This document shows, in pieces, positions 1 through 64,000 of a DNA stretch of 64,000 nucleotides. A program made the translations under genes and the position numbers. The notes beneath the pieces are model-generated. The model saw nothing but the letters and a program-made list of their open reading frames with translations. It was not told the origin of the DNA and ran no database searches. Source of the DNA: an uncultured Erysipelotrichaceae bacterium (GTDB taxonomy: Bacteria > Bacillota_I > Bacilli_A > RFN20 > CAG-826); contig CADCNT010000004.1 of the NCBI GenBank assembly GCA_902802905.1, positions 13,073 to 77,072 of the forward strand, given 5' to 3'. How positions within the stretch are numbered: the first letter of the stretch is position 1; each line of letters begins with the position of its first letter.

Positions 1-3000
1 CAAACTCACTGATGGCAGACGAAGCAGCTCTATTATATTCATAAACGATGTTTGTGCTCTTTTTTGTTCCGTTTGATAAATCTGTCTTTCTTAGTACTGC
101 TTTTAGAACAACACCAGATTCTGGAAAAGCATAATTTGGAAGCAATCCTTCGTCCGATAAGAAATTAAATACATCCTTGTCATTAATATTTTGAACCACG
201 CCTACTAATGCAAATTTCTCAGTCTTAAGCTCTTTAATCTCGGCATCGTAAGCAGAATCTTGTGGTTTTGCTTCTAAATCAGCAATTAATTGGTTTAATT
301 CTTTGATGCTATCACTTACAGAATCTCTTTGTTTTTTAAGAGCTTCAAAAGCTTCAAAGATTTTCATATACATTGGACTATTTCCTAAAGATGAACCTTT
401 TGCAAAATCAGTTAATTCTTTCTTTGTTGCATCAGAAACATCAGGGAATATTTCAAAGAAAGATTTAATCAAACTAGCCAAATGGGCTTGAACATATTTT
501 AAGAAATTAAATGGGAAGTTGTTGTCATCTTTAGCTGCTAGCTTTGCAAGGCACACCCCAATCTTAGGAATGGCGGTTTCTGGAACACCTTGTTTTACCC
601 AGCTATCAAAACAGTAAGCAACAAATTGTCTTTCTAAGACAGCAGAGGCATTAAGGAACACTTTTGGTGTCTCCACTTCTCCTTCAATCATTTCAAGAGG
701 GTCGCTATAGAAATACAAATCGTGTGGTTTTGCATTCGCGACAGTAACTGTTAAAGAGTTGCCATCTTTTCTACCTGCACGTCCTGTTCTTTGCAAATAT
801 TGAGATTGAGCAGGAGGCATACTACACAAAATAACAGATGAGAGGTCACCTATATCGATGCCCATTTCAAGTGTTGGCGTACACGATAATACATTTGTAT
901 CCCAAGGTTTCTTTTCACCAGCAGGATGCTTGAATTCAATTTCGACTTCTTCACGCTGTTCTCTTTCAAGCAAACCAGTGTGTTCTTGAGCGGATATTCT
1001 AACGATATCGCCATTCATATATAAGTTGTGATAATAGTCTTGTGGTCTATCTAACACCAAATCAATTTTGCCAAAGCAATTATCCATTGGACATGTTGCG
1101 TTAAGCCACAAACTTGAATTCGCTTTTGAAAAATTGAAATATTGGCCACAATCGCTACACTTAAACTGTTCTACTTCTGAAGAAACAGTAATTTTTGATT
1201 TATTTAAGGCGAATACAGTCAAAGTTGGATCAACCTTAATACTTTGAACGATTCCAACCTTTTCAAGCTCTTCTAGAGCCTTTTCAAAGATATAATCGCT
1301 AGAGGCATCAATGATTGAGGCATCAAAGAAGTAGCTTGAAATGTTTTCGTGGTATTTTGTCTTTTTATCGCCAACATCATCAAACGCTTTATATTTTTTC
1401 TTTGACAAGCCTTTTTGCAAACAAACAAATCGAGGAACGTTTCTACCTGCGACAGTTGATGGTAACCAAGAAAATTTACCAGTTGAAATGACAAAGTCAT
1501 TTTTCCCACCACAATTAATAAATGGATAATATACTTCATCGATGAATGCACCGTTATATCTCATTCTATTAACGACACCTAAAACAATTTTTGTGTATTC
1601 TTCTACAGTTAAATCACAAGTTGGTCCTAATTCATTTATTGCTTTTTCTCTTACATTCTCGGCAACTTGCTTAATGTCATTGTTATCCAAAGATAATATT
1701 GAGCTTGCTGTTTTTTCTAAAGTACGACCAATTCTTGAGTTTAAACCATATTCAAGCATCACTTCGTATTTAATTCTTTTTTCAATGTTTTCGATAAGAG
1801 ATTTACTAGCACTTGTTTTCGGAAGACTTCCTGTTTCTTTCATCGCTTCAAAAGAATCCATCCATGTTAAATTCGACGGAATAAACATAGTTACAAATTC
1901 TTCGTCAATTAGCTTTGAATGCCAATAATTAACAAATTCATCTTGGAATTTATCAAGTGGTAAACCATCGCCACCATCAAGAACAAATCTTTGAATAGCG
2001 CATCTTAAGGTAAATCTCCAGGTTCTAGAATTAAAGAATCCAGCTCTATGAGATGCATCTTGAACATTATCTGAAAATGTTAGTGTTTTTTTATCATCGT
2101 TAAATTTAGATGCAAACATCTGTGAAACAGTAGCACTGATACTTGTCGCACTTCTTAAACCTAATAATGAAACACCTTCGCCCTGGCAATGTGGACAAAT
2201 ATAATGTTTTTTATTACCGTGCCCAGCTTTTTCTAAATTGGTTGGAACAATAACAGGAATGGCATCTGCACCACAACTAGAACATGCGTGTCCGTTTGGT
2301 TGTCTATCCATTAAATCTAAATGCAAGCAATCTGGGCATAGATAAGCATGCATAAATCCCTCTGGAACTGGCTTATCTGGGTCATATGGGTACATTATTG
2401 TGACATTATCATCATAGCTAAAGAATCTGTTATAGAACGCACCCATATCTCTAATTCTTGCGTTTTGTTTTTCATCTAAAATCGAAACCCAACCTGTAGC
2501 ACCACAATCACGACAGTTGATAACTGGTAAATAGTGACCAGATTGCTCATCATTTAAATCAGTGGCTAAAGCATATAAAATATTTTCATCCGACACTCTT
2601 GCCACCACTCTTCTAAGTTCTCTCATCCACAATTGAACCTGAACTGTTAAAAATGGTCTTAAGTTATCTGCATTGCCACTTCTTGCATGTGAAATAAGAG
2701 CATATAGCGTATCTAAAGCAAATTTCGGATCTTCTAAATCACTTAAGAACGGATACTGTTTAATCAATTCTTCAATGATTTTGGAATTTTGAGTAAATCT
2801 ATTATCCATTGCAAAAAGCAACGCTCTGGTGAAATTGTGTTTCTTTAATCTGTTTGCTAAAAGCAATCTACTTTCAGAAGACATAATATCTTCAACATTA
2901 AAATCAGTGAGCCATCCTTGTGCGGCTTTTGTTAAAAATGAAGACAAATCATCTTTTTCATATGCCTCTAAAAGGGCTTTATTTGAATCGTTGCTTAAAT

Positions 3001-3940
3001 TCTTATAATCATCGATTGTCTCGCTAAAGAATTCGTTTGGATGAAGTCTATCTTCAGTGATGATTGAATCGTTTTCAAAAGCTTCACCAAAAACTTCATT
3101 AGCATATTTGACGATTAAATTGTTTGACTCTCCATCTCCTAAAGTAGCAGATGTGCCAATACAACAAACATATCCTTTTGGAGTATACAATCTAGCTTTT
3201 AATCTTCTTAACAAACAGGCCAAGTCTGTGCCTTGCGCACCATCAAAAGTGTGAAGTTCGTCCACTACTATAAATTTAAGAGTTTCTGGATTATTTGATT
3301 TCCACAGAGCTGCATCCTTAGGTCTAACCATGAGATAATCAAGCATCTTATAGTTTGTAAGTAAAATGTCTGGTGGATTAGATAGAAGTGTTTCTCTATC
3401 AGTAATAACGTTTTCTTTGCCCATTGCTGTAGCAGCACTGGCTTCAAGACCACCAACATACATTCCGCAGGTAATGTTGCCTTTTAGTTTATCGCTTTTA
3501 TAAATCTCTTTAGCGATACGCTTTGCTTGATCGGTTGCCAAGGCATTCATTGGATAAATAATGAGAGCTTTAATACCGGCTTCACCACGATGTTTATAGC
3601 AATATTCCAAAATAGGAAGCAAAAAACATTCTGTTTTACCGGAGCCTGTACCTGTCGCCACTATTGTGCTTCGTGGGTCATCTCCTCCAAGCCTTTCAAA
3701 AGATTTCTTTTGATGCAAATATGGGGTGTAGTTCAATTTGATTGATTCAAACGAAGGAACAACATCTGAAAGTCTAAAAGGCATCTTCACAGAAATATAA
3801 GGTTCGTGATAAACAGAATCTTTTGTTCTTAACAATTCATCAAGAGTGCCTTTAAATCCCTCGTTCGTCATAGGAAAGGTTGTTTCAATATAATCGCACA
3901 ACCCCTTTTCCAATTGTCTAGCTAAAATTGATGGAAGCAT
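1..3940 (-). CDS. drmA: DExH-box SF2 helicase with internal Cys4 zinc clusters, DISARM DrmA-like. Partial: the C-terminus lies beyond the window start. More than 1313 aa are visible.
   Basis: The ATG at 3940 overlaps the TAA stop of the upstream methyltransferase (TAATG). Motif I ATGTGSGKTE (about 3630-3660) and motif VI QRTGRAGR (about 800) are both in frame. Motif II is VVDELHTFDG. Cys clusters are CRDCGATGW, CPDCLHL, CSSCGAD and CPHCQGEG. No plus-strand ORF longer than 130 aa lies across the region. It is the third gene after an SNF2 helicase and a large N6A methyltransferase, which is class 1 DISARM synteny. Confidence 0.6.
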   Translation of the reverse strand, partial: MLPSILARQLEKGLCDYIETTFPMTNEGFKGTLDELLRTKDSVYHEPYISVKMPFRLSDVVPSFESIKLNYTPYLHQKKSFERLGGDDPRSTIVATGTGSGKTECFLLPILEYCYKHRGEAGIKALIIYPMNALATDQAKRIAKEIYKSDKLKGNITCGMYVGGLEASAATAMGKENVITDRETLLSNPPDILLTNYKMLDYLMVRPKDAALWKSNNPETLKFIVVDELHTFDGAQGTDLACLLRRLKARLYTPKGYVCCIGTSATLGDGESNNLIVKYANEVFGEAFENDSIITEDRLHPNEFFSETIDDYKNLSNDSNKALLEAYEKDDLSSFLTKAAQGWLTDFNVEDIMSSESRLLLANRLKKHNFTRALLFAMDNRFTQNSKIIEELIKQYPFLSDLEDPKFALDTLYALISHARSGNADNLRPFLTVQVQLWMRELRRVVARVSDENILYALATDLNDEQSGHYLPVINCRDCGATGWVSILDEKQNARIRDMGAFYNRFFSYDDNVTIMYPYDPDKPVPEGFMHAYLCPDCLHLDLMDRQPNGHACSSCGADAIPVIVPTNLEKAGHGNKKHYICPHCQGEGVSLLGLRSATSISATVSQMFASKFNDDKKTLTFSDNVQDASHRAGFFNSRTWRFTLRCAIQRFVLDGGDGLPLDKFQDEFVNYWHSKLIDEEFVTMFIPSNLTWMDSFEAMKETGSLPKTSASKSLIENIEKRIKYEVMLEYGLNSRIGRTLEKTASSILSLDNNDIKQVAENVREKAINELGPTCDLTVEEYTKIVLGVVNRMRYNGAFIDEVYYPFINCGGKNDFVISTGKFSWLPSTVAGRNVPRFVCLQKGLSKKKYKAFDDVGDKKTKYHENISSYFFDASIIDASSDYIFEKALEELEKVGIVQSIKVDPTLTVFALNKSKITVSSEVEQFKCSDCGQYFNFSKANSSLWLNATCPMDNCFGKIDLVLDRPQDYYHNLYMNGDIVRISAQEHTGLLEREQREEVEIEFKHPAGEKKPWDTNVLSCTPTLEMGIDIGDLSSVILCSMPPAQSQYLQRTGRAGRKDGNSLTVTVANAKPHDLYFYSDPLEMIEGEVETPKVFLNASAVLERQFVAYCFDSWVKQGVPETAIPKIGVCLAKLAAKDDNNFPFNFLKYVQAHLASLIKSFFEIFPDVSDATKKELTDFAKGSSLGNSPMYMKIFEAFEALKKQRDSVSDSIKELNQLIADLEAKPQDSAYDAEIKELKTEKFALVGVVQNINDKDVFNFLSDEGLLPNYAFPESGVVLKAVLRKTDLSNGTKKSTNIVYEYNRAASSAISEF

Positions 3941-6900
3941 TATTCATTTACCTCCCCATACTTCTTGGTGAAAAATTCCCAAGCTGTTTTATAATCCTCT
4001 ACTCTGTCGCACTTAGTGAAAGGAGCAACGTATTCAATTGTTCGTTCAACTGGTCCACCTGGCATAGTGTCGTCCACGTATGTTTTCTTATATGTACCTG
4101 ATTTCCAATCTTTAATGTTTTCCCATTCAGGACGTTTAAGTGTTAATTCACCATAATTCTTAGCGGAAAACACGATCCGTCCTTTTTGATCAAACCATGT
4201 ATCATCTTCAAACTTAGATAATACAGGGAATTGAACTCTGTATATATAAATCAATTGTTCAAGAGTTATTCCGAGACAAATGGATATTAAAACATCAATT
4301 TCTAACAACGCCTGTCTTCTTGAATAATCATCGCGGAAAGCCATTTTGTTGTTCCAATCGCCAAAATAGCTAATGCCATTATTTAATCTACTATCTTTTT
4401 TTGACCACCCATCGTTTTGAGGTGATATCTTTTTCCATTTGTTCCATAAATCAGCAAATGGTTTTGTTAAACAATTAAGTTTCAAAAGTCTATTTATAGC
4501 CATTGATAAATATACGCTATCATTAAGAAGTGGTAATTTTTCGGCGTTATCAATTGTAAAATTTGTTTTTCCAAATATTTTAATAAGACAATCATATGGA
4601 AGTGATACACATGAAGCAGAATAAGCCAACAAATCTTTCAGTTCTTTAAACGCTACGCTCATGACACCATTTGTATGAAGAGATCCAATTGGAATAATAG
4701 ATCCGAGAAGTGTTCTTTCTTGTGTTAAATTAATCATTTTTCTAGTAGCAAAACGATAATTATCGGTATGCAAATTATCCCACGTTGTTTTTGGAACAGA
4801 GGAATAGGCTCTCGGTTTATCACTTACGACATAAGTAATCCTTTGAATGTAATCATCATATATCTGATTTAAATCGATATTTTCATAATCAGTATTTGAA
4901 TTAAATACTCTATTCGATGATTTAAAATACGGATTTGCTAGGAAAAAATGTGGACCCGAAAAAACGACATCTTTATATGTGGAAGGGAAGTTTGGATTTT
5001 TTGTAATTATTTTTGATTTTTGCGAGTTTGTTTCATCAAGCAACAAAGATGATGATAATTTGCTACTTACATTTTTGAGTTTTCTAGGATAGAAAGCATA
5101 TGCTTTAGCGATATCAAATAATTCCTGGGTATGAAATGATCCAATTCTGCAAGATGTATTTGTATCTACTCCATCCAATAAAATTGAAAAAATTCTTATG
5201 CCATCAGAATCAACTTTTACCAATCTCTCAGGATTGCCATGCTTGCTCCATTGACCATTTTCATCTTTTAACCCTTCGAGTTTATACAAACAATTAGGAT
5301 CATATGTATCGTCAACTGCTGATGGATCATATAAATTACATATTAATTCGAAAGAGCTTGTTTCTCTATTTGAGAACACATTAAGGTAGAAAGCAACATG
5401 CCCATCAACATCTTTAAACAGTTTTAAGACATTTGTGAATTGAAATGATTTTCTCAATCTAGGTATTAAATATTCTCTAAGCGTTTTTCCATCGGCATCA
5501 TTAAAAACGCCTGATGGATGAACGAAAGCAAAAACTCCATTTTTATTAGCGAATCTCATTGATGTAGGGAAAAAGCAAAGATACAAATTTGTTTGCAATC
5601 CAGTAAGTTCTTCATAATTTTGAACGTTGCATAAGAAAGATTGTGTTCCAGCAATCGAGATATATTCACCAAAATACAGCTTTCTGCTTATTGGTTTTGA
5701 TAGTTCTTCTTCTCTCATTAACGCCGTTTCTGTAGCCGTCATGTTTTTAACTGAGAAATAAGGATTGCAATCAGATAATACTCCTTCTTCCTTCCAAGTA
5801 ACTTTTACCCAAGGCGGATTCCCTATCATTAAGTCAAAGCCACCTCGTTCTTCAAATAGTTCGGCAAACTCCAACTCCCAGTGCATAAAATGGTTTTCTC
5901 TTGCAATATCTCTTACAAGAGCAAGTCTTTCGTATTGTTCACATAGTTGATCAAGATTAACATTGCCTAAATCTTCAAATGTTTTTCTAATCTCTTGCGC
6001 AGCTTGATTGACATATTCTTCAGTTTCAGGATTGTAATCTAAAAGATTCATTTCATAGATATAGTCGCCACTTTTTGTTTTCTTATAAGTGCCGCTGTAT
6101 CCAGCTCCTTTAACAGCATAGATACCACCTTCAAGAATTAGGTTCATATCGAATATGAATGTTTCTCTGCTCGGTAATAAATCAGCTTTTTCAATTGGCC
6201 AAAACCATAACGCACACCAATAGTCCATTGCAAACTTCAATCTTGCATAAGGACCTGCGTTTTCTGCTTTTTCAGTCTTATATAAATTTCTAAAGATGTA
6301 ATCTTTCTGTCTGATAGTTGTGTGCGACTCTTCAATGTTATCGTCATGGCCAAAGATTGATAGTTTGTCAGCTGTTCTCTTCTTAACTTCCTTACGTAAT
6401 TCAATCTGTTTGTGCCACAGCGTATCTACGATACCGGATAGTCTGATAAGTGATTCAATATCATCTGGGTTGTATGATTCGGTAAATTTTTTATTCCACT
6501 CCTTCATCATTGCAATTTGTTTAGGAGCAAGGTCTTTAATAACTTTATCGGTATAGTTACACATTCCAGGGTCACCCAAAAGGAAGTGATAAACTTCTTT
6601 ACTTCCACGTCTAGTTTCATGAGGAGCAATTCTATCAGGGGCTTTCGTATACCATTTCAGTGCAGGATTACTAGTTTGTAACTGTTCAATACGATAAACT
6701 TGTTTCCTAGCACCAATCAAAGAATTGCCATTAACAATTTGTGTACCAAACCAAGGGATATGGCCACCTTCACAGATGGTATTTAGCCAGAGTGATACTT
6801 CTGCCAACTCCACAGCCGTACTGTTCAAGTCAACGCCATAAACATTTCTATCAGCTATGAACATTTTGACTTTTTGAACTTCATTCTTTCTATCCTCATA

Positions 6901-8715
6901 TTTAATTAATTCGCCGAGTTCTTCTTGTTTCTTATTTACATAGGCATCAGCTAATTGGTTGATGGCTTCATTCAAGAATGCTGCACTTCCCATAGCAGGT
7001 TCGCAAATGGTGAGATTTAAAATATCATCTGCGGTTTTATCAACTAATAATTCTTTAAGAGCATATTTTACTAAACATTTTGTTAGAACTTCCGGGGTAT
7101 AGTAAGAAGCAGATTTTTCTCTTTCTCTACCAGCCAATCGATAAATGAACATCCCTTTCTGGTACATTCTCGGCTTTCCTTTATGTGGTCCAGATTCATA
7201 TCTAACTCTTTCATCATCGTTGTAATTAACTAAGTCTGCTTCTGATACAAAGTATCCAACATCGAGTTCATCAAAAACATCTCCAGCTCTTTTAACTTCG
7301 TATAAATCTTTTTCAGCAATGAAGCCACGATAAGAAAGTAAGGATTCATATACTGATCCCAATTGGTTGATTCCAAGATTTGCATAAGAAATTCTATTTC
7401 CACCACTCTTATTGTCTCCACGAGTAATGCTCATGAGTCTGATAATTCTCAAAAGGACTTTGTTCCTAATTTTTGCTTGAGTGATTAATGGCGTTAAATC
7501 AGGATCGAAAATGTGAGCTTTTAATGGAGGAACCACAAAAGTATCATGCTTTGATTCCATCTTAACTGCAGCATCGTAATCCTCTTGTTTTTCAGGATAG
7601 CCATGATAGATAAGATGGAATAATTTATTAATTGTTTCGTTGAAGTAATATCCTTCTCCAACTTCTGTAACGTTTTCATTAATGTTATCTGCGACGTCTC
7701 TGAGCTGTTCTAAAGAGTATCCTTTGGCGTATGCCATTTCTTTCATAGGAGCATAGCCAAGTTCCTCTCTTGCTTCAATAAATAAAACGAAAAGCATACG
7801 ATACATATATCGTAAACACTGCATAGTCAAATCGCCTGGATCTACAGGATCTTTATCTAAATCGCGATGTTTATTAGTTTTTAAATCGTAAAGAATTTCG
7901 TTTCCTAATAATTCTATTGATTCCCTTAAAGCATATTTTAAATCTTTAGAAACACCTGCTGCGTGTCTATGAGAATTCTCGTCTAATTCGTCAAGTAAAG
8001 CTTCGCCTTCTTCTGGACATAAAGACTCTTTATGAAGAAGTACTGCCATTGCTTGGAATGTTTTTTCGTCACGGTATGAGTAAATTGTTGCCAAGTCAAA
8101 AGCTAGGTATCTCTTTTCACTCCACTTATTTCTATCGATTAAAGCAATACCATTTAATCCAATGACAACAATCCATCTCGGAGGAACATCATTACTAAAT
8201 AGAGCTTTGGTCACCGCTTCTTCTGCATTAAAATCTTCGCATGTATATGCAGGAACAAAATCATAACCAGAAGAGAAATCTCCACTAAATAAATGCCCTT
8301 GAAGAATGTCGTCGTCATCTTCTGCATTTACAGACAACATTACCCATAACAAAGGATTGCCGTTTGACTTCTTTATTTCTAAGAAGACTGGTAGGTGGGT
8401 ACCGTTTTGAAGATCGTGATTGAAAGGTGCGGGAGCAGGATAGCCTAAAGCCGACAAATAAGATTCTGCTAGTTCTTTAATAAGAGGCTTAATTTGATCT
8501 CTGCTTCTCGCTCTTAAAGCTTTATCGTGAGAGACATAATACTGTTTTGCAATTTCTCTTAATAGAGACCATGGGGTTCTTAAATTTTCACTAGCCTTAG
8601 CAGCATCGCGCCAAACAGAAATGGTTGCCGAAGCATTCTCTTCAAAAATAGAAGAAAAATAATGATTGGTGTAATATTCATTGTAGTTATTTATTCCAGG
8701 ATAAACGTTTGCCAT
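3940..8715 (-). CDS. drmMI: Large N6-adenine DNA methyltransferase (Eco57I/PglX-like), DISARM DrmMI-like, 1591 aa
   Basis: The complete ORF has SAM-binding motif I EPAMGSAAFL, motif DRNVYGVDLNSTAVELAEVSLWLN and catalytic motif IV FDLMIGNPPW. A GAGGTG RBS sits 6 nt upstream. It lies 2 nt after the SNF2 gene stop and overlaps the next gene's start. Confidence 0.8.
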   Translation of the reverse strand: MANVYPGINNYNEYYTNHYFSSIFEENASATISVWRDAAKASENLRTPWSLLREIAKQYYVSHDKALRARSRDQIKPLIKELAESYLSALGYPAPAPFNHDLQNGTHLPVFLEIKKSNGNPLLWVMLSVNAEDDDDILQGHLFSGDFSSGYDFVPAYTCEDFNAEEAVTKALFSNDVPPRWIVVIGLNGIALIDRNKWSEKRYLAFDLATIYSYRDEKTFQAMAVLLHKESLCPEEGEALLDELDENSHRHAAGVSKDLKYALRESIELLGNEILYDLKTNKHRDLDKDPVDPGDLTMQCLRYMYRMLFVLFIEAREELGYAPMKEMAYAKGYSLEQLRDVADNINENVTEVGEGYYFNETINKLFHLIYHGYPEKQEDYDAAVKMESKHDTFVVPPLKAHIFDPDLTPLITQAKIRNKVLLRIIRLMSITRGDNKSGGNRISYANLGINQLGSVYESLLSYRGFIAEKDLYEVKRAGDVFDELDVGYFVSEADLVNYNDDERVRYESGPHKGKPRMYQKGMFIYRLAGREREKSASYYTPEVLTKCLVKYALKELLVDKTADDILNLTICEPAMGSAAFLNEAINQLADAYVNKKQEELGELIKYEDRKNEVQKVKMFIADRNVYGVDLNSTAVELAEVSLWLNTICEGGHIPWFGTQIVNGNSLIGARKQVYRIEQLQTSNPALKWYTKAPDRIAPHETRRGSKEVYHFLLGDPGMCNYTDKVIKDLAPKQIAMMKEWNKKFTESYNPDDIESLIRLSGIVDTLWHKQIELRKEVKKRTADKLSIFGHDDNIEESHTTIRQKDYIFRNLYKTEKAENAGPYARLKFAMDYWCALWFWPIEKADLLPSRETFIFDMNLILEGGIYAVKGAGYSGTYKKTKSGDYIYEMNLLDYNPETEEYVNQAAQEIRKTFEDLGNVNLDQLCEQYERLALVRDIARENHFMHWELEFAELFEERGGFDLMIGNPPWVKVTWKEEGVLSDCNPYFSVKNMTATETALMREEELSKPISRKLYFGEYISIAGTQSFLCNVQNYEELTGLQTNLYLCFFPTSMRFANKNGVFAFVHPSGVFNDADGKTLREYLIPRLRKSFQFTNVLKLFKDVDGHVAFYLNVFSNRETSSFELICNLYDPSAVDDTYDPNCLYKLEGLKDENGQWSKHGNPERLVKVDSDGIRIFSILLDGVDTNTSCRIGSFHTQELFDIAKAYAFYPRKLKNVSSKLSSSLLLDETNSQKSKIITKNPNFPSTYKDVVFSGPHFFLANPYFKSSNRVFNSNTDYENIDLNQIYDDYIQRITYVVSDKPRAYSSVPKTTWDNLHTDNYRFATRKMINLTQERTLLGSIIPIGSLHTNGVMSVAFKELKDLLAYSASCVSLPYDCLIKIFGKTNFTIDNAEKLPLLNDSVYLSMAINRLLKLNCLTKPFADLWNKWKKISPQNDGWSKKDSRLNNGISYFGDWNNKMAFRDDYSRRQALLEIDVLISICLGITLEQLIYIYRVQFPVLSKFEDDTWFDQKGRIVFSAKNYGELTLKRPEWENIKDWKSGTYKKTYVDDTMPGGPVERTIEYVAPFTKCDRVEDYKTAWEFFTKKYGEVNE

Positions 8716-8717
8716 AA

Positions 8718-11576
8718 TTACACCTCTGTCAACACCGCAACCACTTTAATATATGGTTGTTTTTCAATTTCAATTGTGTCTGTATACCATTTTTCATATT
8801 CTTCGAATATTTCATCGATTTTATTCTTTTTTTGTCTGAGCAGCCTTGCTTTTGCACTCATGTTTGCATCATCAAACAAACCAACTTGTTCCACATCGAT
8901 TTCGTTGCTCAAGAAGTGCTTGTTATGAAGTTCTTCTAATCTATCCAAAAGATTGAGAAGGATTGGATTATTTTTATCTTTATATTCATCACATTTTGTA
9001 TCTAAAAGTTTTCTAACTTGAGCAATAGCATCACCCAAACTGGATGTACATGAAGATAAGATTTCTTTAGTAACAAGATTTTCATTTGGAATACTCATGT
9101 TATTTAATCTTGTGCTCTCGATGAGTTCTTTCATCGATAAAGCTTTTTCAAACTTATTATTTTTATAAACTAGACCAAACCATTCATCGATAACTGGCGT
9201 TGATTTTCTGTTGAACACAGTTCCAGAAACAATATAAATTGTTTTCTTGTCTCCACCATTTGATTTAAAACCTAAAACAGGGGCCTCTCCTCTTCCAAAC
9301 AACAAGCCTACTTTATCGTTAATCCAATTAAAGATTGGATGCAATTTCCACAAGTATTGAGCTGATGGCCAAGCATTTTCAGACAAATCATTTTGCATAC
9401 ATCTAGCCATCTCTTTCATTATGAAATTTTTATCTGGGCTCAATTTTAATTTGTCATCATCTGGCAACGATTCATCTGGAAGTGATGCTTTAAGCCTCTT
9501 TTTCATTTCATCAGAAAGCTTCAATTCAACGCCTTGAACCGTTGATAAATCCCTAACTAAATATCTATCTTCTTCTTGAAGTGTCCCGATTGCGTATTTT
9601 AAATAAGTTAAGTCTGTAAATAATGTTTCTTTTTCAACCACTTCGATTGGTTTAGAAGCTTCATCATCAGTTTGTTGCATCAATATCTCAAACGGATTGA
9701 ATTCTTCAGATGATGTGTCTAAAGTTTGGCCAAATTCTTCTGCGTCAGTTCCTTTTTCAATTGCAGCAGCAGTTTCCAATTCTTCTTCTTCGACATTAAA
9801 CTTGCCCATTAATAAAGCTGGGTCGCCAATGTTTTTATATGCTTGTTCTTCTTTTTGAATAAGAATATGCATAATACGAGTATCACCATTAATCTTTGAA
9901 TTGTTACTTTGAATAAGGAAATATCTAATATCTGGTTTAACTTTTTGTCCGTATCTATCGATTCTTCCGTTTCTTTGTTGAAAAACCATAAGTGACCACG
10001 GAATATCAAAGTGGATTAATCGATGGGACAAATAATGCAAGTTAATACCTTCAGAAGCAACATCGGAGGCCACCAAAATTCTAATTGGTGACTCTTTTCT
10101 TCCAAAATCATCAACAATCTTTTGTTGCTCAACATCTGACATTCCACCATACATTTCTTGAATAGAATTTGTAGGCATTTTTAGGTCTTTTCTAAGTTGA
10201 TTAGCAAGCCATTTCATTGTTTCTATACGTTCGGTAAAGATGACAATTCTGTCTTCTGTATTATTTTTATTCCAACCGTATTCTTTACTATTTAGCAAAG
10301 CTAGTAGTTCTTGATATCTTGAAAAATCTTCTGCTTTTATATCTTCAAGAAGAACTTTCAATTTTCTAAGTGTTTCGATATCGATAAAGTTGCCTTCGCC
10401 ATATTTAGCAACAAGCTTTTTAACTCTTTCATCAATGCTCTTAATACACGCTGCAGGAGATGAAAACATAGCCTTCTCTAAACTGGTCTTAAAAAGAGTT
10501 CCAATTCCTTGTGTTCCACCTTTATCCATTTCGAGCTTCATATCAGCAAAATAATCAAAGGCAAACTCCTCATACATTGATGCGTAACATTTTTGAATAC
10601 TAACTTCTCTATCTTTAAAAGAAGAGGCTAGTTGACTATTAACATCTTTTTTAAAACGTCTAATGCACAATCCTTTAATGTCTTCCTTTGTATAATGATG
10701 AATATCCGCGATTGCGGTTGGATCCAACATATTCATTAAGGAAGCAAAGCTTTCTGCTCTACCATCATGTGGAGTGGCAGATAGCAAAATCAAAGTATCG
10801 CTTCTTTTTGAAAGGAGCTGAGCTAGTTTAGCTCTTTGAGCTTGATGTTGACCACGCTCTGCAACATTATGAGCTTCATCGATAACAATAATGTCCCAAT
10901 ATGCTTGCTCTAAGTGTGTTCTATATTCAACGTCTCTCTTGAGAGTATCGATAGAAACGATTGTCTTGTCATAATAGAAAAACGGATTATAGTTTGATGG
11001 TAAATTGGCTCTGATTCTTTGAATCTTGTTTGAATCTAATCTGACTAAAGGTATCGAGAATCTGTTCCACATTTCCTTTTGGAACTGCATCATCATACTT
11101 TTAACAGTGACTACCAAGATTCTTTTGCCTTTGCCTCTAGCGATTAATTCGGACATCAAAATACCAGCTTCAAGCGTTTTACCTAAGCCAACCGAGTCAG
11201 CAATGAGTATTCTTTGTCTTGGGCTGCTAAGAGCCATGTTTGCTGGAACTAATTGATATTCCATTAAGTCCATCGCTGCTTTTTGCCCAATGCAAAGCTT
11301 AGAATCAGTAGGAATTTGTTGTCTTAAAGCAGATTCAATAAATAATTTAGATTTTCTAAAAGAAGGCGATGTATCCGCAATCAACTTTGTTTTAACTGGG
11401 TCCACTACGTCTATTTGTTCTAAATCTGAGAGAAAAATTGATTCTTTGTCTTTTACTAATGGTGATATTCCGATGCAATAGATGCTTTGTTGATTAAAAG
11501 AGTTTTTCTCGATTCTCTTTATCATCCATTCCTCATCTCTAATAATCACTCGTAAACCAGGAGCTAAATCTGCCAT
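8718..11576 (-). CDS. drmD: SNF2-family helicase, DISARM DrmD-like, 952 aa
   Basis: Motif I ILIADSVGLGKTLEAG, motif II VIVIDEAHNV and a C-terminal helicase domain (ILVASDVASEGINLHYL...QRNGRIDRYGQK) are present. It is the first gene of the SNF2 / methyltransferase / DExH operon. Confidence 0.8.
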   Translation of the reverse strand: MADLAPGLRVIIRDEEWMIKRIEKNSFNQQSIYCIGISPLVKDKESIFLSDLEQIDVVDPVKTKLIADTSPSFRKSKLFIESALRQQIPTDSKLCIGQKAAMDLMEYQLVPANMALSSPRQRILIADSVGLGKTLEAGILMSELIARGKGKRILVVTVKSMMMQFQKEMWNRFSIPLVRLDSNKIQRIRANLPSNYNPFFYYDKTIVSIDTLKRDVEYRTHLEQAYWDIIVIDEAHNVAERGQHQAQRAKLAQLLSKRSDTLILLSATPHDGRAESFASLMNMLDPTAIADIHHYTKEDIKGLCIRRFKKDVNSQLASSFKDREVSIQKCYASMYEEFAFDYFADMKLEMDKGGTQGIGTLFKTSLEKAMFSSPAACIKSIDERVKKLVAKYGEGNFIDIETLRKLKVLLEDIKAEDFSRYQELLALLNSKEYGWNKNNTEDRIVIFTERIETMKWLANQLRKDLKMPTNSIQEMYGGMSDVEQQKIVDDFGRKESPIRILVASDVASEGINLHYLSHRLIHFDIPWSLMVFQQRNGRIDRYGQKVKPDIRYFLIQSNNSKINGDTRIMHILIQKEEQAYKNIGDPALLMGKFNVEEEELETAAAIEKGTDAEEFGQTLDTSSEEFNPFEILMQQTDDEASKPIEVVEKETLFTDLTYLKYAIGTLQEEDRYLVRDLSTVQGVELKLSDEMKKRLKASLPDESLPDDDKLKLSPDKNFIMKEMARCMQNDLSENAWPSAQYLWKLHPIFNWINDKVGLLFGRGEAPVLGFKSNGGDKKTIYIVSGTVFNRKSTPVIDEWFGLVYKNNKFEKALSMKELIESTRLNNMSIPNENLVTKEILSSCTSSLGDAIAQVRKLLDTKCDEYKDKNNPILLNLLDRLEELHNKHFLSNEIDVEQVGLFDDANMSAKARLLRQKKNKIDEIFEEYEKWYTDTIEIEKQPYIKVVAVLTEV

Positions 11577-11667
11577 TGATACTATATTCCTTTACGTCCG
11601 TTGGTTTTAAGTTTATCACAGGAAGAAACAATTTTTAATTATTTCCGCGCGAAACTTCCCGCACATG

Positions 11668-11700
11668 AAAAAACCTCTGATAAACAGAGGTCGTCTTTTG
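11668..11700 (-). terminator. Rho-independent terminator closing the satellite's minus-strand operon
   Basis: Stem CCTCTG / CAGAGG with loop ATAAA. On the minus strand it is followed by a run of six U. It lies just downstream of the 11722 gene end. Confidence 0.6.
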
Positions 11701-11721
11701 TCCTTAAAAACTATGCGCTTA

Positions 11722-11958
11722 TTAAAACACACCTAAGACATCAGAAACAGGTACAGTAACATTGACGTTGTCTCTAATCATAAGATGAACTTGGTCATCA
11801 TTAACATCGCCACCACTAACGTTTAATTTAACAAATGTTTCTTGGTATGGATGATCATCTAGCGAAATACTTAGGATTTCACCAACAATGATATGTTTGC
11901 CTTCTTCTCTGAGAACAGCCTTAACTTTAATACCTATTTTTAATTCGCTTGTCTTCAT
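11722..11958 (-). CDS. Small hypothetical protein (79 aa from an internal ATG with an AGGAGG RBS), last gene of the satellite operon
   Basis: The ORF is 11722..11988. ATG at 11958 is preceded by AGGAGG. There are no recognisable motifs. Confidence 0.5.
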   Translation of the reverse strand: MKTSELKIGIKVKAVLREEGKHIIVGEILSISLDDHPYQETFVKLNVSGGDVNDDQVHLMIRDNVNVTVPVSDVLGVF

Positions 11959-12056
11959 TTTTTTGATTCCTCCTAATACATACATCACTCATAAGAGTGA
12001 TAATATCAACACAATTCACAATATTTGACGTAACAAAAAATAGTGAGAAAACCCCA

Positions 12057-12623
12057 CTATCTTCTTCTACCTCCATGTTGATCCCACCACGTTCCATTAA
12101 GTAGGCTTTCCATTACGTCATCTCTTGGATTGTTATAACGGAAGTCAACCGATGAATTTTCCTTAACAATTTGGTAGATCTGGTTCCATGCACAGGTAGA
12201 TTGTTTCATAAAGTTTGAAGCCATATTAACGTATGGCGATTGAATTGGTCCTCCAGTAGTTGGATGCTTAGCAATTAAACCATATTTAGTTACTGCTTCT
12301 GCGCATTGAATATATCTAGCCTGTGATATTGCGTATTGTTCAATTAAATGAGTAGGAACTAGTTTTTCACATTTAACTCTAACCAACCATTTATATGTTT
12401 CTTCAAATAGTTCTTTAGCCGCAAATGTTGTTCCATCTCTTTGAGGAGCATAGAGATATTCTTTAATAGGTGGCATATCCACTGCTTGTAAATCTTCACC
12501 GATATCTATTTCGGTTAGTTTTCTTCCACCTGGATTACCATTTTCTAATTTTTCGATGTTGGATTTTTTCTTTCTGCCGGCTCCAACTCTTTTACCGCCA
12601 TGTAATGTAGAATTCATTGTCAT
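12057..12623 (-). CDS. terS: Phage terminase small subunit, P27 family
   Basis: The N-terminus is basic and Gly-rich (GGKRVGAGRKKK...GNPGGRKL). The core YAISQARYIQCAEAVTKYGLIAKHPTTGGPIQSPYVNMASNFMKQ matches the P27-family TerS pattern. Confidence 0.75.
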   Translation of the reverse strand: MTMNSTLHGGKRVGAGRKKKSNIEKLENGNPGGRKLTEIDIGEDLQAVDMPPIKEYLYAPQRDGTTFAAKELFEETYKWLVRVKCEKLVPTHLIEQYAISQARYIQCAEAVTKYGLIAKHPTTGGPIQSPYVNMASNFMKQSTCAWNQIYQIVKENSSVDFRYNNPRDDVMESLLNGTWWDQHGGRRR

Positions 12624-13019
12624 TTCTCCTTCAATCTTGATTTAGGGGTTATACCCAACTTGATTTCGCTTTTTTTGTGCGTGCAACCCCACGCCGGTGT
12701 CCATCTTTTTATTCGTAGAGATTTTGACCCCCCTACCCCTAATAAGTGTCTACTCACCTGTTCAAGCAAGGCCTCGATTAGAATTTCTAGAAATATCTTC
12801 AGTTTTCCAAAATTTCTGCCCCGCGTATTTCTGAGGTGCTGCCACCGATACTATCAAATACTAAGTATTTGCAGACCGGGGGGGAGTAAAAAGTAGCTGG
12901 ACTCACGGACTCACTGGACTGTTAATTTCTATAAAATCCTAAAACGCGTATTTAATTGTCTATACTGAATTAAAATTACGATTTGGATATTCTATATATT
13001 TTAGAGTCCAGTCAGTCCG
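12624..13019. other. Noncoding region that is GC-richer than its surroundings. Iteron-like GGACT(C/G)AC repeats in inverted arrangement flank an 80-bp AT-rich core. This is a putative replication origin or packaging region.
   Basis: G/C runs (GACCCCCCTACCCC, CCGGGGGGGAG) are unusual for this genome. GGACTCACGGACTCACTGGACTG at 12899-12921 is nearly inverted at 13003-13020 (GAGTCCAGTCAGTCC). There is no convincing ORF. The region lies immediately downstream of the primase/rep gene. Confidence 0.45.
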
Positions 13020-15377
13020 CTACTTCTTTTTTCTGATATAGACTGTTTGCTTTCCATATGGACCCATTGTCTTTCTTTTATCAGTCTTATCCCAGCCTTC
13101 TATCTGCATTAAGATAGCAGCGATGGCTCTACCTTCTTTACCATCAAAGTCACCTTTATCCTTATTGAAACACTCACAGAATATTTCCATAGGACTTGCT
13201 TCTTCTCTTTGATAGATAGCCGGACCAAATGGTTCTTTTGGTGTGTGATAACTATCAAACTCTTTATTGAAGTAATACCTTCTATCTTCAATGCTGAAGT
13301 CATCCCAGTTATCTGGAAGCATCTCTTCTAAATACTTTTCAACAATACCTACACGATCATCTTTTTCCATCGCGTTATTTTGGTATTGGGTAGCGATATC
13401 TAGATACTCACCACTTAGGAATAACTCTTCACCACTTTCATAGTAATGTTTAGCTTCCGCCCATAACTGGTCTTTGAAGTGCTTATCAAAATTGAAATTA
13501 GGAATAACGTTTGTGGAGTTAATCTTAATTACCCAGAATCTTCTATTACCAGTTAAGTCTCTGAGGTAACCTTGTTCGCCATTGACAGTGGCAAAGATAA
13601 TACAGCTTCTAGGATGCCATTCAACATGTTTTCCATAGGAGGCGCGATACTTATCATCGGTAGAAGAGATAAAAGCTTTTACCTTTTCAATGTCCGCTTT
13701 GCGCATACCCGCTAGTTCTTGAATTTCAATCACCCAGAAGCCTTGCACCTTCTCGCCTGCTTTCTTTGTATCTTCCATATCGGATAACTGTAATGAATCT
13801 GAGAAGAAGTCTGGATTCACTAATGATTTGATAATTGTTGATTTGCCAACACCTTGTTTGCCATCAAGGACAATGATGTTATCAAATTTAATACCAGGTT
13901 GATAGATTCTTGCTATAGCAGCAGCAAACCATTTTCTAGTTACTTCTTTTGTGTATGCATTATCATCCGCATCTAAATATTTAATAAATAATGTTTCTAC
14001 GCGTTTTACGCCATCCCACTTAGGCAAGTTATCTAGATAATCTTTAACAGGATTGAACGCTCTATCTTCAGTAACTTTTTTAAAGGCATTCTCGAAGTTT
14101 CTATCACTAAAGTCACAATAATGTTTAGCGATATAAATCTTTAATTGAGAGTCATCTGTGTCTCGCCAATACTTAGTGGATGTCGCTCTTGTCCAAGGCA
14201 CTTCTCCTCTAACTTCAGCGGTGTTAGCTAAAGTGTTATAGGCAATGTTTTTAAGCTTCTCATCGTTTTGAAGAATGATGACTAAGTTATTTACATCATT
14301 AGCAATAACACCATCATCGTTTTTAACTAGTTGTCTCATCCAATTTAGGTCGACATCATCATCGAAGTCTTTCTTGGCTTCTTCGATTCTTTCATCAGAG
14401 ATAAGTGTTTTAACTTTTTCATCACTTCTAGCATATTCCACCATCTTTTTAAAGGAAGGCTTATCATCGCCAAATAAATGGATTCTTACTAGATTAAATG
14501 AATTAAGAGTTTGTCCCGCTGCTGGGTCATTAGCGTGATGCGAATAAAAGAATTTATCATCATAATTGATTGCGCCCGCTACTGAGGATGATGGGATATA
14601 GTGATATCTATTGCCGCCAACCTCTTCATAAATATTAGATAAGAAAGTATCAATTGCTTCACTAATTGAGTAGGCTCTACAGAAAGCTCCTACTATTCCA
14701 TCTTTCTCAAGCGGATCAGCTTGTTTTCTACCAACTGAACCACTATTGACGTGAGTCTCTTTTTCTTTCTTTGGAAGAGTTGTTAAATCACTCCAATTAG
14801 GGTATTTAGAAAGAAAAGAGTCAGGATTTAGAGGGGTTTTCTCTATTTTTTCATAAATATAGATTCCATCGTAAGGCGTACTTGGCCAATACATTAATTG
14901 ATTAGTTTGAAAGCTAACTGGGTCCACTTGTTCTATGCCTAATTCAGAAGCAAGCAATCTAGAAATAGCGACATATTCATCACCTTCAACATCTCTAGTT
15001 AAAGGAATAATAATTCTGTATCTAGGTGAATCTGGTCTATGCCCGTGAGTTGAATATAAGCAACACGTGTATTCGAAGTCTCTTTTAAACTTATCGATGA
15101 AGCCTAGTTCAGCATCATCAAGGTCTAAAGTGACCATACTTCTATATTCCACATTGTTTTTAAGCCTTTGAGGACTACTAAGTTTGCCGCCTACAAAACC
15201 GCCATGATCTTTAGCTTCTTGTTTTTGGTCTTTTACAAAGTGTTTATAATCCTCCACTGTTTCGGAGGTATATATTGTTTTAGAAAGCTTTTCACATAAC
15301 TGTTCCCATGTTACTTTCTTATTGGTCCACTTCTTGCTATTGACTCTTTGCCCAATAGCGATAATTAAATCTCTCAT
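13020..15377 (-). CDS. Primase/replication protein with a VirE-family C-terminal P-loop domain, 785 aa
   Basis: The P-loop is IIVLDGKQGVGKSTIIKSL. VirE-like segments NRRFWVIKI and YRASYGKHVEWHPRSCIIFATVN are present. The N-terminal domain is primase-like. Its start overlaps the upstream gene (ATGA). Confidence 0.8.
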   Translation of the reverse strand: MRDLIIAIGQRVNSKKWTNKKVTWEQLCEKLSKTIYTSETVEDYKHFVKDQKQEAKDHGGFVGGKLSSPQRLKNNVEYRSMVTLDLDDAELGFIDKFKRDFEYTCCLYSTHGHRPDSPRYRIIIPLTRDVEGDEYVAISRLLASELGIEQVDPVSFQTNQLMYWPSTPYDGIYIYEKIEKTPLNPDSFLSKYPNWSDLTTLPKKEKETHVNSGSVGRKQADPLEKDGIVGAFCRAYSISEAIDTFLSNIYEEVGGNRYHYIPSSSVAGAINYDDKFFYSHHANDPAAGQTLNSFNLVRIHLFGDDKPSFKKMVEYARSDEKVKTLISDERIEEAKKDFDDDVDLNWMRQLVKNDDGVIANDVNNLVIILQNDEKLKNIAYNTLANTAEVRGEVPWTRATSTKYWRDTDDSQLKIYIAKHYCDFSDRNFENAFKKVTEDRAFNPVKDYLDNLPKWDGVKRVETLFIKYLDADDNAYTKEVTRKWFAAAIARIYQPGIKFDNIIVLDGKQGVGKSTIIKSLVNPDFFSDSLQLSDMEDTKKAGEKVQGFWVIEIQELAGMRKADIEKVKAFISSTDDKYRASYGKHVEWHPRSCIIFATVNGEQGYLRDLTGNRRFWVIKINSTNVIPNFNFDKHFKDQLWAEAKHYYESGEELFLSGEYLDIATQYQNNAMEKDDRVGIVEKYLEEMLPDNWDDFSIEDRRYYFNKEFDSYHTPKEPFGPAIYQREEASPMEIFCECFNKDKGDFDGKEGRAIAAILMQIEGWDKTDKRKTMGPYGKQTVYIRKKK

Positions 15378-15892
15378 GGATTTTCATCCTCCTCGTCTTT
15401 ATTAGATTCTTCGTCCGCTCCAATAAATCGAGCGGCGTTCACCCATTCTTCTGGCTCATTCTTTTTCTCCATTATTTCAATCATGAATTTCTTTGGATCA
15501 AAGTCTTTACCAAACTTCATAATGAGGATGTACTTAATTACTTCAAAATCAGGTGGATAGTATTTTTCATCTTCAGTGACTTTAGTTTCTGTTCCACCGA
15601 TAGGATTCTTTCTCATTGTTTTGGATGTTGTTTTCTCTTTATGACCCATAGCTTTGGTCTTTAAAGCAGAGAATAAATCCTGAAGTAATAAAGCTTCTCC
15701 ATCAGATATGGCTTGTTGAATTTCTGGGTGTTTATCTTTTAGGGCGATAAAGGTTTGTTCACTTATACCCAAGTCATGACACATGTCTTTTTGTGTGTAG
15801 AAAGTAGCTGAAGCCGCTTTGATATAATCAAGCTTTGACTTTAGCACACCTGTTCTTTCCCACATTTGATATGTATCTTCTTTCCTACGCAT
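15374..15892 (-). CDS. Hypothetical protein with a putative HTH (DMCHDLGISEQTFIALKDKHPE) and an acidic C-terminus
   Basis: The ORF is 15374..15898. ATG at 15892 has a GAGGTG RBS. It is translationally coupled to the primase. Confidence 0.6.
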   Translation of the reverse strand: MRRKEDTYQMWERTGVLKSKLDYIKAASATFYTQKDMCHDLGISEQTFIALKDKHPEIQQAISDGEALLLQDLFSALKTKAMGHKEKTTSKTMRKNPIGGTETKVTEDEKYYPPDFEVIKYILIMKFGKDFDPKKFMIEIMEKKNEPEEWVNAARFIGADEESNKDEEDENP

Positions 15893-16017
15893 AAGCACCT
15901 CACAAAATGGAGAGAGGCACCTTAGTGGTTAGTGGCTATGTTTGTTAAAGTGCCACTCTCCAAATTAGATGATAAATCATCTAATCCAGTATCGCCTAGG
16001 TGATAGATAGGTGCTAT

Positions 16018-16452
16018 TTAATCAATTGGCTCTTGGCCTTCATATAAAGTACCATTATGGCGAGAGCATCTAAGGACATTAACAATGAAGTCTAATCCTC
16101 TGATTATCGTGCTTAATTCACAGTCACCACCAAGGATGATTTCAACACCACCGTTACCGCTATTTTCTATTGGCTTAACCCTAATATCAGTACAACTAGC
16201 ATCTTCAATGCGAATATATGTACGTCCTCCGTGCCCGCTATCCCCACCTTCATAGCCAGTAGTTCCAGCAGTAACTTCAAGGAAATTAGCACTAACAATG
16301 TGTTTCTTAAATATTGGAAATTCTGATCTATCAACTTTAATTGTTGAATAAGATACTTCATCAGGTTCTTCAATGTCGTGTTTCCACTCATCACCGAATT
16401 TTAATTTGAAGTATTCTTTTGGTAATTCAATAAATGGATATTCATTTTTCAT
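16018..16452 (-). CDS. Hypothetical protein
   Basis: The ORF is 16018..16461. There is a GGAG RBS for ATG at 16452. It has no recognised motifs. Confidence 0.55.
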   Translation of the reverse strand: MKNEYPFIELPKEYFKLKFGDEWKHDIEEPDEVSYSTIKVDRSEFPIFKKHIVSANFLEVTAGTTGYEGGDSGHGGRTYIRIEDASCTDIRVKPIENSGNGGVEIILGGDCELSTIIRGLDFIVNVLRCSRHNGTLYEGQEPID

Positions 16453-16467
16453 AGCTATCATTCTCCA

Positions 16468-16782
16468 TTAATGTTGTTCAGGGTACTTGAGTTTTAAATA
16501 CTCATCGTGCCAATAAAAGATTAAGTCAGCTAGTGCTGGAGCGATTTCTTTGTACCAAATAACATCTTCTGGTACATGGGTTTTTAGATAGTCATTAAGC
16601 ATATCAATATCTGCTTCAAATACTTCTTCAACCTTTCTACTAACATAGCAAGCAAATGATTCAATCCATGTGAATGCTGAATAAGCTTCTGGATAATTAT
16701 CATCATTTATTTCAGGATATTTTAGGCGAAAGAATCTGTAAGCTTGATCAAGGATATCGAATTCAATTTTTGTTTTTTTCAT
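16468..16782 (-). CDS. Hypothetical protein (104 aa from ATG 16782 with an AAGGAG RBS)
   Basis: ORF 16468..16806. The internal start at 16782 has a good RBS. Confidence 0.55.
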   Translation of the reverse strand: MKKTKIEFDILDQAYRFFRLKYPEINDDNYPEAYSAFTWIESFACYVSRKVEEVFEADIDMLNDYLKTHVPEDVIWYKEIAPALADLIFYWHDEYLKLKYPEQH

Positions 16783-16922
16783 AAATAAAGTTCTCCTTGA
16801 GCCCAAAAAGGACTCTAACTATTTAGCGAGAGCCCTAAATATTAATAATGATTTATGCACGTCTTCTAATGTGGATATGAAATAGGCACGCATCAATTAA
16901 TAAATAGAGCTTTCGCTTCTTT

Positions 16923-17177
16923 TTAAGACTCGTCATCATCACTTATTAACGATTCTTGATAAGCAATTTCCTCTTTCCAGATGACTTCAATAGGAATGTC
17001 TAGAGCAATGGCTAGTGAGTTTAGCGTCCTAAACTGAATCGCACTACCGATAACACCATTTTCTATGCGGTTATAATGTTGATGACAAACGCCCATATCT
17101 AGAGCAACGCGATATTGTGAATAACCAAGTTTTTGTCTTGCATTCACTAAGTACATTCTTATCGGGTGGTACTTCAT
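16923..17177 (-). CDS. Cro-like XRE-family HTH regulator, 84 aa
   Basis: HTH motif LGYSQYRVALDMGVCHQHYNRIENG. It is divergent from the cI-like gene. Confidence 0.75.
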   Translation of the reverse strand: MKYHPIRMYLVNARQKLGYSQYRVALDMGVCHQHYNRIENGVIGSAIQFRTLNSLAIALDIPIEVIWKEEIAYQESLISDDDES

Positions 17178-17445
17178 ATCGTTTGCTCCTTTCTATGTGT
17201 TTTTTCACATCAACTCTTGGTATGGAGATCCACTTGCATTTAGTTGCGAGTTTGACTCCTGACCACAACACAAGAATATCGCATCGTTTGATAAAAAACA
17301 GGCCTTTTCAACACTCTAAAGTCACTTGCAACTATGTTGAAACAAACAGCCATTTTTCTATTTTGTTTTTTGATTTGCGCAACCATTTATTAACATTTGA
17401 ATTAAAGTCCTATTATCTTAGCAACTAAAGTGCTAATATGAGTTC
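17178..17445. promoter_or_regulatory. Divergent promoter/operator region of the satellite lysogeny switch
   Basis: An extended -10 (TGCTAATAT, 17433-17441) ends 4 nt before the cI-like ATG, which implies a leaderless mRNA. A near-palindrome TTGCAACTATGTTGAAA lies within the region. Confidence 0.5.
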
Positions 17446-18225
17446 ATGAAATTCACCGAAAAAATGGAAAAACGATACAAAATCGGCCAATGTATCGCAA
17501 GTTACAGAGATTTAGCTAATGAGACTCAACAAGATTTAGCCAAGCTTCTTAGAGTAAGCAGACAATATATTTCGAATATTGAAAGTGGAATATCGAATCT
17601 TCCATTAGATAAAGCGAAAATTATTGCTGACCACTATCACATTCCCGTTTCGAGACTTCTTGGAGACGAAAGCGCCAGTCCCTCTGAATCGCTTCAAATG
17701 ACTGTTTATAAGGAAGCTAGTAGGATGGAGCCAGTTGGAATGGCTATTGTTGTATCGAGACATTATTTAGAAAAACAAAAATATAAAAATAGGAAAAAAG
17801 AGATGGTAGATAAGACATACCGCCTCGATAATAATGTCTTTGGTTTAGTTAGTGATGATTTATACGCTATTGAAATATCTAATAGCAGCAAAACATTGAA
17901 CGTTCCTGCTGGTTCAAAAGCTATTGTTCATAAAATAACTAACGAAAGCCAAAAACCTGATTTTAAAAAGCCCACACTGGTTGTATTGCGTTGGTTAGGA
18001 ACAGCAGAAGCTCCAGAAGAACTTGGGATTGCTTATGAAAAATATGTTAAGGAACATCCTGTAGAGAATATTTTTATATCTTTAGTTGATCCCACAAAGA
18101 AAGCAAAATACAATGGGCAAACCTTAATTCAATACACGATGGCTAATGAAACTTTGTTCGCAACTATAGATGAATTAAAGGAAATGTGCGTGGGCATAGT
18201 CAAAAAGGTCGTTATTGATTATTAG
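17446..18225 (+). CDS. cI/Stl-like repressor, with an N-terminal XRE HTH and a C-terminal domain of unknown type, 259 aa
   Basis: HTH motif TQQDLAKLLRVSRQYISNIESG. It is divergent from the Cro-like gene and upstream of the integrase. Confidence 0.75.
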   Translation: MKFTEKMEKRYKIGQCIASYRDLANETQQDLAKLLRVSRQYISNIESGISNLPLDKAKIIADHYHIPVSRLLGDESASPSESLQMTVYKEASRMEPVGMAIVVSRHYLEKQKYKNRKKEMVDKTYRLDNNVFGLVSDDLYAIEISNSSKTLNVPAGSKAIVHKITNESQKPDFKKPTLVVLRWLGTAEAPEELGIAYEKYVKEHPVENIFISLVDPTKKAKYNGQTLIQYTMANETLFATIDELKEMCVGIVKKVVIDY

Positions 18226-18340
18226 CATATTCTCATCACCTATTATCAAATTGTCTCCTCAAATATACTAAGGACGGATATGAAATAGGGACCATCTTGG
18301 TCAAACGTCTTCTTGGTGCAATCACCGAGGAGACTTTTTT

Positions 18341-18511
18341 ATGTTAGCAATTTCAAAAGATGTGGAAGTCACGTTCATGCGTGCTATCCTTAAATATTTT
18401 TATACGCAAAAGCTGCTTACAGAAATTGAATATATACGTATCATAGACGACCTCGAGTCAGGTAATAAATACGTTGATAATAATACAGGAAAGAGTGATG
18501 TATATGTGTAG
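18341..18511 (+). CDS. Small ORF (56 aa) between the repressor and integrase, possibly co-transcribed with int
   Basis: ATG at 18341 is preceded by GAGGAG 8 nt upstream. The TAG stop overlaps the RBS of int. Sequence begins MLAISKDVEVTFMRAILKYFYTQKLLTEIEYIRIIDDLESGNKYV... Confidence 0.4.
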   Translation: MLAISKDVEVTFMRAILKYFYTQKLLTEIEYIRIIDDLESGNKYVDNNTGKSDVYV

Positions 18512-18525
18512 GAGGTTATTCATAT

Positions 18526-20268
18526 ATGAATAAAGTATCAATTATAGCCCCTACAAAAGCTGACGGAATATTCCAAAGAAGCTTAGCTGAACTCAAGGTA
18601 AAGCGTGTAGCGGCTTATGCTCGTGTTAGTACAGAAAGTGACGAGCAAGCAAACTCATTCGAAAACCAAGTTGAAGAATGGACAAGAAGGATCTTAGAAA
18701 ATCCAAATTACAAGCTAGTTAAGATCTATGCAGATGAAGGTATTTCTGGTACTTCAATACGAGGTAGAGAAGGATTCCAGGAAATGATTAGCGATGCCAA
18801 AGCAGGAAAGATTGACTTGATATTAGTTAAATCAATTTCCAGATTCGCAAGAAACACAGTCTTAACAATTCAAACTATTAGAGAACTTAAAGAGTGTGGA
18901 GTCGAAGTATATTTTGATAACGAGAACATTTGGACCTTTGACCCAAAAACAGAATTTATGCTTTCAATCATCAGTATGATGGCTCAAGAGGAGAGCAGAC
19001 ATATTTCTGAAAACGTTACTTGGACTTTCAGAAAGATGATGAACGAAGGTAAAACCTTCATCGCTTCTTCTAATTTCTTGGGTTATGACTATGACAAAGA
19101 GAAAGAAGGGCTAGTCATCAATAAAGAACAGGCACCTATCGTTAAACTTATATACGACTTATACGATCAAGGCGTTGGAACATTAGAAATATGTAGGACT
19201 CTAAAAGCCAGAGGATATAAAACTGTCACTGGCAAAGAAGACTGGCACGCAAGCACTGTTATAGGCATTTTAAAGAACGAAAAATATGTCGGCGACTTGT
19301 TGCTTCAAAAAACATATACGGTTGATTATTTGACCCATAAGAGAAGAGATAACACCGGTCAAAGGCAAAAGTATTATGTTAGAGATGCTCATGAGGCTAT
19401 TATCCCTAGAGATCAATGGGAAAGAGTCCAGGTCAAAGTGAACAACCAAGCTTTAAAGGCAATGGGTGGTCACAGGGATCTAAACCGTTATAACGTCAGG
19501 TATCCTTTGAGTGGAACGCTTATCTGTTTAGAGTGCGGAGAAACATATAAAAGAAGACACTGGTACAACGGTTATGAAGATATCGGCGGAAAGATAATGT
19601 ACCAATGCGGCGGATACGTGTATGACTATAAAAACGAAAAACACTGCAAAGTTTCTCATGGAATTAGCGAGAATCTACTCCACCACACTATTGCTGATGC
19701 CATCAACAATGTTTATTTGAAAGATAAAAGTGTCTTTAGAAAGATTTCCACTCTTATCAGAAAGGGATTATCTGTTACCTCTATAGACGAAAACATTAAT
19801 GCTAAACAAGAAGAAAAAGAGAAGATTAGCAAAGACATAGACTTTATCTTAAAAGAAAGGATGAATGCTGGTCGTACCGATATCAAAGAAAAGCTTGATA
19901 GCCAGTACGCAGAATTAGTTCAACAATATCAACGCATTTGTAGTGAAATCAAAACTCTTCAAGATAGAGAAAGAGATAACCTTGACTCTGAATCTAGATT
20001 AAACAAGATGTTGTCTATCCTGGACGGAAAACAAATCACAGCGGATATGATTACGTTAGATTTATTAGAGGCCTTTATATACCGAATTATTGTTGTTGAT
20101 AGAAAAAACATCGTCATCACAATTAACGCATTTAATTCACTTTCGCTTGAAGACCTAAGAGCTCAGAGAAAAGAGGTTGTTAAAAGAGAGCCTCTATACG
20201 AAGGAAAAGTTAGAATTAAAAACCCAAAAAGATGGGCTGAACTAAATTACAAAGTTGTGCTTGTTTAA
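18526..20268 (+). CDS. int: Large serine recombinase (integrase), 580 aa
   Basis: The resolvase N-terminal domain has the catalytic Ser region (AAYARVSTESDEQANSFENQ). A recombinase domain and a Cys-rich zinc ribbon (CLECGETYKRRHW...C) follow. A C-terminal coiled coil is present. The RBS is AGGAGG. Confidence 0.9.
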   Translation: MNKVSIIAPTKADGIFQRSLAELKVKRVAAYARVSTESDEQANSFENQVEEWTRRILENPNYKLVKIYADEGISGTSIRGREGFQEMISDAKAGKIDLILVKSISRFARNTVLTIQTIRELKECGVEVYFDNENIWTFDPKTEFMLSIISMMAQEESRHISENVTWTFRKMMNEGKTFIASSNFLGYDYDKEKEGLVINKEQAPIVKLIYDLYDQGVGTLEICRTLKARGYKTVTGKEDWHASTVIGILKNEKYVGDLLLQKTYTVDYLTHKRRDNTGQRQKYYVRDAHEAIIPRDQWERVQVKVNNQALKAMGGHRDLNRYNVRYPLSGTLICLECGETYKRRHWYNGYEDIGGKIMYQCGGYVYDYKNEKHCKVSHGISENLLHHTIADAINNVYLKDKSVFRKISTLIRKGLSVTSIDENINAKQEEKEKISKDIDFILKERMNAGRTDIKEKLDSQYAELVQQYQRICSEIKTLQDRERDNLDSESRLNKMLSILDGKQITADMITLDLLEAFIYRIIVVDRKNIVITINAFNSLSLEDLRAQRKEVVKREPLYEGKVRIKNPKRWAELNYKVVLV

Positions 20269-20271
20269 TAG

Positions 20272-20325
20272 AAAAAAAGGCCACATATCCCCGTTATTTT
20301 GAGGAAAAGTGGTCTTTTCTTTTTA
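20272..20325 (+). terminator. Putative terminator after int
   Basis: GGCCAC ... GTGGTC with one G-U pair and a large loop, followed by TTTTCTTTTT. Confidence 0.35.
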
Positions 20326-20502
20326 GTCTTTTTTAGGTAAGCATGCAACGATAATTAAACCAATTAGTCCGAGGAATAAACCTCCAAAAAACCATCCAGC
20401 TACACTTCGATTTTTATAACCAGCAATTATTGGGCAAGCAATCATACTTATAACAGTATTAATAATTCCAAGAACAGTAAATACAGGAGAAATTTCAATC
20501 AT
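20323..20502 (-). CDS. Small hydrophobic peptide (59 aa, 2 predicted TM segments)
   Basis: The translation is MIEISPVFTVLGIINTVISMIACPIIAGYKNRSVAGWFFGGLFLGLIGLIIVACLPKKD. A GGTAGGG RBS-like sequence lies upstream. It sits 79 nt downstream of gene E on the same strand. It is absent from the ORF track because it is shorter than 60 aa. Confidence 0.4.
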   Translation of the reverse strand: MIEISPVFTVLGIINTVISMIACPIIAGYKNRSVAGWFFGGLFLGLIGLIIVACLPKKD

Positions 20503-20581
20503 TTAATGGCCCTACCTTTTATAAAAGAATAGACCAACTAAAATGACTTTTGTTTTTATGTCCCTATATTGGGTACATTAA

Positions 20582-21139
20582 TTAATCACCATTAATAAAA
20601 ATATAATCTTCTGCCACTACTTCCTCTCGAGAGATTGATAAATTGAAATAGTCTTCTTCTTTTGTGTAACGGTCTGTAATGAAATGAAGCTTTTTATTCT
20701 TTGAGCCAAGCAATATTCTGTCTCTATCAATTTGATTTTCCAAGAACGGACCATCAATCAACAAATCAACGGAATTGACAAGTTCTTCGTCTAAAGAATC
20801 TTTGGTTTTTCCAGAAAACATAATAATGCCCAATCCAAGCTCATGTATTCTTGAGTTGAAGTGTTTTAAACCAACCTGTAAAGAAGGTTCTCCTCCTGTA
20901 AGAGTGATACCTTCTATTTTATATTTATCTTTAGCTATTAAAACGATGTTTAGCAACTCGTCTTCTGTAACTATGTGATTTGGCTTGAGGGCTTGCAAAT
21001 CTGGGTTCCCACATCCTTTACAATTGATATTGCATCCTTGAAACCAAATGCAGCACCTATTGAAAGGGCCTTCTATTTTAGTTAGAAGTTTAATATAAGC
21101 AACATTGAACTTAATCATTGAATTCAAATTCGAATCCAT
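20582..21139 (-). CDS. NrdG-type radical-SAM activating enzyme (anaerobic ribonucleotide reductase activase family), 185 aa
   Basis: The radical-SAM cluster is CCIWFQGCNINCKGC (Cx3Cx2C). The SAM motif is GITLTGGEPS. The C-terminal VDLLIDGPFLENQIDRDRILLGSKNKKLHF matches the layout of E. coli NrdG (…SGCVHECPGCYN…GISLSGGDPL…VLVDGKF…RGSSNQ…). No nrdD is nearby. Confidence 0.75.
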   Translation of the reverse strand: MDSNLNSMIKFNVAYIKLLTKIEGPFNRCCIWFQGCNINCKGCGNPDLQALKPNHIVTEDELLNIVLIAKDKYKIEGITLTGGEPSLQVGLKHFNSRIHELGLGIIMFSGKTKDSLDEELVNSVDLLIDGPFLENQIDRDRILLGSKNKKLHFITDRYTKEEDYFNLSISREEVVAEDYIFINGD

Positions 21140-22934
21140 TCTTACCTACTTTAGTAACAAGCTTGCTGCCTTTTAAAGAACGTAAATCATCTTTGTTTTC
21201 AAACAAGAACATGGCAAGCGGATCTAACAATCTATCATTAATAGCGTTGAGAATGTCTCTACCACCCTTAGAAGAATCAACTCCTTTAAGGATATATTCA
21301 ATCGAATCTAGTTCTTTTTCAAATTCTAATTCGAGCTTATATTTTTCTTCAATTCCCTTAATGACTGGCTTGAGTTTAGACTTGCAAATCTTAACTTGGA
21401 AGTCTCTGTCTTGAATAAAATTAAATGGAACGATGTTGTTATAACCAATACGGCCTAAAAGTTCAGGTCTCTTTAATTCATTGTCAAAGTAGTCCTTAAC
21501 AATCTTAATAAATTCTTTAGCAACGCCTTCCTTATCAGTGCTTGCGGCAACTTGATTTGCTCCTAAGTTAGAAGTAAAGACGATGATTGTATCGCTGAAA
21601 TATACTGTTTCGCCTTTAGAATCTGTCAAACGACCATCTTCTAATATTTGTAAAAAGATATCTAGGATTCTAGGATTTGGTTTCGCGGCTTTTTCAATTT
21701 CATCAAATAAAACAACACTGAATGGATGTTCTTTGATTGCATTAGTTAATTGGCCACCTTCTTCATATCCAACATAACCTGGAGCGGCACCAATTAATTT
21801 TTGGTCACTATTCTCTTGAGCATATTCAGACATATCAAAGCGGATACATGCTTGGTCATCACCGAATAAGAATTCTGCTAGTGCTTTTGATAATTCTGTT
21901 TTACCAACACCAGTTGGACCAACAAAGAAGAATACTCCTTTTGGCATTGATCTAGATGATTTCTTGTGGAGACCAGTTAAGCCCATGTAGGCTTTGATAA
22001 CAGTTTTTTCGATTTTCTCAATGGCTTCTTCTTGTCCAACGACACGTTCGGATAATTTCTTTTTAATGTTTTTAACACTAGCTTGGTCTAACTTTTCCCA
22101 AGGATTATCTTTTTCGCCGTATTTGAAGAGATAGAACAATTTGTCAAAGGACATTTTTTCTTCTTTTCTGGACAAACGAGATAATTGAATAATCTCTCTA
22201 TTTGTAAAGTCTTCGAGCATATCGATATATTGAGAATTGTCATTATCCAATAAAGAACTTGTTCCACTAGCAAGACGCACTTCAAATGAGTCTTCAATCT
22301 TCTGAATCATCGCTCTTCTTTCTAATCTATCTGGTTTTTGTAAGGTAACTATTTCTACTTCTGGGTTCCCTTGATAGAAAGATAATGGTAATCCGGATGC
22401 TTTATTAAGAATTATGACAACAACACTCTCGTTGCAATCAGAATTAAGGTAATCAACTTTTCTATCCTTAAGCGCTTTTCCTAATAAAGTAATATTTTGT
22501 CTTTCATCATCTGAAAGCCCATTCACGCTGAATAAATATTCAGACCAGTTAATAATGAAAGCTACTTTCTTTTTCTTATCTATGACGTTCTTATAAACAA
22601 CATTAAGTATTTCAGCTGGGCTTTTGAATAATCCTTGTTGAGATTTTGGATTTTTATCTTCTTCCTCATCTTCAAAATCATAGCTATCGCCTTCAACTTC
22701 AACTTCGTCTGTTAAAGTTAGCTTATCAATAGCGCCTGTTGCACCTTCAACACGATCCCAATAAACGATGTCAGGATAATCCATATCTTTAAACATCGCT
22801 TCTAGATATTCTCTTAAAGTGACGATCTTGTTTTTTTCATCAAGATAAACATCGCCGACATTGCCATCAATCATGACACACTTCTTGATACCGGCGCTTC
22901 TTCTGATTTTGTTAAAACTATTTTGTAAAGACAT
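21111..22934 (-). CDS. Novel N-terminal domain (about 300 aa) fused to a Clp/ClpB D2-type AAA+ ATPase, 607 aa
   Basis: The D2 module runs RVVGQEEAI...GVFFFVGPTGVGKTELSKALAEFLFGDDQACIRFDMSEY...IGAAPGYVGYEEGGQLTNAI...VVLFDEIEKA...LLGRI. The AGGAGG RBS is 8 nt upstream. The gene overlaps gene E by 29 nt. Confidence 0.8.
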   Translation of the reverse strand: MSLQNSFNKIRRSAGIKKCVMIDGNVGDVYLDEKNKIVTLREYLEAMFKDMDYPDIVYWDRVEGATGAIDKLTLTDEVEVEGDSYDFEDEEEDKNPKSQQGLFKSPAEILNVVYKNVIDKKKKVAFIINWSEYLFSVNGLSDDERQNITLLGKALKDRKVDYLNSDCNESVVVIILNKASGLPLSFYQGNPEVEIVTLQKPDRLERRAMIQKIEDSFEVRLASGTSSLLDNDNSQYIDMLEDFTNREIIQLSRLSRKEEKMSFDKLFYLFKYGEKDNPWEKLDQASVKNIKKKLSERVVGQEEAIEKIEKTVIKAYMGLTGLHKKSSRSMPKGVFFFVGPTGVGKTELSKALAEFLFGDDQACIRFDMSEYAQENSDQKLIGAAPGYVGYEEGGQLTNAIKEHPFSVVLFDEIEKAAKPNPRILDIFLQILEDGRLTDSKGETVYFSDTIIVFTSNLGANQVAASTDKEGVAKEFIKIVKDYFDNELKRPELLGRIGYNNIVPFNFIQDRDFQVKICKSKLKPVIKGIEEKYKLELEFEKELDSIEYILKGVDSSKGGRDILNAINDRLLDPLAMFLFENKDDLRSLKGSKLVTKVGKNGFEFEFND

Positions 22935-22946
22935 GTTGTTATCCTC

Positions 22947-24029
22947 CTATTTCTTATTTTTGCTTGTATCAACATGTTGATAATGCATTTTTTGTATTTT
23001 ATCAGGATTCTCCCATTGTACTTCTTCGTGAAGAATATTGATATCGTAAATGTTTTTCAGGTCTTCAAGGAACGGCTCAATATCTTTTCTACAAGCTTGA
23101 CCCTCATATTCATCGAAATGGTACATAAATTTGCCATTTAATTGGATTTCAAACTCTGCCATTTGGCCTGAAGCCTTAAGTGCCACTAATTTGACCACAT
23201 TTCTTTCTTTATCAATTTTTAGGTTCTTCTTAGTATCAACAATGAAGCCTCTTGCTTTAATTGCTTTGATAATGATTTTTAATGTTTCTTTTCTGATCTT
23301 CTCATCAGTAATGGACTCGTTAGCAACAGATGTGGCCTCGTCAATTGTTGTAACTGATTCAAGCACTTCTTCATCAACACCACTGTTTCTAAGGTCTTCT
23401 TTATATTCCTCAATAACTGCCCTAGTCTTTTTACCAAGAAGGACGTCATATTCTTCTTGAGCTTTGGATAATACTTCATCAAAACTAAGTCCTTGATTTT
23501 CCTCTTTAAGAAGTTCACGATATGCTAATTCTCTTAATGAAATATCGTCAATTTGATTGATTTTATCCATGATTTGCTGTGAAAACTGTAAAACTCCTTG
23601 TGACTTAGCAAGTAAATTATTACCAGCATCTAAGAGCCCTTCATCAATCATTTCATCAATCATTGCAAGCTTAGAACCGGTTAGTTCGTTTACAGTTCTA
23701 GTAAGGTCTGCCGACTGTCTTTCTAATTGTTCTCTCACTCTTAAATAATCAGCATAACGGGAGTCGTGATTATTTGTAGCAAACTTTTTTAAAGCTTGAT
23801 ATTGCTCTAATGTTGCTTTAAATTCTTCAATCTTTTTTTTGATTGTTTCTTTAGATTCAAGAAGATAATTCTCGTATTCAACAACTTTGGCTGATTCGAG
23901 CTTGCTTGCGGTCTTGTGAATCTTATCAATGGTTTTATCAATTTTGCACAAAGAATGAATGGCAGTATCACATTCGGCCTGAATTTTAATCGTTAAACCT
24001 TCGTAATCAACAGTTACTTGTTGGCTCAT
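22947..24029 (-). CDS. Coiled-coil protein of unknown function, 360 aa
   Basis: The sequence is heptad-rich with a small C-terminal alpha/beta-like region. Its start overlaps the stop of gene B (ATGA). Confidence 0.65.
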   Translation of the reverse strand: MSQQVTVDYEGLTIKIQAECDTAIHSLCKIDKTIDKIHKTASKLESAKVVEYENYLLESKETIKKKIEEFKATLEQYQALKKFATNNHDSRYADYLRVREQLERQSADLTRTVNELTGSKLAMIDEMIDEGLLDAGNNLLAKSQGVLQFSQQIMDKINQIDDISLRELAYRELLKEENQGLSFDEVLSKAQEEYDVLLGKKTRAVIEEYKEDLRNSGVDEEVLESVTTIDEATSVANESITDEKIRKETLKIIIKAIKARGFIVDTKKNLKIDKERNVVKLVALKASGQMAEFEIQLNGKFMYHFDEYEGQACRKDIEPFLEDLKNIYDINILHEEVQWENPDKIQKMHYQHVDTSKNKK

Positions 24030-26170
24030 TTAATTTCTTCCTCCAAATCAAATATTTCTTTTGCCCATCTTCTTAAGTCATCGACGGTAAAGTTTGCAGT
24101 TCTATCTTCAGGGTGAATAAAAGCGTTTCTATTTTCTCTAAAATCATGCAAGTCACTTATAATGCTCTTTTCAATTACACCGGTTCTTCTTGCATCAGAA
24201 AGCATATCTGAAAGTGTTCCATCCAATTGATATTTGTTCTTCAATATCATTTCTAATTTGGCTGAAAGATTAACAAAGACAAATTGATAATCGCCTGCAA
24301 CAATCTTTTTCTCTATAACTTCTGGTTTAATGTTACTTGGATTTTTCAAAGCCGAGTCAATCATATTTAAATAATCATTGATGGTTTCAAAGACGGACAT
24401 AAAACCTTCGTATTCAGCAAACAACTCTACGTTAGCTTTTTTAAACAATTGAATGTTTTTGAAGAGCGAATAAGCAGTACCGTATTTATTTCTAAATCCA
24501 TTTCTATCAATATTTTCTTCATCAATGGAATAAGATTTATAATTGGTTACCCCAGATATTGCCTTTAAGCCATCTAGCAATTCGGCAAAATTAACTAAGT
24601 CTATAAGTGATTTCTCTTCAACGGCTTTTTCTTTTAACGCTTCTTCGACTGGATTAATGAATAAAATCACCACTTCTTTAGCAAATCCGTTAGATACCAG
24701 CAATTCATATGTTTCCACTTTCTTAGTAAACTTTTTGTCATCAGCAAAGATAAGTTTGAGAGCTTCTTCACTACTCAATGATAAGTATTTAGGAATTGAG
24801 GATGTGATTTTAAGAACTGTCTCTAAATTTCCTTGATTACATGATTTTAAATAATCCGTGTAATTAATTTTGGTAAGTTCTTTATGCTTTAAAAGGATAT
24901 TAGGATTCATTACTGCGGTTGACTTCATTTCGTTGAGTCTCACCAAATTAGATTCGCTGCTATCAACCATATAGCCATCCATTAAAGCAGATGCCAAGTC
25001 ATAATCTTTTGTAATATTTGTCAAAAGTGTTAATTCTTTAAATTTTTCTTCTGAATACTCAGATCTTGCTTTTAGATAGATTCCAACCACTTTCTTTAGC
25101 TCGTCATTAGACAACTTAATTCTCAAAACCAACGGAAGTGTAATAGTGCTGAATTTTTCATCTTTAAAATCAAATGTTGCAGGAATATAAGCAAAAATTG
25201 AATCATGAGCATCGACTTGAATAAATTCAAACAATTTATCAAATTCATTAATTGCGTTCTCATCTTTACAAACAAGACCGTTGCTTACAGTGTAATTGCC
25301 TTTGGTAAAAAGCAACTTAAACTTCTGTTTCAAAACATCATCTATATCTTTAGGAATAATAATTCCACTTATCTTTTCGCTATCAAATAAGTCAAATGAA
25401 GCATGTTCGGTATATTTGGATTTAAATTTAAATCTATTTTTATATGAGATGGATTTTGTGATTGTTTCGTTTGTATAATAAGTCTCTGCAAATTTTTGTA
25501 ATAAAGGATCTTCAAACTTAATGCTGATAGATGAACCGTCAAGAGACATTTCACAATCATATTTGACTGTCCATTTCTCATACTCATCAATAGTTTCTAC
25601 TTTGGTAATAATTTCCTCTTTTTTAACAGGCACGCCTTTTCCTTTGTTTAAATTAAGGAAATTCTCAACATCCTTATTGCACTTGAAATTATCATAAAAT
25701 TCAGGTGTTAAAGCACAATCCATAAGAGGTTTTGGCTCTAAATCAGGATCAATCTTTAACAGCAATTCATTCTTAGCGATGTCATAAAATACAGCTAGTT
25801 TCGCTTCTTTATTCACACCTGTTGGTATTGATTCTTCGGCGAAAATCTTCTTGCCCTTTTCGGTAAATCTAAAATGTTCGATGTTATAGGCATCAAATTC
25901 ATTTTTATAAAATTGATCATAATTACATACCAATATTTCCTGTCTGATTAAGCTATCAAGTTCTTCAGCAAAGATGTAATGAAGATTCTTTGGAACACCA
26001 AAGTTCTCTAAAACACTACATAAACGTGCCGTTCTATCTTTTGATTCATTAATAAGGACCAACAAAATATAAGCCACGCCTGATGGTTTCTTGACTTCTG
26101 AATAGGTAATTAGCTCATTCATCTTAAAGAAAGGGAACTGAATAGAGGTATCTAACTTAAACTTATCCAT
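24026..26170 (-). CDS. 714-aa protein with a C-terminal HEPN-like motif (Rx4H), a putative RNase effector
   Basis: The C-terminus reads ...DLHDFRENRNAFIHPEDRTANFTVDDLRRWAKEI. The N-terminal 550 aa are unrecognised. Its start overlaps the stop of gene A by 8 nt. Confidence 0.6.
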   Translation of the reverse strand: MDKFKLDTSIQFPFFKMNELITYSEVKKPSGVAYILLVLINESKDRTARLCSVLENFGVPKNLHYIFAEELDSLIRQEILVCNYDQFYKNEFDAYNIEHFRFTEKGKKIFAEESIPTGVNKEAKLAVFYDIAKNELLLKIDPDLEPKPLMDCALTPEFYDNFKCNKDVENFLNLNKGKGVPVKKEEIITKVETIDEYEKWTVKYDCEMSLDGSSISIKFEDPLLQKFAETYYTNETITKSISYKNRFKFKSKYTEHASFDLFDSEKISGIIIPKDIDDVLKQKFKLLFTKGNYTVSNGLVCKDENAINEFDKLFEFIQVDAHDSIFAYIPATFDFKDEKFSTITLPLVLRIKLSNDELKKVVGIYLKARSEYSEEKFKELTLLTNITKDYDLASALMDGYMVDSSESNLVRLNEMKSTAVMNPNILLKHKELTKINYTDYLKSCNQGNLETVLKITSSIPKYLSLSSEEALKLIFADDKKFTKKVETYELLVSNGFAKEVVILFINPVEEALKEKAVEEKSLIDLVNFAELLDGLKAISGVTNYKSYSIDEENIDRNGFRNKYGTAYSLFKNIQLFKKANVELFAEYEGFMSVFETINDYLNMIDSALKNPSNIKPEVIEKKIVAGDYQFVFVNLSAKLEMILKNKYQLDGTLSDMLSDARRTGVIEKSIISDLHDFRENRNAFIHPEDRTANFTVDDLRRWAKEIFDLEEEIK

Positions 26171-29100
26171 TTATCTTGTTCTCCCTTCCACTAATAACAT
26201 CGGTGTCATCTATAACTTTTCCGTATCTTTCTATTGTTGAAAGAATTTCTTCATAGACTCTGAAACCTCTTTGATCCATGCCTGGTCTACCATAAACATC
26301 TGGCAAATCAATAACACCTTTTGACTCAAGGTAGTTTCTGTTTCCAACAATGATAAGCATTCTTCTTGCTCTAGATAGGGCGACATTAATTCTTTGGTAA
26401 GCCAAAATGAAGCCCGGATTGCTTCTTCTTGGGTCTTCTGGGTTACGCACGGTTGACAAGATAATGATGTCTCTTTCATCGCCTTGGAAATCATCAACGG
26501 TGGACACAATCATTTTTTCAGCATCAGTCTTAAATGCATCTGTCTTTACTTTTTCACTCTTGATAATTTCTTTAATTCTTCTTGCCTGGTCACCATAAGT
26601 ACAAATTACACCAATGCTTAATTTTTCATGCGTAGGATTTTCTTTAAAGAAGGTATTAAGCTTTTTCAACATCTCAGCGACCACTCTCGCTTCTCCAGTG
26701 TTGTACATGGATGTAGAATCGGCCTCATGTGTCTCGTTTCCTTTGCAGTCAATAAAGTAAATGTGCTTGTCTGGCTCAATGATATTTCTACCATTTGAAT
26801 AGAGCCTGACATTATGTTGCTTCTTGTTGTTTTGTCCTGGCCAACCAAGTTTTAATTCACCACGATAGAAATGATTGAAAACATGCATAATGTGCTCGTG
26901 GCATCTATATTGCTGAACTAGCATGGTTTTATAACTGCTAGGAATCTTCTCAAATAATGTTTTGAAGAAACATTCTTCATACAGTTCAGTGAATCTCTTG
27001 TTAATGTCTTTATTAATGATTGAATCATCTAAGCCTTCAAAGTCATCATCACGCAGCTTGGAGAACTCATACATAGGTGGCAATTGTCTATGGTCGCCAA
27101 CAAGAATAACGGTCTTGCCATATAAAATTGGTATGAGCAAATCAATGAAGCTAGATTTAGATACTTCATCGATAATAACCACATCAATGCCAACAGATTT
27201 AATATCAACTCCATCAATGTTGTATTCAGAAAGGGAATCTAAGTTTCTGCTACTATAATAATCGCTTGAGGTACAAGTTATACCAAACACGTTAGCGTTC
27301 TCAAACAGTTCTCTGGTATAGTCTTTTCTATCTCCTTCAATAACATCGTTGGTTGTGATGTAATTGGAGATTTTTTCATACATTGGTATCTTTTCTTTAT
27401 TCTCTTGTTCTTTACTGGTGTAATCAGTTTCTAGTTCATTCCACTTCTTCTTAATGATGACAAGAGCTTCTTCAATATCGTTAAAAGGTTCAGATATTTC
27501 AAAGTCTCTGAAGAATTGGATAACACCACTTTCTAATTTGTACTTGTTCTCTTGAACATCTTTAACGTCGTTTCTATCTTGAATATCGATTATTTGCTCA
27601 TTGATGGATTGAATTGATTTCTTGCGTGTGCTCATTTCTTTATCAAGCTTCTCTTGTTCGAGCTCAAGTTTAGCCAGCTCACCATTGCATCTTTCAATAA
27701 AATCATATTTAATCTCAGAAACTTGTTCTTTAAGTGAGGCAACAGAGTTATAAATTGAAGAGATATTTTTAACTAAGTAATCGAATTTGAAAATTCCAGA
27801 TAATTTTAAATCTTCTGGCAGTTTTTCTTCGTTAGAATCTAATTGCTTTTTAATCTCGATTAATTGTTTTCTTAATTGATCATATTCCTCTTCTTTGCCA
27901 GGAATCACATCATCAAAATCATCTTTGCAATTTTTAATTGCATCTCTTATTCTATTACGCTCAATCTCGAGCATTGTTTTATTTGAATCCGGATTAATAA
28001 CGGCGAGCTCTCTTGTTATTTCTTCCATCTTGATGCTATTGATTGCCTTAACTAATTCTGAGATATCTTTATCAACAAATATTTCCTTGTCGAACAAAGG
28101 AATTAAACTGTTGCGACATTCAATAATTAAATCAGTTTTTACATCCTCGTCTGGTTTGAGGTTGTCGTTTTCAATGTGGCGAATAGTTCTTCTGACGATA
28201 TCTATTTCTATTCTTAAAGAGTCTTTTTTGTTGCTTAAACCAGTTATTTCAACACTAATGACTTTAGCTTGCTTTTCTAAACCCTTAATCTCCTCAGCGG
28301 CATCGTTAAGAACCTTGATTGACTTATCAACTTTAGCTTTTAAGAACACTAACTTGTCAAAACTTTCTTTGAATTCCTCTTTGTTCTTTTGGAAGTTCTT
28401 ATATCTCTCCACAGCCTTCTTCATGTTAGAAGAAATATTTTCATAGAAATTATCAACTAAGTATTTTGGATCGTATTCATTTTCTTTCTTAGCTGTAGTT
28501 GGAATTAAGCGAATCGGCACTATTTCCGCAATCTTTGGCAATCTTTCAAAAACATTATCAATAGCTTTATGGGTTTCACTGGATATTAAAACCTTCTTGC
28601 CCTTTTTAACCATTTGAGCAACTGTTTCTGCTATGACTTGTGTCTTTCCTGTGCCAGGAGGACCTTGCAATAGGAAAATGCCATTACTAGAAACAGCTTT
28701 TCTTACTGCTTCTTTTTGCATTTCGTTTAATGAATCTAAATACCATGTCCAATCGCTTGGCTCAGTTTGAACACTATTAAGTTCTTCTGGATTAAATAAA
28801 TAAGTTGAAAGATATGGGTTTTTAACATAACCAGAATAAAAGTTTTTAAGTGCTTGTTCTTGTCTCTTAATCTTGGCTGTTTCCGCCCTACTGTCATAGA
28901 CAATAAATTGGCAGCTGTTAATAGCTTTTATTTGCTTATCGTTAATAGCATTATTAATATCGCCTAGTCTAAAATATAGAGCAAAACGAATGATTGTTTC
29001 TTCTTCAATAACGACTTGTTTATCATTTTTTAGCTTTGCATCGAGCTCTTCCTTGGCTGCTATTTTTTCGTTTCTAATATCGTCTTTATATTTATTATTA

Positions 29101-30674
29101 ATCTCAATTATTTTTTCACTTCTTAAACGCTTGAGTTGGTTATCGTAATTGCTTCTAAGCTTCTGCTCATATGCCGCTAGCAACTTTTCGTTTCTCTCAA
29201 CATAAAGAGATCTGACATCAAGTTTTGAGTACTCTTTTTCTAATATTTCGCTAATGCGTTCTTGATAATCATTTTCTTTTTCTTTTTTATCCTTTGGATA
29301 TTTCTTGAGAACATCTTTTCTAATAGACGCTTTCATTGTTTTAATCTTTTCAACAATAGCTGTGTCCTTGTTCTCTATTACTTCGTCATCAAGTTTTGAA
29401 GAAAGCTCTTGTTTTTTCTCTGTCAAAGATTCAGCAAGTTCTTTATCAAACTTTTTAGATGTTTCTTTAATAAAACTCTCAACTTCTGAAGAAACAATTC
29501 TTTCATACTTTGAATCTATCGTCTTGTATTCTTTGTCGATTGATAATTCATATTGATACTCTAATTCACTCAAGTGTTCTTCTGGCAAAACATCATAAGA
29601 AAAGACTTTGAACCTATCTCCCAAAGCATATCCAGAGGTCAACATCTCACCAATTCTAGGTGTTTCACCATTTCTTCCGGCAACGGTTGGATCCAAAGAA
29701 GTGATGAAAACATTATCGCTAGCTAGAGAACGAATGGCGCGCTCTTCTTCACTAACACTTTTGCCTCTTTTTAAAACTTTTTTAGATTCGAATTCTTTTT
29801 TATTTCTTTCAATTATTAAACGAACAATTGGGAATTCTTCAGCTTCTTCTATCTTGTCAGACAAAAGAATCATTTCACCATAGCCAAATTCTGGTCTGTT
29901 ATCTAAAAGATAATCTTCATAAATGGAGGAGTTCCTTTTGTATTCTTTTTTATTAACTGCATAGGCTTTAACGAATGTAGCGCTATCTAGTTTAAAGTTT
30001 CTCTTTGCTTGTTCTTGCAAATAGTAATTTCTAAATTCGATGTACTTATTCCACTCTTCGTATCTTCTTCTGACTTCTTCAGGATGAGAAACGGTGAAAC
30101 AGCTATTTATTAATTCGAGAACATTGTTTGGAGTGAAGTATGTTTCGTTATAATCGACATTTGGAATTGACCACACGCTTACATTGAAAGTACCATTGAC
30201 CCCACTTCTTCTTTCTGTTGAAAAAGAATTACATGCCATTGCCGAAATAACCATATCGTGAGGCGAGGACATAGATTCATCAATTAGTTGAATGCCTTTA
30301 ACTTCAAAGAACTTTTGCTTACCACCCTCTACTATTTTGCCAACCAATATAATGTTTTGATTATCTGGTAGATACGTGCGCATGGACATAGTTAATTCTG
30401 GTCTAATGACCACATTATCTAAAAACTGTGTTTTGCCGCTTGATGATTCTCTTTTTTCTCTTAAAAAATTTGGACAAGAAATGTAGTATCTCTTGACCAT
30501 TCCTGATGGAAAGCATGTCTCAATAAATCTTTCGAAACTATTCGACTGTCTTCTTGGAGGGATTCTTTTTTGTAGATTTTTAAACTGTCCTCTTAATGAC
30601 TCGCCAAAAAGCTCGTTTTTAACGTTTATCTCTTTGTCTAATCTATCAGCAAATGAAATAAATAAATATGGCAT
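26163..30674 (-). CDS. Upf1/DNA2-like SF1 helicase, 1503 aa, with an N-terminal extension of about 630 aa and a coiled-coil insertion of about 500 aa between Walker A and motif II
   Basis: Walker A is LLQGPPGTGKTQVIAETV, motif II is VVIIDEVSKSS, and Upf1-type motifs V/VI are VDDFQGDERDIIILSTVR and INVALSRARRMLIIVGN. The RBS is AAGGAA 7 nt upstream. Confidence 0.8.
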   Translation of the reverse strand: MPYLFISFADRLDKEINVKNELFGESLRGQFKNLQKRIPPRRQSNSFERFIETCFPSGMVKRYYISCPNFLREKRESSSGKTQFLDNVVIRPELTMSMRTYLPDNQNIILVGKIVEGGKQKFFEVKGIQLIDESMSSPHDMVISAMACNSFSTERRSGVNGTFNVSVWSIPNVDYNETYFTPNNVLELINSCFTVSHPEEVRRRYEEWNKYIEFRNYYLQEQAKRNFKLDSATFVKAYAVNKKEYKRNSSIYEDYLLDNRPEFGYGEMILLSDKIEEAEEFPIVRLIIERNKKEFESKKVLKRGKSVSEEERAIRSLASDNVFITSLDPTVAGRNGETPRIGEMLTSGYALGDRFKVFSYDVLPEEHLSELEYQYELSIDKEYKTIDSKYERIVSSEVESFIKETSKKFDKELAESLTEKKQELSSKLDDEVIENKDTAIVEKIKTMKASIRKDVLKKYPKDKKEKENDYQERISEILEKEYSKLDVRSLYVERNEKLLAAYEQKLRSNYDNQLKRLRSEKIIEINNKYKDDIRNEKIAAKEELDAKLKNDKQVVIEEETIIRFALYFRLGDINNAINDKQIKAINSCQFIVYDSRAETAKIKRQEQALKNFYSGYVKNPYLSTYLFNPEELNSVQTEPSDWTWYLDSLNEMQKEAVRKAVSSNGIFLLQGPPGTGKTQVIAETVAQMVKKGKKVLISSETHKAIDNVFERLPKIAEIVPIRLIPTTAKKENEYDPKYLVDNFYENISSNMKKAVERYKNFQKNKEEFKESFDKLVFLKAKVDKSIKVLNDAAEEIKGLEKQAKVISVEITGLSNKKDSLRIEIDIVRRTIRHIENDNLKPDEDVKTDLIIECRNSLIPLFDKEIFVDKDISELVKAINSIKMEEITRELAVINPDSNKTMLEIERNRIRDAIKNCKDDFDDVIPGKEEEYDQLRKQLIEIKKQLDSNEEKLPEDLKLSGIFKFDYLVKNISSIYNSVASLKEQVSEIKYDFIERCNGELAKLELEQEKLDKEMSTRKKSIQSINEQIIDIQDRNDVKDVQENKYKLESGVIQFFRDFEISEPFNDIEEALVIIKKKWNELETDYTSKEQENKEKIPMYEKISNYITTNDVIEGDRKDYTRELFENANVFGITCTSSDYYSSRNLDSLSEYNIDGVDIKSVGIDVVIIDEVSKSSFIDLLIPILYGKTVILVGDHRQLPPMYEFSKLRDDDFEGLDDSIINKDINKRFTELYEECFFKTLFEKIPSSYKTMLVQQYRCHEHIMHVFNHFYRGELKLGWPGQNNKKQHNVRLYSNGRNIIEPDKHIYFIDCKGNETHEADSTSMYNTGEARVVAEMLKKLNTFFKENPTHEKLSIGVICTYGDQARRIKEIIKSEKVKTDAFKTDAEKMIVSTVDDFQGDERDIIILSTVRNPEDPRRSNPGFILAYQRINVALSRARRMLIIVGNRNYLESKGVIDLPDVYGRPGMDQRGFRVYEEILSTIERYGKVIDDTDVISGRENKING

Positions 30675-30807
30675 GTCAGTTCCTTTTTAAGCAAATGATG
30701 AGCGAATGCTTATTAAAATTATATCTTATCCAACCTTATTAATTAAGGTTTTCTGTTATATTTTAGCACTAAGTTTGTTGGAGTTGGTTTTTGTCCCAAA
30801 ATCGGGT

Positions 30808-30830
30808 ACAAAAAAAAGGAATATTTCCTT
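30808..30830 (-). terminator. Rho-independent terminator after the small HTH gene
   Basis: Stem AAGGAA-TAT-TTCCTT, followed on the minus strand by a run of eight U. It separates the HTH gene from the operon promoter. Confidence 0.6.
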
Positions 30831-30834
30831 GACC

Positions 30835-31038
30835 TTAGTCAATTGATATTCCATCGATGCCAAGCATTTTGCACATTTTGAAGAATGTGTCAATGTCGGT
30901 TCCGTGGTTGATAATTCGACTCACGGTCTTACGACTAGCACCAAACTTTTTACCAAAATTGCTTTGGTTTTTATATTGGTCTTTAATGCGGCATTTGATT
31001 TCTTCCATAATGTTTTTGGAAGAGTAGCAATTAGTCAT
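30835..31038 (-). CDS. Small HTH (XRE-like) regulator, 67 aa
   Basis: HTH region FGKKFGASRKTVSRIINHG. Confidence 0.6.
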   Translation of the reverse strand: MTNCYSSKNIMEEIKCRIKDQYKNQSNFGKKFGASRKTVSRIINHGTDIDTFFKMCKMLGIDGISID

Positions 31039-31090
31039 AATCTGTCCTCCTCCGTATAGCTGAGTCGAGATTATTTGCTACAAGCCTATT

Positions 31091-32053
31091 TTACATTAAA
31101 TTGAAGAAATTATCTTTTAAAATCTTGAGAAGTGATTCATCAGAATTCCAATATGCTTCATCTGGGTCTTCTCCATACATCATTTCGCAGAATTCTTTAA
31201 CAAATTCAAAGAGGTTATTTAATGTTTCATCAACAAACTCAGGGCCAATCTTTAACCAATTGCCTGCATACATGCCGTTTTCATATTCGAACCCCACTTC
31301 TCTATAAGAGTAGACGAATTTGGATTGAAACTTCTTTAGTTTTTCATCTTTTTCAAAAGGGTTATTAGCTAAAGCATTATATGCATTAAGTGTGTTGTGT
31401 TTTAAGAAGTTATCAATTTTGTTCAAAACATCGAAATAACGATAATGAGGAAGTTTATATAAAGGGTTGGCTCTTTTTGTCTCACCGTTAAATCTTTCCT
31501 GAACATGAAAGAAGAATGATTTGTATGTGAAATCTTGGGTGTTGGTATATCCTCTTTCTTTGATAACTAAGAGAATGGTTCTAAACAACTCCGTGAAGAT
31601 CTTTTGCAAATATTGCAAATGAATGCTTTTGATGACTTCGCCATATTTCTTTTGACGCTTAGCACCAGCAAGAAGAGCGTTAAATTCAATATCTTCAAAA
31701 TCATCAGCACTAGAAGTATGAGCGATTTCGTTAACTCTAACGCTTTCTCTCACTTCTTCTGGTGTTGTTAGATTGTTGATAGCCTCTTTATATTCGAGGT
31801 TCCAATCTTTTGTGAGCCTATTTATTTGGTCCCTTAAAACGTTGACCGCATAATTTGAGCGGTTTTTATATCTAGGGATGAAATAATGTGTGTTCCTAGG
31901 TGTTGTAAAAAGAGCTTCAGGAAAGCATCCATCACAGTGAAGCAACTTTAATCTCTTTGTATCGATATGATATCTTCCATCTTTAAGATGAAAGCCATAA
32001 TAAGCATAGTCACTAGGGCTAACTTTATCGTAATCAAATAGTTCTCTAGTCAT
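31091..32053 (-). CDS. Hypothetical protein, 320 aa
   Basis: Long ORF immediately upstream of the HTH gene with the same orientation. No recognised motifs. Confidence 0.55.
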   Translation of the reverse strand: MTRELFDYDKVSPSDYAYYGFHLKDGRYHIDTKRLKLLHCDGCFPEALFTTPRNTHYFIPRYKNRSNYAVNVLRDQINRLTKDWNLEYKEAINNLTTPEEVRESVRVNEIAHTSSADDFEDIEFNALLAGAKRQKKYGEVIKSIHLQYLQKIFTELFRTILLVIKERGYTNTQDFTYKSFFFHVQERFNGETKRANPLYKLPHYRYFDVLNKIDNFLKHNTLNAYNALANNPFEKDEKLKKFQSKFVYSYREVGFEYENGMYAGNWLKIGPEFVDETLNNLFEFVKEFCEMMYGEDPDEAYWNSDESLLKILKDNFFNLM

Positions 32054-32365
32054 AAACCTCGCCTTTTTAATTGTTTATTTAAACTAAGTGCAGCACACCA
32101 CTCCTTGATAAACAACATAGGTGTCGCATTAAACAACGCGTTTTATGCTCCTGCTGCGAATTAATACTATCATATCAGCTAATCAACTCCAACTTTTGTC
32201 CCCAAAAATGTCCCAAGCATAAGTAAAAAGAAAACCATAACACTTTGTGTTATTTATCCACAACCCTCCTCAATGGTGCTTTTTGTCTTGGTTTATAATA
32301 CATTTAAGTATTATAAAGAAGATTGTTTAGTTAGTGTTTCAACATCCAGTTTTGTTAAATGGCCG

Positions 32366-33703
32366 CTATTTCTGTTCGGATAAAAATCTCTTAAGTAAAA
32401 AGGTCAAGAAATAAGGGAAAGTGTATATATTATTTGCAAAGCCAACATTCTTTTCGGCTAATTTAATCCCAAAATTAATGTCACTTATTTTCTCATCTTC
32501 TATAAAAGCTTTGACTGATTTCATTTTTCCATCAGTAGCCTTAACATCTATTGGTATCAGATTATTTGCATCCCTAACAAAGAACTCGACTTCTTGTGTG
32601 GCATCTTCGTTTTTAAAGAAATATAAGTCATATCCCGACTTCTTCAACATATCTGCAACAATATTCTCATAAATGCCACCTTTATATGTATTGAAGTTCT
32701 TGTTTTCTCTTAAATCTTTTGATGATTCTTCATCTAGTGATGCTACTAGTAGACCAGTATCCATAAAATACATGCGATAATTATCTGGATCATAATTGCC
32801 CTTGAGTGGTAGAGCCAAATCATTTAAGCAATAAGAAACATTAACAATTCCAGCGTCAATTAACCAGTCTGTTACTCCAACATATTCTCTATTTCTTGCA
32901 CCATGAGCAACTTTAGAAATTCTAAATTTTTTATTCTCTTGACTTAGAAAAACCGGAATCTTTCTAAAGACATTCAATATTTTTGTTTTATCTAATCCTT
33001 CAGCATATTTAGTAATGTCTTCCTCATAATCAAGGATGATTTGTTTTTGAAGTGCTAAAGTGCCACTATAATTCTTTTGATTCACAAAGAGTTTAACAAT
33101 TTCAGGCATACCGCCTAATACCATATATTGATGGAATCTTTCTAGAAGGACATTGAATTGCGAGTCAGATAACGGAGTTAACTCCTTCATACACTCATAA
33201 ACTTTCTCAATTTGTTCTTCTTTATAGCCTAACGCCCACAAGAATTCTTCAAAATCCATAGAGTACATTGTATAGTCTATTTTATGTCCTGTACTTACTG
33301 ATTCTATTTCTTTATATGAAAGTCCCATTAAAGAACCAGAGCAAATAACATCAAATCTTCCGTCTAATTTAAAAGATTTTAATGATGTCGCAGCATTAAC
33401 ACATTTTTGAATTTCGTCAAAAAAGATAAGGGTCTTGCCAGGAATGAATTCCAAAGATGGATCTTTTAAAGAAATGTTTTCAAGTATTTTATCCACTTTA
33501 TAGCCATCATCAAAAATATCTCTATATTCGGGGTTGAGGACAAAATTTATTTCCACTAATGAAAGATTGTTTCTTTTCGCAAACTCTTCGACTGTTTTGG
33601 TTTTGCCAATTTGTCTAGCTCCTTTAATAATAAGTGGCTTTTTATTTTTGCTAATAAACCATTCATCTAAAAACTTATCTATTTTTCTTCTTAAATAATC
33701 CAT
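32366..33703 (-). CDS. AAA+ ATPase of the DUF4143/COG1373 type
   Basis: P-loop PLIIKGARQIGKTKTVEEF, Walker B LIFFDEIQK and a conserved C-terminal DUF4143-like region. The GAGGT RBS serves ATG at 33703. The ORF track starts at 33724. Confidence 0.75.
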   Translation of the reverse strand: MDYLRRKIDKFLDEWFISKNKKPLIIKGARQIGKTKTVEEFAKRNNLSLVEINFVLNPEYRDIFDDGYKVDKILENISLKDPSLEFIPGKTLIFFDEIQKCVNAATSLKSFKLDGRFDVICSGSLMGLSYKEIESVSTGHKIDYTMYSMDFEEFLWALGYKEEQIEKVYECMKELTPLSDSQFNVLLERFHQYMVLGGMPEIVKLFVNQKNYSGTLALQKQIILDYEEDITKYAEGLDKTKILNVFRKIPVFLSQENKKFRISKVAHGARNREYVGVTDWLIDAGIVNVSYCLNDLALPLKGNYDPDNYRMYFMDTGLLVASLDEESSKDLRENKNFNTYKGGIYENIVADMLKKSGYDLYFFKNEDATQEVEFFVRDANNLIPIDVKATDGKMKSVKAFIEDEKISDINFGIKLAEKNVGFANNIYTFPYFLTFLLKRFLSEQK

Positions 33704-33727
33704 ATCATGACCTCGCGAATACATATT

Positions 33728-33805
33728 ATCACAAAATTCTAGAGTTTTTAAGACAGAAAATCACAAAATTCTTGATTATTAGCCTTTATAAATCACAAAA
33801 TTCTT
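33728..33805. repeat. Three direct copies of ATCACAAAATTCT(T), spaced about 32 bp apart, in the promoter region of the AAA ATPase gene
   Basis: Copies at 33728, 33760 and 33792. Confidence 0.6.
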
Positions 33806-34034
33806 ATTTTATATTTGTAGGTTTGCACAGTTCTTTCTGACTTTTTCCGAATTCAATTAGGTTTTAGCCAAAAGTAATAAAATAATCAATATTTGTTAAT
33901 GAAAATTTTATTGTTATGTGATCATTTTTGGTGTTTCGGAAGAAGATGTTCGAAATATAGATAATCAACTTAGTGACATCCCACTACTTATAGAAGTGGG
34001 GACTTCTTGCTTGCTATATTAAATTATTATACTT

Positions 34035-36080
34035 TCAATTTCTTGTTTTTATTTTAATTAGGAAGAAAGCAGTTGTTCCTCCAATAAGAGTGAGAACACC
34101 AATTGTTACAGAAACAGCAATGATAATATCACTAGAATTGTTATTACTTTTTGGAGACTTATATGGATGAGGTTCAACTGGTTCTAAAGAAGGGAAGATA
34201 AAGTTTTCAAGTTCACTACTGCCATATCGATAGATCGCTAAATAATATTTATTCATGAATCTTTGATGATCATTAGTAGGGTTATCAGTATATTTAAATC
34301 CAATATTAGTGAATCTACTCTTATCTTCGATATAACCATAATTATCTTTATGAATTTCCCATAACGCTTTTAAAGATTCTAAAGAAGTGACCACATGATT
34401 ATTTTCATCAACTTCAATCGAGTTAATCATTCCATTAATGAATGGTTCTCCATAAGCGTCTTTAAAGATTAATTGATTACCAGTAGTAATGACGATATGA
34501 TACATCCCGACTTTATGGAAGATATAGTTAAAGGTGACATAACTATATTCAACATGTCCCCAGATATATTGACCTCCACTTGTTGTGGCAACAAAAATCG
34601 TTGATAAATCTTTATCCACTAAACCGAATTGATGTTCTTCATTTTCTTTTTCAACATAAAGATAGATTTCGGCTTGCCAAGATTCATCTGGAAGATTTTG
34701 ATTATTCATCTTAATGCCTGTATCTAATACATATTGTTTTGGATACACTCCATGGTCATTTTTGCCAGTGAAACAATAATAGTTGTCATTAAGATATTTA
34801 AGATATAAATGAGTGTTAGCCTCAAGTATTTTAGGAGTGTATTCAAATTCACAGTTCTCGTCTTTATACACTCCTACGAACCCTTTATATTCATAAGAAG
34901 GGGCTTCTGGAGTAAATTTCTCAGAGGCGTAAGCGACTTGAGAAGGGATTGTGTCCATATCGACTTTCGTTTTTCCATCATAATATAAACAAGTCAATTC
35001 AATCGTAAAAGCCTCGACATGAGGTTTAACAATGAACACTAAAGAATCATCTTCCATTAGGGAAAATACATCATAATTTCCACTTACTGTAAAAATAAAG
35101 GTATCTCCACTTATTTCTCCAAATGTTGTTTCTTGAGAAGAAGAAATACCGGCTTTCTTTTCCCATGGATGAGAATCATAAGAGAAATCTCTAACAGTAA
35201 TTAAATCATCTTTTTTGATTTCAAGATTACGATATTCGGCAAGATTATAACCACTGACATTGCTCATCTTAATTGAATCATAATATGTCCATTTTTCTAC
35301 ACCAGATAAGATACCGCTAATGTAATATCCTTCAAATTCAGGAGGAAAAACATATTCATCAACAACAAAACTATCTTCTTGAGTGACAAAGATATTTAAT
35401 GATTTAGAGTTTTCTCCAACAGAATATTTTTCACCATATATCTTCTCTTCATCATTAAAATAACTTCTGACATAAAATTCTTCATTAGCAATAGCGGCGT
35501 AATTAATGATTTCCGCTTTATCTCCATGAGTGCCTTCGGTTAATTTAATTGCATTTTTAAATTTCCAATCGGTTTTAGAACCAACTAAATAATATCCATC
35601 TCCTTCAGTAGGAACATCATCTTCATAATGTTCCCAGTGACCAGTTGCATGATAAGTGTCTAAATCCCACCACTCACCACTATCGAGAACATACATATTC
35701 TTTTTATCAGTAGGAATAGTAAGAGAAGGAGTATCTCCATTGATGAGTTCAGTTCCTTCTTCCCAAAGAGAATAGAAGTATACAGTTGTATATGTATATT
35801 CCTTAGGTAAAGTTAATCGATAAATATGATTAGTGTCATAATTAGGGACTTTTTTCATTTCCACATCATATGAATGTCCATCTCCATCATTGACCGCACA
35901 GTGGAGATATTGACTAAATGGGGCGGGATAATAAGTAACATCTAAATAGATGACGTTATTATTTTCAAGAGCGTCTACTTTCTTCGCTTGGTTATTTTGT
36001 TGATTAATTAATAAATAACTAAATGAAAGAGCAATAGTAGATAACCCCATTATTAATAAAGATGATATTTTCTTTTTCAT
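34035..36080 (-). CDS. Secreted surface protein with a signal peptide and a C-terminal TM anchor, 681 aa
   Basis: N-terminus MKKKISSLLIMGLSTIALSF. The C-terminus is hydrophobic (IIIAVSVTIGVLTLIGGTTAFFLI) followed by KIKTRN. Confidence 0.65.
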   Translation of the reverse strand: MKKKISSLLIMGLSTIALSFSYLLINQQNNQAKKVDALENNNVIYLDVTYYPAPFSQYLHCAVNDGDGHSYDVEMKKVPNYDTNHIYRLTLPKEYTYTTVYFYSLWEEGTELINGDTPSLTIPTDKKNMYVLDSGEWWDLDTYHATGHWEHYEDDVPTEGDGYYLVGSKTDWKFKNAIKLTEGTHGDKAEIINYAAIANEEFYVRSYFNDEEKIYGEKYSVGENSKSLNIFVTQEDSFVVDEYVFPPEFEGYYISGILSGVEKWTYYDSIKMSNVSGYNLAEYRNLEIKKDDLITVRDFSYDSHPWEKKAGISSSQETTFGEISGDTFIFTVSGNYDVFSLMEDDSLVFIVKPHVEAFTIELTCLYYDGKTKVDMDTIPSQVAYASEKFTPEAPSYEYKGFVGVYKDENCEFEYTPKILEANTHLYLKYLNDNYYCFTGKNDHGVYPKQYVLDTGIKMNNQNLPDESWQAEIYLYVEKENEEHQFGLVDKDLSTIFVATTSGGQYIWGHVEYSYVTFNYIFHKVGMYHIVITTGNQLIFKDAYGEPFINGMINSIEVDENNHVVTSLESLKALWEIHKDNYGYIEDKSRFTNIGFKYTDNPTNDHQRFMNKYYLAIYRYGSSELENFIFPSLEPVEPHPYKSPKSNNNSSDIIIAVSVTIGVLTLIGGTTAFFLIKIKTRN

Positions 36081-36167
36081 GATGATAACCTCTTTTTTTC
36101 TATTTTATATAAATAGGTGTCACAAAAGTGCCACATAGGTAAGATATAGATGTATGCCTGTAACGTA

Positions 36168-37091
36168 TCAGATTTTATTGCCGGATCCTTTACCAATATT
36201 TATTAAATAGTTTTCTAAATAGATATCATAAAGGATATCAACAGGTACTTTATTAGTTTTATATCTATTAGAAAGTAATGCAATGATATCAACAGGAATA
36301 TAGACATCATCACCTTCATAATAGAATTTAGATTCTAATGTTGCTAATTTAGCAATCGCATTAGAAATATTTGTAAATTCAAAATCAGGTGATTCCATAT
36401 AATACTTTTCAAGGTTTTTACTAATATATTTATTTGTTAGATTATGTAAAAATCTTAAAAGCTGACAAACTCCAAAGCTAATCGAAATCATTAATAATAA
36501 TGTAACTGGCCAAGGAATATAATCGTTCGTGTGATAATAATCATTCCAAATATGGGTGATAAAAACCATGATGAAATAAAAAAGCATATAAAGTATAACT
36601 GGCATAAGGGAGATAAACGAATAAGAAAACTTGATATGAGTATCAGAAATTACTAAAACAAAAAGGATAATAATTAAAATCGGATTGATTGTGTGCATAA
36701 ATAAGTTAGATCTTGTAAGCATTGCTTTTACAAAGCCTTGATAGCCAGTGATGATTGTTACCGCGGTAAAGAAAGTAATAAAAACACCTACAGCACCAAT
36801 ATACATTACGATCACAATCCAAGAAGGTAATTTATATCTATCTCTTCTTAAACCATCAATTTGGAAAGGTAAACACATCGCAGCGGCAAAAGCAGCGATG
36901 ATATTAGAAATAGTCGTAAACATTTTTAAAGTGCCAATACCGGCTTCTGAACTACCGCTATCGAAATAGTCAGATAGGCTTAAAGCTACAGCAACAAAGG
37001 TCACCACTATCACTAAAGAGCAAATGACGATTCCTGAGATGAAACGCATTTTGTTTATCTTTCTCGCATTAATAATCGGTTTATCTTTCAT
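36168..37091 (-). CDS. Polytopic membrane protein, 307 aa
   Basis: Multiple hydrophobic segments. Confidence 0.6.
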   Translation of the reverse strand: MKDKPIINARKINKMRFISGIVICSLVIVVTFVAVALSLSDYFDSGSSEAGIGTLKMFTTISNIIAAFAAAMCLPFQIDGLRRDRYKLPSWIVIVMYIGAVGVFITFFTAVTIITGYQGFVKAMLTRSNLFMHTINPILIIILFVLVISDTHIKFSYSFISLMPVILYMLFYFIMVFITHIWNDYYHTNDYIPWPVTLLLMISISFGVCQLLRFLHNLTNKYISKNLEKYYMESPDFEFTNISNAIAKLATLESKFYYEGDDVYIPVDIIALLSNRYKTNKVPVDILYDIYLENYLINIGKGSGNKI

Positions 37092-37139
37092 AACTATTCA
37101 ATTGTATCATGATTATCCAAATATTAAAATTTAAGCAAG

Positions 37140-37946
37140 ATGGATGAATTTTTACATTTTCTTCAAGGCACTATGGAAGAGCCAGAAATTATTTCTTGGT
37201 TCCATTTAATAGTGCTTATTCCTATTATTTGTGCCGCTATTCTTGTTCCTTACTTCCTTAAGAATACAAGTGAGAAAGTATATAAAAGGGTTTTATTTTT
37301 TTCTTGGATTGCTTTACTAATTTTAGAACTCTTCAAAGAGTTAGTTAAAGCATTTCATTATGGAAATCCTTCTTACTGGGAATATAGCGTTAGAGATTTC
37401 CCATTTAGCATCTGCTCAATGGTCTACTATTTCATCCCTATTGTTATTTTTGTGAATAAAGAAAAACACCCAAAGATTGTGGACGCTGCTAATGGGTATT
37501 TATGTTTTATTACTTTAGTGATGGGAGTTATCGTTTGTATTTATTCTAAAATGGCTACTTCCACTCTTATTTATATCAATGTGCAAACATTTATTCATCA
37601 TGGCTCACAAATAGTTTTAGGGGTTTTAGTTTTTGTCTGGAATAGAAAAAACATCAATATTAAAACATTATATCGTTCCCTAATTGCTTTTCTAATTACA
37701 GCCTCAATCGCGATTATTATCAATTTTGCGTTTTATCCACGCTATATTAATATGTTTTTTATTAATCCGATAATAATTACTAATTTACCACTTGGAAATA
37801 TTGTTCAAGAAAAAGCTGGATATCCAGTTTATCTATTAGGGTTCCTCTCTTCGGTTGCGTTAGTTTCTTTTTTAACTTATCTTGTAGAAACTTCTATATA
37901 TAAATTTATAAGTAAAAAGATTAATGCTGCATCATCTACTAACTAG
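37140..37946 (+). CDS. Integral membrane protein (YwaF/TIGR02206-like), 268 aa
   Basis: Seven to eight hydrophobic helices. The resemblance to the YwaF family is weak. Confidence 0.55.
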   Translation: MDEFLHFLQGTMEEPEIISWFHLIVLIPIICAAILVPYFLKNTSEKVYKRVLFFSWIALLILELFKELVKAFHYGNPSYWEYSVRDFPFSICSMVYYFIPIVIFVNKEKHPKIVDAANGYLCFITLVMGVIVCIYSKMATSTLIYINVQTFIHHGSQIVLGVLVFVWNRKNINIKTLYRSLIAFLITASIAIIINFAFYPRYINMFFINPIIITNLPLGNIVQEKAGYPVYLLGFLSSVALVSFLTYLVETSIYKFISKKINAASSTN

Positions 37947-38045
37947 CATTACTCCATTTGTTTAGTGTGAACTTACCCGGCAATTGAATAACCGAGGATT
38001 CCAGTTTATTGTCCTAAATCAACAACATAAGTAAAAATGTACAAA

Positions 38046-38105
38046 AACCGCAAGTTTGGATTAAACAAAACCGCAAGTTTGGCACAGTTTTAACCGCAAG
38101 TTTGG
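38046..38105. repeat. Three direct copies of AACCGCAAGTTTGG at 23-bp spacing
   Basis: Copies at 38046, 38069 and 38092. They lie between two convergent gene ends, just before a bidirectional terminator. Confidence 0.6.
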
Positions 38106-38144
38106 CTAATGGTTATTTTTAAAAAACCATAAAATGGATTGACG

Positions 38145-38178
38145 CAAAAAACCCATCGGAACCCCGATGGATTTCTTT
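38145..38178. terminator. Bidirectional Rho-independent terminator
   Basis: AAAAA-CCCATCGG-AACC-CCGATGG-ATTTCTTT. Confidence 0.6.
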
Positions 38179-38191
38179 GCTATATTTTTAT

Positions 38192-39748
38192 CTATTGGTG
38201 ATTCTCGACTTGTTTTAGATTAATCGCATCAACGATTTCTTGATACTTCTTTTCATCAATCTTGAAGACGAACATTGATAGTATCAAACTGATGATAAGT
38301 AAGGCTAACGGGACCCAAATCATACCAATGGAGAAGACCATCCACTGCCCATTAGTGATACCTGCTCTTGCATTATCAATCTTTTCCACTAATTCGGCAC
38401 TTGTCATACTTCCACTAGCGAGTTCAGCTTCGGCATTAGAAATTACTTGCGAAATCGCGTATAAACCAGAAAGCAATAATGTTAAGAAGATTAGTAATCT
38501 TTGAATTGCGCTAGCGAACTTCGCGGATAATGCACGCATTGAGGAGACTAAAGCTTCTTTTCTTTCTCCATACTTATATTGATTGTATTCAATTGTGGAT
38601 TGCATCTGCATGATGACGGCAACAGCAACTAAGCCTTGACCAAAGAACATCACTACTCCAGTAGCATATAATATCCATATCGTCCAAGTCTTAGGATTAG
38701 CGACTATCTCGCTACCAAATACTGGGAAGCCCACAAAGAAGAAGGTGAGATAAGCAATCACAATTGTGATAAATGATATGGTTAATATCTTCTTTCTAGT
38801 AAGTTTTCTAGAAATAAGAGGATAGATGATTTGCGCAAGTAAAGTACCTATCGCATACATCACCGTAAACAAAAATTGAATCGAACCACCAGCATCAGAG
38901 CCATAACCAAATCGTAAATAGAAATAATATAGTCCAAAGCCGACAACTGTGCCACTACCTAAATAGTTAAGTAAGATCGCGATAATATTAATTCTAAATT
39001 GGTCGTTCCTCTTAAAGAGGGTGAACATATCTTTGAATTTAACTTCTTCTGGTTTTTCTTCATTTTCATCTCGTTTATGTTCTTTACAGAAGAGGACTAA
39101 TACGATCTGTGATATCAAGAATAAAGTCGTTACAACGGCAGCAATAATGCCATATATTGTTTGCGCGGACACTCCTTCAAAAGCGCCCACAAGCATAGGT
39201 ACGGCCCCATAAACTGAGAAGACACCAACAGAGATACAGATTTGCATGATAGATGTAATCTTGTTACGACGTTTCTCATCTTTAGTTAGGGAAGGGAGCA
39301 TACTCCAATAAGCAATATCATTAATTGTCCAAGCAATATCCCATAAGAAATAGAAGACAGCGAATAAAGCCACAAAGCCCCAGCCACGTGGATGGGCTAA
39401 GAATAAGGTTAAGACCACACCAGTGTTAAGTAGACCACCAATTAAAATCCAAGGTTTATATTTGCCCCATTTAAAGTGGACTTTTTCCACTATCCAACCC
39501 ATAATCGGGTCGTTAATGCCGTCCCACACCAAGCAAACAATCGTGATTACACTGATAACAGCGATTTGACCCATGAATGCTTTTGGATCACTATCAAGAA
39601 CACCTGATAAAGTGATATAGGTGATTAAGAAAGCAGACACTAATTGGTAACATGCATCACGGAATATCGATGCTCCGCAATATATCGCACTCGTGCTTTT
39701 TGGAGGGACATCACCTTCATAGGTTTTGTTGACATTGAATAGTCTCAT
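38192..39748 (-). CDS. GPH-family glycoside:cation symporter (MelB/LacS-like) with a C-terminal extension
   Basis: Twelve TM segments. The conserved GPH N-terminal region DGINDPIMGWIVEKVHFKWGKYKPWILIGG is present. Confidence 0.75.
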   Translation of the reverse strand: MRLFNVNKTYEGDVPPKSTSAIYCGASIFRDACYQLVSAFLITYITLSGVLDSDPKAFMGQIAVISVITIVCLVWDGINDPIMGWIVEKVHFKWGKYKPWILIGGLLNTGVVLTLFLAHPRGWGFVALFAVFYFLWDIAWTINDIAYWSMLPSLTKDEKRRNKITSIMQICISVGVFSVYGAVPMLVGAFEGVSAQTIYGIIAAVVTTLFLISQIVLVLFCKEHKRDENEEKPEEVKFKDMFTLFKRNDQFRINIIAILLNYLGSGTVVGFGLYYFYLRFGYGSDAGGSIQFLFTVMYAIGTLLAQIIYPLISRKLTRKKILTISFITIVIAYLTFFFVGFPVFGSEIVANPKTWTIWILYATGVVMFFGQGLVAVAVIMQMQSTIEYNQYKYGERKEALVSSMRALSAKFASAIQRLLIFLTLLLSGLYAISQVISNAEAELASGSMTSAELVEKIDNARAGITNGQWMVFSIGMIWVPLALLIISLILSMFVFKIDEKKYQEIVDAINLKQVENHQ

Positions 39749-39755
39749 ATTTTAA

Positions 39756-41417
39756 TTAAACTCCTTTAATATATATACGACATTCAAATGGTTGTAATTT
39801 ATCTTTATGCTCCTGATAGTTAGATAAGAGCAATTGATAATTATCTAAGCTAGAAATAGGACACTTAGTGTCTTTTTTAGCAAATGAACAAATGACTAAA
39901 AGTTGTTCCTTGCCTAATGTTCTGGTGTAGATAAATAAATCTTTATTTCGTTTATATAATAAATCAAATTTTCCTTCGATGACTACTTTATATTTTTTTC
40001 TGATTTCAATCATTCTTTTATAAAAATGGAATAATGAATCGTTATCTTTTAATTCATCTTCAACATTACGATCAATATTATCTAAAGTGCCGTTTAGCCA
40101 AGGAGTCACTTTAGAAAAACCAAAGTAATCTTGTTTGCTCCACTGCATTGGGGTGCGGGCGTTATCTCTACTGACATCAAATAAGTGTTTACCAATTAAG
40201 GCATTTAGGAAACGACTCTTCTTAGTCATGTTATAAATGTTATGGATTTCCACATCTTGATATTCATCAATAGATTTAAAAGAAGGATTTCTCATTCCTA
40301 TTTCTTGACCTTGATAAATAAATGGCGTTCCTTGTAGGAAGAAATAAGACGCGCCTAACGATTTAGAAGATGTTATGGATAATGGGCCTCTTTCTAAAGT
40401 GCCATATCTACCCACACTTCTTCGTTGGTCATGATTTTCAATAAATAAGGAATTCCATCCTTTTTGATATAAGCCGTATTGATATTTTGCGAGTCTATTT
40501 TTAAATCTTGTTAACTTAAAGTCTCGATATAAATATTTAACTCCTAGATAATTATCGACATCTGTATGGGAGAAATTGAATATCATATCTAGTTCTTTTC
40601 TTTCTGGGTCCACTAGTGAGAGAGTGTCTTTTAAAGAACATAAGACTGATTCTCCTACGGTCATACAGTCATAATCAGAGTACGCTCTATCATATAGTTC
40701 TCTTAGGTATGTATGTAGCTTAGGGCCCATCACATATGCATCTTTGCCGCATAAGGCAATTGTTGGGAATCTTGATTTAAAGTCTTGTTTCTTACTAATA
40801 AGAGTAATGACGTCACATCTAAAGCCGTCCACTCCCATATCTAGCCAATATCTAAGGATATCCACTATTTCATCTCTAACTTTTGGATTCTCCCAGTTTA
40901 GATCAGGTTGTTCTTTGGTAAATAGATGGAGATAATATTCGTCACTTTCTCCAATTCTTTCCCAGGTGGAACCACCAAAGAAACCAGTCCAGTTAGTTGG
41001 AGGTTTCTTTCCGTTTTTCTTCCCTTTTTTAATGATGTAATAGTCTCTATATGGAGAGTTTTTATCACTTATAGCACTCTTAAACCAAGGATGCTCATTA
41101 GAAGTATGATTAACCACAAGATCCATGATTAATCTGATGCCTCTTTTATGCATCTCAGAAAGCATCTTTTTAAAGTCTTCTAATGTACCAAATGGTTTAT
41201 AGATATCGCGATAATTAGAAATATCATAACCATTATCTTTTTGTGGGGAATCATAGACTGGAGATAACCACACACAGTTAACACCTAACTCTTTTAGATA
41301 ATCTAGTTTAGAAATAATGCCCGGAATATCTCCTAAGCCATCATTATTTGCGTCACAAAAAGAACGTGGATAAATTTGGTAAATGATTGCGTCTTTATAC
41401 CAAAGAGTATGTTTCAT
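39756..41417 (-). CDS. GH13 alpha-glucosidase / oligo-1,6-glucosidase, 553 aa
   Basis: IIYQIYPRSFCDANNDGLGDIPGI...GVNCVWLSPVY...GIRLIMDLVVNHTSNEHPWF...GFRCDVI. Confidence 0.85.
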   Translation of the reverse strand: MKHTLWYKDAIIYQIYPRSFCDANNDGLGDIPGIISKLDYLKELGVNCVWLSPVYDSPQKDNGYDISNYRDIYKPFGTLEDFKKMLSEMHKRGIRLIMDLVVNHTSNEHPWFKSAISDKNSPYRDYYIIKKGKKNGKKPPTNWTGFFGGSTWERIGESDEYYLHLFTKEQPDLNWENPKVRDEIVDILRYWLDMGVDGFRCDVITLISKKQDFKSRFPTIALCGKDAYVMGPKLHTYLRELYDRAYSDYDCMTVGESVLCSLKDTLSLVDPERKELDMIFNFSHTDVDNYLGVKYLYRDFKLTRFKNRLAKYQYGLYQKGWNSLFIENHDQRRSVGRYGTLERGPLSITSSKSLGASYFFLQGTPFIYQGQEIGMRNPSFKSIDEYQDVEIHNIYNMTKKSRFLNALIGKHLFDVSRDNARTPMQWSKQDYFGFSKVTPWLNGTLDNIDRNVEDELKDNDSLFHFYKRMIEIRKKYKVVIEGKFDLLYKRNKDLFIYTRTLGKEQLLVICSFAKKDTKCPISSLDNYQLLLSNYQEHKDKLQPFECRIYIKGV

Positions 41418-41429
41418 AAGTATTAAACT

Positions 41430-41708
41430 CTATTTCACCTTTTTCATTTCGTATTCAGATTTATTGTTCTCTTCACTCACTTTAAGGGTGAACTTATCTG
41501 GCTTAGTTTCCACTAATTCGATGATTCTACCTTTATATCTAATTTTGAATGATGTTTCATCTTTGAAATCAGATAAATCAAAAGAGACGCCTTCATCAAT
41601 TCTTACATAATATGTTTTTGTGTCTTCACCTTCTAAAGTACGACAAAAGACTTGCTTGTCTTCTTTCTTTGCTTTAAATGTTCTTTTAACTAATTTTTCT
41701 TCTTCCAT
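41430..41708 (-). CDS. Small hypothetical protein, 92 aa
   Basis: ORF in operon context. Confidence 0.45.
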   Translation of the reverse strand: MEEEKLVKRTFKAKKEDKQVFCRTLEGEDTKTYYVRIDEGVSFDLSDFKDETSFKIRYKGRIIELVETKPDKFTLKVSEENNKSEYEMKKVK

Positions 41709-41717
41709 ATTTTTTCC

Positions 41718-42524
41718 TTATAGCACCACTATATCAACTGATAGTAAGCCGTCCTCTTTTCTAGTTCTCCAAAATGGTCGAGATTTAATGTTTCCCATTA
41801 AGTTAGATGAACTATCAAATTTATCGGCTTTCCAAATGCTTTGTTTATCTTTAGAACTATCTTGATATCGTAATATGATGTGTGCAGATTTTCTTAATAA
41901 GAACTGCTTTTTAAACTCATTGATGTCACTTGGGACCATATTAATAGGAACATCCCCAGATACTTTCTTGCTACTTCTTGGAGTTAAACCAATTAACTTA
42001 ATTGCGTTAGCAATTCTATTTTCCTGTTGTGCACGAATCTCATCGTATATTTTTTTAAAATATGGGCTTAAAACTTTTTGAATGGCTTCTGGATCATATC
42101 CACATTCCTTTTGGAAATCTTTTATTTTCTTTAATCTAGCTTCTCTTTCTTCCCTAGGAAGATCGCCAAGAACTTCTTTATCATTTAGTAAAAATTCTTC
42201 AGCAGTTTTCTTACCTTTTTTACTATTTGCTTTTTTCGTAACATAAACCAAATTGCCAAGAACATTTAAACCACAATAATCTCTATTTTGTGGCACGATA
42301 TGATCAATCGCATAGTCACCTTGACCTTTTTGTATTGCGTCTGTTAAATCTTCTCCTGTATATGGACATTTCCACTGGAAATAATCTAGTGTCTTTTTCA
42401 TTTCCACTGCAGTAAATTTGCCATACGCTTCCCTACTGATGCCAGTAAGGATGTTTCTTACTGCTTGATTTGACACATCGCCAAATTCAAAACCTCTTGC
42501 GGCTTTTGGTAACTTAATTTTCAT
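41718..42524 (-). CDS. HNH endonuclease-domain protein, 268 aa
   Basis: HNH motif CPYTGEDL...YAIDHIVPQNRDYCGLNVLGNLVYVTKKANSKKG (DHIVPQ + N). Confidence 0.65.
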   Translation of the reverse strand: MKIKLPKAARGFEFGDVSNQAVRNILTGISREAYGKFTAVEMKKTLDYFQWKCPYTGEDLTDAIQKGQGDYAIDHIVPQNRDYCGLNVLGNLVYVTKKANSKKGKKTAEEFLLNDKEVLGDLPREEREARLKKIKDFQKECGYDPEAIQKVLSPYFKKIYDEIRAQQENRIANAIKLIGLTPRSSKKVSGDVPINMVPSDINEFKKQFLLRKSAHIILRYQDSSKDKQSIWKADKFDSSSNLMGNIKSRPFWRTRKEDGLLSVDIVVL

Positions 42525-42540
42525 AAGTTAAATTCTCCTT

Positions 42541-42996
42541 TTAATTCCACCCGTCCAAACATTGAAAATAATAATCGAACTTATTTTCTTTCATCACTAT
42601 TAGAGCCTCAGTGAAGAAATCGGTGATCTTTGCTAGATGCTCCATATACCATTTTCCAAAGTCTGGACTATTAGGAAATGTTATTTTATGGTTCAAAATA
42701 AAAGTAAATACATCCGTTAAGATTTTAATCACTTTTGTTTTATCAACTTCTCTTAGAGAAAAACTATAATATGAAACGCTAGAATTCTTCTCGAATTTCA
42801 CTTCATTTTTTTCTAAGCAATTAGTGGAGTTAGCAGCACCAAAACGTAAAAGTTCTTTAATGATTGTGAAAAAACTATCTGGTTCTTCTATCTTATCTAA
42901 AACAACGGAAATGTCGGTGTGGCCTTGAAAAGGGCCATACACTTCGGTTGTACTTATATTTAGTTTTCTAATATACATATCGTTTAGCCTCGACAT
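42541..42996 (-). CDS. Hypothetical protein, 151 aa
   Basis: ORF in operon. Confidence 0.45.
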   Translation of the reverse strand: MSRLNDMYIRKLNISTTEVYGPFQGHTDISVVLDKIEEPDSFFTIIKELLRFGAANSTNCLEKNEVKFEKNSSVSYYSFSLREVDKTKVIKILTDVFTFILNHKITFPNSPDFGKWYMEHLAKITDFFTEALIVMKENKFDYYFQCLDGWN

Positions 42997-43002
42997 TTCA
43001 TT

Positions 43003-43812
43003 TTATAGATAAACATCTCCATCAGAGCATTTAATAATTTTGATTGAGGAATCTAAATTCCATTCGAATACTTTTTCTATTGAGTTCCACTCCTCTTTAT
43101 TGCCTTTATATGTGATTGATTTTAAAGACACACAGCCTTCAAAAGCGTACTCATCAATAAAAGTAACACTTTCTGGAATAACAACAGAGGATAAAGAGGA
43201 ACAGCCTCTAAAGCATTCAGTATTTAATGACGTAACTGATTCCGGAATAACAATTTCTTTTAAAAGCGAACAATGTAAAAACGCACCTGCAGGTATTTCC
43301 TCAATGGAACTAGGGATACTTATACTAGTTAGTTGCGAGCAGCAAAAAGCATATTCGTCTATTTCGATAACGCTACTTGGAATAGCGTAGTGTCCTTCTT
43401 TTTTAGCTGGACAGCATATTAATGATTCTAGTTTTTTATCGAAAAGAACTTCATCAATGGAAGCGTAGTCTTTATTCTTTTGATCCACTTTAATTGAAAC
43501 AAGCGACTTACATAAGTAAAAAGCAGTATAACCAATATTAGTCACACTAGCGGGAATATTTATAGAAACAAGGGATTCACAACCACGAAAAGCGTCATCA
43601 CCAATGCTAGTAACTCCGTTTGGAATAGAGATTGATTCTAATGATGCACAATCTTCAAAAGCGCCCTCACCAATCGCACTAACTCCTTCTGGGATAACTG
43701 CTTTCACAATATTTTTATTAACGCATTTAGTTAAAACATCATGTCCCACTAAAACATCGTCTTCAATAATAAAATCTTTATTTTCCATAATTGTTATTTC
43801 AAAAGCGAGCAA
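43003..43812 (-). CDS. BspA-type leucine-rich-repeat protein, with no signal peptide, 269 aa
   Basis: Repeats IPxxVTSIGxxAFxxCxSL. Confidence 0.65.
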   Translation of the reverse strand: MLAFEITIMENKDFIIEDDVLVGHDVLTKCVNKNIVKAVIPEGVSAIGEGAFEDCASLESISIPNGVTSIGDDAFRGCESLVSINIPASVTNIGYTAFYLCKSLVSIKVDQKNKDYASIDEVLFDKKLESLICCPAKKEGHYAIPSSVIEIDEYAFCCSQLTSISIPSSIEEIPAGAFLHCSLLKEIVIPESVTSLNTECFRGCSSLSSVVIPESVTFIDEYAFEGCVSLKSITYKGNKEEWNSIEKVFEWNLDSSIKIIKCSDGDVYL

Positions 43813-44375
43813 TTCTCATCATCGTCTAATATAGAGAGATGGTCATAGAATTTATCTTCATCAGTTTCTACTTCTTCTAACAATTCATCTAATTGTTTTT
43901 TAGTGAGGAAGATTGGTTCAAAAACAAAGACAGGGTGTAATTCATCATCATCCATATCAACATAAACTGGATCTCCGCCATTTCTAACAGCAAGTGCGTA
44001 ACCACGTTTTCCAAAATGCTGATAAAACTCTTTATTTGTCACAAATAATGAAGGATATAATACCGTGCCATTACAACAGCCGACATCATATTCTTGTTCC
44101 ATTAATTCTCTATGGAATTCTTTTAATAGTTTCATACCCTCTTCGTCTTTTAAAAATTCCTTAGAGATTGAAATCACAGCCTCAATAGATTCTTCTCTAA
44201 TTAGAGACGCTCCAGCAGACACCATCATCACGACATCCTTATTATCCTTGCTTTGCATTACTGCACATTTAACACCATTTTTCTCGTCGTGATAAATCTC
44301 TAATGGCATTTTTTCTAAATAAAAATTGTATGCATAAAAATTCAAAATCTTTTGTGCATATTTTTCTTTGTCCAT
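43794..44375 (-). CDS. Hypothetical protein, 193 aa
   Basis: First gene of the minus-strand operon 44375->38192. Confidence 0.5.
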   Translation of the reverse strand: MDKEKYAQKILNFYAYNFYLEKMPLEIYHDEKNGVKCAVMQSKDNKDVVMMVSAGASLIREESIEAVISISKEFLKDEEGMKLLKEFHRELMEQEYDVGCCNGTVLYPSLFVTNKEFYQHFGKRGYALAVRNGGDPVYVDMDDDELHPVFVFEPIFLTKKQLDELLEEVETDEDKFYDHLSILDDDENCSLLK

Positions 44376-44535
44376 ATTAAACCCTCTTTATGTAAATTCT
44401 TACCATTATTATATCTCAAGTGAGATAAATTATGGTTTATCTATTTATTTCTATTATTTAGTTTGAGGCTTATTTATTTGCAATTGTTACGTGAATCATT
44501 TTGTGGCAAAAACATGCATTTTGTTTCACATAAAT

Positions 44536-44566
44536 AAAAACGACAGTGTTTCCTGTCGCTTTTTTG
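44536..44566. terminator. Rho-independent terminator
   Basis: Stem CGACAG-TGTTTC-CTGTCG, flanked by an A-run and a T-run. Confidence 0.55.
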
Positions 44567-44582
44567 CTTTATTTATTTTGAA

Positions 44583-46703
44583 TTAAACTGCAAAGCTATT
44601 AATCGCAGCGTTTAATTTCACCATATCGTACCATGAATCTTTTGCGAGTTCATGAGTAACTGCGATACCTGCATCATCATTAATGAAGTTACCTTGTTCA
44701 TCAAGATAACCGATTTGTTGAGGGGCGCTTAAGTTATAGATGGAACCACAAGCATCGGTAAAGCCAGCGACATTACACGCTCCTCCACCAGATTGTGCCC
44801 CAATGATATCGACATTAGCGATCTTCGCCATGGTTGGTAAAGCGGAGGCACAAGAGAATGAGAATTCACTAGTTAAGATATAGAAATGATATTTATCTCC
44901 ATAATAGTCGCCTGGTCCACGATATATTCCATCCATATTTAAATCGACATCATAATGGAATTCTCTAACTACTCCTCCTAAGTTATCTTTTAAAACTAAG
45001 ATAGGATCTTTAGAGAAATAAGCAGTTAAAAAAGGAAGAGTGAGGACCGCTCCACCTCTGTTACAGGTGAGATCGATAACCACATTTTTAATTTCGTCAT
45101 GTTTTTCAATTTCTGCAAAGGCTTTTATAAAACCAAATGGGGAAGAGGTTTTTAATGCGGTAGCGACATCTACATTATCTAAGTAAGAGCCTGGATTAAA
45201 TATAATTGGAAGAGGTTGATTAAAGGCATCAAAACGAATAACCGCAGTGTTATCTTCCATGAATAAACCTTGTGGTTCTACATTTTCTCCTAATGTATTT
45301 TTTCTTAATGTTGTATAGTCGCTAAGGTAGTTAAATAAGCTGTTAACTCTAGGACCTGTATATCTAGTAGCTAAATCAGCGCCACTGACGGATTCCATAC
45401 CCGAGAAAACACTACGAGTGTTGTATCTAGTGTGACCATCATCGATATATTTCATCAAGAATTCACTTAATCCTTCGTCATATTCACGTGTATCAAGGGA
45501 CATTAATTTATCTTTTAATCCTTTTTCACTAACAAAAGAATCAAAGTCTACATAGCCTTGTTTTTGACTTAATTCTTCTTTTAAGCCGTAATAATTATCG
45601 ATTTGGAATCTTAATAATTGATAATTGAATTCTGCTAAAGCAGTACTTCTAGTTTTCTTATTAAAGAAGGTTTCTTTTGTAGAAATGCGCATGATTTTTC
45701 CTGCATTAGCAAATTGACCGTTGGAATCTTTATTATATAAAGTGACATAAATATCATCATTTACTTTTTGCCAATCTAATTTGTATTTAACGTCACTAGG
45801 TTCAGTGGATGATTTACTACTAGCGGTATAAGCATAGCCGTGACCCTCCTTATCTAAAGAGAAGATGCCATATGTAACTGGCTCTGTAGGTAAACTAGCA
45901 ACATAACGATATTGTTCTCCACTTGTTGGAGTGACACTACTATATAAAACTTCATCCATTTTGAAAGTGTTGTTTGAAGAATAATAACTACTAGTGACAT
46001 TTGGATAAGAATTATTGCTAATCGCTGAAGAGGTAAAGAAGTCGTTACCGTTATAAACAATATCAAAGCCTTGTCCGCGCAAGAAAGTATTAGATAAGAA
46101 TTGAGCCGGCATATAGACTTTATTATCTTTTTCTACGATATCCATATGATAGTCGTCTAAATCATATGCTTCACTTTCAAATTCTCCGTAATATTTAGAG
46201 CGATTTGTGCCATGCACTAAAGATAAATCGCTATTATTTGGGCTTGCCGTGTCGTTACGTAAAGATCCGTTAAATGAATTGTTTTGGGCAAACATATAAT
46301 CAAAGCGAAGGATATTGAGTATATTATCTTCAGTATCGATAGTCGCGCCTATAACATTTTCACTAAAAATGCCATAAAGATGATTGTCGATTTTATTGAT
46401 GTAAGAATCGTATTGATATAGTCGATTTGAGGTCATTGTTTCATAGTTGATTTCGATATGAATTAAATTGTTAATAACTTCTAAGAATTGACCAATTTCC
46501 ACATAAGGGGCTTCCCCATTATTTTTATGATGATAAGTCGCAAGAGGGAACCATTCTCCGTTAGCGTATCCAGATAAGACAAACTTAGCGTTTTCATCAT
46601 ATAAAGTTAAAGGTGATTTATTTCCACCTGATGGATTTAAAGCAGAACAACTCGCTAAAGCAAGTAAGGCGGTTGCACTAATGATAAGGTAATTCTTTTT
46701 CAT
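44583..46703 (-). CDS. Lipoprotein with an S41 (C-terminal processing) peptidase-like domain, about 707 aa
   Basis: Lipobox LLALASCS. S41 signature VVIDLTCNRGGAV. The GAGGT RBS serves ATG at 46703. The ORF track starts at TTG 46727. Confidence 0.65.
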   Translation of the reverse strand: MKKNYLIISATALLALASCSALNPSGGNKSPLTLYDENAKFVLSGYANGEWFPLATYHHKNNGEAPYVEIGQFLEVINNLIHIEINYETMTSNRLYQYDSYINKIDNHLYGIFSENVIGATIDTEDNILNILRFDYMFAQNNSFNGSLRNDTASPNNSDLSLVHGTNRSKYYGEFESEAYDLDDYHMDIVEKDNKVYMPAQFLSNTFLRGQGFDIVYNGNDFFTSSAISNNSYPNVTSSYYSSNNTFKMDEVLYSSVTPTSGEQYRYVASLPTEPVTYGIFSLDKEGHGYAYTASSKSSTEPSDVKYKLDWQKVNDDIYVTLYNKDSNGQFANAGKIMRISTKETFFNKKTRSTALAEFNYQLLRFQIDNYYGLKEELSQKQGYVDFDSFVSEKGLKDKLMSLDTREYDEGLSEFLMKYIDDGHTRYNTRSVFSGMESVSGADLATRYTGPRVNSLFNYLSDYTTLRKNTLGENVEPQGLFMEDNTAVIRFDAFNQPLPIIFNPGSYLDNVDVATALKTSSPFGFIKAFAEIEKHDEIKNVVIDLTCNRGGAVLTLPFLTAYFSKDPILVLKDNLGGVVREFHYDVDLNMDGIYRGPGDYYGDKYHFYILTSEFSFSCASALPTMAKIANVDIIGAQSGGGACNVAGFTDACGSIYNLSAPQQIGYLDEQGNFINDDAGIAVTHELAKDSWYDMVKLNAAINSFAV

Positions 46704-46800
46704 AATTTTTGACCTCGATAATATCAATATTATTATATATGATAAACCTATGAAAAAAGCACTACCTCTTAAATAGTGCTTTCTTATATCTTAATTAATT

Positions 46801-49077
46801 TTACCAACCAGATTTGTTTCTATCATCCATGAAGTCACTTCTTGAGTAGTCACCATTAATGATAGCGACACCTTCCACAGTGTCATAGTTATAACCAGTA
46901 AAATAAACACTCCAAGTAGATGGTAATCCATTTTTACCTTGGCCTTCATATTTCACAAAGTTATATGGGGTAAAGATACGAACTACATCATAGAAATAGA
47001 ACGCAAACGCTTCAATTGTAGTAACACTAGATGGGATGAATTGATAGTTAACATGACATCCTGCGAATGCTTGACGTTTAATGGTTTCTACACCATCTTC
47101 AATATCAATACGATAGATGCCATCGCAATCATAGAATGCACTATCGCCAACTTCTTCTACATAGCTAGGGATAGTAATGAATGTGAGTGAGTCACAATCA
47201 TAGAACAATTCATCCGCAATTATATTTATGGAGCTATTTAAAGTGAAATCAGTAATCGCGGTGTTTCTAAAAGCCGCTCTTTTTAAAGTAGTAACAGTGC
47301 CAGGAATAACTAAACTGCCAGTTAAGGAAGTACAATTCATAAATGCTTCTTCCCCAATTGATGTAACCTTTGAAAGGCTTGTTAATGGGAAACTAGGTAA
47401 ACTAGAACAACCTTTGAATGCTTTATTACCAATAGTCTCTAAAGTGTTTTGTGGTAGGGAAATACTTGATAAAGCAGTACAGCCCATAAACACTTCTGCT
47501 GGCAAAGTTTTTAAAACATCATTTAAAGTGACATTAATGAGTTTGGAATCATTTTTAAATGCACCAGATTGAATATCGATAACATTAGATAACGAAACAG
47601 TTTGTAACTCTGACATATTAGCAAATGCTTCTGTTCCAATTTTGGTTTCACCCATGATGCCGACAGTGGTTAATGAGTCAACTCCATCAAATACATGAGC
47701 GGCAACTTCACTAATAGTGTCTGGAATAGTAATTGAAGCACTACTTCTACCACGAGGATAAGCAACAACAACACTACCTTCACATAACATATCATTAACA
47801 GAGGAATAGTGAGTATTTCCAGCTTCTACTTCGAATGTAGAAAGTGAACTACAGCCCTTAAAGTCTTCGGAGATGGCCTCAATTTTACTTCCAATATGTA
47901 TTAAGGAAGCCTTTGAGTTTCTAAATGCATCTTTAGCGATATACTCAATATCATCACCATTACCATCAACGTTTGGAATAGTAATTGTTCCAGTTTTAGC
48001 GCATGGGCAATAGAGTAATGTGTTCTTGTGAGATACTATGTCATCACTATAGTCATAGGCGAATAGCATGCCGTTAATGCTGTAATAATTTGGATTACCG
48101 GCTTCAACATTGATTGTGGTTAAGACTGGACTAGCGCGATAGGCATCTAAATCAATTTCAGTTTGATTTTTACCGACATTGATTGTTTCCATGCTGCCAC
48201 AATATAAGAAGGCATCATCACCTAATTCAACTCCACTACTAGGCATATTGATTTTGGTGACTGCTGGGCAGTCTTGAAACGCTCTTTTACCAATATAGGT
48301 CACGCTATCCGGGATAGTGATTGATTTAAAACCAAATATTGTGGAATGAGCTGGACCGTTAAAGGCATCATCGCCAATTTCTGTAACTGGTTTTCCTTCA
48401 ATTACAGAAGGGATAACTAAATCATCCATATTGGCGTCCTTAGGATATTCAAAACCAGTGATGCGAACTTTGTTATCAACCACTACATAGGTAAGACCTT
48501 CTGTAGGAACATAACTACTTTCCGAACAAGAATAGTTAATTGTGACATTTTCTAAAATGTTTGCGCCACTACCAGTGTAGGCTTCAATTTTAAAATAAGT
48601 TGGCTCATACCCTTCAGCGAAAGCATAGTTAACATTGGTAGTGTTAAATTCAACATAGTTAGAGTAGACTATTTCTCCATCAATTTCACAGCCATAATGG
48701 AATCGTAGCTTATCATAATTAGATGTGATTTGAATGGATTTCATGCCCTTAATCTTACTGGTGTTAAAAACAGTAGGATTATGTAATGTGCCACCATCTA
48801 CTAAAGAAATCCAGGCATTTTCAGGATTAAGAACAACTGATCCATCTGTTTCAAAATAGATTCTGTTGTTTAAATTGGTGAGGGAATAGAAGTTACCTGT
48901 TCCATCATTTTCTAGTTGATTAGTTGAATTAAGAACCATGGAGTAACTAGTATTTGGAGTATTTCTATTAGCGTAGGAAATATCAGCGGATTTATCTGCA
49001 ATTAAACTAGCAGTGCCAATACCTGTTGTGGCGATGCCAAGTACCGCTAGAGTTGTTAATAGAATCTTTTTATCCAT
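46801..49077 (-). CDS. Secreted BspA-type LRR surface protein, 758 aa
   Basis: Signal peptide plus repeated IPxSVTxIGxxAFxxC modules. Confidence 0.65.
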   Translation of the reverse strand: MDKKILLTTLAVLGIATTGIGTASLIADKSADISYANRNTPNTSYSMVLNSTNQLENDGTGNFYSLTNLNNRIYFETDGSVVLNPENAWISLVDGGTLHNPTVFNTSKIKGMKSIQITSNYDKLRFHYGCEIDGEIVYSNYVEFNTTNVNYAFAEGYEPTYFKIEAYTGSGANILENVTINYSCSESSYVPTEGLTYVVVDNKVRITGFEYPKDANMDDLVIPSVIEGKPVTEIGDDAFNGPAHSTIFGFKSITIPDSVTYIGKRAFQDCPAVTKINMPSSGVELGDDAFLYCGSMETINVGKNQTEIDLDAYRASPVLTTINVEAGNPNYYSINGMLFAYDYSDDIVSHKNTLLYCPCAKTGTITIPNVDGNGDDIEYIAKDAFRNSKASLIHIGSKIEAISEDFKGCSSLSTFEVEAGNTHYSSVNDMLCEGSVVVAYPRGRSSASITIPDTISEVAAHVFDGVDSLTTVGIMGETKIGTEAFANMSELQTVSLSNVIDIQSGAFKNDSKLINVTLNDVLKTLPAEVFMGCTALSSISLPQNTLETIGNKAFKGCSSLPSFPLTSLSKVTSIGEEAFMNCTSLTGSLVIPGTVTTLKRAAFRNTAITDFTLNSSINIIADELFYDCDSLTFITIPSYVEEVGDSAFYDCDGIYRIDIEDGVETIKRQAFAGCHVNYQFIPSSVTTIEAFAFYFYDVVRIFTPYNFVKYEGQGKNGLPSTWSVYFTGYNYDTVEGVAIINGDYSRSDFMDDRNKSGW

Positions 49078-49282
49078 AGAAGTTAGTCTCCTTTAAGTTG
49101 TTATATATTATATATATGCATCTGCACAAAAAGAAAGAACTTCTCTATTTCCATATCAGCGAGATAAGTTCCTTTCCCACTTTGAGAATTCATCACTCCT
49201 TCTATATCAAGGAATATCAGTTTCATATCCACTATTGTATATCGGTCTATTTAATTTCATAATTACTTTAGAGGTGTTATAT

Positions 49283-50311
49283 ATGCAACACAAGTTATCC
49301 AAAGGACCACTTCTTGATGAAAGTGGAAATCTAGTTGAAGCTGGATATGCTTTTTCTTTAGTAAAAGATTATTCAAGAAAAGCGATAAAAGGTAATAGAG
49401 GCAGAATCAAAGAATGGGACTATTACTATATAGGTGATGAAAACTTTGGAGTTGCTTTAACAATTGATGATAACTCCTATATGGGTTTAGTGTCTGTTTC
49501 AATTCTTGACTTTAAAAACAAGAAAGATGTCACTAAATCAATTATTAACTGGTTGCCATTTGGTGAAACTAATTTGCCTTCTTCATCTAAAGATGGAAAT
49601 ACATTTAAAGGTGGAAGAAAATACTCATTACACTTTGAAAATAAAAATGGAAAAAGACACTTAATCTGCTCGATGAAGAATCTTACAAAGGGCAAAGATT
49701 TTGAATGCAACTTTATCGTTAGAGAGACCACTGATAAATCAATGGTCATTGCCACTCCATTTAACAAGAAAAGACACTTCTACTATAACCAAAAGATTAA
49801 TTTATTATCCGCAAGTGGATTCTTTAAATATGGCGAATTAAATTACCAATTCAAAAAAGAAAAGACATTAGGTGTACTAGACTGGGGTAGAGGCGTATGG
49901 ACTTACTCTAACACTTGGTATTGGTCTAGTTTAAATAGTTACACTAAAGACGGTCATAGAATTGGCTTTAATTTAGGCTATGGCTTTGGTGACACCAGTC
50001 AAGCAAGCGAAAACATGTTCTTCTATGACTCATTAGCATTCAAGTTAGATGATGTCACATTTAATATCCCTAAAGATGAAAAAGGAAAACATCTCTTCTT
50101 AAATGAATGGACGTTCACCAGTGAAAAAGGAGACATCAATTTAAAATTCACTCCTTTAATTGATAGACACGCGAACACGAATGCCTTAATCATTCAAAGC
50201 AATCAGCATCAAGTGTTTGGCTATTTCGACGGCGAAATAAAAGTTGAGGGAAAGGTCTATAAATTAGAACACCTTATCGGCTTTGCGGAAATGGTCAAAA
50301 ATAGATGGTAA
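49283..50311 (+). CDS. DUF2804-family protein
   Basis: The family resemblance is a family-level guess. ATG at 49283 has a GAGGTG RBS. The ORF track begins earlier, at 49235. Confidence 0.55.
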   Translation: MQHKLSKGPLLDESGNLVEAGYAFSLVKDYSRKAIKGNRGRIKEWDYYYIGDENFGVALTIDDNSYMGLVSVSILDFKNKKDVTKSIINWLPFGETNLPSSSKDGNTFKGGRKYSLHFENKNGKRHLICSMKNLTKGKDFECNFIVRETTDKSMVIATPFNKKRHFYYNQKINLLSASGFFKYGELNYQFKKEKTLGVLDWGRGVWTYSNTWYWSSLNSYTKDGHRIGFNLGYGFGDTSQASENMFFYDSLAFKLDDVTFNIPKDEKGKHLFLNEWTFTSEKGDINLKFTPLIDRHANTNALIIQSNQHQVFGYFDGEIKVEGKVYKLEHLIGFAEMVKNRW

Positions 50312-50312
50312 A

Positions 50313-51062
50313 TTAATTCTTACCAATTACACCTTTAATCAGATATTCAGTTGCATCACTTCTTGAAGGCTGAATATCTTTTTTTACCAAGATTTTCTTT
50401 TTGGTTAATTCAGTAATAGCGACATCATAAAGTTTGTTAAACAATTTGTCTTCTTCTTGATGATAAACAAATAACATTAAAGTATCTTCAAATATTTCTT
50501 TTGAATTCATTGCCTTAATTTCCACGTCAGGCATATATGTGGTGTGCCCCGTTACCGCAATTGAACTTAGTGAAATATCAAACCAAAAGTCAAAATCAGA
50601 TTCGATTGGTCTACAAACAAGATTTAGTGACACATCAATAAACTTCCTGGCTTTGCCATCCCATCTGCTTCTTTTAACCGATAACTCGTAATGATTATCC
50701 AAACAATAATCACTATTGAACATAAATTGATATAGACGATAACAACGATGAATATAGGTTAGAGCCTGTTCTGATGAAAAGCACAAATTATAAAGTCTAA
50801 TTAAGGCTGTGAAAATCGACTTTCTTGGCGAGATCCAATTAGCCTCTCCTTGACCATCAATTAACTTAATAATGTTACCATATTGTTTTCCTTCTTCGAA
50901 CTTTAGTTTTTCATTTAATCCGACTAAAAATTCGTCAAAACTAGGATTTTTTCGTCTAAATTCGCTAAAACTACTTCTAAAATACTCTCTTGCCCATGAG
51001 ATTGGACAGCCCCTATAGATTGGCTTGTCTAATAGAGGTCTACTTCTTTGATTATCTTCCAT
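50313..51062 (-). CDS. Hypothetical protein, about 249 aa from ATG 51062
   Basis: An AGGAG RBS precedes MEDNQRS. The ORF track extends to 51197. Confidence 0.5.
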   Translation of the reverse strand: MEDNQRSRPLLDKPIYRGCPISWAREYFRSSFSEFRRKNPSFDEFLVGLNEKLKFEEGKQYGNIIKLIDGQGEANWISPRKSIFTALIRLYNLCFSSEQALTYIHRCYRLYQFMFNSDYCLDNHYELSVKRSRWDGKARKFIDVSLNLVCRPIESDFDFWFDISLSSIAVTGHTTYMPDVEIKAMNSKEIFEDTLMLFVYHQEEDKLFNKLYDVAITELTKKKILVKKDIQPSRSDATEYLIKGVIGKN

Positions 51063-51271
51063 TTTTCTACTCCTATTAATCCATATATGAGGAAAGAAAA
51101 AACTCCCATCGTCACGATAGGAGTTATAGTTTAAATTTATACATTCCCATCGTTCAAGCATTGGCACCCAACATGACTTGGGTTGTCGGTGGATCATAAG
51201 GCTTGTCCTTCACCACTCTCTATATGGATCTGACTATATTATGTAGGGGGTAAATCTTTGAAATACAAGTA

Positions 51272-51430
51272 TTATTTATTGAAGTCTTTATAGAAAACCA
51301 CTACGATTCTTTTCTCATCAAGGCGAAAATCTTGCATCATCCATCCTTTTGCAGCATATTCATCAAGAACTTGTTGGAATGATTTTTCTAGTGTAGCAGA
51401 TTCCACTACTTTACATATATACTTTCTCAT
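51272..51430 (-). CDS. Small protein, possibly DUF4177-like
   Basis: MRKYICKVVESATLEKSFQQVLDEYAAKGWMMQDF.... Confidence 0.4.
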   Translation of the reverse strand: MRKYICKVVESATLEKSFQQVLDEYAAKGWMMQDFRLDEKRIVVVFYKDFNK

Positions 51431-51515
51431 ATTTTCTCCAAATAATCTTATTAACATTATATATTGTTAAGTCACAAACCTTGAATATTGATTATTTTAG
51501 TTCTATGATATAGAT

Positions 51516-51668
51516 ACAAATTTATCGGCAAACCCGGAGTAATCCGGCGACGCAAAGCTAAAGGGTCCAGAAATGGATAGCCAGTTGCACACATCGATAT
51601 CTATGTGTTTTAAGTAGGTATCTTAGTGTATTTGCGTCGGTCGAAGAAAGGACCGACTTTTAATTTAT
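51516..51668 (+). ncRNA. c-di-GMP-I (GEMM) riboswitch with a terminator-type expression platform
   Basis: Aptamer GGCAAACC-[CCGGA GUAA UCCGG]-CGACGCAAAGC-UAAAGGGUCCAGAAAUGGAUAGCC (51527-51585). It carries the diagnostic GCAAACC and GACGCAAAGC motifs and a GNRA-capped P2. A hairpin GTCGGTC-GAAGAAAG-GACCGAC plus a U-tract (51637-51668) follows. It lies ahead of a GGDEF gene. Confidence 0.6.
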
Positions 51669-53159
51669 ATGGAAGGAAAGAAAAAAAGAGGATTCAGATT
51701 CCCAGTATGGGCCAAAACACTTGTAGTGTTGATTTTATCAGTTGCCACTATTAGTGTTGTTGCTGTTGTGATTTCCGCAAACAACTTAAGAAGAGTTACT
51801 AGAGAGCACTATATCCAAAAGGCCACAGAACTCGCAGATACTTTGGTGGCACATGTTGACCATGACAAAGTTTTAGCTATAAAAGACAAAGTCTATCAAA
51901 TCTATCAAACTATTCCAGAAGACGAAAGAGTGGAAAACTCTGAATGGGGAAGCGAGGCTTGGGAAACATACTTGCACAAATTTGATGAAGTAGGTGCCAT
52001 GCCTGAATACACTGATGTGCTTAGCCAAATACACGAATTACATGAAGTAAATAACGCACTATACATGTACATTTCCTACGCTGATATAAACGAGCAAAGA
52101 ATGTTCTACTTAGTGGATGATTCCGATCCAGGTGATCCTGCAGATCCTCATGACTATGGCGATCAATGTAGACCAGGAACATTTGATTACTTCACCGAGC
52201 AAGATAAAGGTATAGTTTCACACTTAGATACCGGTTTCTTACCAGAAATTACTAATATGCCAGAATATGGTTACTTAGTCAGTATTGGTAGACCTCTATA
52301 TTATAACGAAACCGATAATACTTATATTTGTGGTATGGTTGAGCTTTCAATGAATGAAATCGTTGCCGAAGAAAATAACGATATAAGAAACTTATCACTA
52401 ATTCTAGCCGCATTAGGTTTAGGCGTTGCCTTTATTGGTTATCTCATGGTTTTACTTGTTGTCATTAGACCAATCAGAATCTTAACCAAGACCGCTAATG
52501 AATATACTGAAGGAAATAATGATAACCTTGATAAATTCGCAAAAGTCAAAATTAGAACAAAAGATGAAATCGAAGATTTGGCTAACTCAATGAAGAAGAT
52601 GGAAGCAGACATTAACCATTACATTGATGACTTATTGTCCACCACCACCAAACTTGAAGGTGCAGAAAAGAAGGCTGATGAACTTAAATATATTGCTGAT
52701 AGAGATGCTTTAACTGGCTTAATGAATAAGAGAGCATACTTCGAAAAAGAAGAACGTCTCAACATTGACATTAAGAAAGGCAAAGCTAAGTTTGCTGTCA
52801 GCATGATTGACCTTAATGACTTAAAAGTCACTAACGACACTCAAGGTCATGAAAAAGGCGATATCTTAATCGTTGCTGTTAGTAATATCATCAAGAAAGT
52901 ATTTGCTTTATCATCTGTCTATCGTATCGGTGGTGACGAATTCGTGGTCATTTCCGAAAATGAAGACTATAAGAACATTCAAAAACTTAAGAACTTGTTC
53001 ATGGCCATCATCAATCAATCTATGAATGACGAAATCAAGGTCAGCGCTGCTATCGGTATAGCCGTCTTCAATCCAAAAGAAGACAACAACGTTGAAGATG
53101 TCTTCAAGCGTGCTGATATCGAAATGTATAAGATGAAAAAGGAAATGAAATCCAAATAA
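51669..53159 (+). CDS. Membrane-anchored GGDEF diguanylate cyclase, 496 aa
   Basis: An N-terminal TM segment, a periplasmic domain and a second TM segment are followed by a GGDEF domain (RDALTGLMNKRAY...YRIGGDEFVVIS). Confidence 0.8.
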   Translation: MEGKKKRGFRFPVWAKTLVVLILSVATISVVAVVISANNLRRVTREHYIQKATELADTLVAHVDHDKVLAIKDKVYQIYQTIPEDERVENSEWGSEAWETYLHKFDEVGAMPEYTDVLSQIHELHEVNNALYMYISYADINEQRMFYLVDDSDPGDPADPHDYGDQCRPGTFDYFTEQDKGIVSHLDTGFLPEITNMPEYGYLVSIGRPLYYNETDNTYICGMVELSMNEIVAEENNDIRNLSLILAALGLGVAFIGYLMVLLVVIRPIRILTKTANEYTEGNNDNLDKFAKVKIRTKDEIEDLANSMKKMEADINHYIDDLLSTTTKLEGAEKKADELKYIADRDALTGLMNKRAYFEKEERLNIDIKKGKAKFAVSMIDLNDLKVTNDTQGHEKGDILIVAVSNIIKKVFALSSVYRIGGDEFVVISENEDYKNIQKLKNLFMAIINQSMNDEIKVSAAIGIAVFNPKEDNNVEDVFKRADIEMYKMKKEMKSK

Positions 53160-53169
53160 GATTTTAAAC

Positions 53170-53210
53170 AAAAAGAGGCAAATTCCACTACGGAGAACGC
53201 CTCTTTTTAA
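53170..53210. terminator. Bidirectional terminator
   Basis: Stem AGAGGC...GCCTCT, flanked by an A-run and a T-run. Confidence 0.55.
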
Positions 53211-53215
53211 TTTGC

Positions 53216-54310
53216 TTATTTATCTAGCAAGAATAGACATTCATTACCTAAACAAATCTCACCAGTGTGGTTGAAGATAAATATTATCTCTTCCATTTTT
53301 TCTAAAAATACTTGGACTTGTGGATCTTTAATATTTTGGAAAGCTTCAATATGTTGTTTTTCTATTTCATTAGACTTATCGATAATTTCATTACCTTTTG
53401 AAGCAAGCTTGTCTCCAGTATCATTGAGTCTTTCGCTCTTTTTGAAAAGTTTTCCTGTGAACTCCACGATTATACCTGCACCTCTAACAGTGTTGCTTTC
53501 AATTGTTTCCTTAGAAAGTTTGGTCAACTTTTCAGTGCACTTCTTATGAAGTTGTAAATATGATTCTCCAGCTTCTGATATTTCGTTTTTCACAATTGAA
53601 ACATTATCTTCTTTGAAGTTACCGCTTAGAAGAATTTCTAGTAAAGAAGCTACAGAGAAGACGAATATCGTCATTTTGAAATAGTTAAACTGTTTCTCGT
53701 ATTTATTGAGCAATGTTTCTACGCTAGCTTGAGAAAGAGAGAAGCCATTATCTCTGATAAGGGCATCAATATTCTTCTTATAGAACGCCATATTCTTTCT
53801 AGCAGTTCTTTGAATATCCAACACTAGTTTGTGATTGCTTGATACAAACTTCTCATTATCGTGATTAGCGGTGTATTTAGAAATGATGCTGGATACTGTT
53901 TTTAAATCACCTTCAATTTCAGATTCTTTTTCATTTTCTAAAAATGAGAGGATTTGTTTTTCAATATCCATTATGGTTTTGATATCTTTTTCAATCACTG
54001 TTAAAGCCGCAATAATCAAAAGCATGAAGGGATTAGAAACCGCTGCAGTCTTCAATAATTCTGGGTTAATTGTGAGATTAACACTACCATCCTCAGCTAT
54101 TTTGGCAATGGAAGTCATCTCTTCATCATCCGATTTAGCTTTATCTAGACCACCAATATATGCTTCTGCTTTAGGAAGAAGAGTTTTTACCATTTCCAAA
54201 GAAACGCGCATTGCTTTATGTTCGCCTTTAGTGGTTTTCACTATGGTCATCATTTCATCAGCGGTCTTATAAGCATCAATTAATTTTTTAGCTACTTCTA
54301 ATTCATTCAT
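53216..54310 (-). CDS. Hypothetical all-helical protein (weak TelA-like resemblance), 364 aa
   Basis: Last gene of the recCBD-containing operon. Confidence 0.5.
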   Translation of the reverse strand: MNELEVAKKLIDAYKTADEMMTIVKTTKGEHKAMRVSLEMVKTLLPKAEAYIGGLDKAKSDDEEMTSIAKIAEDGSVNLTINPELLKTAAVSNPFMLLIIAALTVIEKDIKTIMDIEKQILSFLENEKESEIEGDLKTVSSIISKYTANHDNEKFVSSNHKLVLDIQRTARKNMAFYKKNIDALIRDNGFSLSQASVETLLNKYEKQFNYFKMTIFVFSVASLLEILLSGNFKEDNVSIVKNEISEAGESYLQLHKKCTEKLTKLSKETIESNTVRGAGIIVEFTGKLFKKSERLNDTGDKLASKGNEIIDKSNEIEKQHIEAFQNIKDPQVQVFLEKMEEIIFIFNHTGEICLGNECLFLLDK

Positions 54311-54315
54311 ATTAG

Positions 54316-55332
54316 TTACCTGTTCTTTTGACCAGCATTAGCCTCTTTATATGAGAACCACACTATTTGGTCAAAGTCAGAATTTGTTATATATTCTTTG
54401 TCACTTTCTTTCTTGTTTTCATTTTTCTTTTTCAAGAAATTATTAATGCCCTTAATATAACTCTCATAATCTAAATCATCTTTATATTTTTTAACTAAAT
54501 CAGGAGTCATTTCTGGAATATAAATATGAAGGTAATTTCTTAATACTTCATCGTAGATTGGATAACCAACATTATTGTCATAAACATATTGAGAAGTCCT
54601 GGAGATGTATTTAGAAATGACACTAAAAAGTTTTACGCCATCTTTTTCAGAATTAAAGAGTTTTCTTTGGGCAATAGCTCGAAACACTTTGTTAGGGATA
54701 ACTTGTTTGGTTCGAATATAATCTTCTAGTTTTTGTTCAACAATTGATTTTGCTACTAGCTCATATCCACCGGCGCCAAAATTTCTAGATAAATTAGTAC
54801 CATCGATATTATCAATAACAACGAGTCTAGTTATTACATCTTCTACTTCTGGTTGTCTATTAGATGATGGTTTAGTATTCTTTAAAACTTTTTTTATAAA
54901 TCTGACATACGAATAATGTATATGGTTTTCTACCATCTTTTTAATTTCTATGGCATTCTTTTTAGTTATTTTTACATAGCCATTCTTATTCAGCTCAATT
55001 TTTGACAAATCTAAATCAGAGTTGAATTTTCCATTTTTACCAGATGAAGAAGAGGCCGAACTCTTTGCAGGTTTTTTATATTCTTTTCCAATTCTCATCA
55101 CGTGAATCTTAAAAGAGCGGCTATCTTTATCAATTTCACTTGTAGGAACAAAATAGCCATTTCTAAACAATATTTTGCCTAGAGGTGATGTTTTATTAAA
55201 AGCTCCATTGTTTGTGAAATATGAATCAGGCAAAGGCTGACCAATTATGCTCTCAATCCAAGATGAAGTTAAATCAAATTCATCTTTATCTGGTAAAGCT
55301 TCTCCTAACAAGAAATATTTTGCTTTGCCCAT
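54316..55332 (-). CDS. Hypothetical lysine-rich protein, 338 aa
   Basis: It lies 13 nt downstream of recD. Confidence 0.5.
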   Translation of the reverse strand: MGKAKYFLLGEALPDKDEFDLTSSWIESIIGQPLPDSYFTNNGAFNKTSPLGKILFRNGYFVPTSEIDKDSRSFKIHVMRIGKEYKKPAKSSASSSSGKNGKFNSDLDLSKIELNKNGYVKITKKNAIEIKKMVENHIHYSYVRFIKKVLKNTKPSSNRQPEVEDVITRLVVIDNIDGTNLSRNFGAGGYELVAKSIVEQKLEDYIRTKQVIPNKVFRAIAQRKLFNSEKDGVKLFSVISKYISRTSQYVYDNNVGYPIYDEVLRNYLHIYIPEMTPDLVKKYKDDLDYESYIKGINNFLKKKNENKKESDKEYITNSDFDQIVWFSYKEANAGQKNR

Positions 55333-55345
55333 CGTAAATGCTCCT

Positions 55346-57268
55346 TTACTTAATATTTGTATCTCTTACTTCAAAGTTCTTTTGTGCTTCCACTAATCTG
55401 TCTTGATTAGACAAGATATAAGCCGATCCCTTACTTCTAGTAATCGCTGTGTAGACAATTTGTTTTGTGAGCAATGGATGGCCTTCGGCAGTTGGAAGAA
55501 TAATTAAAATGTTATTAAAGTCTGATCCTTGTGACTTATGAATAGTAATCGCATACGCTAAATCAAAATCTGTTTCAGATATCATTCTTAACGGATAGAA
55601 CATATAAGTATGATTGTTCACAATAAGGGAGAAGATTTCATCTTTTTTCTTGCCGCTTATTGCTATATCCTTAGATGTTTTCTCATACATAAAGTACAAA
55701 GTTTCATCATCTTTGAATGTGACTAAGATGCCAGTGTTGCCATTATATAATCCAAGCTCTTTGTTGTTCTTGTTTATAATTACTAACTCACCTGGATAAT
55801 ATCCTCTAATAGAAGATAATTGACTCTTATCAATAAACTTATTTCTGATCAAGTTGTTAATCTGTTTAGTGCCCCTGATTCCTTCATTAACCGCACAGAG
55901 AACCGTTGAATTGCTCACAGCGGCATAAATATCAGGCAACTCGCTTTCATCGTCTATATCGGTACATTTGGCTTGTAAATCTTTATAGAATTTTTCTCCC
56001 CATTTAAGAACGATGGAGGAGATGATTTCTTTTTCAATAGCAGCCTCATCAGGATTTTGATAGAAGTACACCGGTTTATCTTTACTGTCTTTAGGCAAAT
56101 CAAATATTTCAAAATCTATATATGATTTCCAATTCTTTTGAGTGAGCGGAATATCTCCATTAATTTCGTCTGCAATCTTAAAGACTTCACTATCTTTAGA
56201 GAATCTAACAAATTCGGTTAGTCTCACAACATAATCTTTCTTAAGATAATCCATATCCACGAGGTTAGCAAAAACAGCACCATTTTCTACAGATGGAAGC
56301 TGGTTATAGTCTCCTAATATAAACACTCTAGCTTTATCAGGTATAGCGTCTAATAAAGATGCAAATAAACAAACATCAATCATACTAGCTTCATCAATAA
56401 TGAAGATGGAATTATCCGCGAATTGATAATAATGGTTGCGCGTAAATGCACTGGTGTTCGGATCAATGTGAAGTAATCTATGGATTGTGGATTCTTCAAT
56501 TTCTTCAATCTTATGCTTCACTTCCGGCTTAATCTTTTTGTCATCCACAAACTTAAGTCCCGCAATAACACTTTCCTTAATTCTTCCAGAAGCTTTGCCG
56601 CTTGGAGCAATTAGATATACAAATTGATTAATGTTTCGTTCTAATAAATTGACCAAAAGGAACACTACTGAAGTAGTCTTACCTGTTCCAGGTCCTCCAG
56701 TAATAACTAAGTTACTATTAACTCCTTTTTCAATTGCGCTAATTTGTCCACTTGTTAAAGGTAAGCTTCCACTAGCTAAATAATCTTTATATTTATAGTT
56801 TGTGGTTGGAGTCTTAAATAATCTATGAATAGAGTTAATAATGATATTTTTAGCGTCGTAATACTTCTTGATATAAAGATAGTTATCCTCAGCAAAAAAG
56901 TAACGGTTCTTACCAATAAGTTTAGGTAAATTAGTTCCACTAATTGTATCAATAACTTTATCGATTATCTCATTAGAAATGGTTCTTATATCTTGAATAC
57001 CTTGAACATTTATATCGCTGTTTTCTTTATAAAGAACTTCCTTACCATCTAGTTTCTTTTTCCACTTCTTTTTAAGAGTGTCTTTGTCTAAAGAGATACA
57101 AGTATTTCCATCATCAATAAGGCCAAAGAAAATCGAGAAGAAAATAAGTAGTTCTTCTTTATCGTTTCTTTCATCAATCTCTTTTTCAATAAGTGAAAGT
57201 AGATATTTATTAATTGGTTCAATCAGATTAAAGGAAGACAAGAGTTCAAAGAATTCTAAATGTTTCAT
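55346..57268 (-). CDS. recD: Exodeoxyribonuclease V alpha subunit (SF1 helicase)
   Basis: Motif I VITGGPGTGKTTSV, motif IIDEASMID, and the C-terminal YAITIHKSQGSDF...TAITRSK motif. Confidence 0.8.
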   Translation of the reverse strand: MKHLEFFELLSSFNLIEPINKYLLSLIEKEIDERNDKEELLIFFSIFFGLIDDGNTCISLDKDTLKKKWKKKLDGKEVLYKENSDINVQGIQDIRTISNEIIDKVIDTISGTNLPKLIGKNRYFFAEDNYLYIKKYYDAKNIIINSIHRLFKTPTTNYKYKDYLASGSLPLTSGQISAIEKGVNSNLVITGGPGTGKTTSVVFLLVNLLERNINQFVYLIAPSGKASGRIKESVIAGLKFVDDKKIKPEVKHKIEEIEESTIHRLLHIDPNTSAFTRNHYYQFADNSIFIIDEASMIDVCLFASLLDAIPDKARVFILGDYNQLPSVENGAVFANLVDMDYLKKDYVVRLTEFVRFSKDSEVFKIADEINGDIPLTQKNWKSYIDFEIFDLPKDSKDKPVYFYQNPDEAAIEKEIISSIVLKWGEKFYKDLQAKCTDIDDESELPDIYAAVSNSTVLCAVNEGIRGTKQINNLIRNKFIDKSQLSSIRGYYPGELVIINKNNKELGLYNGNTGILVTFKDDETLYFMYEKTSKDIAISGKKKDEIFSLIVNNHTYMFYPLRMISETDFDLAYAITIHKSQGSDFNNILIILPTAEGHPLLTKQIVYTAITRSKGSAYILSNQDRLVEAQKNFEVRDTNIK

Positions 57269-60200
57269 TTTTTTCTTCCTCCAATACACTTCTTAACAAT
57301 ATTTTCATAGGCTGATTTTAAATCGGCATAGCTATCCCAAGTTTGAGAATAGATTCCGTTAAAAGTATCTATGGTACAGCCTCTTAAATAGACATAGTAA
57401 ATTCCACCAAAGTGTTCGTTAAATATCTTTTCTCTATCCTCGCCATATTTAAGAGTAAGCCATTCAATAAGGAAGTAACAATAAAGCACTCTCTGGATAG
57501 AATATGCGTTGTCCGTATGGGTTTTTAACGAATCTGCTGTTTTATAGTCAGGTAAATCGCGATCATTTATAGTGTCTGATTTCCAGTCGAGAATTGAGTA
57601 ATATTCATCTCTTCTAAACAGCAAATCAATAAAGCCGTTAAAGTAGTTTTTAAGCCTTTCATCATGGAGATTGATATTGAATTCGATTTCAGGTTTCTTT
57701 TCACTATCTTTAATTTCGCTCAATTTAAACCGTTTGCCAGTTTCCTTACTACCATGTATCTCAGGTAGCCAACCATTTAAAACATTGTCCACCATTTTAT
57801 GGATGTATTCTGTAAAATCTGGATCTAGAGGCAACTTATTTGCGTCGAATCTTTCTTCAATAAGTTCATCTAACCCATTCTCGTGGTCAGTAAAATCAGT
57901 CTTTTCGAAGATTTCATGTAGTGCACTACCAACTTCAGAACCCTTAGGGAATCTATTAGGAATTGCGATTGGATCAACATTTGAATAGTTAACAGGAATT
58001 TGTTTTCCTGCTCTATCGTATTCGGCAAGACCTTCATTTTCTTGACCTTCTTTATCAAATACAGTGCCTTCATCTTCATCATATTCATCAGAATCATCTT
58101 TCTTTGGGTGTGACAAATTAGAGTATGAACGTTTATGTGATTCTTTTTTCTTTTTGTCTTTAATTAAACTCATTAAAGCACTATCCTGGTCGTCTCTTCC
58201 TTTAATGTCTGGAGTTTCAGTAGGCAAAATAGTCTTAATGATTGTGCTGAGTTCATCATAATTCTTGTTATTGTCTTTAATTGCCCAATATCCTTGAGGA
58301 TATTTACTAACATAGGTTTCAATAAGTTGTTTTACTTTCATAGGTAAAGCAGAACTATTAGTTTGATATCTCGGAAGCATCATTATGTATTGCGCTCTTG
58401 TATAGCCAACATATAAAAGTCTTAGAGATTCATCATCTCTTTCAAGTTCAAAATCACTATTAGACTCAAAAGATATTGTTTGAAGATTATTGTTATCTTT
58501 ATCGTGGAAAATATAATTCTCTTGGCTGGTCATGTAACCTTTTAAGCCAGTAACCGAAATCACAACTGGGAATTGTAATCCTTTAGATGCATGCATAGTC
58601 ATGATTTGTACGCAGTCAAAATCAATGCCCTTTTGCACAATTGACTCATCCTCAGAACTGTCGTCATTACTACCACCTTTTGATAGGTTGATTAAGTTAT
58701 CGATTAAGGCATCTAAAGAGTGGGTTTTTGTAAGAAAATCTGAACAATAATCCCCGATTTGACGGTATTTATTCAATTTTTGGATGTTATTTAGGCTAGA
58801 CATTCTTTCAACAATTCCAGACCTAATTAGAATGTCATCAATTAAAGAATCATAGTTACCTTTAGAGATAATTCCTCGCCAAATATGGAAATAATCTACC
58901 TCTGGAATTTGGTCCGAATTGTACTTTTTCTTATTGATTTCACCTAATGACAGACCAAAGAAATCTGTAAATAATGCTCGCTTAAAAACTTTACGTCTTG
59001 AACCTGTAAAGTCAGGGACGTTTATTGCTTGAAGTAAGGCAATCCAGTGGAAGCATTCGGAATCTTTAAATAATCCATTGTCTTTATATCTAATAAATGG
59101 GATGCCAGCTTTTGCTAGTGCTTTTTCGATGGCAGGCATTTCTGTTCTTGTTTTAGCTAAAACAGTGAAATCTCTAAAAGTAACGTGTCTAAATTTGTCT
59201 GCACTTTTATCTTTAACCATTAATCTGGTAATAGGCTCATTGTCTTCATCTTTACCAACTATAGTGCAGCATTCCACTATTTTTTGGGTTACGATTTTGG
59301 CGTATTCACTTTTTGATACATTGTCTTTTTCAGTTATCCAGAAGGCTTTAATAGGTTTGCCATCGAAAGTAACATCAAATTCGCTTCTGTCATTATTCTC
59401 TTTAATAGACAAATAATCCGATGGTTCATAGTTTTTAATAAATCCATCACAGGCAAAGAAATCATTACAGGATGAAACAATACCCTTTGTAGAACGATAG
59501 TTTTTAGACAAGCGACATTTGATGCCACCTTTAGCGAGAATCTCGTTAACTGCTTTTTTGTATACAAATACATCGGCACCTTGGAACGAATAGATAGATT
59601 GCTTTGGATCGCCAACAACAATGATGTTGTGTCCTTCACACAAAAACACTCTAGAGAATATATCAAATTGTTTTTGATTGGTGTCTTGGAACTCATCTAT
59701 GATTGCGTACCTGAATTGTTTTCTTAGACACTCTAAAAGCTTGGAATCTTTTTCAAGAACACGTTCTCTAACGATATTAATCATGTCATCGAATGTTTGA
59801 TAATTGTTCTTTTCCTTTTCCTTTTTCCATGACATGTAGAAATCTTTAAGATAAATAGAAATAATAGATTCGGCAAATTTAGATTTTGCTATTGTATCTC
59901 TTTTAGTTCTAAAGAATGCAATTGCATTTTTTTCCTTGTCGAGCATATTCTTCGTTGCTTGATATTTTTTGGCATCATAAGAAAATGTTTTATAGTTAGA
60001 TTTAAGGATTGCAGCAAGTTCTTTGCATTTAGTTTCATTGCTTTTCTTTAGAACCTCTAGTTGTTTTTCAATTTCTGGATCTAGAGCATATACTTCATCA
60101 ATACTTTTAGCGTTGATATAGGCAAATCCTTCAATAGGTTTAAAAGTTACGATTGTATTGTCTTCTTGTCCATCTGGTTTCAAGTAGTATGCAATACATG

Positions 60201-60678
60201 TCTTAACTAGTTTATTGATAAATGTTTCTTCAGAGAAGCTTGTTTTCTTTTCTTTAACTAAGTAAGCAATATAAGTTGTTAAATCAGAGAGAATCTTTCC
60301 TTGTCTTATGTAAGATTTAGCAAATTCTATTAGTTTAGATTCATCAACTAAAGAGAGAATAGAAGGCTGTCTCACAGCGAAAGGATATTGTTCTATTGTG
60401 GTTTTACAAAATGAATGGAAAGTGGAAATAGGAGCATTATCTGTATTCGCATTTTTGATTATGGAACGAATACGATCTTTTAATTCTCCAGCCGCTTTTT
60501 CGGTATATGTTAAAATCAAGATTTGATTTAAATCTAAAGATTTATCCTCATCCAAAAGTTTCTTTACCATTTGGACAATGTTGTATGTCTTTCCAGTACC
60601 AGCGGAAGCTTCTATGACATAGTTCTGCCTTAATTGGAAATCTTCAATTTTGAAATTCTTTGTCACATTATTCGCCAT
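57265..60678 (-). CDS. recB: Exodeoxyribonuclease V beta subunit: a UvrD-like helicase plus a C-terminal RecB nuclease
   Basis: Motif I IEASAGTGKTY. The C-terminal nuclease motif is GFIDLLFRRDEYYSILDWKSD. The likely start is MANNVT at 60678. Confidence 0.8.
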   Translation of the reverse strand: MANNVTKNFKIEDFQLRQNYVIEASAGTGKTYNIVQMVKKLLDEDKSLDLNQILILTYTEKAAGELKDRIRSIIKNANTDNAPISTFHSFCKTTIEQYPFAVRQPSILSLVDESKLIEFAKSYIRQGKILSDLTTYIAYLVKEKKTSFSEETFINKLVKTCIAYYLKPDGQEDNTIVTFKPIEGFAYINAKSIDEVYALDPEIEKQLEVLKKSNETKCKELAAILKSNYKTFSYDAKKYQATKNMLDKEKNAIAFFRTKRDTIAKSKFAESIISIYLKDFYMSWKKEKEKNNYQTFDDMINIVRERVLEKDSKLLECLRKQFRYAIIDEFQDTNQKQFDIFSRVFLCEGHNIIVVGDPKQSIYSFQGADVFVYKKAVNEILAKGGIKCRLSKNYRSTKGIVSSCNDFFACDGFIKNYEPSDYLSIKENNDRSEFDVTFDGKPIKAFWITEKDNVSKSEYAKIVTQKIVECCTIVGKDEDNEPITRLMVKDKSADKFRHVTFRDFTVLAKTRTEMPAIEKALAKAGIPFIRYKDNGLFKDSECFHWIALLQAINVPDFTGSRRKVFKRALFTDFFGLSLGEINKKKYNSDQIPEVDYFHIWRGIISKGNYDSLIDDILIRSGIVERMSSLNNIQKLNKYRQIGDYCSDFLTKTHSLDALIDNLINLSKGGSNDDSSEDESIVQKGIDFDCVQIMTMHASKGLQFPVVISVTGLKGYMTSQENYIFHDKDNNNLQTISFESNSDFELERDDESLRLLYVGYTRAQYIMMLPRYQTNSSALPMKVKQLIETYVSKYPQGYWAIKDNNKNYDELSTIIKTILPTETPDIKGRDDQDSALMSLIKDKKKKESHKRSYSNLSHPKKDDSDEYDEDEGTVFDKEGQENEGLAEYDRAGKQIPVNYSNVDPIAIPNRFPKGSEVGSALHEIFEKTDFTDHENGLDELIEERFDANKLPLDPDFTEYIHKMVDNVLNGWLPEIHGSKETGKRFKLSEIKDSEKKPEIEFNINLHDERLKNYFNGFIDLLFRRDEYYSILDWKSDTINDRDLPDYKTADSLKTHTDNAYSIQRVLYCYFLIEWLTLKYGEDREKIFNEHFGGIYYVYLRGCTIDTFNGIYSQTWDSYADLKSAYENIVKKCIGGRKK

Positions 60679-63631
60679 TTCCGTTTTCCTCTGGTGCGTC
60701 TTCTTCTGGTTGTCGTTCACCAACATGTTTCGTTAAAGAACCAATCCTATTAATAGTGTCATAGAAATCTGTCTCAACGTAGTTATTGGCGTCAAATCCA
60801 ATCTCAGATTCTAAATCAAATAATTTAAGATAAGCGAAAGTTCTCCATGGACCATTTTTATCATCGGCGACATAGTCCATTAAATCTGCGAATGTTTTAA
60901 TTTTATTTTTCTCAAATTGGATAGGAGAAAAGAAATTATCCTGGAAATTATTTATCATCTTATATAACACGTTGAGAATATACTTTGCGTCAGCACTATT
61001 GAGATCAAAATCCTTAACTTTTTTACCAGTAATAAAAATCTCATAATCGGTATTGTCGTCTAGATAGGCAATATCCATAAGAGCATATACATATCGATTA
61101 ATCGTTTTAGAAAGCTCACTGCCAACATCTTTTAATTCAAAATAATTAATTACATTACCAACTTGTTTTCTAAGGAATTGCGAACTACAAGTTAAAGTCC
61201 ATTCCTTTCCTTCACAATTCATCAATAAATCAGGTAGACGAACTAAAGAGAACGAATTAGGGTCTTCTTCAATACCATATTTTTTAATAACTTTATCAAC
61301 TATTCCGCAATGTAACTCGTATGTGAAATCTAATATTTCATCATTAAGTGACGGGAGTTTATTTTCAAGGATTAATCTTTCTTTATATTTATCTAGGTCT
61401 AGCTTAACACTTGGATCGTCGAGAATATCCTTTATTTTTCTTTCTACAATATCATGGACAACAAAATATGACTCAAGATAATCTAGAGCAAAGTTTTCAA
61501 ACTCTTCGTGGTTCTTCTTTACGGTTTCATCAGCCTCACCAAATAAATAATTTGCCTTTGCGGATAAAGGTTCTTGAATAAATTTTGAAATATCACTTGT
61601 AGATAACTTGGTTCTAACTTCTTGAATTTCACCATCTGGATTTGCGATTGATGAACTAGTTTGAACCGCTTGAGGTGTTTTGATACTTAGTAATCCTTCA
61701 CGATAATCTTTTTTGTTATATTCACCGCGGCTATATAACTCTTCCCAAGGTCGAGTTTCATCAATTTTAAATCTATCATAGTTCTCCACTATTTTTGTGA
61801 TTTCTTCGTCATATTTTTCAGGGCTTAAATTATTAACGTTAGGATTTTTCTTTCTAATTATTTCAGTTCTAATTTCTTTAGAATAAGTAGATTCAAATAG
61901 CTCAGCGTCTTTCTTTAAATCTGAATGAATAAAAGAGAAAAATACTTGAGCTCCGTTTTGATATTGATATAAAAACGCTTGTTTTTCTTTTTCGTTCATA
62001 TCAAATTCAGGCCTTAAATCCAGCTCTGATTTTATCTTCTTGGTAGGTAAAGCATTTGAGCCACAGTTAATGAAGAATACATACTTTTGAGCGTAAGCAA
62101 CATCCTCATTAAACTCCACAAAAGTTACACCTGTGGTAAATGGCTCACGATATGAAATTGAGTTCATTTTTGAGGCATCTAAAAGTAAGAACAACAATGT
62201 GTTAAGAGGTGCCACTATTTCTTTATCAATCCAATATGAAATTAGGTCATCGACCTTCTTATATCTTTTGTCGATATTTTTTAGTTCAGGATGGCAGAAC
62301 CATTTTTTAAGTTCAGCTTTTAACTTTTCTAAAGAAGTTTTATCGGTGAATGAAACTTTCGAGAATAAATCAAACCAGGATCTAAAATCATCAATCAAAG
62401 AAACTAGTTTAATAATAGATTCATTGTCTAAACCAATAGACGAATATGGGATAGTGTCCTCCCCATTCATCACCACTAAGTTATCATCAAAACTAACATC
62501 AGAAATTTTAGAGAGTAAAACACGTTTTCTTATGTAGTCCCAGTCATCATTATCAGAAGCATCTCCGCGATAAACATTTAAAGTGTAGATACAGTCCATC
62601 CACTTCTCTATTTGTTCATCTTCAATACCTCTAACGGATTTAACTAGTTTATTGCCAATTAAGGAGAAGAAATCTAGCCGAGTAAAGAAGCCTTTGTTAA
62701 TGATTTCCACCATTAGTTTCAAGGCTAATGTGAGGTCACTATCATCACTCTTGCTTCCCGAAATTGAATAAGGTATGTATGGGAAATTAACATCATCTTG
62801 GTTAAATGTTTTCTTGATAATGTTTTCATATCCACTCATCCCACTACCAACAACCAAGAAATCAGTTGGCTTATTGTTTTTATCTTTTAATAGTTTACAA
62901 ATCTTAGAGTGCACTACTTCGATTTCTTTGCTAATAGAAGGAGAGGAAGTAATCTCATATTTGTCGTGTAAAGATTTTGTTAATTCAGGTTGATACAAAA
63001 CAACATTGTCACATTTTGAAAGGATATTATTATGTAACTTATCTAAAGATAAAAATCCAAACAAATAGACTTTCTCATCTTGTTTTTTAATTGGAGTTTC
63101 ATCTTTAAATAACTTACTGAGGGTAGTAAATTTATTATTTTCTAATTCAACAAGTAAGGAGTCATATAATTCCTTTTCCCAACCAGTAAATTTAGAATCT
63201 GAAACGAACTCTTCTTTTTCGTAATCAGCAAATAAAGATGTTAGGGTACTTGCTAACTCATAGAGTTTAGTAGCGTTTATTACCCTTGTTCCATTCACAT
63301 CATCAAATAGATAATCTCTAATATCTTTGAATGTATGATCATAATCTTTTGAACTAAGTAGTTTGATGAGCAAATTCTTAATATCTGAAGAACCTGCCAG
63401 TTGTAAATCAGTATCAAAAATAGAGAAAAGATATTCATCAATGTTAGCAAAGTTAACATTCATCAAAATCTCTTTTCTATTATTAAGCCAATAGCCTTTA
63501 AACCATTGTCTAACATTACGGTTAGGACATACTATAGTGGTATAGGAAAAGAAATCATCATGATTAGCAAGTAACTCGCTTATCAAATGATCAGCTAATT
63601 CATTTAAATGGTTATTTGAAATTAATTTCAT
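60668..63631 (-). CDS. recC: Exodeoxyribonuclease V gamma subunit
   Basis: It has no Walker A. The N-terminus MKLISNNHLNELADHLISELLA...TIVCPNRNVRQWF parallels E. coli RecC (MLRVYHSNRLDVLEALMEFIVE...ILVQSTGMAQWL). It is 987 aa long and lies upstream of recB-recD. Confidence 0.7.
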   Translation of the reverse strand: MKLISNNHLNELADHLISELLANHDDFFSYTTIVCPNRNVRQWFKGYWLNNRKEILMNVNFANIDEYLFSIFDTDLQLAGSSDIKNLLIKLLSSKDYDHTFKDIRDYLFDDVNGTRVINATKLYELASTLTSLFADYEKEEFVSDSKFTGWEKELYDSLLVELENNKFTTLSKLFKDETPIKKQDEKVYLFGFLSLDKLHNNILSKCDNVVLYQPELTKSLHDKYEITSSPSISKEIEVVHSKICKLLKDKNNKPTDFLVVGSGMSGYENIIKKTFNQDDVNFPYIPYSISGSKSDDSDLTLALKLMVEIINKGFFTRLDFFSLIGNKLVKSVRGIEDEQIEKWMDCIYTLNVYRGDASDNDDWDYIRKRVLLSKISDVSFDDNLVVMNGEDTIPYSSIGLDNESIIKLVSLIDDFRSWFDLFSKVSFTDKTSLEKLKAELKKWFCHPELKNIDKRYKKVDDLISYWIDKEIVAPLNTLLFLLLDASKMNSISYREPFTTGVTFVEFNEDVAYAQKYVFFINCGSNALPTKKIKSELDLRPEFDMNEKEKQAFLYQYQNGAQVFFSFIHSDLKKDAELFESTYSKEIRTEIIRKKNPNVNNLSPEKYDEEITKIVENYDRFKIDETRPWEELYSRGEYNKKDYREGLLSIKTPQAVQTSSSIANPDGEIQEVRTKLSTSDISKFIQEPLSAKANYLFGEADETVKKNHEEFENFALDYLESYFVVHDIVERKIKDILDDPSVKLDLDKYKERLILENKLPSLNDEILDFTYELHCGIVDKVIKKYGIEEDPNSFSLVRLPDLLMNCEGKEWTLTCSSQFLRKQVGNVINYFELKDVGSELSKTINRYVYALMDIAYLDDNTDYEIFITGKKVKDFDLNSADAKYILNVLYKMINNFQDNFFSPIQFEKNKIKTFADLMDYVADDKNGPWRTFAYLKLFDLESEIGFDANNYVETDFYDTINRIGSLTKHVGERQPEEDAPEENGNGE

Positions 63632-63633
63632 TT

Positions 63634-64000
63634 TTATAATTTGACAGCGATAATTGGGATAACACCAACTCTTTCATCGGTAACTTTTCTACTATATTCA
63701 CCATAAGAAGTAATGCTATAAACACGGGCACATTCTAGCCCAGATAAAAGTGCGTCATCAGTGCTCCAATAAAAGCTTTCTAAATCAGCACCTCTAGCAA
63801 GAACATAGTCTGACAGATGACCTATATATGAGAATCTATAACCAGTGAATTCATTAAGATGTGCACATTTACTATAAACATAGGATGGAAGCAAAAATAC
63901 TTTGTCAGAATCTAATTCAGAGAAATGAGAATAAGCCTCGGACATACAATCTTTAATATCTGAAGCTGAAAGCAAGGCACTAGTATCAGAGAAAAATGCT
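63634..64000 (-). CDS. Hypothetical protein, partial (N-terminus beyond the window end)
   Basis: The ORF ends at 63634 and is open to the window edge. Confidence 0.4.
   Translation of the reverse strand, partial: AFFSDTSALLSASDIKDCMSEAYSHFSELDSDKVFLLPSYVYSKCAHLNEFTGYRFSYIGHLSDYVLARGADLESFYWSTDDALLSGLECARVYSITSYGEYSRKVTDERVGVIPIIAVKL

What the first reader, a model, noticed from the sequence alone, without database searches (positions are those of the whole stretch)
1..11576. Class 1 DISARM-like operon (drmD-drmMI-drmA...) continuing beyond the window
The order SNF2 helicase, then a 1591-aa N6A methyltransferase, then a DExH helicase longer than 1300 aa, matches the class 1 DISARM order. Stop/start overlaps suggest a single operon. 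The expected drmB (DUF1998) and drmC (PLD) would lie off-window. The DrmA-like helicase carries two internal Cys4 clusters (CRDCG...CPDCL...CSSCG...CPHCQ and CSDCG...CPMDNC) between the RecA lobes.
Basis: partly seen in the sequence, partly recalled or inferred. Interest (0 to 1): 0.55.

Follow-up and report, generated by a model that had tools for sequence, protein, structure and literature searches.

The report
ARMADA type II anti-phage operon
The three large genes are the first three of a four-gene ARMADA type II anti-phage defence operon, a DISARM relative first described in 2025, carried here as cargo on a small phage-satellite-like mobile element in an uncultured rumen bacterium; it is a good example of a known system, not a new one.

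Summary
On the minus strand lie a 952-aa SNF2 helicase (8718-11576), a 1591-aa N6-adenine methyltransferase (3940-8715) and a DExH helicase that runs off the window (1-3940, 1313 codons).

Identical public contigs extend the locus. The third gene is 2100 aa with a fused DUF1998/MZB domain. It is followed by a 696-aa UvrD/GajB-like helicase, not by drmB or drmC.

All four proteins align end to end with ArmA, ArmB, ArmC and ArmD of E. coli ATCC 8739 at 45, 38, 35 and 43% identity. ArmC scores 1313 bits against E. coli ArmC and 120 bits against the neighbouring E. coli DruE. The eight residues mutated in the E. coli study (six abolish and two weaken defence) are all conserved. The order A-B-C-D recurs wherever the contig reaches in 80 genomes.

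This is therefore ARMADA type II (Bell et al. 2025 preprint), which is DISARM-related but is not DISARM.

The operon sits downstream of terS in a PICI-like satellite with a serine integrase, repressor and VapE primase. Close relatives of that satellite diverge immediately after terS.

Novelty: a new member of a known kind. Interest is modest.

The parts
8718..11576 (-). armA: a 952-aa SNF2/RapA/BrxHII-like ATPase. Walker A is K133 and DEAH is D233.
   Evidence: ORF. Pfam SNF2-rel_dom and Helicase_C. It is 45% identical over its full length to E. coli ATCC 8739 ArmA, which is also 952 aa. PDB sequence hits are to RapA. K133 and D233 align with E. coli K136 and D236.
3940..8715 (-). armB: a 1591-aa N6-adenine DNA methyltransferase of the PglX/DrmMI-like, Eco57I type. 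The SAM motif contains G576 and the NPPW motif starts at N966. Residues about 1100-1450 are variable and are the putative target-recognition region.
   Evidence: Pfam Eco57I and N6_Mtase. It is 38% identical over its full length to E. coli ArmB. G576 and N966 align with E. coli G605 and N971. The conservation profile across 20 ArmB homologues is.
1..3940 (-). armC, 5' part: codons 1-1313 of a 2100-aa YprA-family DExH helicase-nuclease. Walker A is K102 and DELH is D227. The remaining 787 codons lie beyond window base 1.
   Evidence: the window part is identical to the prefix of the 2100-aa gene on contig L001. Pfam DEAD, Helicase_C and MZB/DUF1998. It scores 1313 bits at 35% identity over its full length against E. 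coli ArmC, and 120 bits in local matches against E. coli DruE.
2186..2515 (-). First zinc-type module of ArmC (residues 476-585): four CxxC motifs in a beta-rich insert between the RecA lobes.
   Evidence: Motif positions. All eight cysteines are invariant in 28 homologues. The AF2 model shows a beta-rich segment here. It matches the 'beta-barrel ZBM' described for ARMADA and Druantia helicases in PMC12458937.
1076..1159 (-). Second zinc-type module of ArmC (residues 928-955): CSDC followed by CPMDNC, just before RecA2.
   Evidence: C928, C931, C950 and C955 are invariant. Foldseek gives only weak local matches to Fur/PerR, which combine a winged helix with a Zn(Cys)4 site (not significant). 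The paper describes a MarR-like domain with a C-terminal ZBM at this position.
11581..11692 (-). Putative transcription boundary upstream of armA: a terminator-like hairpin (11672-11692) followed by a promoter-like site (11581-11610).
   Evidence: Consensus scans only; sequence shown.
11722..12623 (-). Satellite packaging module: terS (12057-12623, 188 aa) and an 87-aa ORF (11722-11985). Homology with related satellites ends just after terS.
   Evidence: Pfam Terminase_4 and phrog_83 small terminase, 6e-29. blastn homology to IMG/VR relatives L090-L093 stops at about window 12036.
13020..20268 (.). Satellite backbone. It comprises the VapE primase-helicase (13020-15377, minus), small ORFs, a cro-like HTH (16923-17156, minus), a cI-like repressor (17446-18225, plus) and a large serine integrase (18526-20268, plus). 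No capsid or tail genes are present.
   Evidence: Pfam and PHROGs. The same layout is found on contigs L001-L003.

Best explanation
The locus is an intact ARMADA type II anti-phage system, armA-armB-armC-armD. armA, armB and the first 1313 codons of armC are in the window. The rest of armC and all of armD lie just beyond base 1.

Likely mechanism. Shown for the E. coli orthologues: all four genes are required; the ATPase motifs of ArmA and ArmC, the Walker A motif of ArmD and the NPPW motif of ArmB are essential, while ArmD Walker B (D454) and ArmB G605 mutants lose only part of the activity; and protection is direct and non-abortive (PMC12458937). Everything below is inferred.

1. ArmB is a PglX/DrmMI-like m6A methyltransferase with a variable C-terminal recognition region. 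It reads a short asymmetric motif and marks host DNA as self.
2. ArmA is a RapA/BrxHII-like SNF2 translocase. It works with ArmB on double-stranded DNA.
3. ArmC is a YprA/MrfA-family SF2 helicase. Its features are zinc modules inserted between the RecA lobes, an OB-CON-DUF1998 'canopy', and a C-terminal Vsr-like PD-(D/E)xK nuclease with invariant D1741, D1760-G-x3-H1765 and D1772. It would load on single-stranded or free-end intermediates of unmarked invading DNA, translocate and cut.
4. ArmD has a RelE/ParE-like N-terminal domain fused to a UvrD/GajB-like SF1 helicase. It would assist processing or sensing.

In this genome the operon is cargo placed after terS in a PICI-like satellite carrying a serine integrase, repressor and VapE primase. 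The host is an uncultured low-GC rumen bacterium of the Bacilli or Mollicutes type.
For: - Contig extension: identical contigs give armC at 2100 aa with DEAD, Helicase_C and MZB, followed by a 696-aa UvrD-type gene.
- Comparison with the validated E. coli ATCC 8739 armABCD (L005): ArmA 45%, ArmB 38%, ArmC 35% (1313 bits) and ArmD 43%, all end to end. The match to the neighbouring E. coli DruE is only 120 bits and local.
- Conserved residues: all eight residues mutated in E. coli are conserved here. They are ArmA K133 and D233, ArmB G576 and N966, ArmC K102 and D227, and ArmD K265 and D448.
- Synteny: the order A-B-C-D is kept wherever the contig reaches in 80 genomes of many phyla, with ArmD after ArmC in nearly all.
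- ArmD N-terminus: conserved with E. coli ArmD. There are sub-threshold ParE_like hits in 16 of 46 members and Gp49 hits in 8.
- ArmC C-terminus: invariant D/D-G/H/D/R residues. There are sub-threshold hits to REase_MTES_1575 in 9 of 35 members.
- Literature: the definition of ARMADA II and its genetics come from PMC12458937 and 10.1101/2025.09.22.677730.
Against: - No experiment exists on this copy or in any Gram-positive host.
- Methylation by ArmB as a self-mark has not been shown for any ARMADA system in the papers read. The E. coli ArmB G605A mutant (SAM motif) lost only part of the activity.
- The fold assignments for the ArmD N-terminus (RelE-like) and the ArmC C-terminus (Vsr-like) rest here only on sub-threshold profile hits and conserved motifs. 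Profile searches against PDB sequences found nothing.
- The Foldseek search with the ArmC insert model gave no significant match.
- ArmB has no detectable PDB relative by sequence. Its best PADLOC model is labelled type IIG R-M.
Confidence: 0.9

Rival explanations
1. Class 1 DISARM (drmD-drmMI-drmA, with drmB and drmC off-window).
For: The SNF2 protein's best PADLOC and NCBIfam hits are DrmD (1e-99 and 1.6e-104). The methyltransferase hits DrmMI models at 8e-61. The gene order resembles class 1 DISARM.
Against: Neither a separate DUF1998 gene nor a PLD gene is found in the 10 kb downstream; DUF1998 is fused into the helicase. DISARM_DrmD scores 351 bits against a cut-off of 610, and DISARM_DrmAL scores 23.6 against 999. 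PADLOC DrmA gives 63 bits against 384 for DruE. The DrmD and DrmMI hits cover only the enzymatic cores.
Confidence: 0.03
2. A Druantia variant: a DruE helicase with new partner genes.
For: The top PADLOC hits of the large helicase are DruE1 and DruE3 models (4.5e-115 and 1.7e-103). The best PDB sequence hit is a 2108-aa DEAD/DEAH helicase, 9tu7, which is probably a DruE.
Against: The PADLOC hits are partial. The E. coli DruE comparison gives 120 bits, against 1313 bits for E. coli ArmC. No DruH homologue was found beside any of 80 related loci, and no DruA-D or DruM/F/G-like gene lies in this locus. PADLOC v2 (2023) predates ARMADA, so DruE is simply its nearest available model.
Confidence: 0.02
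3. A stand-alone type IIG restriction-modification enzyme that happens to be flanked by unrelated helicases.
For: PADLOC model REase_MTase_IIG PDLC03614 matches the 1591-aa protein end to end (1.2e-230, residues 10-1584).
Against: The four-gene synteny is conserved across phyla. The genes are tightly packed, with a 2-nt spacer and a 1-nt overlap. In E. coli all four genes are needed. No nuclease domain was detected in the N-terminus. A D101...E113-x-K115-like string in this copy is not conserved in E. coli ArmB (alignment, read by eye).
Confidence: 0.02
4. A decaying, non-functional remnant of a defence system.
For: None is specific. The claim cannot be excluded without experiment.
Against: All four ORFs are intact and the same size as, or close in size to, their E. 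coli counterparts. Every tested catalytic residue is conserved. Identical copies occur on contigs from several independent samples.
Confidence: 0.04

Closest known systems
ARMADA type II (armABCD) of E. coli NCTC 12900, ATCC 8739 and EDL933 (Bell et al. 2025, PMC12458937; EHEC OI-172 preprint 10.1101/2025.09.22.677730)
   Same: It has the same four genes in the same order. Protein lengths are the same or close (952/952, 1591/1642, 2100/2113 and 696/704 aa). Identity is 35-45% over full length. The ATPase, SAM and NPPW residues are conserved, DUF1998 is fused into the helicase, and the C-terminal nuclease motif is conserved.
   Different: The host is a low-GC uncultured Bacilli or Mollicutes-like rumen bacterium rather than a member of Pseudomonadota. 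The operon is not accompanied by Druantia III or Zorya II. Its carrier is a terS- and VapE-bearing satellite with a serine integrase, not a tRNA-targeting tyrosine-integrase element. A Macro-domain gene follows armD after 9 nt.
Class 1 DISARM (drmD, drmMI, drmA, drmB, drmC)
   Same: It also pairs an SNF2 helicase and a large N6-adenine methyltransferase with a YprA-family helicase carrying DUF1998, and probably works by direct DNA targeting with methylation-based self-marking.
   Different: In DISARM the DUF1998 module is a separate protein (DrmB) and the nuclease is a separate PLD protein (DrmC). Here both functions are fused into ArmC, the nuclease is of PD-(D/E)xK (Vsr-like) type, and a fourth UvrD-like gene is present. 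NCBIfam DISARM equivalog cut-offs are not reached.
Druantia type III (druH-druE)
   Same: ArmC and DruE belong to the same branch of YprA helicases, with inserted zinc modules and a fused DUF1998. DruE has been shown to be a 3'-to-5' DNA helicase that recognises single-stranded DNA (10.64898/2026.05.13.724758). That supports the loading step inferred for ArmC.
   Different: This locus has no DruH, and ArmC has no PLD domains. Similarity to E. coli DruE is confined to the RecA lobes and the DUF1998 region. Druantia III has no methyltransferase or SNF2 partner.
BREX type 1 (PglX with BrxHII)
   Same: The ArmB and ArmA pair resembles PglX and BrxHII. In E. coli, loss of the methyltransferase abolishes defence rather than killing the cell, as is known for BREX (own knowledge).
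   Different: No PglZ, BrxC, BrxL, BrxA or BrxB is present. BREX_1_MTaseX scores 29.9 bits against a cut-off of 500.
PICI/SaPI-type phage satellites carrying defence cargo
   Same: The layout is integrase and repressor on one side, then a divergent cro-like gene, primase-helicase and terS, with accessory genes after terS. There are no capsid or tail genes.
   Different: The integrase is a large serine recombinase. The defence payload is about 18 kb, so the element is at least 25 kb. Neither excision nor a helper phage has been shown, and the far end of the element was not located.

Membership tests
ARMADA type II | Strict gene order: BrxHII/RapA-like SNF2 helicase, PglX-like methyltransferase, YprA-like helicase, GajB-like UvrD helicase. 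| tested here: met
   The window ORFs plus the contig extension give genes of 952, 1591, 2100 and 696 aa in that order, with junctions from a 1-nt overlap (armB/armC) to a 2-nt spacer. The same order is seen in 80 related genome loci.
ARMADA type II | The YprA-like helicase belongs to the ARMADA II lineage and not to Druantia or DISARM. | tested here: met
   BLASTP gives 1313 bits at 35% identity end to end against E. coli ArmC, and 120 bits in local matches against E. coli DruE. NCBIfam DrmA scores 23.6 bits against a cut-off of 999. No tree including a type I representative was built.
ARMADA type II | ArmC has a fused OB-CON-DUF1998 module with inserted zinc modules. | tested here: met
   Pfam MZB (PF09369) at residues 1547-1630. 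CxxC pairs lie at 1344/1362 and at 1475, with C1494, and the DUF1998 cysteines are at 1615-1629. All are conserved with E. coli.
ARMADA type II | ArmC has a C-terminal Vsr-type PD-(D/E)xK nuclease domain. | tested here: inconclusive
   D1741, D1760, G1761, H1765, D1772 and R1776 are invariant in 35 homologues. Only sub-threshold Pfam REase_MTES_1575 hits were found, in 9 of 35 members. A profile search of PDB sequences found nothing. The motif fits a Vsr/DUF559-like site, but the fold was not demonstrated here.
ARMADA type II | ArmD has a RelE-like N-terminal domain fused to a GajB-like UvrD helicase. | tested here: inconclusive
   The UvrD and GajB parts are clear. The N-terminal 120 residues are homologous to those of E. 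coli ArmD. RelE/ParE-superfamily signals are only sub-threshold: ParE_like in 16 of 46 members, Gp49 in 8, best E-value 1e-4. A PDB profile search was negative.
ARMADA type II | Conservation of the residues shown to be needed for defence in E. coli. | tested here: met
   All eight are conserved: ArmA K133 and D233, ArmB G576 and N966, ArmC K102 and D227, and ArmD K265 and D448.
ARMADA type II | Confers phage resistance. | not testable with these tools
   This needs cloning and phage challenge.
DISARM class 1 | A separate DrmB (DUF1998) gene next to DrmA. | tested here: not met
   DUF1998/MZB lies inside the 2100-aa helicase. No separate DUF1998 gene is present in the flanks.
DISARM class 1 | A DrmC PLD-family nuclease gene. 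| tested here: not met
   The genes downstream are UvrD-like, Macro, ADP-ribosylglycohydrolase, CpXC, metallophosphoesterase and SMC-like. None has a PLD domain.
DISARM class 1 | DrmD and DrmA equivalogs by NCBIfam cut-offs. | tested here: not met
   DISARM_DrmD scores 351.1 bits against a cut-off of 610. DISARM_DrmAL scores 23.6 bits against a cut-off of 999.
Druantia (types I-III) | DruE together with type-specific partners: DruA-D, DruM/F/G or DruH. | tested here: not met
   Only partial DruE model hits were found. The neighbours are a methyltransferase, an SNF2 helicase and a UvrD-like helicase. tblastn with E. coli DruH found nothing in 80 related loci.
BREX type 1 | A PglX equivalog together with PglZ, BrxC and BrxL. 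| tested here: not met
   BREX_1_MTaseX scores 29.9 bits against a cut-off of 500. No alkaline-phosphatase (PglZ) or Lon-like gene is in the locus.
Type IIG restriction-modification | A single polypeptide with both an active nuclease and a methyltransferase. | tested here: inconclusive
   The PADLOC model labelled type IIG matches end to end. No nuclease family was detected in the N-terminal 500 residues. The conserved four-gene context argues against autonomy.

The most novel reading that the evidence does not exclude
This ARMADA II copy may be one exchangeable payload of a cargo slot in a family of terS-bearing, serine-integrase phage satellites of uncultured rumen Bacilli. The slot would be bounded on its far side by a conserved Macro-domain / ADP-ribosylglycohydrolase module. 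The Macro gene starts 9 nt after armD and could be co-transcribed with it. If so, ADP-ribose removal might be coupled to ARMADA activity or to satellite counter-defence.
Probability: 0.12. Interest if true: 0.55.

Novelty: new member of a known kind. Interest (0 to 1): 0.3.

Why it matters
- Mechanism: ARMADA was defined only in 2025 and its mechanism is unknown. No ArmC structure is detectable by sequence in the PDB copy searched.
- Comparative value: this is an intact, compact, low-GC orthologue only 35-45% identical to the E. coli prototype. It therefore shows which residues are under constraint: the ATPase motifs, NPPW, 12 invariant cysteines between the RecA lobes, and the D...DG...H nuclease motif. 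It could also serve as a second experimental model in a Gram-positive background.
- Mobility: it adds a case of a large defence system carried as cargo by a phage-satellite-like element with a different integrase type. This fits the 'satellites deliver defence islands' model of the ARMADA paper.
- Annotation: PADLOC v2 would split this operon into 'DrmD', 'type IIG R-M', 'DruE' and 'GajB' calls.

Tried and rejected
- Class 1 DISARM, a Druantia variant, BREX and an autonomous type IIG enzyme were each tested against their defining features and rejected (see the membership table).
- E. coli EDL933 record NC_002655 is not in the collection. ATCC 8739 was used instead.
The extension was obtained through the exact ArmC hit P0121.
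- An exact-pattern scan of JGI metagenomes for the ARH gene start found nothing.
- Profile searches of PDB sequences with the ArmD N-terminal alignment and the ArmC C-terminal alignment gave only chance-level hits.
- phmmer of ArmB against PDB sequences gave no hit.
- The AlphaFold2 model of ArmC residues 270-980 had mean pLDDT 76. Foldseek against the PDB gave no match with E-value at or below 0.001, only weak local Fur/PerR-like matches. The published BrxA-like, beta-barrel and MarR-like assignments could therefore not be confirmed independently; only the order of secondary structure agrees.
- The Macro and ARH genes were considered as a fifth and sixth ARMADA component. This was rejected as the main reading. 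No Macro homologue follows ArmD in 80 loci, and the same Macro...ARH pair lies beside unrelated defence genes elsewhere.
- An empty integration site was sought through exact copies of the adjacent radical-SAM gene. All 5 contigs that extend far enough past that gene also carry the integrase, so no empty site was found.
- The host could only be narrowed to uncultured Bacilli or 'Tenericutes'-like bacteria.
Full report
**1. What is in the sequence**

The minus strand of window 1-11576 carries three tightly packed large genes (translations).
- Positions 8718-11576 encode a 952-aa protein with SNF2-related and Helicase_C domains.
- Positions 3940-8715 encode a 1591-aa protein with Eco57I/N6_Mtase domains. 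It has a SAM motif EPAMGSAAF and the catalytic motif NPPW.
- An open frame starts at ATG 3940-3938 and is still open at base 1, giving 1313 codons. It has a DEAD domain (residues 76-268, motif II DELH) and Helicase_C (981-1058).

The junctions are TAA-TT-ATG (a 2-nt spacer) and TAATG (a 1-nt overlap). A terminator-like hairpin at 11672-11692 and a promoter-like site at 11581-11610 precede the first gene; these are consensus matches only.

All twelve cysteines are invariant in 28 homologues that are 43-71% identical to it.

**2. Extending the locus**

An exact-sequence look-up of the methyltransferase found the same locus on longer public contigs from rumen metagenome assemblies and a Logan assembly. 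The window's partial helicase is identical to the prefix of a 2100-aa gene. That gene also carries the MrfA zinc-binding domain, DUF1998 or PF09369, at residues 1547-1630.

It is followed, after a 2-nt gap, by a 696-aa UvrD-type helicase whose best PADLOC hits are GajB models. Next come a 359-aa Macro-domain protein, a 260-aa ADP-ribosylglycohydrolase, a CpXC protein, an SbcD-like phosphoesterase, an SMC/LmuB-like ATPase and a second Macro protein. There is no separate DUF1998 gene and no PLD nuclease.

**3. Profile searches**

In PADLOC the SNF2 protein hits DrmD best (1e-99). It also hits BrxHII, HmaA and DpdE, always over the ATPase core only.

The methyltransferase matches a model labelled REase_MTase_IIG end to end (1.2e-230). 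DrmMI models match only partly, at 8e-61.

The large helicase matches DruE models at 4.5e-115 and DrmA models at only 4e-18.

NCBIfam equivalog cut-offs for DISARM DrmD (351 bits against 610), DISARM DrmA (23.6 against 999), BREX PglX (29.9 against 500) and Dpd proteins are not reached. No single 2023-era system model fits the locus.

**4. Identification as ARMADA type II**

A literature search led to Bell et al. 2025 (PMC12458937). [quoted passage not shown] Type II has a strict gene order: a BrxHII-like SNF2 helicase (ArmA), a PglX-like methyltransferase (ArmB), a YprA-like helicase (ArmC), and a GajB-like UvrD helicase with a RelE-like N-terminus (ArmD).

The reference operon of E. coli ATCC 8739 was located and fetched (NC_010468.1; locus L005). 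BLASTP of the proteins from this locus against it gave these results.

| Protein | Identity | Lengths (this locus / E. coli) |
|---|---|---|
| ArmA | 45% | 952 / 952 aa |
| ArmB | 38%, end to end | 1591 / 1642 aa |
| ArmC | 35%, 1313 bits, end to end | 2100 / 2113 aa |
| ArmD | 43%, N-terminus included | 696 / 704 aa |

The Druantia III helicase DruE, encoded next door in the same E. coli island, matches ArmC of this locus only locally, with scores of 120 and 111 bits over the RecA lobes and the DUF1998 region.

All eight residues whose mutation abolished or reduced defence in E. coli are conserved here: ArmA K133 and D233, ArmB G576 and N966, ArmC K102 and D227, and ArmD K265 and D448.

**5. 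Conservation elsewhere**

A scan of one genome per prokaryotic species returned the 80 best loci out of 588 matches. The hosts include Lachnospiraceae, Lacrimispora, Erysipelotrichaceae, Halobacillus, Anoxybacillus, Thermotogae, cyanobacteria, Acidobacteria and many Proteobacteria.

tblastn with the proteins of this locus shows ArmA, ArmB, ArmC and ArmD in the same order wherever the contig reaches. ArmD follows directly after ArmC in nearly all loci. None has Macro, terS, VapE or DruH homologues beside the operon.

In the 5.8-billion-protein collection the ArmC family is very large. At least 7953 clusters scored E <= 1e-20 among the 8000 candidates scored. Full-length homologues at 54-58% identity occur in Paenibacillus, Dehalococcoides, Lachnospiraceae and Ruminobacter. 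Finding ARMADA II in a Bacillota-type host is therefore not unusual in itself.

**6. Domain-level checks**

- *ArmB.* The SAM-binding region (about 450-650) and the NPPW region are the most conserved. Residues about 850-900 and 1100-1450 are the most variable across 20 homologues. This fits a variable target-recognition domain. It also agrees with the report that armB is the most variable gene of the E. coli island.
- *ArmC C-terminus.* In 35 homologues D1741, D1760, G1761, H1765, D1772 and R1776 are invariant ('PDF...FTDGFxYH'). This is compatible with the Vsr-type PD-(D/E)xK site reported for ARMADA. Only sub-threshold Pfam hits (REase_MTES_1575, 9 of 35 members) support the fold.
- *ArmD N-terminus.* There are sub-threshold ParE_like hits in 16 of 46 members and Gp49 hits in 8. 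These agree with the published RelE-like assignment but do not prove it.
- *ArmC insert.* An AlphaFold2 model of ArmC residues 270-980 had mean pLDDT 76. It shows a helical domain, then a beta-rich segment holding the four CxxC motifs, then helical segments, then an alpha/beta unit holding the last Cys4 site. That order agrees with the published sequence of BrxA-like domain, beta-barrel zinc module and MarR-like domain with zinc module. Foldseek against the PDB gave no significant match, only weak Fur/PerR-like local hits.

**7. How it probably works**

*Shown in E. coli*. All four genes are required; ArmD is somewhat less so in the EHEC strain. The ATPase motifs of ArmA and ArmC, the Walker A motif of ArmD and the NPPW motif of ArmB are needed; mutating ArmD Walker B (D454) or the ArmB GxG motif (G605) caused only partial loss. 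Protection is direct: cells survive and are not metabolically shut down.

*Shown for the related DruE*. It binds single-stranded DNA and unwinds in the 3'-to-5' direction.

*Inferred for this locus.*
- ArmB, together with the SNF2 translocase ArmA, reads a short motif and methylates host adenines as a self-mark, as in DISARM class 1 and BREX.
- ArmC loads on single-stranded or end-containing intermediates of unmarked invading DNA, translocates, and cuts with its C-terminal PD-(D/E)xK domain.
- ArmD helps to process or sense these intermediates.

Methylation-based self-marking has not been demonstrated for ARMADA in the papers read. This is the weakest step of the model.

**8. Genomic context**

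Upstream of armA lie an 87-aa ORF and a small terminase (phrog_83, 6e-29). Further upstream are a VapE-type primase-helicase (phrog_256, 1e-277), small ORFs, a cro-like HTH, a divergent cI-like repressor and a 580-aa large serine integrase. No capsid or tail genes are present. This is the layout of a PICI-like phage satellite.

IMG/VR contigs share the VapE-terS backbone: 89-93% nucleotide identity, 96-97% for the VapE protein. Homology stops about 20 nt past the terS stop codon, and their integrases are only 40-45% identical. ARMADA therefore occupies a variable cargo position after terS. The far end of the element was not found.

The host is uncultured. One VapE cluster member comes from a 'Tenericutes bacterium' MAG. 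The only named relative of the window's RecB-like protein is from a 'Bacilli bacterium' MAG, at 43% identity. GC content is about 34%.

**9. Verdict**

The DISARM class 1 label is replaced by ARMADA type II, a DISARM- and Druantia-related system that is already described and validated in E. coli. This is a new, divergent and apparently intact member of that system, carried on a satellite-like element. It is of modest interest, mainly as comparative material for a system whose mechanism is still open.

Noticed in passing
window 20582-30674 (minus strand): A five-gene operon lies next to the satellite integrase. It encodes a 1503-aa SF1 helicase (PADLOC MkoA 7e-98), a 714-aa protein with weak DUF4145 similarity, a 360-aa protein with no hits, a 607-aa ClpB-like AAA_2 ATPase (PDC-M37B/DolB-like), and a 185-aa radical-SAM activase-like protein (NrdG-like, below cut-off). 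In all 5 contigs that extend far enough past the radical-SAM gene, the operon sits directly beside the same serine integrase. It may be a second, undescribed defence module, and it may belong to the same mobile element.
   Followed up: partly
L119:18406-26303 (beyond window base 1, downstream of armD): The genes here encode Macro (359 aa, starting 9 nt after armD), ADP-ribosylglycohydrolase (260 aa), a CpXC protein (538 aa), an SbcD-like phosphoesterase (384 aa), an SMC/LmuB-like ATPase (882 aa) and a second Macro protein. Macro homologues at 48-68% identity recur in other rumen contigs, each followed a few genes later by an ADP-ribosylglycohydrolase. The genes upstream of them differ (GmrSD and type IIG-like defence genes in one, uncharacterised proteins in another, housekeeping genes such as alaS and greA in a third). 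The pair looks like a conserved flank or module, not an ARMADA component.
   Followed up: partly
L007:6819-9958 (Lacrimispora amygdalina); a similar gap in L006: Three extra genes are nested between armB and armC of an otherwise normal ARMADA II operon. They encode a 139-aa protein, a 526-aa AAA/OLD-like ATPase and a 374-aa small UvrD-like helicase. This is a Gabija/OLD-UvrD-like pair inserted inside another defence operon.
   Followed up: no
window 12036-20268; L090-L093: The satellite family is mosaic. The VapE-terS backbone of the IMG/VR relatives is 89-93% identical to the window at DNA level (96-97% for the VapE protein). Their integrases are only 40-45% identical, and their content after terS differs. 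In L092 a different recombinase follows within 1.5 kb.
   Followed up: partly
window 3940-8715: PADLOC model PDLC03614, labelled 'type IIG restriction enzyme-methyltransferase', matches ArmB from residue 10 to 1584. Pipelines based on PADLOC v2 would probably report this operon as a type IIG R-M system plus stray DrmD, DruE and GajB hits.
   Followed up: yes
ArmC (L001:14776-21078): The PDB copy holds large helicases that match only at Druantia-like level: 9tu7, 2108 aa, 177 bits, and 9wae, 1970 aa, 83 bits. No chain matches at ArmC level, so ARMADA appears to have no solved structure there. ArmB has no PDB relative by sequence.
   Followed up: no
window 57265-63631 and 46801-49077: The chromosomal part of the window encodes a RecB-like helicase-nuclease (1153 aa). 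Its closest named relative, at 43% identity, is from a 'Bacilli bacterium' MAG. The adjacent 987-aa ORF has no NCBIfam hit. There is also an LRR adhesin-like protein of 758 aa. The host lineage is poorly represented among named genomes.
   Followed up: partly

What the first reader, a model, noticed from the sequence alone, without database searches (positions are those of the whole stretch)
11668..20325. PICI-like phage satellite: serine integrase, cI/Cro switch, VirE primase, P27 TerS, no structural genes
The 8.6-kb module has the canonical PICI architecture. The integrase and repressor are transcribed one way, and the Cro-like gene and replication/packaging genes the other way. There is a leaderless cI-like gene. 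A VirE-type primase is followed by an iteron-bearing noncoding region. TerS is near the distal end, followed by a terminator. There are no capsid, tail, portal or TerL genes, so mobilisation needs a helper phage. Use of a large serine recombinase rather than a tyrosine integrase is less common for described PICIs.
Basis: partly seen in the sequence, partly recalled or inferred. Interest (0 to 1): 0.6.

Follow-up and report, generated by a model that had tools for sequence, protein, structure and literature searches.

The report
PICI-like phage satellite with defence flanks
This 8.5-kb block looks like an intact phage satellite of a known kind: it can integrate, regulate and copy itself and mark its DNA for packaging, but it has no virion genes and must borrow them from a helper phage. 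It is a new family in uncultured gut and digester bacteria, and different anti-phage defence systems sit against both of its ends.

Summary
Window 11722-20268 holds a large serine integrase, a divergent cI-like/Cro-like switch, a VapE-type primase-helicase, an origin with inverted iterons around an AT-rich spacer, a P27-family TerS and a small conserved ORF (orf88). PHROGs found no capsid, portal, TerL, tail or lysis gene in the ORFs scanned between 11.7 and 44 kb.

New evidence:
- A near-identical copy (L093; Int 98%, TerS 99%, primase 98%) lies between unrelated flanking genes. Homology stops exactly at the stop codons of Int and orf88, which defines an 8,547-bp core.
- Relatives with 65-80% identical primases in other Bacilli MAGs keep the same structural-gene-free layout. 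Core genes have dN/dS of 0.01-0.2.
- A roughly 100-nt non-coding block just upstream of TerS matches the HNH-terS intergenic region of a large phage lineage (Heliusvirales-like and Streptococcus Javan phages). This is a cos-like site, present here without HNH or TerL.
- Iterons co-vary with the primase, and the repressor exists as three alleles in otherwise near-identical cores.
- Both core edges abut defence systems that differ between copies.

The att sites, an empty site, excision and the helper were not found. Verdict: a new member of a known kind, of moderate interest.

The parts
11672..11692 (-). Intrinsic terminator after orf88. It is not shared with the near-identical core in L093, so it lies outside the conserved core.
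   Evidence: 8-bp stem followed by a T-run; homology to L093 ends at the orf88 stop codon.
11722..11955 (-). orf88 (77 aa from MKTSEL): a small SH3/Tudor-like beta-barrel of unknown function. It is always the last core gene after TerS.
   Evidence: Conserved after TerS in L003, L006, L029 and L093. Only 13 relatives among 1.84 billion cluster representatives. AlphaFold2 pLDDT 90, with no informative PDB match. dN/dS 0.44 against L006.
12057..12623 (-). Terminase small subunit, P27 family.
   Evidence: PF05119 above its cutoff and phrog_83 at E 6e-29. It is 48-53% identical to the TerS of HNH-cos type phages. dN/dS 0.16-0.21.
12640..12743 (-). cos-like conserved non-coding block immediately upstream of TerS.
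   Evidence: 73-77% identical to the HNH-terS intergenic DNA of PV036458, PV036439, PV036423 and Javan102-type phages. Its 17-mer core occurs in 80 analysed IMG/VR contigs: 62 have a TerS homologue 150-235 nt downstream, and most have an HNH gene ending 6-27 nt upstream. There is no RNA structure signal. In L006 the block is kept although TerS is lost.
12778..12872 (-). Second conserved non-coding block, containing the palindrome CAAATACTTAGTATTTG. Its role is unknown; it may be a regulatory site of the packaging operon.
   Evidence: Conserved in L004, L006, L016 and L027-L029.
12897..13019 (-). Replication origin: two inverted sets of GGACTSA-type iterons flanking a 74-nt spacer that is 78% AT.
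   Evidence: The iteron sequence changes with the primase in relatives (GGAACA in L002 and L004, GGACAG/GGACAA in L003) while the AT-rich core is kept.
13020..15377 (-). Primase-helicase (N-terminal primase, C-terminal VapE/D5-type helicase with a Walker A motif).
   Evidence: PDB 7pds (vapE-like) at E 5e-67. Best phage relatives are 43-49% identical. dN/dS 0.04-0.10.
15374..15898 (-). orf174: a conserved protein translationally coupled to the primase. It is probably DNA-binding and matches part of a PHROG annotated as TerS.
   Evidence: phrog_309 at E 3e-16. 70-96% identical across relatives. dN/dS 0.13. The start codon is uncertain; gene callers give 153-172 aa.
16018..16461 (-). orf147, function unknown, under very strong constraint.
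   Evidence: No family hit. 99-100% identical in L027 and L093, with dS 0.5 and dN/dS 0.012.
16468..16806 (-). orf112, function unknown.
   Evidence: No family hit. Homologues in L003, L005 and L027.
16923..17177 (-). Cro-like HTH regulator, the first gene of the leftward operon.
   Evidence: HTH_3 at E 1.6e-8. 79-98% identical in relatives.
17178..17445 (.). Divergent promoter/operator region with three GCAACTA-type repeats and the extended -10 TGcTAATAT 6 nt before the cI ATG.
   Evidence: L093 has different operators (GCGCAACCAAA) together with a different cI allele.
17446..18225 (+). cI/Stl-like master repressor: an N-terminal HTH and a C-terminal domain that is not a detectable S24 peptidase.
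   Evidence: There are three alleles (21-49% identical) in cores that are otherwise 92-98% identical. No serine is invariant in the C-terminal domain. A PDB profile search gives only HTH hits plus a weak match to SaPIbov1 Stl 'Orf20' at E 0.017.
18307..18334 (+). Strong terminator between cI and orf56-int.
   Evidence: 12-bp stem followed by a T-run.
18341..18511 (+). orf56: a small conserved ORF just upstream of int. It may be a directionality or regulatory factor; its function is unknown.
   Evidence: 88% identical in L093. Small ORFs in the same position are called in L016, L017, L092, L094 and L095. A similar motif is seen in L002.
18526..20268 (+). Large serine recombinase (integrase).
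   Evidence: Relatives carry other serine recombinases, sometimes two in tandem, at the same place. Homology to L093 ends at its stop codon.
20269..20502 (-). Hairpin after int plus orf59 (a small membrane protein). Whether these belong to the element is uncertain.
   Evidence: Shared with L092 (Int 81%), where an ADP-ribosylglycohydrolase gene is inserted between them. Absent from L093.

Best explanation
The region is an integrated phage satellite of the PICI type, derived from a lineage of temperate phages that package DNA with an HNH endonuclease and a cos site.

Shown by sequence: the 8.5-kb core encodes its own large serine integrase, a divergent repressor/Cro switch, a primase-helicase with a cognate iteron origin, a P27-family TerS, and a cos-like site homologous to the HNH-terS intergenic element of those phages. 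It lacks HNH, TerL, portal, capsid, tail and lysis genes.

Inferred mechanism:
1. The HTH repressor keeps the leftward operon silent. Its C-terminal domain lacks a conserved catalytic serine and exists as several alleles.
2. A helper-phage protein, rather than SOS autocleavage, relieves repression.
3. The serine integrase excises the element. The directionality factor is either orf56, another small ORF, or supplied by the helper.
4. The primase-helicase fires the iteron origin and produces concatemers.
5. The satellite TerS binds next to its own cos-like site and recruits the helper's TerL and HNH, so satellite DNA is packaged into helper-made virions.

The core's two edges are hot spots that hold different anti-phage defence systems in different copies. 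Here these are a DISARM-like system after orf88 and a helicase/AAA/radical-SAM system after int. They are either carried as cargo or co-mobilised from next to the element.
For: - Gene content and order.
- No virion or lysis genes in the module or in the ORFs scanned out to about 49 kb. No structural-gene domain in the genes called beyond the window's left edge (Pfam hits on record).
- The same structural-gene-free architecture occurs in relatives with 65-80% identical primases in five other MAG lineages, and in 92-98% identical copies from other samples.
- dN/dS is 0.01-0.2 for the primase, TerS, orf174, orf147, orf112 and cro.
- The origin has two iteron sets around an AT-rich spacer, as described for PICI origins (PMC6092414). 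The iterons co-vary with the primase.
- The cos-like block is homologous to the HNH-terS intergenic DNA of phages that carry the same TerS and primase families.
- Placement of cos between HNH and terS is established for HK97 and phi12/phiSLT-type phages (own knowledge; the Quiles-Puchalt 2014 reference is listed in PMC5052747).
- L093 carries the same core between unrelated flanks, which shows the core behaves as a discrete transferable module.
- The repressor shows allelic diversity and no conserved serine nucleophile.
- Defence genes next to PICI and prophage ends, and between int and att, are a known pattern (PMC10085698, PMC12829572).
Against: - No att sites, empty site or circular junction were found.
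- No helper prophage was identified for this host.
- No capsid-remodelling or packaging-interference gene was recognised.
- Some relatives have lost TerS (L016 by an IS-linked break, L006 by replacement with a Schlafen-like gene, and L005), so packaging genes are not universally retained.
- Homology to L093 stops at the stop codons with no shared flanking arm. This is not what is expected if the att sites sat at the core edges.
- The cos assignment rests on position and conservation, not on mapped DNA ends. Contig ends near the block are not at a fixed position.
Confidence: 0.74

Rival explanations
1. It is a defective prophage remnant. A Heliusvirales-like prophage lost everything downstream of terS, plus the HNH region, by deletion. 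What remains is immobile and decaying.
For: The primase, TerS and cos-like block are all homologous (43-53% aa) to one phage lineage, in which they appear in the same order. Some relatives have IS insertions or have lost TerS.
Against: The same two 'deletions' are shared by divergent lineages (L003, L029, L093) whose primases are 77-98% identical. Strong purifying selection acts on all core genes, including TerS. The same core occurs between unrelated flanks. No fragment of a structural gene is present.
Confidence: 0.1
2. It is an integrative defence island mobilised by a serine recombinase and carrying a phage-derived replication module (SCC-like). It moves without packaging of its own, and TerS and the cos-like block are vestigial or serve another role.
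For: Serine recombinases 53-55% identical to this one, with the same small upstream ORF, sit beside defence clusters with no satellite genes within 10 kb (L094, L096, L097). Tandem recombinase pairs occur in L006, L027, L029 and L030. Defence systems abut both edges in every copy examined.
Against: TerS is under purifying selection (dN/dS 0.16-0.21). The cos-like block is more conserved than the coding DNA and is kept even where TerS is lost. The cI/Cro switch and the iteron origin are phage- or satellite-like. No relaxase or transfer gene is present in the core.
Confidence: 0.1
3. The 8.5-kb core is the whole mobile element. It has inserted independently into pre-existing chromosomal defence islands, and the flanks are not cargo.
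For: Homology between the window and L093 is limited to the core. The six-gene block to the right occurs elsewhere without this satellite (L072, L073, L081). Defence islands are known to sit next to PICI att sites (PMC12829572).
Against: A 98% identical site-specific integrase would be expected to use the same site, yet both flanks are unrelated. No conserved arm sequence lies outside the stop codons. L092 shows a gene inserted between the int terminator and orf59, which behaves like a cargo hot spot.
Confidence: 0.3

Closest known systems
Gram-positive PICIs / SaPIs (e.g. SaPI1, SaPIbov1)
   Same: The order int, repressor, divergent cro-like gene, primase-replicase, origin with two iteron sets around an AT-rich core, then terS near the far end. 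No virion or lysis genes. A small core. Accessory and defence genes at the ends. A repressor without an SOS-cleavage domain that varies between otherwise similar islands.
   Different: It has a large serine integrase instead of a tyrosine integrase. TerS is of the P27/cos-HNH type rather than the pac type. No cpmAB, ppi or pti homologues were detected. The host is an uncultured Bacilli/'Tenericutes' lineage. The only sequence similarity to SaPI proteins is a weak Stl match (E 0.017).
cos-type SaPIs (SaPIbov4, SaPIbov5)
   Same: It carries a phage-like cos region and would depend on the TerL and HNH of a cos helper phage (PMC5052747).
   Different: SaPIbov5 has lost a functional terS and encodes a capsid-homologue size-redirection protein (Ccm). 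This element keeps an intact, selected TerS, and no capsid homologue was found.
Vibrio cholerae PLEs
   Same: They are satellites that integrate with a large serine recombinase, and their excision factor is supplied by the helper phage (PMC6002521). This is a possible model for the missing directionality factor here.
   Different: There is no other shared gene content or layout. PLEs parasitise a lytic myovirus and lack a cI/Cro switch.
Heliusvirales-like and related temperate phages (Erysipelothrix phi1605, Gardnerella vB_Gva_AB1, PV036458, Streptococcus Javan102/630)
   Same: The primase-helicase (43-49% aa), TerS (45-53% aa) and the non-coding block upstream of terS are homologous and in the same order.
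   Different: The phages are 47-90 kb. They carry HNH directly before the block and TerL, portal, protease, capsid, tail and lysis genes after it. None of these is present here.
SCC elements of staphylococci
   Same: They have large serine recombinases (in pairs in some relatives of this element) and a self-loading helicase related to satellite replicases. This comparison rests on my own knowledge and was not tested here.
   Different: SCC elements have no cI/Cro switch, TerS or cos-like site.

Membership tests
PICI (criteria of PMC6092414 and PMC10085698) | Integrase at one end | tested here: met
   A 580-aa large serine recombinase with an intact catalytic motif. It is a serine rather than a tyrosine recombinase, which SatelliteFinder accepts as exchangeable (PMC10085698).
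PICI (criteria of PMC6092414 and PMC10085698) | Regulatory module: a master repressor divergent from a cro/alpA-like gene | tested here: met
   Divergent HTH_3 genes at 16923-17177 (-) and 17446-18225 (+) with repeated operator-like sites.
PICI (criteria of PMC6092414 and PMC10085698) | Primase-replicase with an adjacent origin made of two iteron sets flanking an AT-rich region | tested here: met
   Iterons co-vary with the primase in relatives.
PICI (criteria of PMC6092414 and PMC10085698) | Small terminase or another packaging-redirection function | tested here: met
   P27-family TerS under purifying selection, plus a cos-like block.
PICI (criteria of PMC6092414 and PMC10085698) | Capsid-morphogenesis or interference gene | tested here: inconclusive
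   Pfam and PHROGs recognised none. orf88, orf112 and orf147 are of unknown function, and orf88 has a generic beta-barrel fold. This feature is optional: most non-E. coli PICIs lack it (PMC10085698).
PICI (criteria of PMC6092414 and PMC10085698) | Absence of phage structural and lysis genes | tested here: met
   and Pfam hits on record for genes left of the window. Relatives also lack them.
PICI (criteria of PMC6092414 and PMC10085698) | Size of about 8-15 kb | tested here: inconclusive
   The conserved core is 8,547 bp. The true ends are unknown and the unit may include flanking defence genes.
PICI (criteria of PMC6092414 and PMC10085698) | A specific att site not used by prophages | tested here: inconclusive
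   No att site or empty site was found.
PICI (criteria of PMC6092414 and PMC10085698) | Helper-phage-dependent induction, packaging into phage-like particles, high-frequency transfer and interference | not testable with these tools
   These need induction and transduction experiments or VLP sequencing.
cos-type SaPI (SaPIbov5-like) | A cos site nearly identical to that of the helper, no functional terS, and a Ccm capsid homologue | tested here: not met
   The cos-like block is only 73-77% identical to known phages. TerS is intact. There is no capsid homologue.
PLE | PLE core genes (repA, nixI, tcaP and others) in Vibrio, with ICP1 as helper | not tested
   Only the class of integrase is shared. 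No PLE-specific comparison was run.
Intact temperate phage of the HNH-cos lineage | HNH, TerL, portal, protease/capsid, tail and lysis genes | tested here: not met
   They are absent here and present in true members such as L072.

The most novel reading that the evidence does not exclude
The mobile unit may not be the 8.5-kb core but a phage-sized element of at least about 43 kb, in which the space normally taken by virion genes is filled with defence systems. These would be the DISARM-like arm after orf88 and the helicase/AAA/radical-SAM arm after int.

Because cos packaging needs a near-genome-length unit, such a satellite would fit unmodified helper capsids (helper relatives are 47-75 kb) without any capsid-remodelling gene. 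It would move whole defence islands in a single event.
Probability: 0.15. Interest if true: 0.65.

Novelty: new member of a known kind. Interest (0 to 1): 0.36.

Why it matters
It extends PICI-type satellites to an uncultured Bacilli/'Tenericutes' group from digesters, sewage and guts. It also points to a very widespread gut phage lineage (Heliusvirales-like, HNH-cos packaging) as the likely helper pool. No satellite is mentioned in the Heliusvirales paper I checked (PMC11283538).

It gives a clean natural example of three things:
- defence-system turnover exactly at the two edges of a satellite core;
- repressor allele swapping;
- a conserved candidate cos element of about 100 nt that could be used to find both helpers and satellites in metagenomes.

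None of this overturns current understanding.

Tried and rejected
- **Empty site, att sites or circular junction.** Exact-protein look-ups of the radical-SAM protein, TerS, DrmMI, Int and the host TMEM164 gene all returned the occupied arrangement. Repeat searches across the module gave only chance-level matches.
- **Nearby copies in known records.** Megablast of the module against GenBank phages and PLSDB plasmids found nothing.
- **Structured RNA between the origin and TerS.** Rfam gave no credible hit (best E 0.12, far below threshold), the folding z-score was -0.46, and there was no covariation. I rejected this in favour of a DNA site.
- **cos ends from contig termini.** Contigs end at variable distances from the conserved block, so this gives no evidence.
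- **S24/LexA-type repressor.** There is no Pfam or PDB match to the peptidase domain, and no serine is invariant in the C-terminal domain.
- **orf88 function.** Its fold is a generic Tudor/SH3-like barrel and is uninformative.
- **Conjugative or mobilisable element.** No relaxase or transfer gene is present in the core.
- **Assembly breaks near 33.8 kb.** Contigs from other assemblies break there, but they are colinear with the window, so this is not an island boundary.

Full report
**What is there.** On the minus strand, running leftward from the switch region:
- a Cro-like HTH gene (16923-17177);
- orf112, orf147 and orf174;
- a 785-aa primase-helicase (13020-15377; VapE-like domain E 1.4e-73; phrog_256 E 1e-277; C-terminal half matches PDB 7pds at E 5e-67);
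- 396 bp of non-coding DNA;
- a P27-family TerS (12057-12623; PF05119 above its cutoff; phrog_83 E 6e-29);
- orf88, then an intrinsic terminator (11672-11692).

On the plus strand:
- a 259-aa cI-like HTH repressor (17446-18225) and a strong terminator;
- a 56-aa ORF;
- a 580-aa large serine recombinase (18526-20268) with the RVST catalytic motif and a zinc-ribbon CxxC.

An extended -10 (TGcTAATAT) ends 6 nt before the cI ATG and there is no Shine-Dalgarno sequence. A leaderless transcript is therefore plausible but unproven. The near-identical core in L093 has a different cI allele with an ordinary ribosome-binding site.

**Origin.** Directly after the primase stop lies GGACTGACTGGACTC, then a 74-nt spacer that is 78% AT, then CAGTCCAGTGAGTCCGTGAGTCCAG. 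Five of the 39 GGACT/AGTCC pentamers of the whole window fall in these 136 bp. In relatives the repeat unit changes with the primase (GGAACA in L002 and L004, GGACAG/GGACAA in L003), while the arrangement and the AT-rich core are kept. Two iteron sets around an AT-rich melting region is the organisation described for PICI origins (PMC6092414).

**Packaging signal.** The roughly 100 nt just upstream of TerS (12640-12743) are more conserved than the coding sequence among relatives.
- They match the HNH-terS intergenic DNA of phages PV036458 (Ca. Heliusvirales), PV036439, PV036423 and the Streptococcus Javan102 group at 73-77% identity.
- The 17-mer GGTCAAAATCTCYACGA from this block matched 90 IMG/VR stretches, of which 80 listed contigs were analysed. 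In 62 a TerS homologue starts 150-235 nt downstream on the same strand, and 12 of the remainder simply run out of sequence. Most of the 80 have an HNH gene ending 6-27 nt upstream.
- Rfam, folding energy and covariation give no support for an RNA.
- In HK97-like and phi12/phiSLT-like phages the cos site lies between HNH and terS (own knowledge; the Quiles-Puchalt 2014 reference is listed in PMC5052747). On that basis I read the block as a cos-type site.

The satellite has the block and TerS but neither HNH nor TerL. L006 has lost TerS but kept the block.

**Is it a remnant?** Five lines of evidence argue against a random deletion product.
1. The primase and TerS have their best phage relatives in the same phages: phi1605, vB_Gva_AB1, Heliusvirales records and Javan630, at 43-53% aa identity. 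The element therefore descends from, or exchanges with, that lineage.
2. The reduced layout recurs in MAGs whose primases are 65-80% identical (L002-L006), and in 92-98% identical copies from other samples (L016, L017, L027-L030, L093). None has structural genes next to it.
3. dN/dS is 0.035-0.10 for the primase, 0.16-0.21 for TerS, 0.13 for orf174, 0.012 for orf147 and 0.08 for orf112.
4. PHROGs found no virion or lysis gene in the ORFs scanned between 11.7 and 44 kb, and Pfam found none in those scanned out to 49 kb. ORFs beyond about 49 kb were not scanned.
5. The called genes beyond the left edge carry helicase, methylase, UvrD, Macro and ADP-ribosylglycohydrolase domains, not structural ones.

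**Limits of the unit.** L093 carries Int at 98%, TerS at 99%, primase at 98% and orf147 at 100% identity, but cI at only 49%.
- Nucleotide homology to the window runs from 11750 to 20267. Hand alignment extends it to the two stop codons (11722 and 20268), and nothing is shared beyond them.
- Outside the core, L093 has DarT/DarG after int and unrelated genes after orf88.
- L092 (Int 81%) keeps the post-int hairpin and orf59, but has an ADP-ribosylglycohydrolase gene inserted between them.
- L016 breaks at 12803 with an IS, followed by a Schlafen-type helicase.

This defines an 8,547-bp conserved core whose two edges are replacement hot spots. No att site, empty site or circular junction was recovered. 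A 98% identical site-specific integrase sits between wholly different flanks, and no conserved arm lies outside the stop codons. For these two reasons I think it more likely than not that at least some flanking genes travel with the element. This is an inference.

**Flanks.**
- Left of the core is a DISARM class-1-like system: DrmD 8718-11576, DrmMI 3940-8715, and a fused 2100-aa DrmA/B protein that runs off the window. UvrD, Macro and ADP-ribosylglycohydrolase genes follow.
- Right of the core are orf59 and a block of an MkoA-like helicase, two unknown proteins, a ClpB-like AAA and a radical-SAM protein (20582-30674).
- That block is conserved at about 71% nt identity elsewhere. At the same end it abuts a complete HNH-TerS-TerL-portal prophage (L072), another serine recombinase followed by host genes (L073), or host genes directly (L081).
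- Relatives of the satellite carry other systems at their edges: an SMODS-like nucleotidyltransferase (recognised by motif only) in L002, Thoeris in L003, and Schlafen, a type ISP restriction-modification system and Wadjet in L006.
- Defence genes at PICI ends, and next to PICI att sites, are a described pattern (PMC10085698, PMC12829572).

**Regulation.** Three repressor alleles, 21-49% identical to each other, occur in otherwise near-identical cores, each with matching changes in the operator region. Their shared C-terminal domain has no invariant serine and no match to S24 peptidases. A PDB profile search gives HTH hits plus a weak match to SaPIbov1 Stl (E 0.017). This fits a repressor released by a helper protein rather than by SOS cleavage. 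That conclusion is an inference.

**Comparison and verdict.** The element meets the sequence-testable PICI criteria. Capsid remodelling or interference genes, true size and att site are inconclusive, and the phenotypic criteria are untestable here. It differs from SaPIs in using a serine integrase and a P27/cos-type packaging module. It differs from cos-SaPIs in keeping TerS and lacking a capsid homologue. It shares only the class of integrase with PLEs. I file it as a new member of a known kind, of moderate interest.

The most novel reading still open is a phage-sized, cos-packaged satellite whose arms are defence systems. I put its probability at about 0.15.

Noticed in passing
window 20582-30674 (-), with orf59 at 20323-20502: A five-gene block: an MkoA-like SF1 helicase (1503 aa), two unknown proteins (714 and 360 aa), a ClpB-like AAA_2 ATPase (PADLOC PDC-M37B) and a small radical-SAM protein. 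It is conserved as a unit at about 71% nt identity in other metagenomes, where a sixth gene (RNase III-like in L073) follows. Its radical-SAM end always abuts an MGE or a synteny break. It is a candidate defence system.
   Followed up: partly
window 1-11576 (-) and beyond the left edge (L024): A DISARM class-1-like system: DrmD (SNF2), DrmMI (Eco57I-type methylase, 1591 aa) and a fused 2100-aa DrmA/DrmB (DEAD helicase plus MZB/DUF1998) cut by the window start. UvrD-like, Macro and ADP-ribosylglycohydrolase genes follow.
   Followed up: partly
window 12640-12743, and L101-L177: The roughly 100-nt non-coding element between HNH and terS is conserved across many viral contigs of very different GC content. 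It has three boxes: GGGCGGTCAAAATCTCTACGA, AACGGCGCGGGGT and CAAAnnGGGTATTAA. It has no Rfam family and could serve as a marker for this packaging type.
   Followed up: partly
window 12778-12872: A second conserved non-coding block between the origin and the cos-like block. It contains the palindrome CAAATACTTAGTATTTG. It is present in most relatives but not in L003. Its function is unknown.
   Followed up: no
P0005, P0011 (relatives of orf88): The orf88 domain recurs nine times in a 3791-aa protein that has a type IX secretion C-terminal signal, and three times in a 1060-aa protein. Otherwise the family has only 13 representatives among 1.84 billion clusters.
   Followed up: partly
L094, L096, L097: Serine recombinases 53-55% identical to this integrase lie next to other defence clusters (methylase/HATPase/Z1/AIPR in L094; DUF2357/AAA/helicase/PP2C/kinase in L096 and L097), and no satellite genes are called in the sequence retrieved (up to 10 kb on each side). 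L094 also has the small upstream ORF. The int module seems to be shared by more than one kind of island.
   Followed up: partly
L016 10653-11890; L001 2510-2639: An IS3-type insertion sequence (rve transposase) sits at the position equivalent to window 12803, between the origin and TerS, in L016. L001 loses similarity to the window at the same position. In L016 a Schlafen-type helicase follows instead of TerS.
   Followed up: partly
window 51517-51592 (+): A c-di-GMP-I riboswitch (53.5 bits, E 1e-7) lies upstream of the ORF at 51669-53159.
   Followed up: no
L006 3327-6697; L027 651-3966; L029 3973-6472: Close relatives carry two tandem large serine recombinases instead of one. In L029 the pair lies after orf88, on the same strand as the packaging genes, rather than next to cI.
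   Followed up: no

What the first reader, a model, noticed from the sequence alone, without database searches (positions are those of the whole stretch)
20323..30674. Unassigned, translationally coupled operon: Upf1-like giant helicase / HEPN / coiled-coil / Clp-D2 AAA+ / NrdG-like radical-SAM (+ small membrane peptide)
Five minus-strand ORFs overlap or nearly abut each other. A stop overlaps B start by 8 nt. B/C share ATGA. C stop and D start are 12 nt apart. D/E overlap by 29 nt. The operon has its own promoter (a TATAAT-like box about 42 nt upstream of 30674) and a terminator separating it from the upstream HTH gene. I cannot match this set of domains in this arrangement to any named defence system. 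The nearest analogues are Mokosh, Nhi, Hachiman, Gabija, RADAR and the viperin systems. It sits directly next to a serine-integrase satellite and 9 kb from a DISARM operon, which is the usual context for anti-phage cargo. A 59-aa two-TM peptide (20323-20502) follows on the same strand with no intervening terminator and could be a sixth, membrane-acting component.
Basis: partly seen in the sequence, partly recalled or inferred. Interest (0 to 1): 0.9.

Follow-up and report, generated by a model that had tools for sequence, protein, structure and literature searches.

The report
Unnamed five-gene putative antiphage operon
A tightly packed operon encoding an RNA-type helicase, an RNA-cutting HEPN protein, a coiled-coil protein, a ClpB-like protein-unfolding motor and a small radical-SAM enzyme is real. 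It is kept as a unit in about a hundred related loci from gut and other metagenomes, matches no named system, and is most likely an undescribed anti-phage defence system.

Summary

The set is a conserved module:
- 65 of 66 fetched loci with enough upstream DNA carry A, B and C.
- 94 of 95 with enough downstream DNA carry E.
- Order and junction geometry are the same even where B is only 20-30% identical.
- All catalytic motifs are kept in every locus.

The module is rare (19 of 185,579 species genomes) and patchy across Firmicutes and Mollicutes. It sits beside serine integrases, prophage or satellite genes and other defence genes.

It meets no membership test. The helicase matches PADLOC MkoA (6.8e-98), but the PLD nuclease and kinase that define Mokosh are absent. 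B and C have no family hits apart from B's weak DUF4145 (HEPN) match. Nine literature searches found no description.

The sixth gene depends on lineage: the 59-aa membrane peptide here, an RNase III-like gene elsewhere, or nothing.

Best reading: an unnamed defence system in which a helicase and HEPN RNase arm is joined to a highly conserved core of C-domain, ClpB-like unfoldase and activase-like radical-SAM enzyme. The chemistry of that core is unknown. A defence function is inferred, not shown.

The parts
31091..32053 (-). [not shown]
   Evidence: 29% identity, E 1e-37 to the 309-aa gene preceding A in L004. Present in about half of the loci, the others carrying a 172-aa HTH protein instead. 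No Pfam, PADLOC or NCBIfam hit. Invariant NFxKHN motif.
30835..31038 (-). 67-aa Xre/HipB-like HTH protein, the probable transcriptional regulator of the operon.
   Evidence: Weak NCBIfam HipB-antitoxin HTH hit. 77-79% identical copies sit at the same place in L009 and L023. An HTH gene lies upstream of the operon in nearly all loci.
30810..30830 (-).
   Evidence: AAGGAA-ATA-TTCCTT followed by a T-run, read. Fold -6.7 kcal/mol, z -1.0. Not flagged by the scan.
30718..30723 (-). TATAAT -10-like hexamer, 43 nt upstream of the A start codon.
   Evidence: Read. No good -35 element and not listed by the consensus scan. A consensus match only.
26163..30674 (-). A: 1503-aa Upf1-like SF1B helicase. Walker A is at 671-678 (K677) and DEVSK at 1169, with about 490 aa between them including a helical insertion. 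The N-terminal extension of about 650 aa includes a coiled-coil-like segment at 381-560.
   Evidence: Pfam AAA_11 1.4e-30 and AAA_12 8.8e-44. PADLOC MkoA 6.8e-98. PDB SMUBP-2, SEN1, UPF1 and DNA2 hits at 1e-21 to 1e-25. Motif positions and composition. The N-terminal region has no Pfam or PDB relative.
24026..26170 (-). B: 714-aa protein, the fastest-evolving component. The N-terminal two thirds are new, made of beta-rich domains with a possible winged helix. The C-terminal domain (about 616-714) is HEPN with the motif R681-N-A-F-I-H686.
22947..24029 (-). C: 360-aa protein with a long helical, coiled-coil-like N-part (1-240) and a very conserved small alpha/beta C-terminal domain (241-345). 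Invariant residues include G261, F262, G288, Y303, H304, C313 and N341-P-D343.
21111..22934 (-). D: 607-aa AAA+ ATPase and the most conserved component. It has a conserved N-domain of unknown fold (1-280) and a ClpB/ClpC/ClpE D2-type module: Walker A 339-346 (K345), Walker B FDEIEK (E412), pore loop GYVG (Y387) and a D2-small domain. No ClpP-docking loop.
   Evidence: AAA_2 1.4e-50 and ClpB_D2-small. ClpB TIGR03346 253.7 bits against a cutoff of 1232. PDB ClpE, ClpC and ClpB D2 at 1e-54 to 1e-58; the alignment shows the shared PGYVGY pore loop and no VGF at the ClpE position. PADLOC PDC-M37B 1.8e-33 and DolB 2.6e-20. 87-92% identical where B is 52-67%.
20582..21139 (-). E: 185-aa minimal radical-SAM enzyme of the NrdG/PflA activase type, with cluster motif C36-x3-C40-x2-C43 and SAM motif GGEP at 82.
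   Evidence: Fer4_12 7.5e-24 and Radical_SAM 5.9e-11. NCBIfam scores: NrdG 66.9 bits (cutoff 126), NrdG2 58.3, PFLA 52.4, QueE 26.4, viperin 19.6. PFL-AE is the only PDB hit. Motifs are kept in all loci.
20323..20502 (-). F: 59-aa peptide with two hydrophobic segments. It is the clade-specific sixth gene; the same slot holds an RNase III-like gene in many other clades.
   Evidence: 88-90% identical in L009 and L023, where E is 74-78% and B 66%. It follows E in 6 of 6 places that carry the variant P0405, each with different downstream genes. Slot statistics: RNase III-like 33, F 5, neither 39. Hydropathy.
20272..20321 (-). Strong intrinsic terminator hairpin with a U-tract that ends the operon. 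It is A-rich on the other side, so it may also serve the convergent integrase gene.
   Evidence: -18.7 kcal/mol, z -4.3, with 0 of 200 shuffles as stable. Homology with L009 and L023 ends at 20318.

Best explanation
The locus is an intact copy of a conserved, so far unnamed multi-gene anti-phage (or anti-mobile-element) defence system. The core is A-B-C-D-E, with an Xre-type regulator module upstream and a variable sixth gene. It moves as a cassette of about 12 kb among anaerobic Firmicutes and Mollicutes, often on or beside integrase-bearing prophage or satellite elements.

Proposed mechanism. Only the steps marked 'shown' rest on data.
1. Shown: the five genes are co-inherited and translationally coupled, and their ATPase, HEPN and radical-SAM motifs are universally preserved. 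All five activities are therefore under selection.
2. Inferred: A, a Upf1/MkoA-like 5'-3' RNA or ssDNA translocase with long coiled-coil arms, surveys invader transcripts or replication intermediates.
3. Inferred: B, the fastest-evolving protein, is the RNA-cleaving effector through its HEPN domain. Its variable N-terminal domains contact phage factors. The RNase III-like sixth gene in many variants points to structured or double-stranded RNA as substrate.
4. Inferred, weakest: the slowly evolving core is a protein-directed module. This core is C's C-terminal domain, the ClpB-type threading motor D (intact GYVG pore loop, no ClpP loop) and the glycyl-radical-activase-like enzyme E. D unfolds or presents a polypeptide and E abstracts a backbone hydrogen from it. 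The purpose would be either to license the nuclease arm or to inactivate a conserved target protein. Every taxon named for a carrying genome is a group I know as anaerobic or host-associated, which would fit oxygen-sensitive chemistry.
For: Synteny:
- 65 of 66 loci with at least 8.2 kb upstream of D have A, B and C. 94 of 95 with at least 0.7 kb downstream have E.
- Modal junctions are A/B -8, B/C -4, C-D +11 or +12, and D/E overlapping.
- The order holds at B identities of 30%, 25% and 20%.
- It also holds in a genetic-code-4 Malacoplasma, where the genes are intact and carry in-frame TGA codons.

Catalytic motifs are conserved in every locus.

Rarity and patchiness:
- 19 loci in 185,579 species genomes, across Erysipelotrichaceae, Christensenellales, Anaeroplasma, Gemmiger, Malacoplasma and others.
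- B has only 145 clusters among 1.84 billion representatives.

Mobile and island context:
- The identical cassette has different flanks, including Thoeris genes and SMEK_N NTPases.
- Serine integrases lie directly adjacent.
- One copy sits in prophage-like DNA with TerS, DNA methyltransferases and ParB.
- Other copies lie between housekeeping genes, with block ends at window 32163 and 20318.
- In this window the operon lies between PDC-S01 and a satellite, 9 kb from a Type IIG RM plus DrmD-like pair.

Component evidence:
- The helicase is related to a validated defence helicase: PADLOC MkoA 6.8e-98.
- The HEPN fold and motif are supported, and DUF4145 is a recognised HEPN family tied to RM and Abi systems (PMC3710099).
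- Evolutionary-rate ranking is D > E > C, A > B, with C's C-domain as conserved as D.
- A C-D-E trio stands alone in L102.
- E scores about 40 bits higher against activase models than against QueE or viperin models.
Against: - There is no experimental evidence of phage protection for any member. Defence is inferred from context and domain content, and I did not compute a formal enrichment statistic against a genomic background.
- The fetched loci are not independent; many are near-identical.
- The roles of C, D and E are guesses. E is below every NCBIfam cutoff, and no canonical RVxG[FWY] glycyl-radical motif exists in A-D.
- C's model is only moderately confident (pLDDT 68) and its fold search was uninformative.
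- The N-domains of A and D have no detectable relatives.
- One locus lacks E (L014) and one lacks A and B (L102).
- PADLOC-DB dates from 2023, DefenseFinder models were not available, and the paper library omits most subscription journals. A recent description could have been missed.
Confidence: 0.6

Rival explanations
1. It is simply a Mokosh (type I) system with a swapped effector. The MkoA-like helicase senses phage RNA and the neighbouring gene is the nuclease. C, D and E are passengers.
For: PADLOC MkoA E 6.8e-98, covering residues 414-1483. The helicase is Upf1-like, as described for MkoA. A nuclease-type effector gene overlaps the helicase gene.
Against: Mokosh is defined by a COG1112 helicase plus a PLD nuclease, with an STK domain in type I. 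No PLD or kinase domain is detectable in A-F. C, D and E are not passengers: they co-occur in 94-99% of loci, are translationally coupled to B, and are the most conserved parts.
Confidence: 0.1
2. Two independent systems are fused by proximity: a helicase-HEPN pair (A-B, Hhe/Mokosh-like) and a separate C-D-E module (Dodola/PDC-M37-like). Each works alone.
For: L102 carries C-D-E without A or B. The two halves evolve at very different rates. D alone hits two-gene PADLOC systems, DolB and PDC-M37B.
Against: 65 of 66 loci keep all the genes. The B/C junction is a 4-nt ATGA overlap in 62 of 85 loci. No A-B pair without C-D-E turned up among B-family loci down to 20% identity. The partners DolA and PDC-M37A are absent.
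Confidence: 0.1
3. It is a maintenance, addiction or competition module of integrative elements (prophages, satellites) rather than host immunity. One example would be a HEPN toxin system that stabilises the element or interferes with helper phages.
For: Serine integrases are frequently adjacent. One copy is embedded in prophage-like DNA. In this window the operon abuts a TerS/VapE/integrase satellite. HEPN domains are common toxins.
Against: In L009 and L023 the cassette lies between housekeeping genes, and the reference blast found no integrase homologue in either 22-kb locus. No match in 72,556 plasmids or 50,697 phage genomes. No antitoxin-like partner is evident. Element-borne defence cargo is itself the usual pattern, so this rival overlaps with the main reading.
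Confidence: 0.12
4. It is a housekeeping or stress pathway for RNA or protein quality control in anaerobes, for example RNA surveillance plus disaggregation.
For: Upf1-like helicases, RNase III and ClpB-type ATPases are classical quality-control enzymes.
Against: Present in only 19 of 185,579 species genomes, with a patchy phylogenetic spread. Genomic positions are variable and flanks are island-like. B diverges rapidly. All NCBIfam scores are far below the equivalog cutoffs.
Confidence: 0.04

Closest known systems
Mokosh type I (MkoA helicase + MkoB PLD nuclease; Millman et al. 2022)
   Same: A large Upf1-like COG1112 helicase with an extended N-terminus (PADLOC MkoA 6.8e-98). The next gene encodes a nuclease-type effector. 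Both are predicted to sense phage RNA or replication intermediates.
   Different: The effector is a HEPN RNase, not a PLD nuclease, and there is no Ser/Thr kinase domain. Three further obligatory genes (C, D, E) have no Mokosh counterpart.
Hhe (Gao et al. 2020; single protein with DUF4011, an SF1 helicase and nuclease domains)
   Same: An SF1 Upf1-like helicase combined with nuclease-type effector domains. That architecture is from my memory. The only evidence here is weak hits to A: PADLOC Hhe 4e-10 and NCBIfam Hhe 37.7 bits.
   Different: The score is far below the Hhe cutoff of 2000 bits. The activities sit on separate proteins, no DUF4011 or Vsr domain was detected, and C-D-E are extra.
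Dodola (DolA/DolB) and PADLOC candidate PDC-M37 (A/B)
   Same: Both contain a ClpB-D2-like AAA+ ATPase. D hits PDC-M37B at 1.8e-33 and DolB at 2.6e-20.
   Different: The hits cover only the AAA+ core (residues 271-464). The partner proteins DolA and PDC-M37A are absent, and D has its own conserved 280-aa N-domain.
Prokaryotic viperins (pVip)
   Same: To my knowledge, the only established defence family built on a radical-SAM enzyme.
   Different: E is a 185-aa NrdG/PflA-type minimal enzyme. It scores 19.6 bits against the viperin model (cutoff 180) versus 66.9 against NrdG. It is also embedded in a five-gene complex rather than standing alone.
Glycyl-radical-enzyme activases (NrdG, PflA)
   Same: E's best sequence relatives. 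It shares their size range, the CX3CX2C-G-N cluster motif and the GGE SAM motif.
   Different: E is below all family cutoffs. There is no NrdD or PFL-type substrate gene in the operon and no RVxG[FWY] motif in the partner proteins.
Type II/III CoCoNuT systems (Bell et al. 2024, PMC11090510)
   Same: A Upf1-like helicase (CnuH), extensive coiled coils, HEPN or other RNase domains, and predicted RNA targeting.
   Different: CoCoNuTs are defined by a McrB-type GTPase and McrC, neither of which is present here. The AAA+ here is ClpB-type, and there is a radical-SAM enzyme.

Membership tests
Mokosh type I | COG1112/Upf1-like helicase (MkoA) | tested here: met
   PADLOC MkoA 6.8e-98. Pfam AAA_11/AAA_12. 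UPF1, SMUBP-2 and SEN1 in the PDB.
Mokosh type I | PLD-family nuclease, either a separate MkoB or fused as in MkoC | tested here: not met
   No PLD Pfam domain and no MkoB hit in A-F. The MkoC hit to A (8.8e-34) lies within the helicase region (residues 648-1452). Definition taken.
Mokosh type I | Ser/Thr kinase domain in MkoA | tested here: not met
   No kinase family among the Pfam hits to A at E<=0.01, and none for residues 1-658 at E<=1.
Dodola | DolB ClpB-like ATPase together with DolA (DUF6414) | tested here: not met
   D hits DolB at 2.6e-20 over the AAA+ core only. No DolA or DUF6414 hit in any operon protein.
PADLOC PDC-M37 | PDC-M37A together with PDC-M37B | tested here: not met
   D hits PDC-M37B at 1.8e-33 (residues 271-464). 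No PDC-M37A hit among A-F.
Prokaryotic viperin (pVip) | Viperin-family radical-SAM protein (NF038283, cutoff 180 bits) | tested here: not met
   E scores 19.6 bits. PADLOC pVip E is 1e-4 over the cluster-binding region only.
Class III RNR activase NrdG / PFL activase | Score above the family cutoff (TIGR02491, 126.1 bits) and a linked glycyl-radical enzyme gene | tested here: not met
   66.9 bits. No NrdD or PFL-like ORF in or next to the operon.
Radical-SAM superfamily | CX3CX2C [4Fe-4S] motif and GGE SAM-binding motif | tested here: met
   C36/C40/C43 and G82-G-E-P. Kept in all loci. Pfam Radical_SAM 43.3 bits, above the 29.5 cutoff.
HEPN superfamily (DUF4145 family) | Four-helix HEPN fold with an Rx4-6H motif | tested here: met
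   [not shown]
ClpB/Hsp104-type AAA+ (D2 module) | Walker A and B, GYVG pore loop, D2-small domain; full two-ring ClpB architecture with an M-domain | tested here: inconclusive
   The D2 features are all present. The score is 253.7 bits against the ClpB cutoff of 1232, and there is no D1 or M-domain. The N-domain shows no AAA+ signal by hhalign. No ClpP-docking VGF loop.
CoCoNuT (Type IV restriction subclass) | McrB-type GTPase (CnuB) and McrC (CnuC) | tested here: not met
   No McrB or McrC family hits in A-F. Definition taken.
   DrmD-like at 1.1e-99. The methylase fits Type IIG RE-MTase best (1.2e-230, against DrmMI 7.8e-61). No DrmA, DrmB or DrmC-sized ORF is listed in 1-3940; ORFs that run off the window end are not listed.
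Anti-phage defence system (generic) | Experimentally shown protection against phage | not testable with these tools
   Only context, mobility and domain content are available.

The most novel reading that the evidence does not exclude
The conserved core carries out radical chemistry on a protein as part of immunity. This core is C's C-terminal domain, the ClpB-like threading motor D and the glycyl-radical-activase-like enzyme E. D would extract or present a polypeptide loop and E would generate a backbone (glycyl-type) radical on it. Candidate targets are C's invariant hairpin-tip Gly288, which is preceded by K/R at -3 and accompanied by invariant Cys313, or a conserved host or phage protein. 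The radical would switch on the helicase/HEPN arm or irreversibly destroy the target. That would be an oxygen-sensitive immune mechanism particular to anaerobes, with no described precedent that I know of.
Probability: 0.18. Interest if true: 0.92.

Novelty: new variant of a known kind. Interest (0 to 1): 0.72.

Why it matters
If validated, this would add a defence system that occurs in human-gut metagenome contigs and in genomes of gut-associated bacterial groups. Its most conserved parts are a protein unfoldase and a minimal radical-SAM 'activase'. Apart from viperins, I know of no immune system built on that chemistry.

It would also extend the Mokosh, Hhe and CoCoNuT theme of Upf1-like helicases guarding against invader RNA. 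It links that theme to a HEPN RNase and, in many variants, to an RNase III.

It offers a tractable model for what ClpB-like ATPases do in defence systems such as Dodola, whose mechanism is unknown to me.

The system has probably escaped functional screens because those are run aerobically in E. coli. That makes it a concrete test of whether anaerobe-specific immune chemistry exists.

Tried and rejected
1. Assignment to a named system. PADLOC, NCBIfam and Pfam gave only single-component or sub-threshold hits.
2. Literature. Nine full-text searches combined radical SAM, ClpB, HEPN, Upf1, anti-phage, 'PLuB system' and ProA. None found this gene set. The CoCoNuT, Aravind-group and lactococcal Abi papers that came up describe different systems.
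3. A glycyl-radical substrate inside the operon. No RVxG[FWY] motif was found. The KASGQ hairpin in C reduces to a single invariant Gly in distant orthologues, so it is kept only as a weak lead.
4. D's N-domain as a degenerate AAA+ ring. This was my impression from motifs. The hhalign comparison with D2 was negative (probability 0.2%) and the PDB profile search was empty, so I do not claim it.
7. Informative domain fusions among long B-family members: none.
8. A non-coding RNA or repeat component. There was no Rfam hit at E<=0.1 and no relevant tandem repeat in 19000-34000.
9. Attachment sites for the neighbouring satellite. No tRNA genes and no long direct repeats were found.
10. Presence in curated plasmid and phage genome collections: none.


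Full report
**1. The observation**

On the minus strand:

| Gene | Coordinates | Length |
|---|---|---|
| A | 26163-30674 | 1503 aa |
| B | 24026-26170 | 714 aa |
| C | 22947-24029 | 360 aa |
| D | 21111-22934 | 607 aa |
| E | 20582-21139 | 185 aa |
| F | 20323-20502 | 59 aa |

The junctions are -8, -4 (ATGA), +12 and -29 nt. For E, a second ATG at 21118 would give an 8-nt overlap, and gene callers used it on two identical metagenome contigs.

A TATAAT lies at 30718-30723, although the consensus scan did not list it. The hairpin after the upstream HTH gene is weak (-6.7 kcal/mol, z -1.0). A strong hairpin with a U-tract closes the operon after F (-18.7 kcal/mol, z -4.3). Nothing resembling a terminator separates E from F.

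**2. Domain content**

*A* is a Upf1-like SF1B helicase.
- Pfam gives AAA_11 and AAA_12. The PDB relatives are SMUBP-2, SEN1, UPF1 and DNA2.
- Walker A is at 671-678 and DEVSK at 1169, so about 490 residues lie between motifs I and II.
- The N-terminal extension of about 650 residues includes a segment (381-560) with 59% E/K/Q/R/D/L and almost no Gly or Pro.
- The N-terminal region has no Pfam or PDB relative.

*B* has only a weak DUF4145 hit here (20.8 bits), but the evidence for a HEPN domain is good.
- The L004 orthologue passes gathering at 24.7 bits.
- R681-N-x3-H686 is invariant.
- 68 of 77 full-length family representatives keep R[ND]xxxH.
- DUF4145 is an established HEPN family linked to RM and Abi systems (PMC3710099).
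- The N-terminal two thirds of B find nothing (Foldseek; PDB profile).

*D* has a ClpB/ClpC/ClpE D2-type AAA+ module.
- It keeps Walker A and B, the PGYVGY pore loop and the D2-small domain.
- It lacks the VGF ClpP-docking tripeptide seen at the aligned position in ClpE.
- Its first 280 residues form a conserved domain of unknown fold.

*E* is a minimal radical-SAM protein with CX3CX2C and GGEP. Its best NCBIfam scores are to activases: NrdG 66.9, NrdG2 58.3 and PFLA 52.4 bits. QueE scores 26.4 and viperin 19.6. All are below their cutoffs.

**3. Is it a unit?**

Yes. I collected loci in four ways:
- Exact and homologous look-ups.
- A scan of 185,579 species genomes with a B profile, which gave 19 loci.
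- A B search of 1.84 billion cluster representatives. It gave only 145 hits, with full-length relatives down to 21% identity.
- A metagenome scan with D's private N-domain, which gave 244 hits, of which 80 were fetched.

Across these loci:
- 65 of 66 with at least 8.2 kb upstream of D contain A, B and C, and 94 of 95 with at least 0.7 kb downstream contain E.
- Junction geometry is preserved: A/B -8 in 47 of 74, B/C -4 in 62 of 85, and C-D +11 or +12 in 73 of 95.
- The order holds where B is 30%, 25% and 20% identical.
- A Malacoplasma copy is intact only under genetic code 4, with 1-5 in-frame TGA codons per gene. It has therefore been expressed in that host.
- Every catalytic motif is present in every locus.

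There are two exceptions. L014 lacks E. L102 has C-D-E but no A or B.

Evolutionary rates are strikingly uneven.
- D is 87-92% identical where B is 52-67%.
- In the most distant locus the values are D 52%, A 31%, C 28% and B 20%.
- C is split. Its C-terminal domain averages 88% identity and its helical part 60%. Residues G261, F262, G288, Y303, H304, C313 and N341-P-D343 are invariant even at 26% overall identity.

**4. Accessory genes**

The sixth slot is variable. It holds an RNase III-like gene of about 166 aa in 33 loci, the 59-aa peptide F in 5, and neither in 39.
- The RNase III-like protein keeps the catalytic E/D signatures.
- F is real and linked to the operon within its clade. It is 88-90% identical in L009 and L023, more conserved than E or B there.
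- A close F variant follows E in 6 of 6 places, each with different downstream genes.

Upstream there is always an HTH regulator, in one of two forms:
- A 172-aa HTH protein.

**5. Context**

The block from window 32163 to 20318 is the unit shared with the closest foreign genomes. There it lies between housekeeping genes: UvrC and MutS2, or pseudouridine synthase and TrpRS.

Elsewhere, one identical cassette has four different left flanks, including Thoeris genes and a SMEK_N NTPase, and a convergent serine recombinase on the right. Other copies sit directly after two serine integrases. Another lies inside prophage-like DNA with methyltransferases, TerS and ParB.

In this window the operon lies between a PDC-S01 gene and a TerS/VapE/HTH/serine-integrase satellite. 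It is 9 kb from a Type IIG RE-MTase plus DrmD-like helicase pair, which is not a full DISARM.

Curated plasmid and phage collections contain no match. Source annotations are generic or wrong: 'hypothetical protein', 'superfamily I helicase' and 'DNA polymerase III delta prime'. The organisms named for carrying genomes belong to gut-associated and, to my knowledge, largely anaerobic groups, and several metagenome contigs are labelled human gut.

**6. What it most likely is**

Several lines point the same way:
- rarity and patchy spread;
- cassette-like mobility and island or prophage context;
- a regulator module upstream;
- a fast-evolving component next to conserved enzymes;
- a helicase that matches a validated defence helicase (MkoA, 6.8e-98).

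Together they indicate an anti-phage or anti-mobile-element system. I put this at about 0.7 for the function and about 0.97 for a selected five-gene functional unit.

I propose two arms.
- The A-B arm resembles Mokosh, Hhe and CoCoNuT logic. A Upf1-like translocase on invader RNA or ssDNA is coupled to a nuclease, here a HEPN RNase. The RNase III-like gene in many variants argues for structured or double-stranded RNA.
- The slowly evolving arm (C-domain, D and E) is protein-directed. D has the features of a polypeptide-threading motor that does not feed ClpP. E is closest to enzymes whose known substrates are protein glycine residues.

I therefore favour D presenting a polypeptide to E for hydrogen abstraction. 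That would serve either as a licensing switch or as a way to destroy a conserved target. This last step is inference only, at about 0.2-0.25. No canonical glycyl-radical motif exists in the operon.

**7. Comparison with known systems**

Mokosh membership fails on two defining features, the PLD nuclease and the kinase domain. Dodola and PDC-M37 fail for lack of their partner proteins. pVip, NrdG and ClpB fail on score thresholds. CoCoNuT fails for lack of McrBC. The NCBIfam models for Hhe, ProA and the PLuB helicase match only the helicase core, far below their cutoffs. Nine full-text literature searches found no description.

**8. Limits**

- There is no experiment and no formal enrichment statistic.
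- Many fetched loci are close relatives.
- PADLOC-DB dates from 2023, DefenseFinder was unavailable, and subscription journals are largely outside the library.
- C's structure is only moderately confident.

**9. Verdict**

This is a new multi-gene variant within the helicase-plus-nuclease class of defence systems, with a conserved core whose chemistry is undescribed. Interest is 0.72.

Noticed in passing
window 3940-11576 (minus strand): A 1591-aa Type IIG restriction-methyltransferase (PADLOC 1.2e-230; also DrmMI-like at 7.8e-61) sits directly downstream of a 952-aa DrmD-like SNF2 helicase (1.1e-99). No DrmA, DrmB or DrmC-sized ORF is listed nearby. This looks like a two-gene RM-plus-helicase unit rather than a complete DISARM.
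   Followed up: partly
window 12057-20268: A satellite-like integrative element: small terminase 12057-12623, VapE primase/helicase 13020-15377, several small unknown ORFs, an HTH repressor 17446-18225 and a serine integrase 18526-20268 that converges on the operon. The window has no tRNA and no long att-like direct repeats. Homology with integrase-free relatives ends at 20318, just after the F stop codon.
   Followed up: partly
window 32366-33724 (minus strand): An AAA_14/DUF4143 ATPase matches the PADLOC candidate PDC-S01 (1.6e-145). AAA_14-like genes also flank other copies of the operon (L014, L046, L052, L062).
   Followed up: partly
window 34035-36080 and 36168-37091 (minus strand): Two ORFs (681 aa and 307 aa) with no Pfam or PADLOC hit lie between the PDC-S01 gene and housekeeping genes. 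The 307-aa ORF has only a weak NCBIfam membrane-protein match. They may be further island cargo.
   Followed up: no
window 41718-42524 (minus strand): A 268-aa HNH/GmrSD_C-like endonuclease gene lies next to sugar-metabolism genes.
   Followed up: no
L102 (metagenome contig ODUH01000050.1), 8857-12455: C-D-E homologues occur without any A or B homologue in the 8.8 kb upstream. That stretch instead holds an aminoacyl-tRNA synthetase, a Schlafen AlbA_2/HATPase_c_4 protein and a papain-like protein. This suggests C-D-E can exist as a separate module.
   Followed up: partly
L014 (uncultured Clostridia MAG), 13263-16672: This operon copy lacks E. D is followed after about 320 nt by a 422-aa ORF, and further on by an AAA_14-like gene (18398-19753). 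It is the only E-less case among 95 loci.
   Followed up: partly
L020 (Malacoplasma sp. MAG2), 5494-15660: All five genes look fragmented under code 11. Under code 4 they are intact (1504, 727, 372, 607 and 181 aa), with 5, 2, 1, 1 and 1 in-frame TGA codons. The system has been maintained in a TGA=Trp host.
   Followed up: yes
window 31091-32053 and its homologues (alignment A3): The fast-evolving upstream protein Z has an invariant NFxKHN motif and conserved IDTKR and GY motifs, but no detectable family. A profile comparison with the HEPN protein B was negative.
   Followed up: partly
[not shown]
   Followed up: no
window 55346-63631 (minus strand): Three large ORFs: a RecD-like protein of 647 aa, a UvrD/GajB-like protein of 1153 aa and an unassigned 987-aa protein. 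They look like a RecD2 plus AddAB-type repair cluster rather than defence genes.
   Followed up: no
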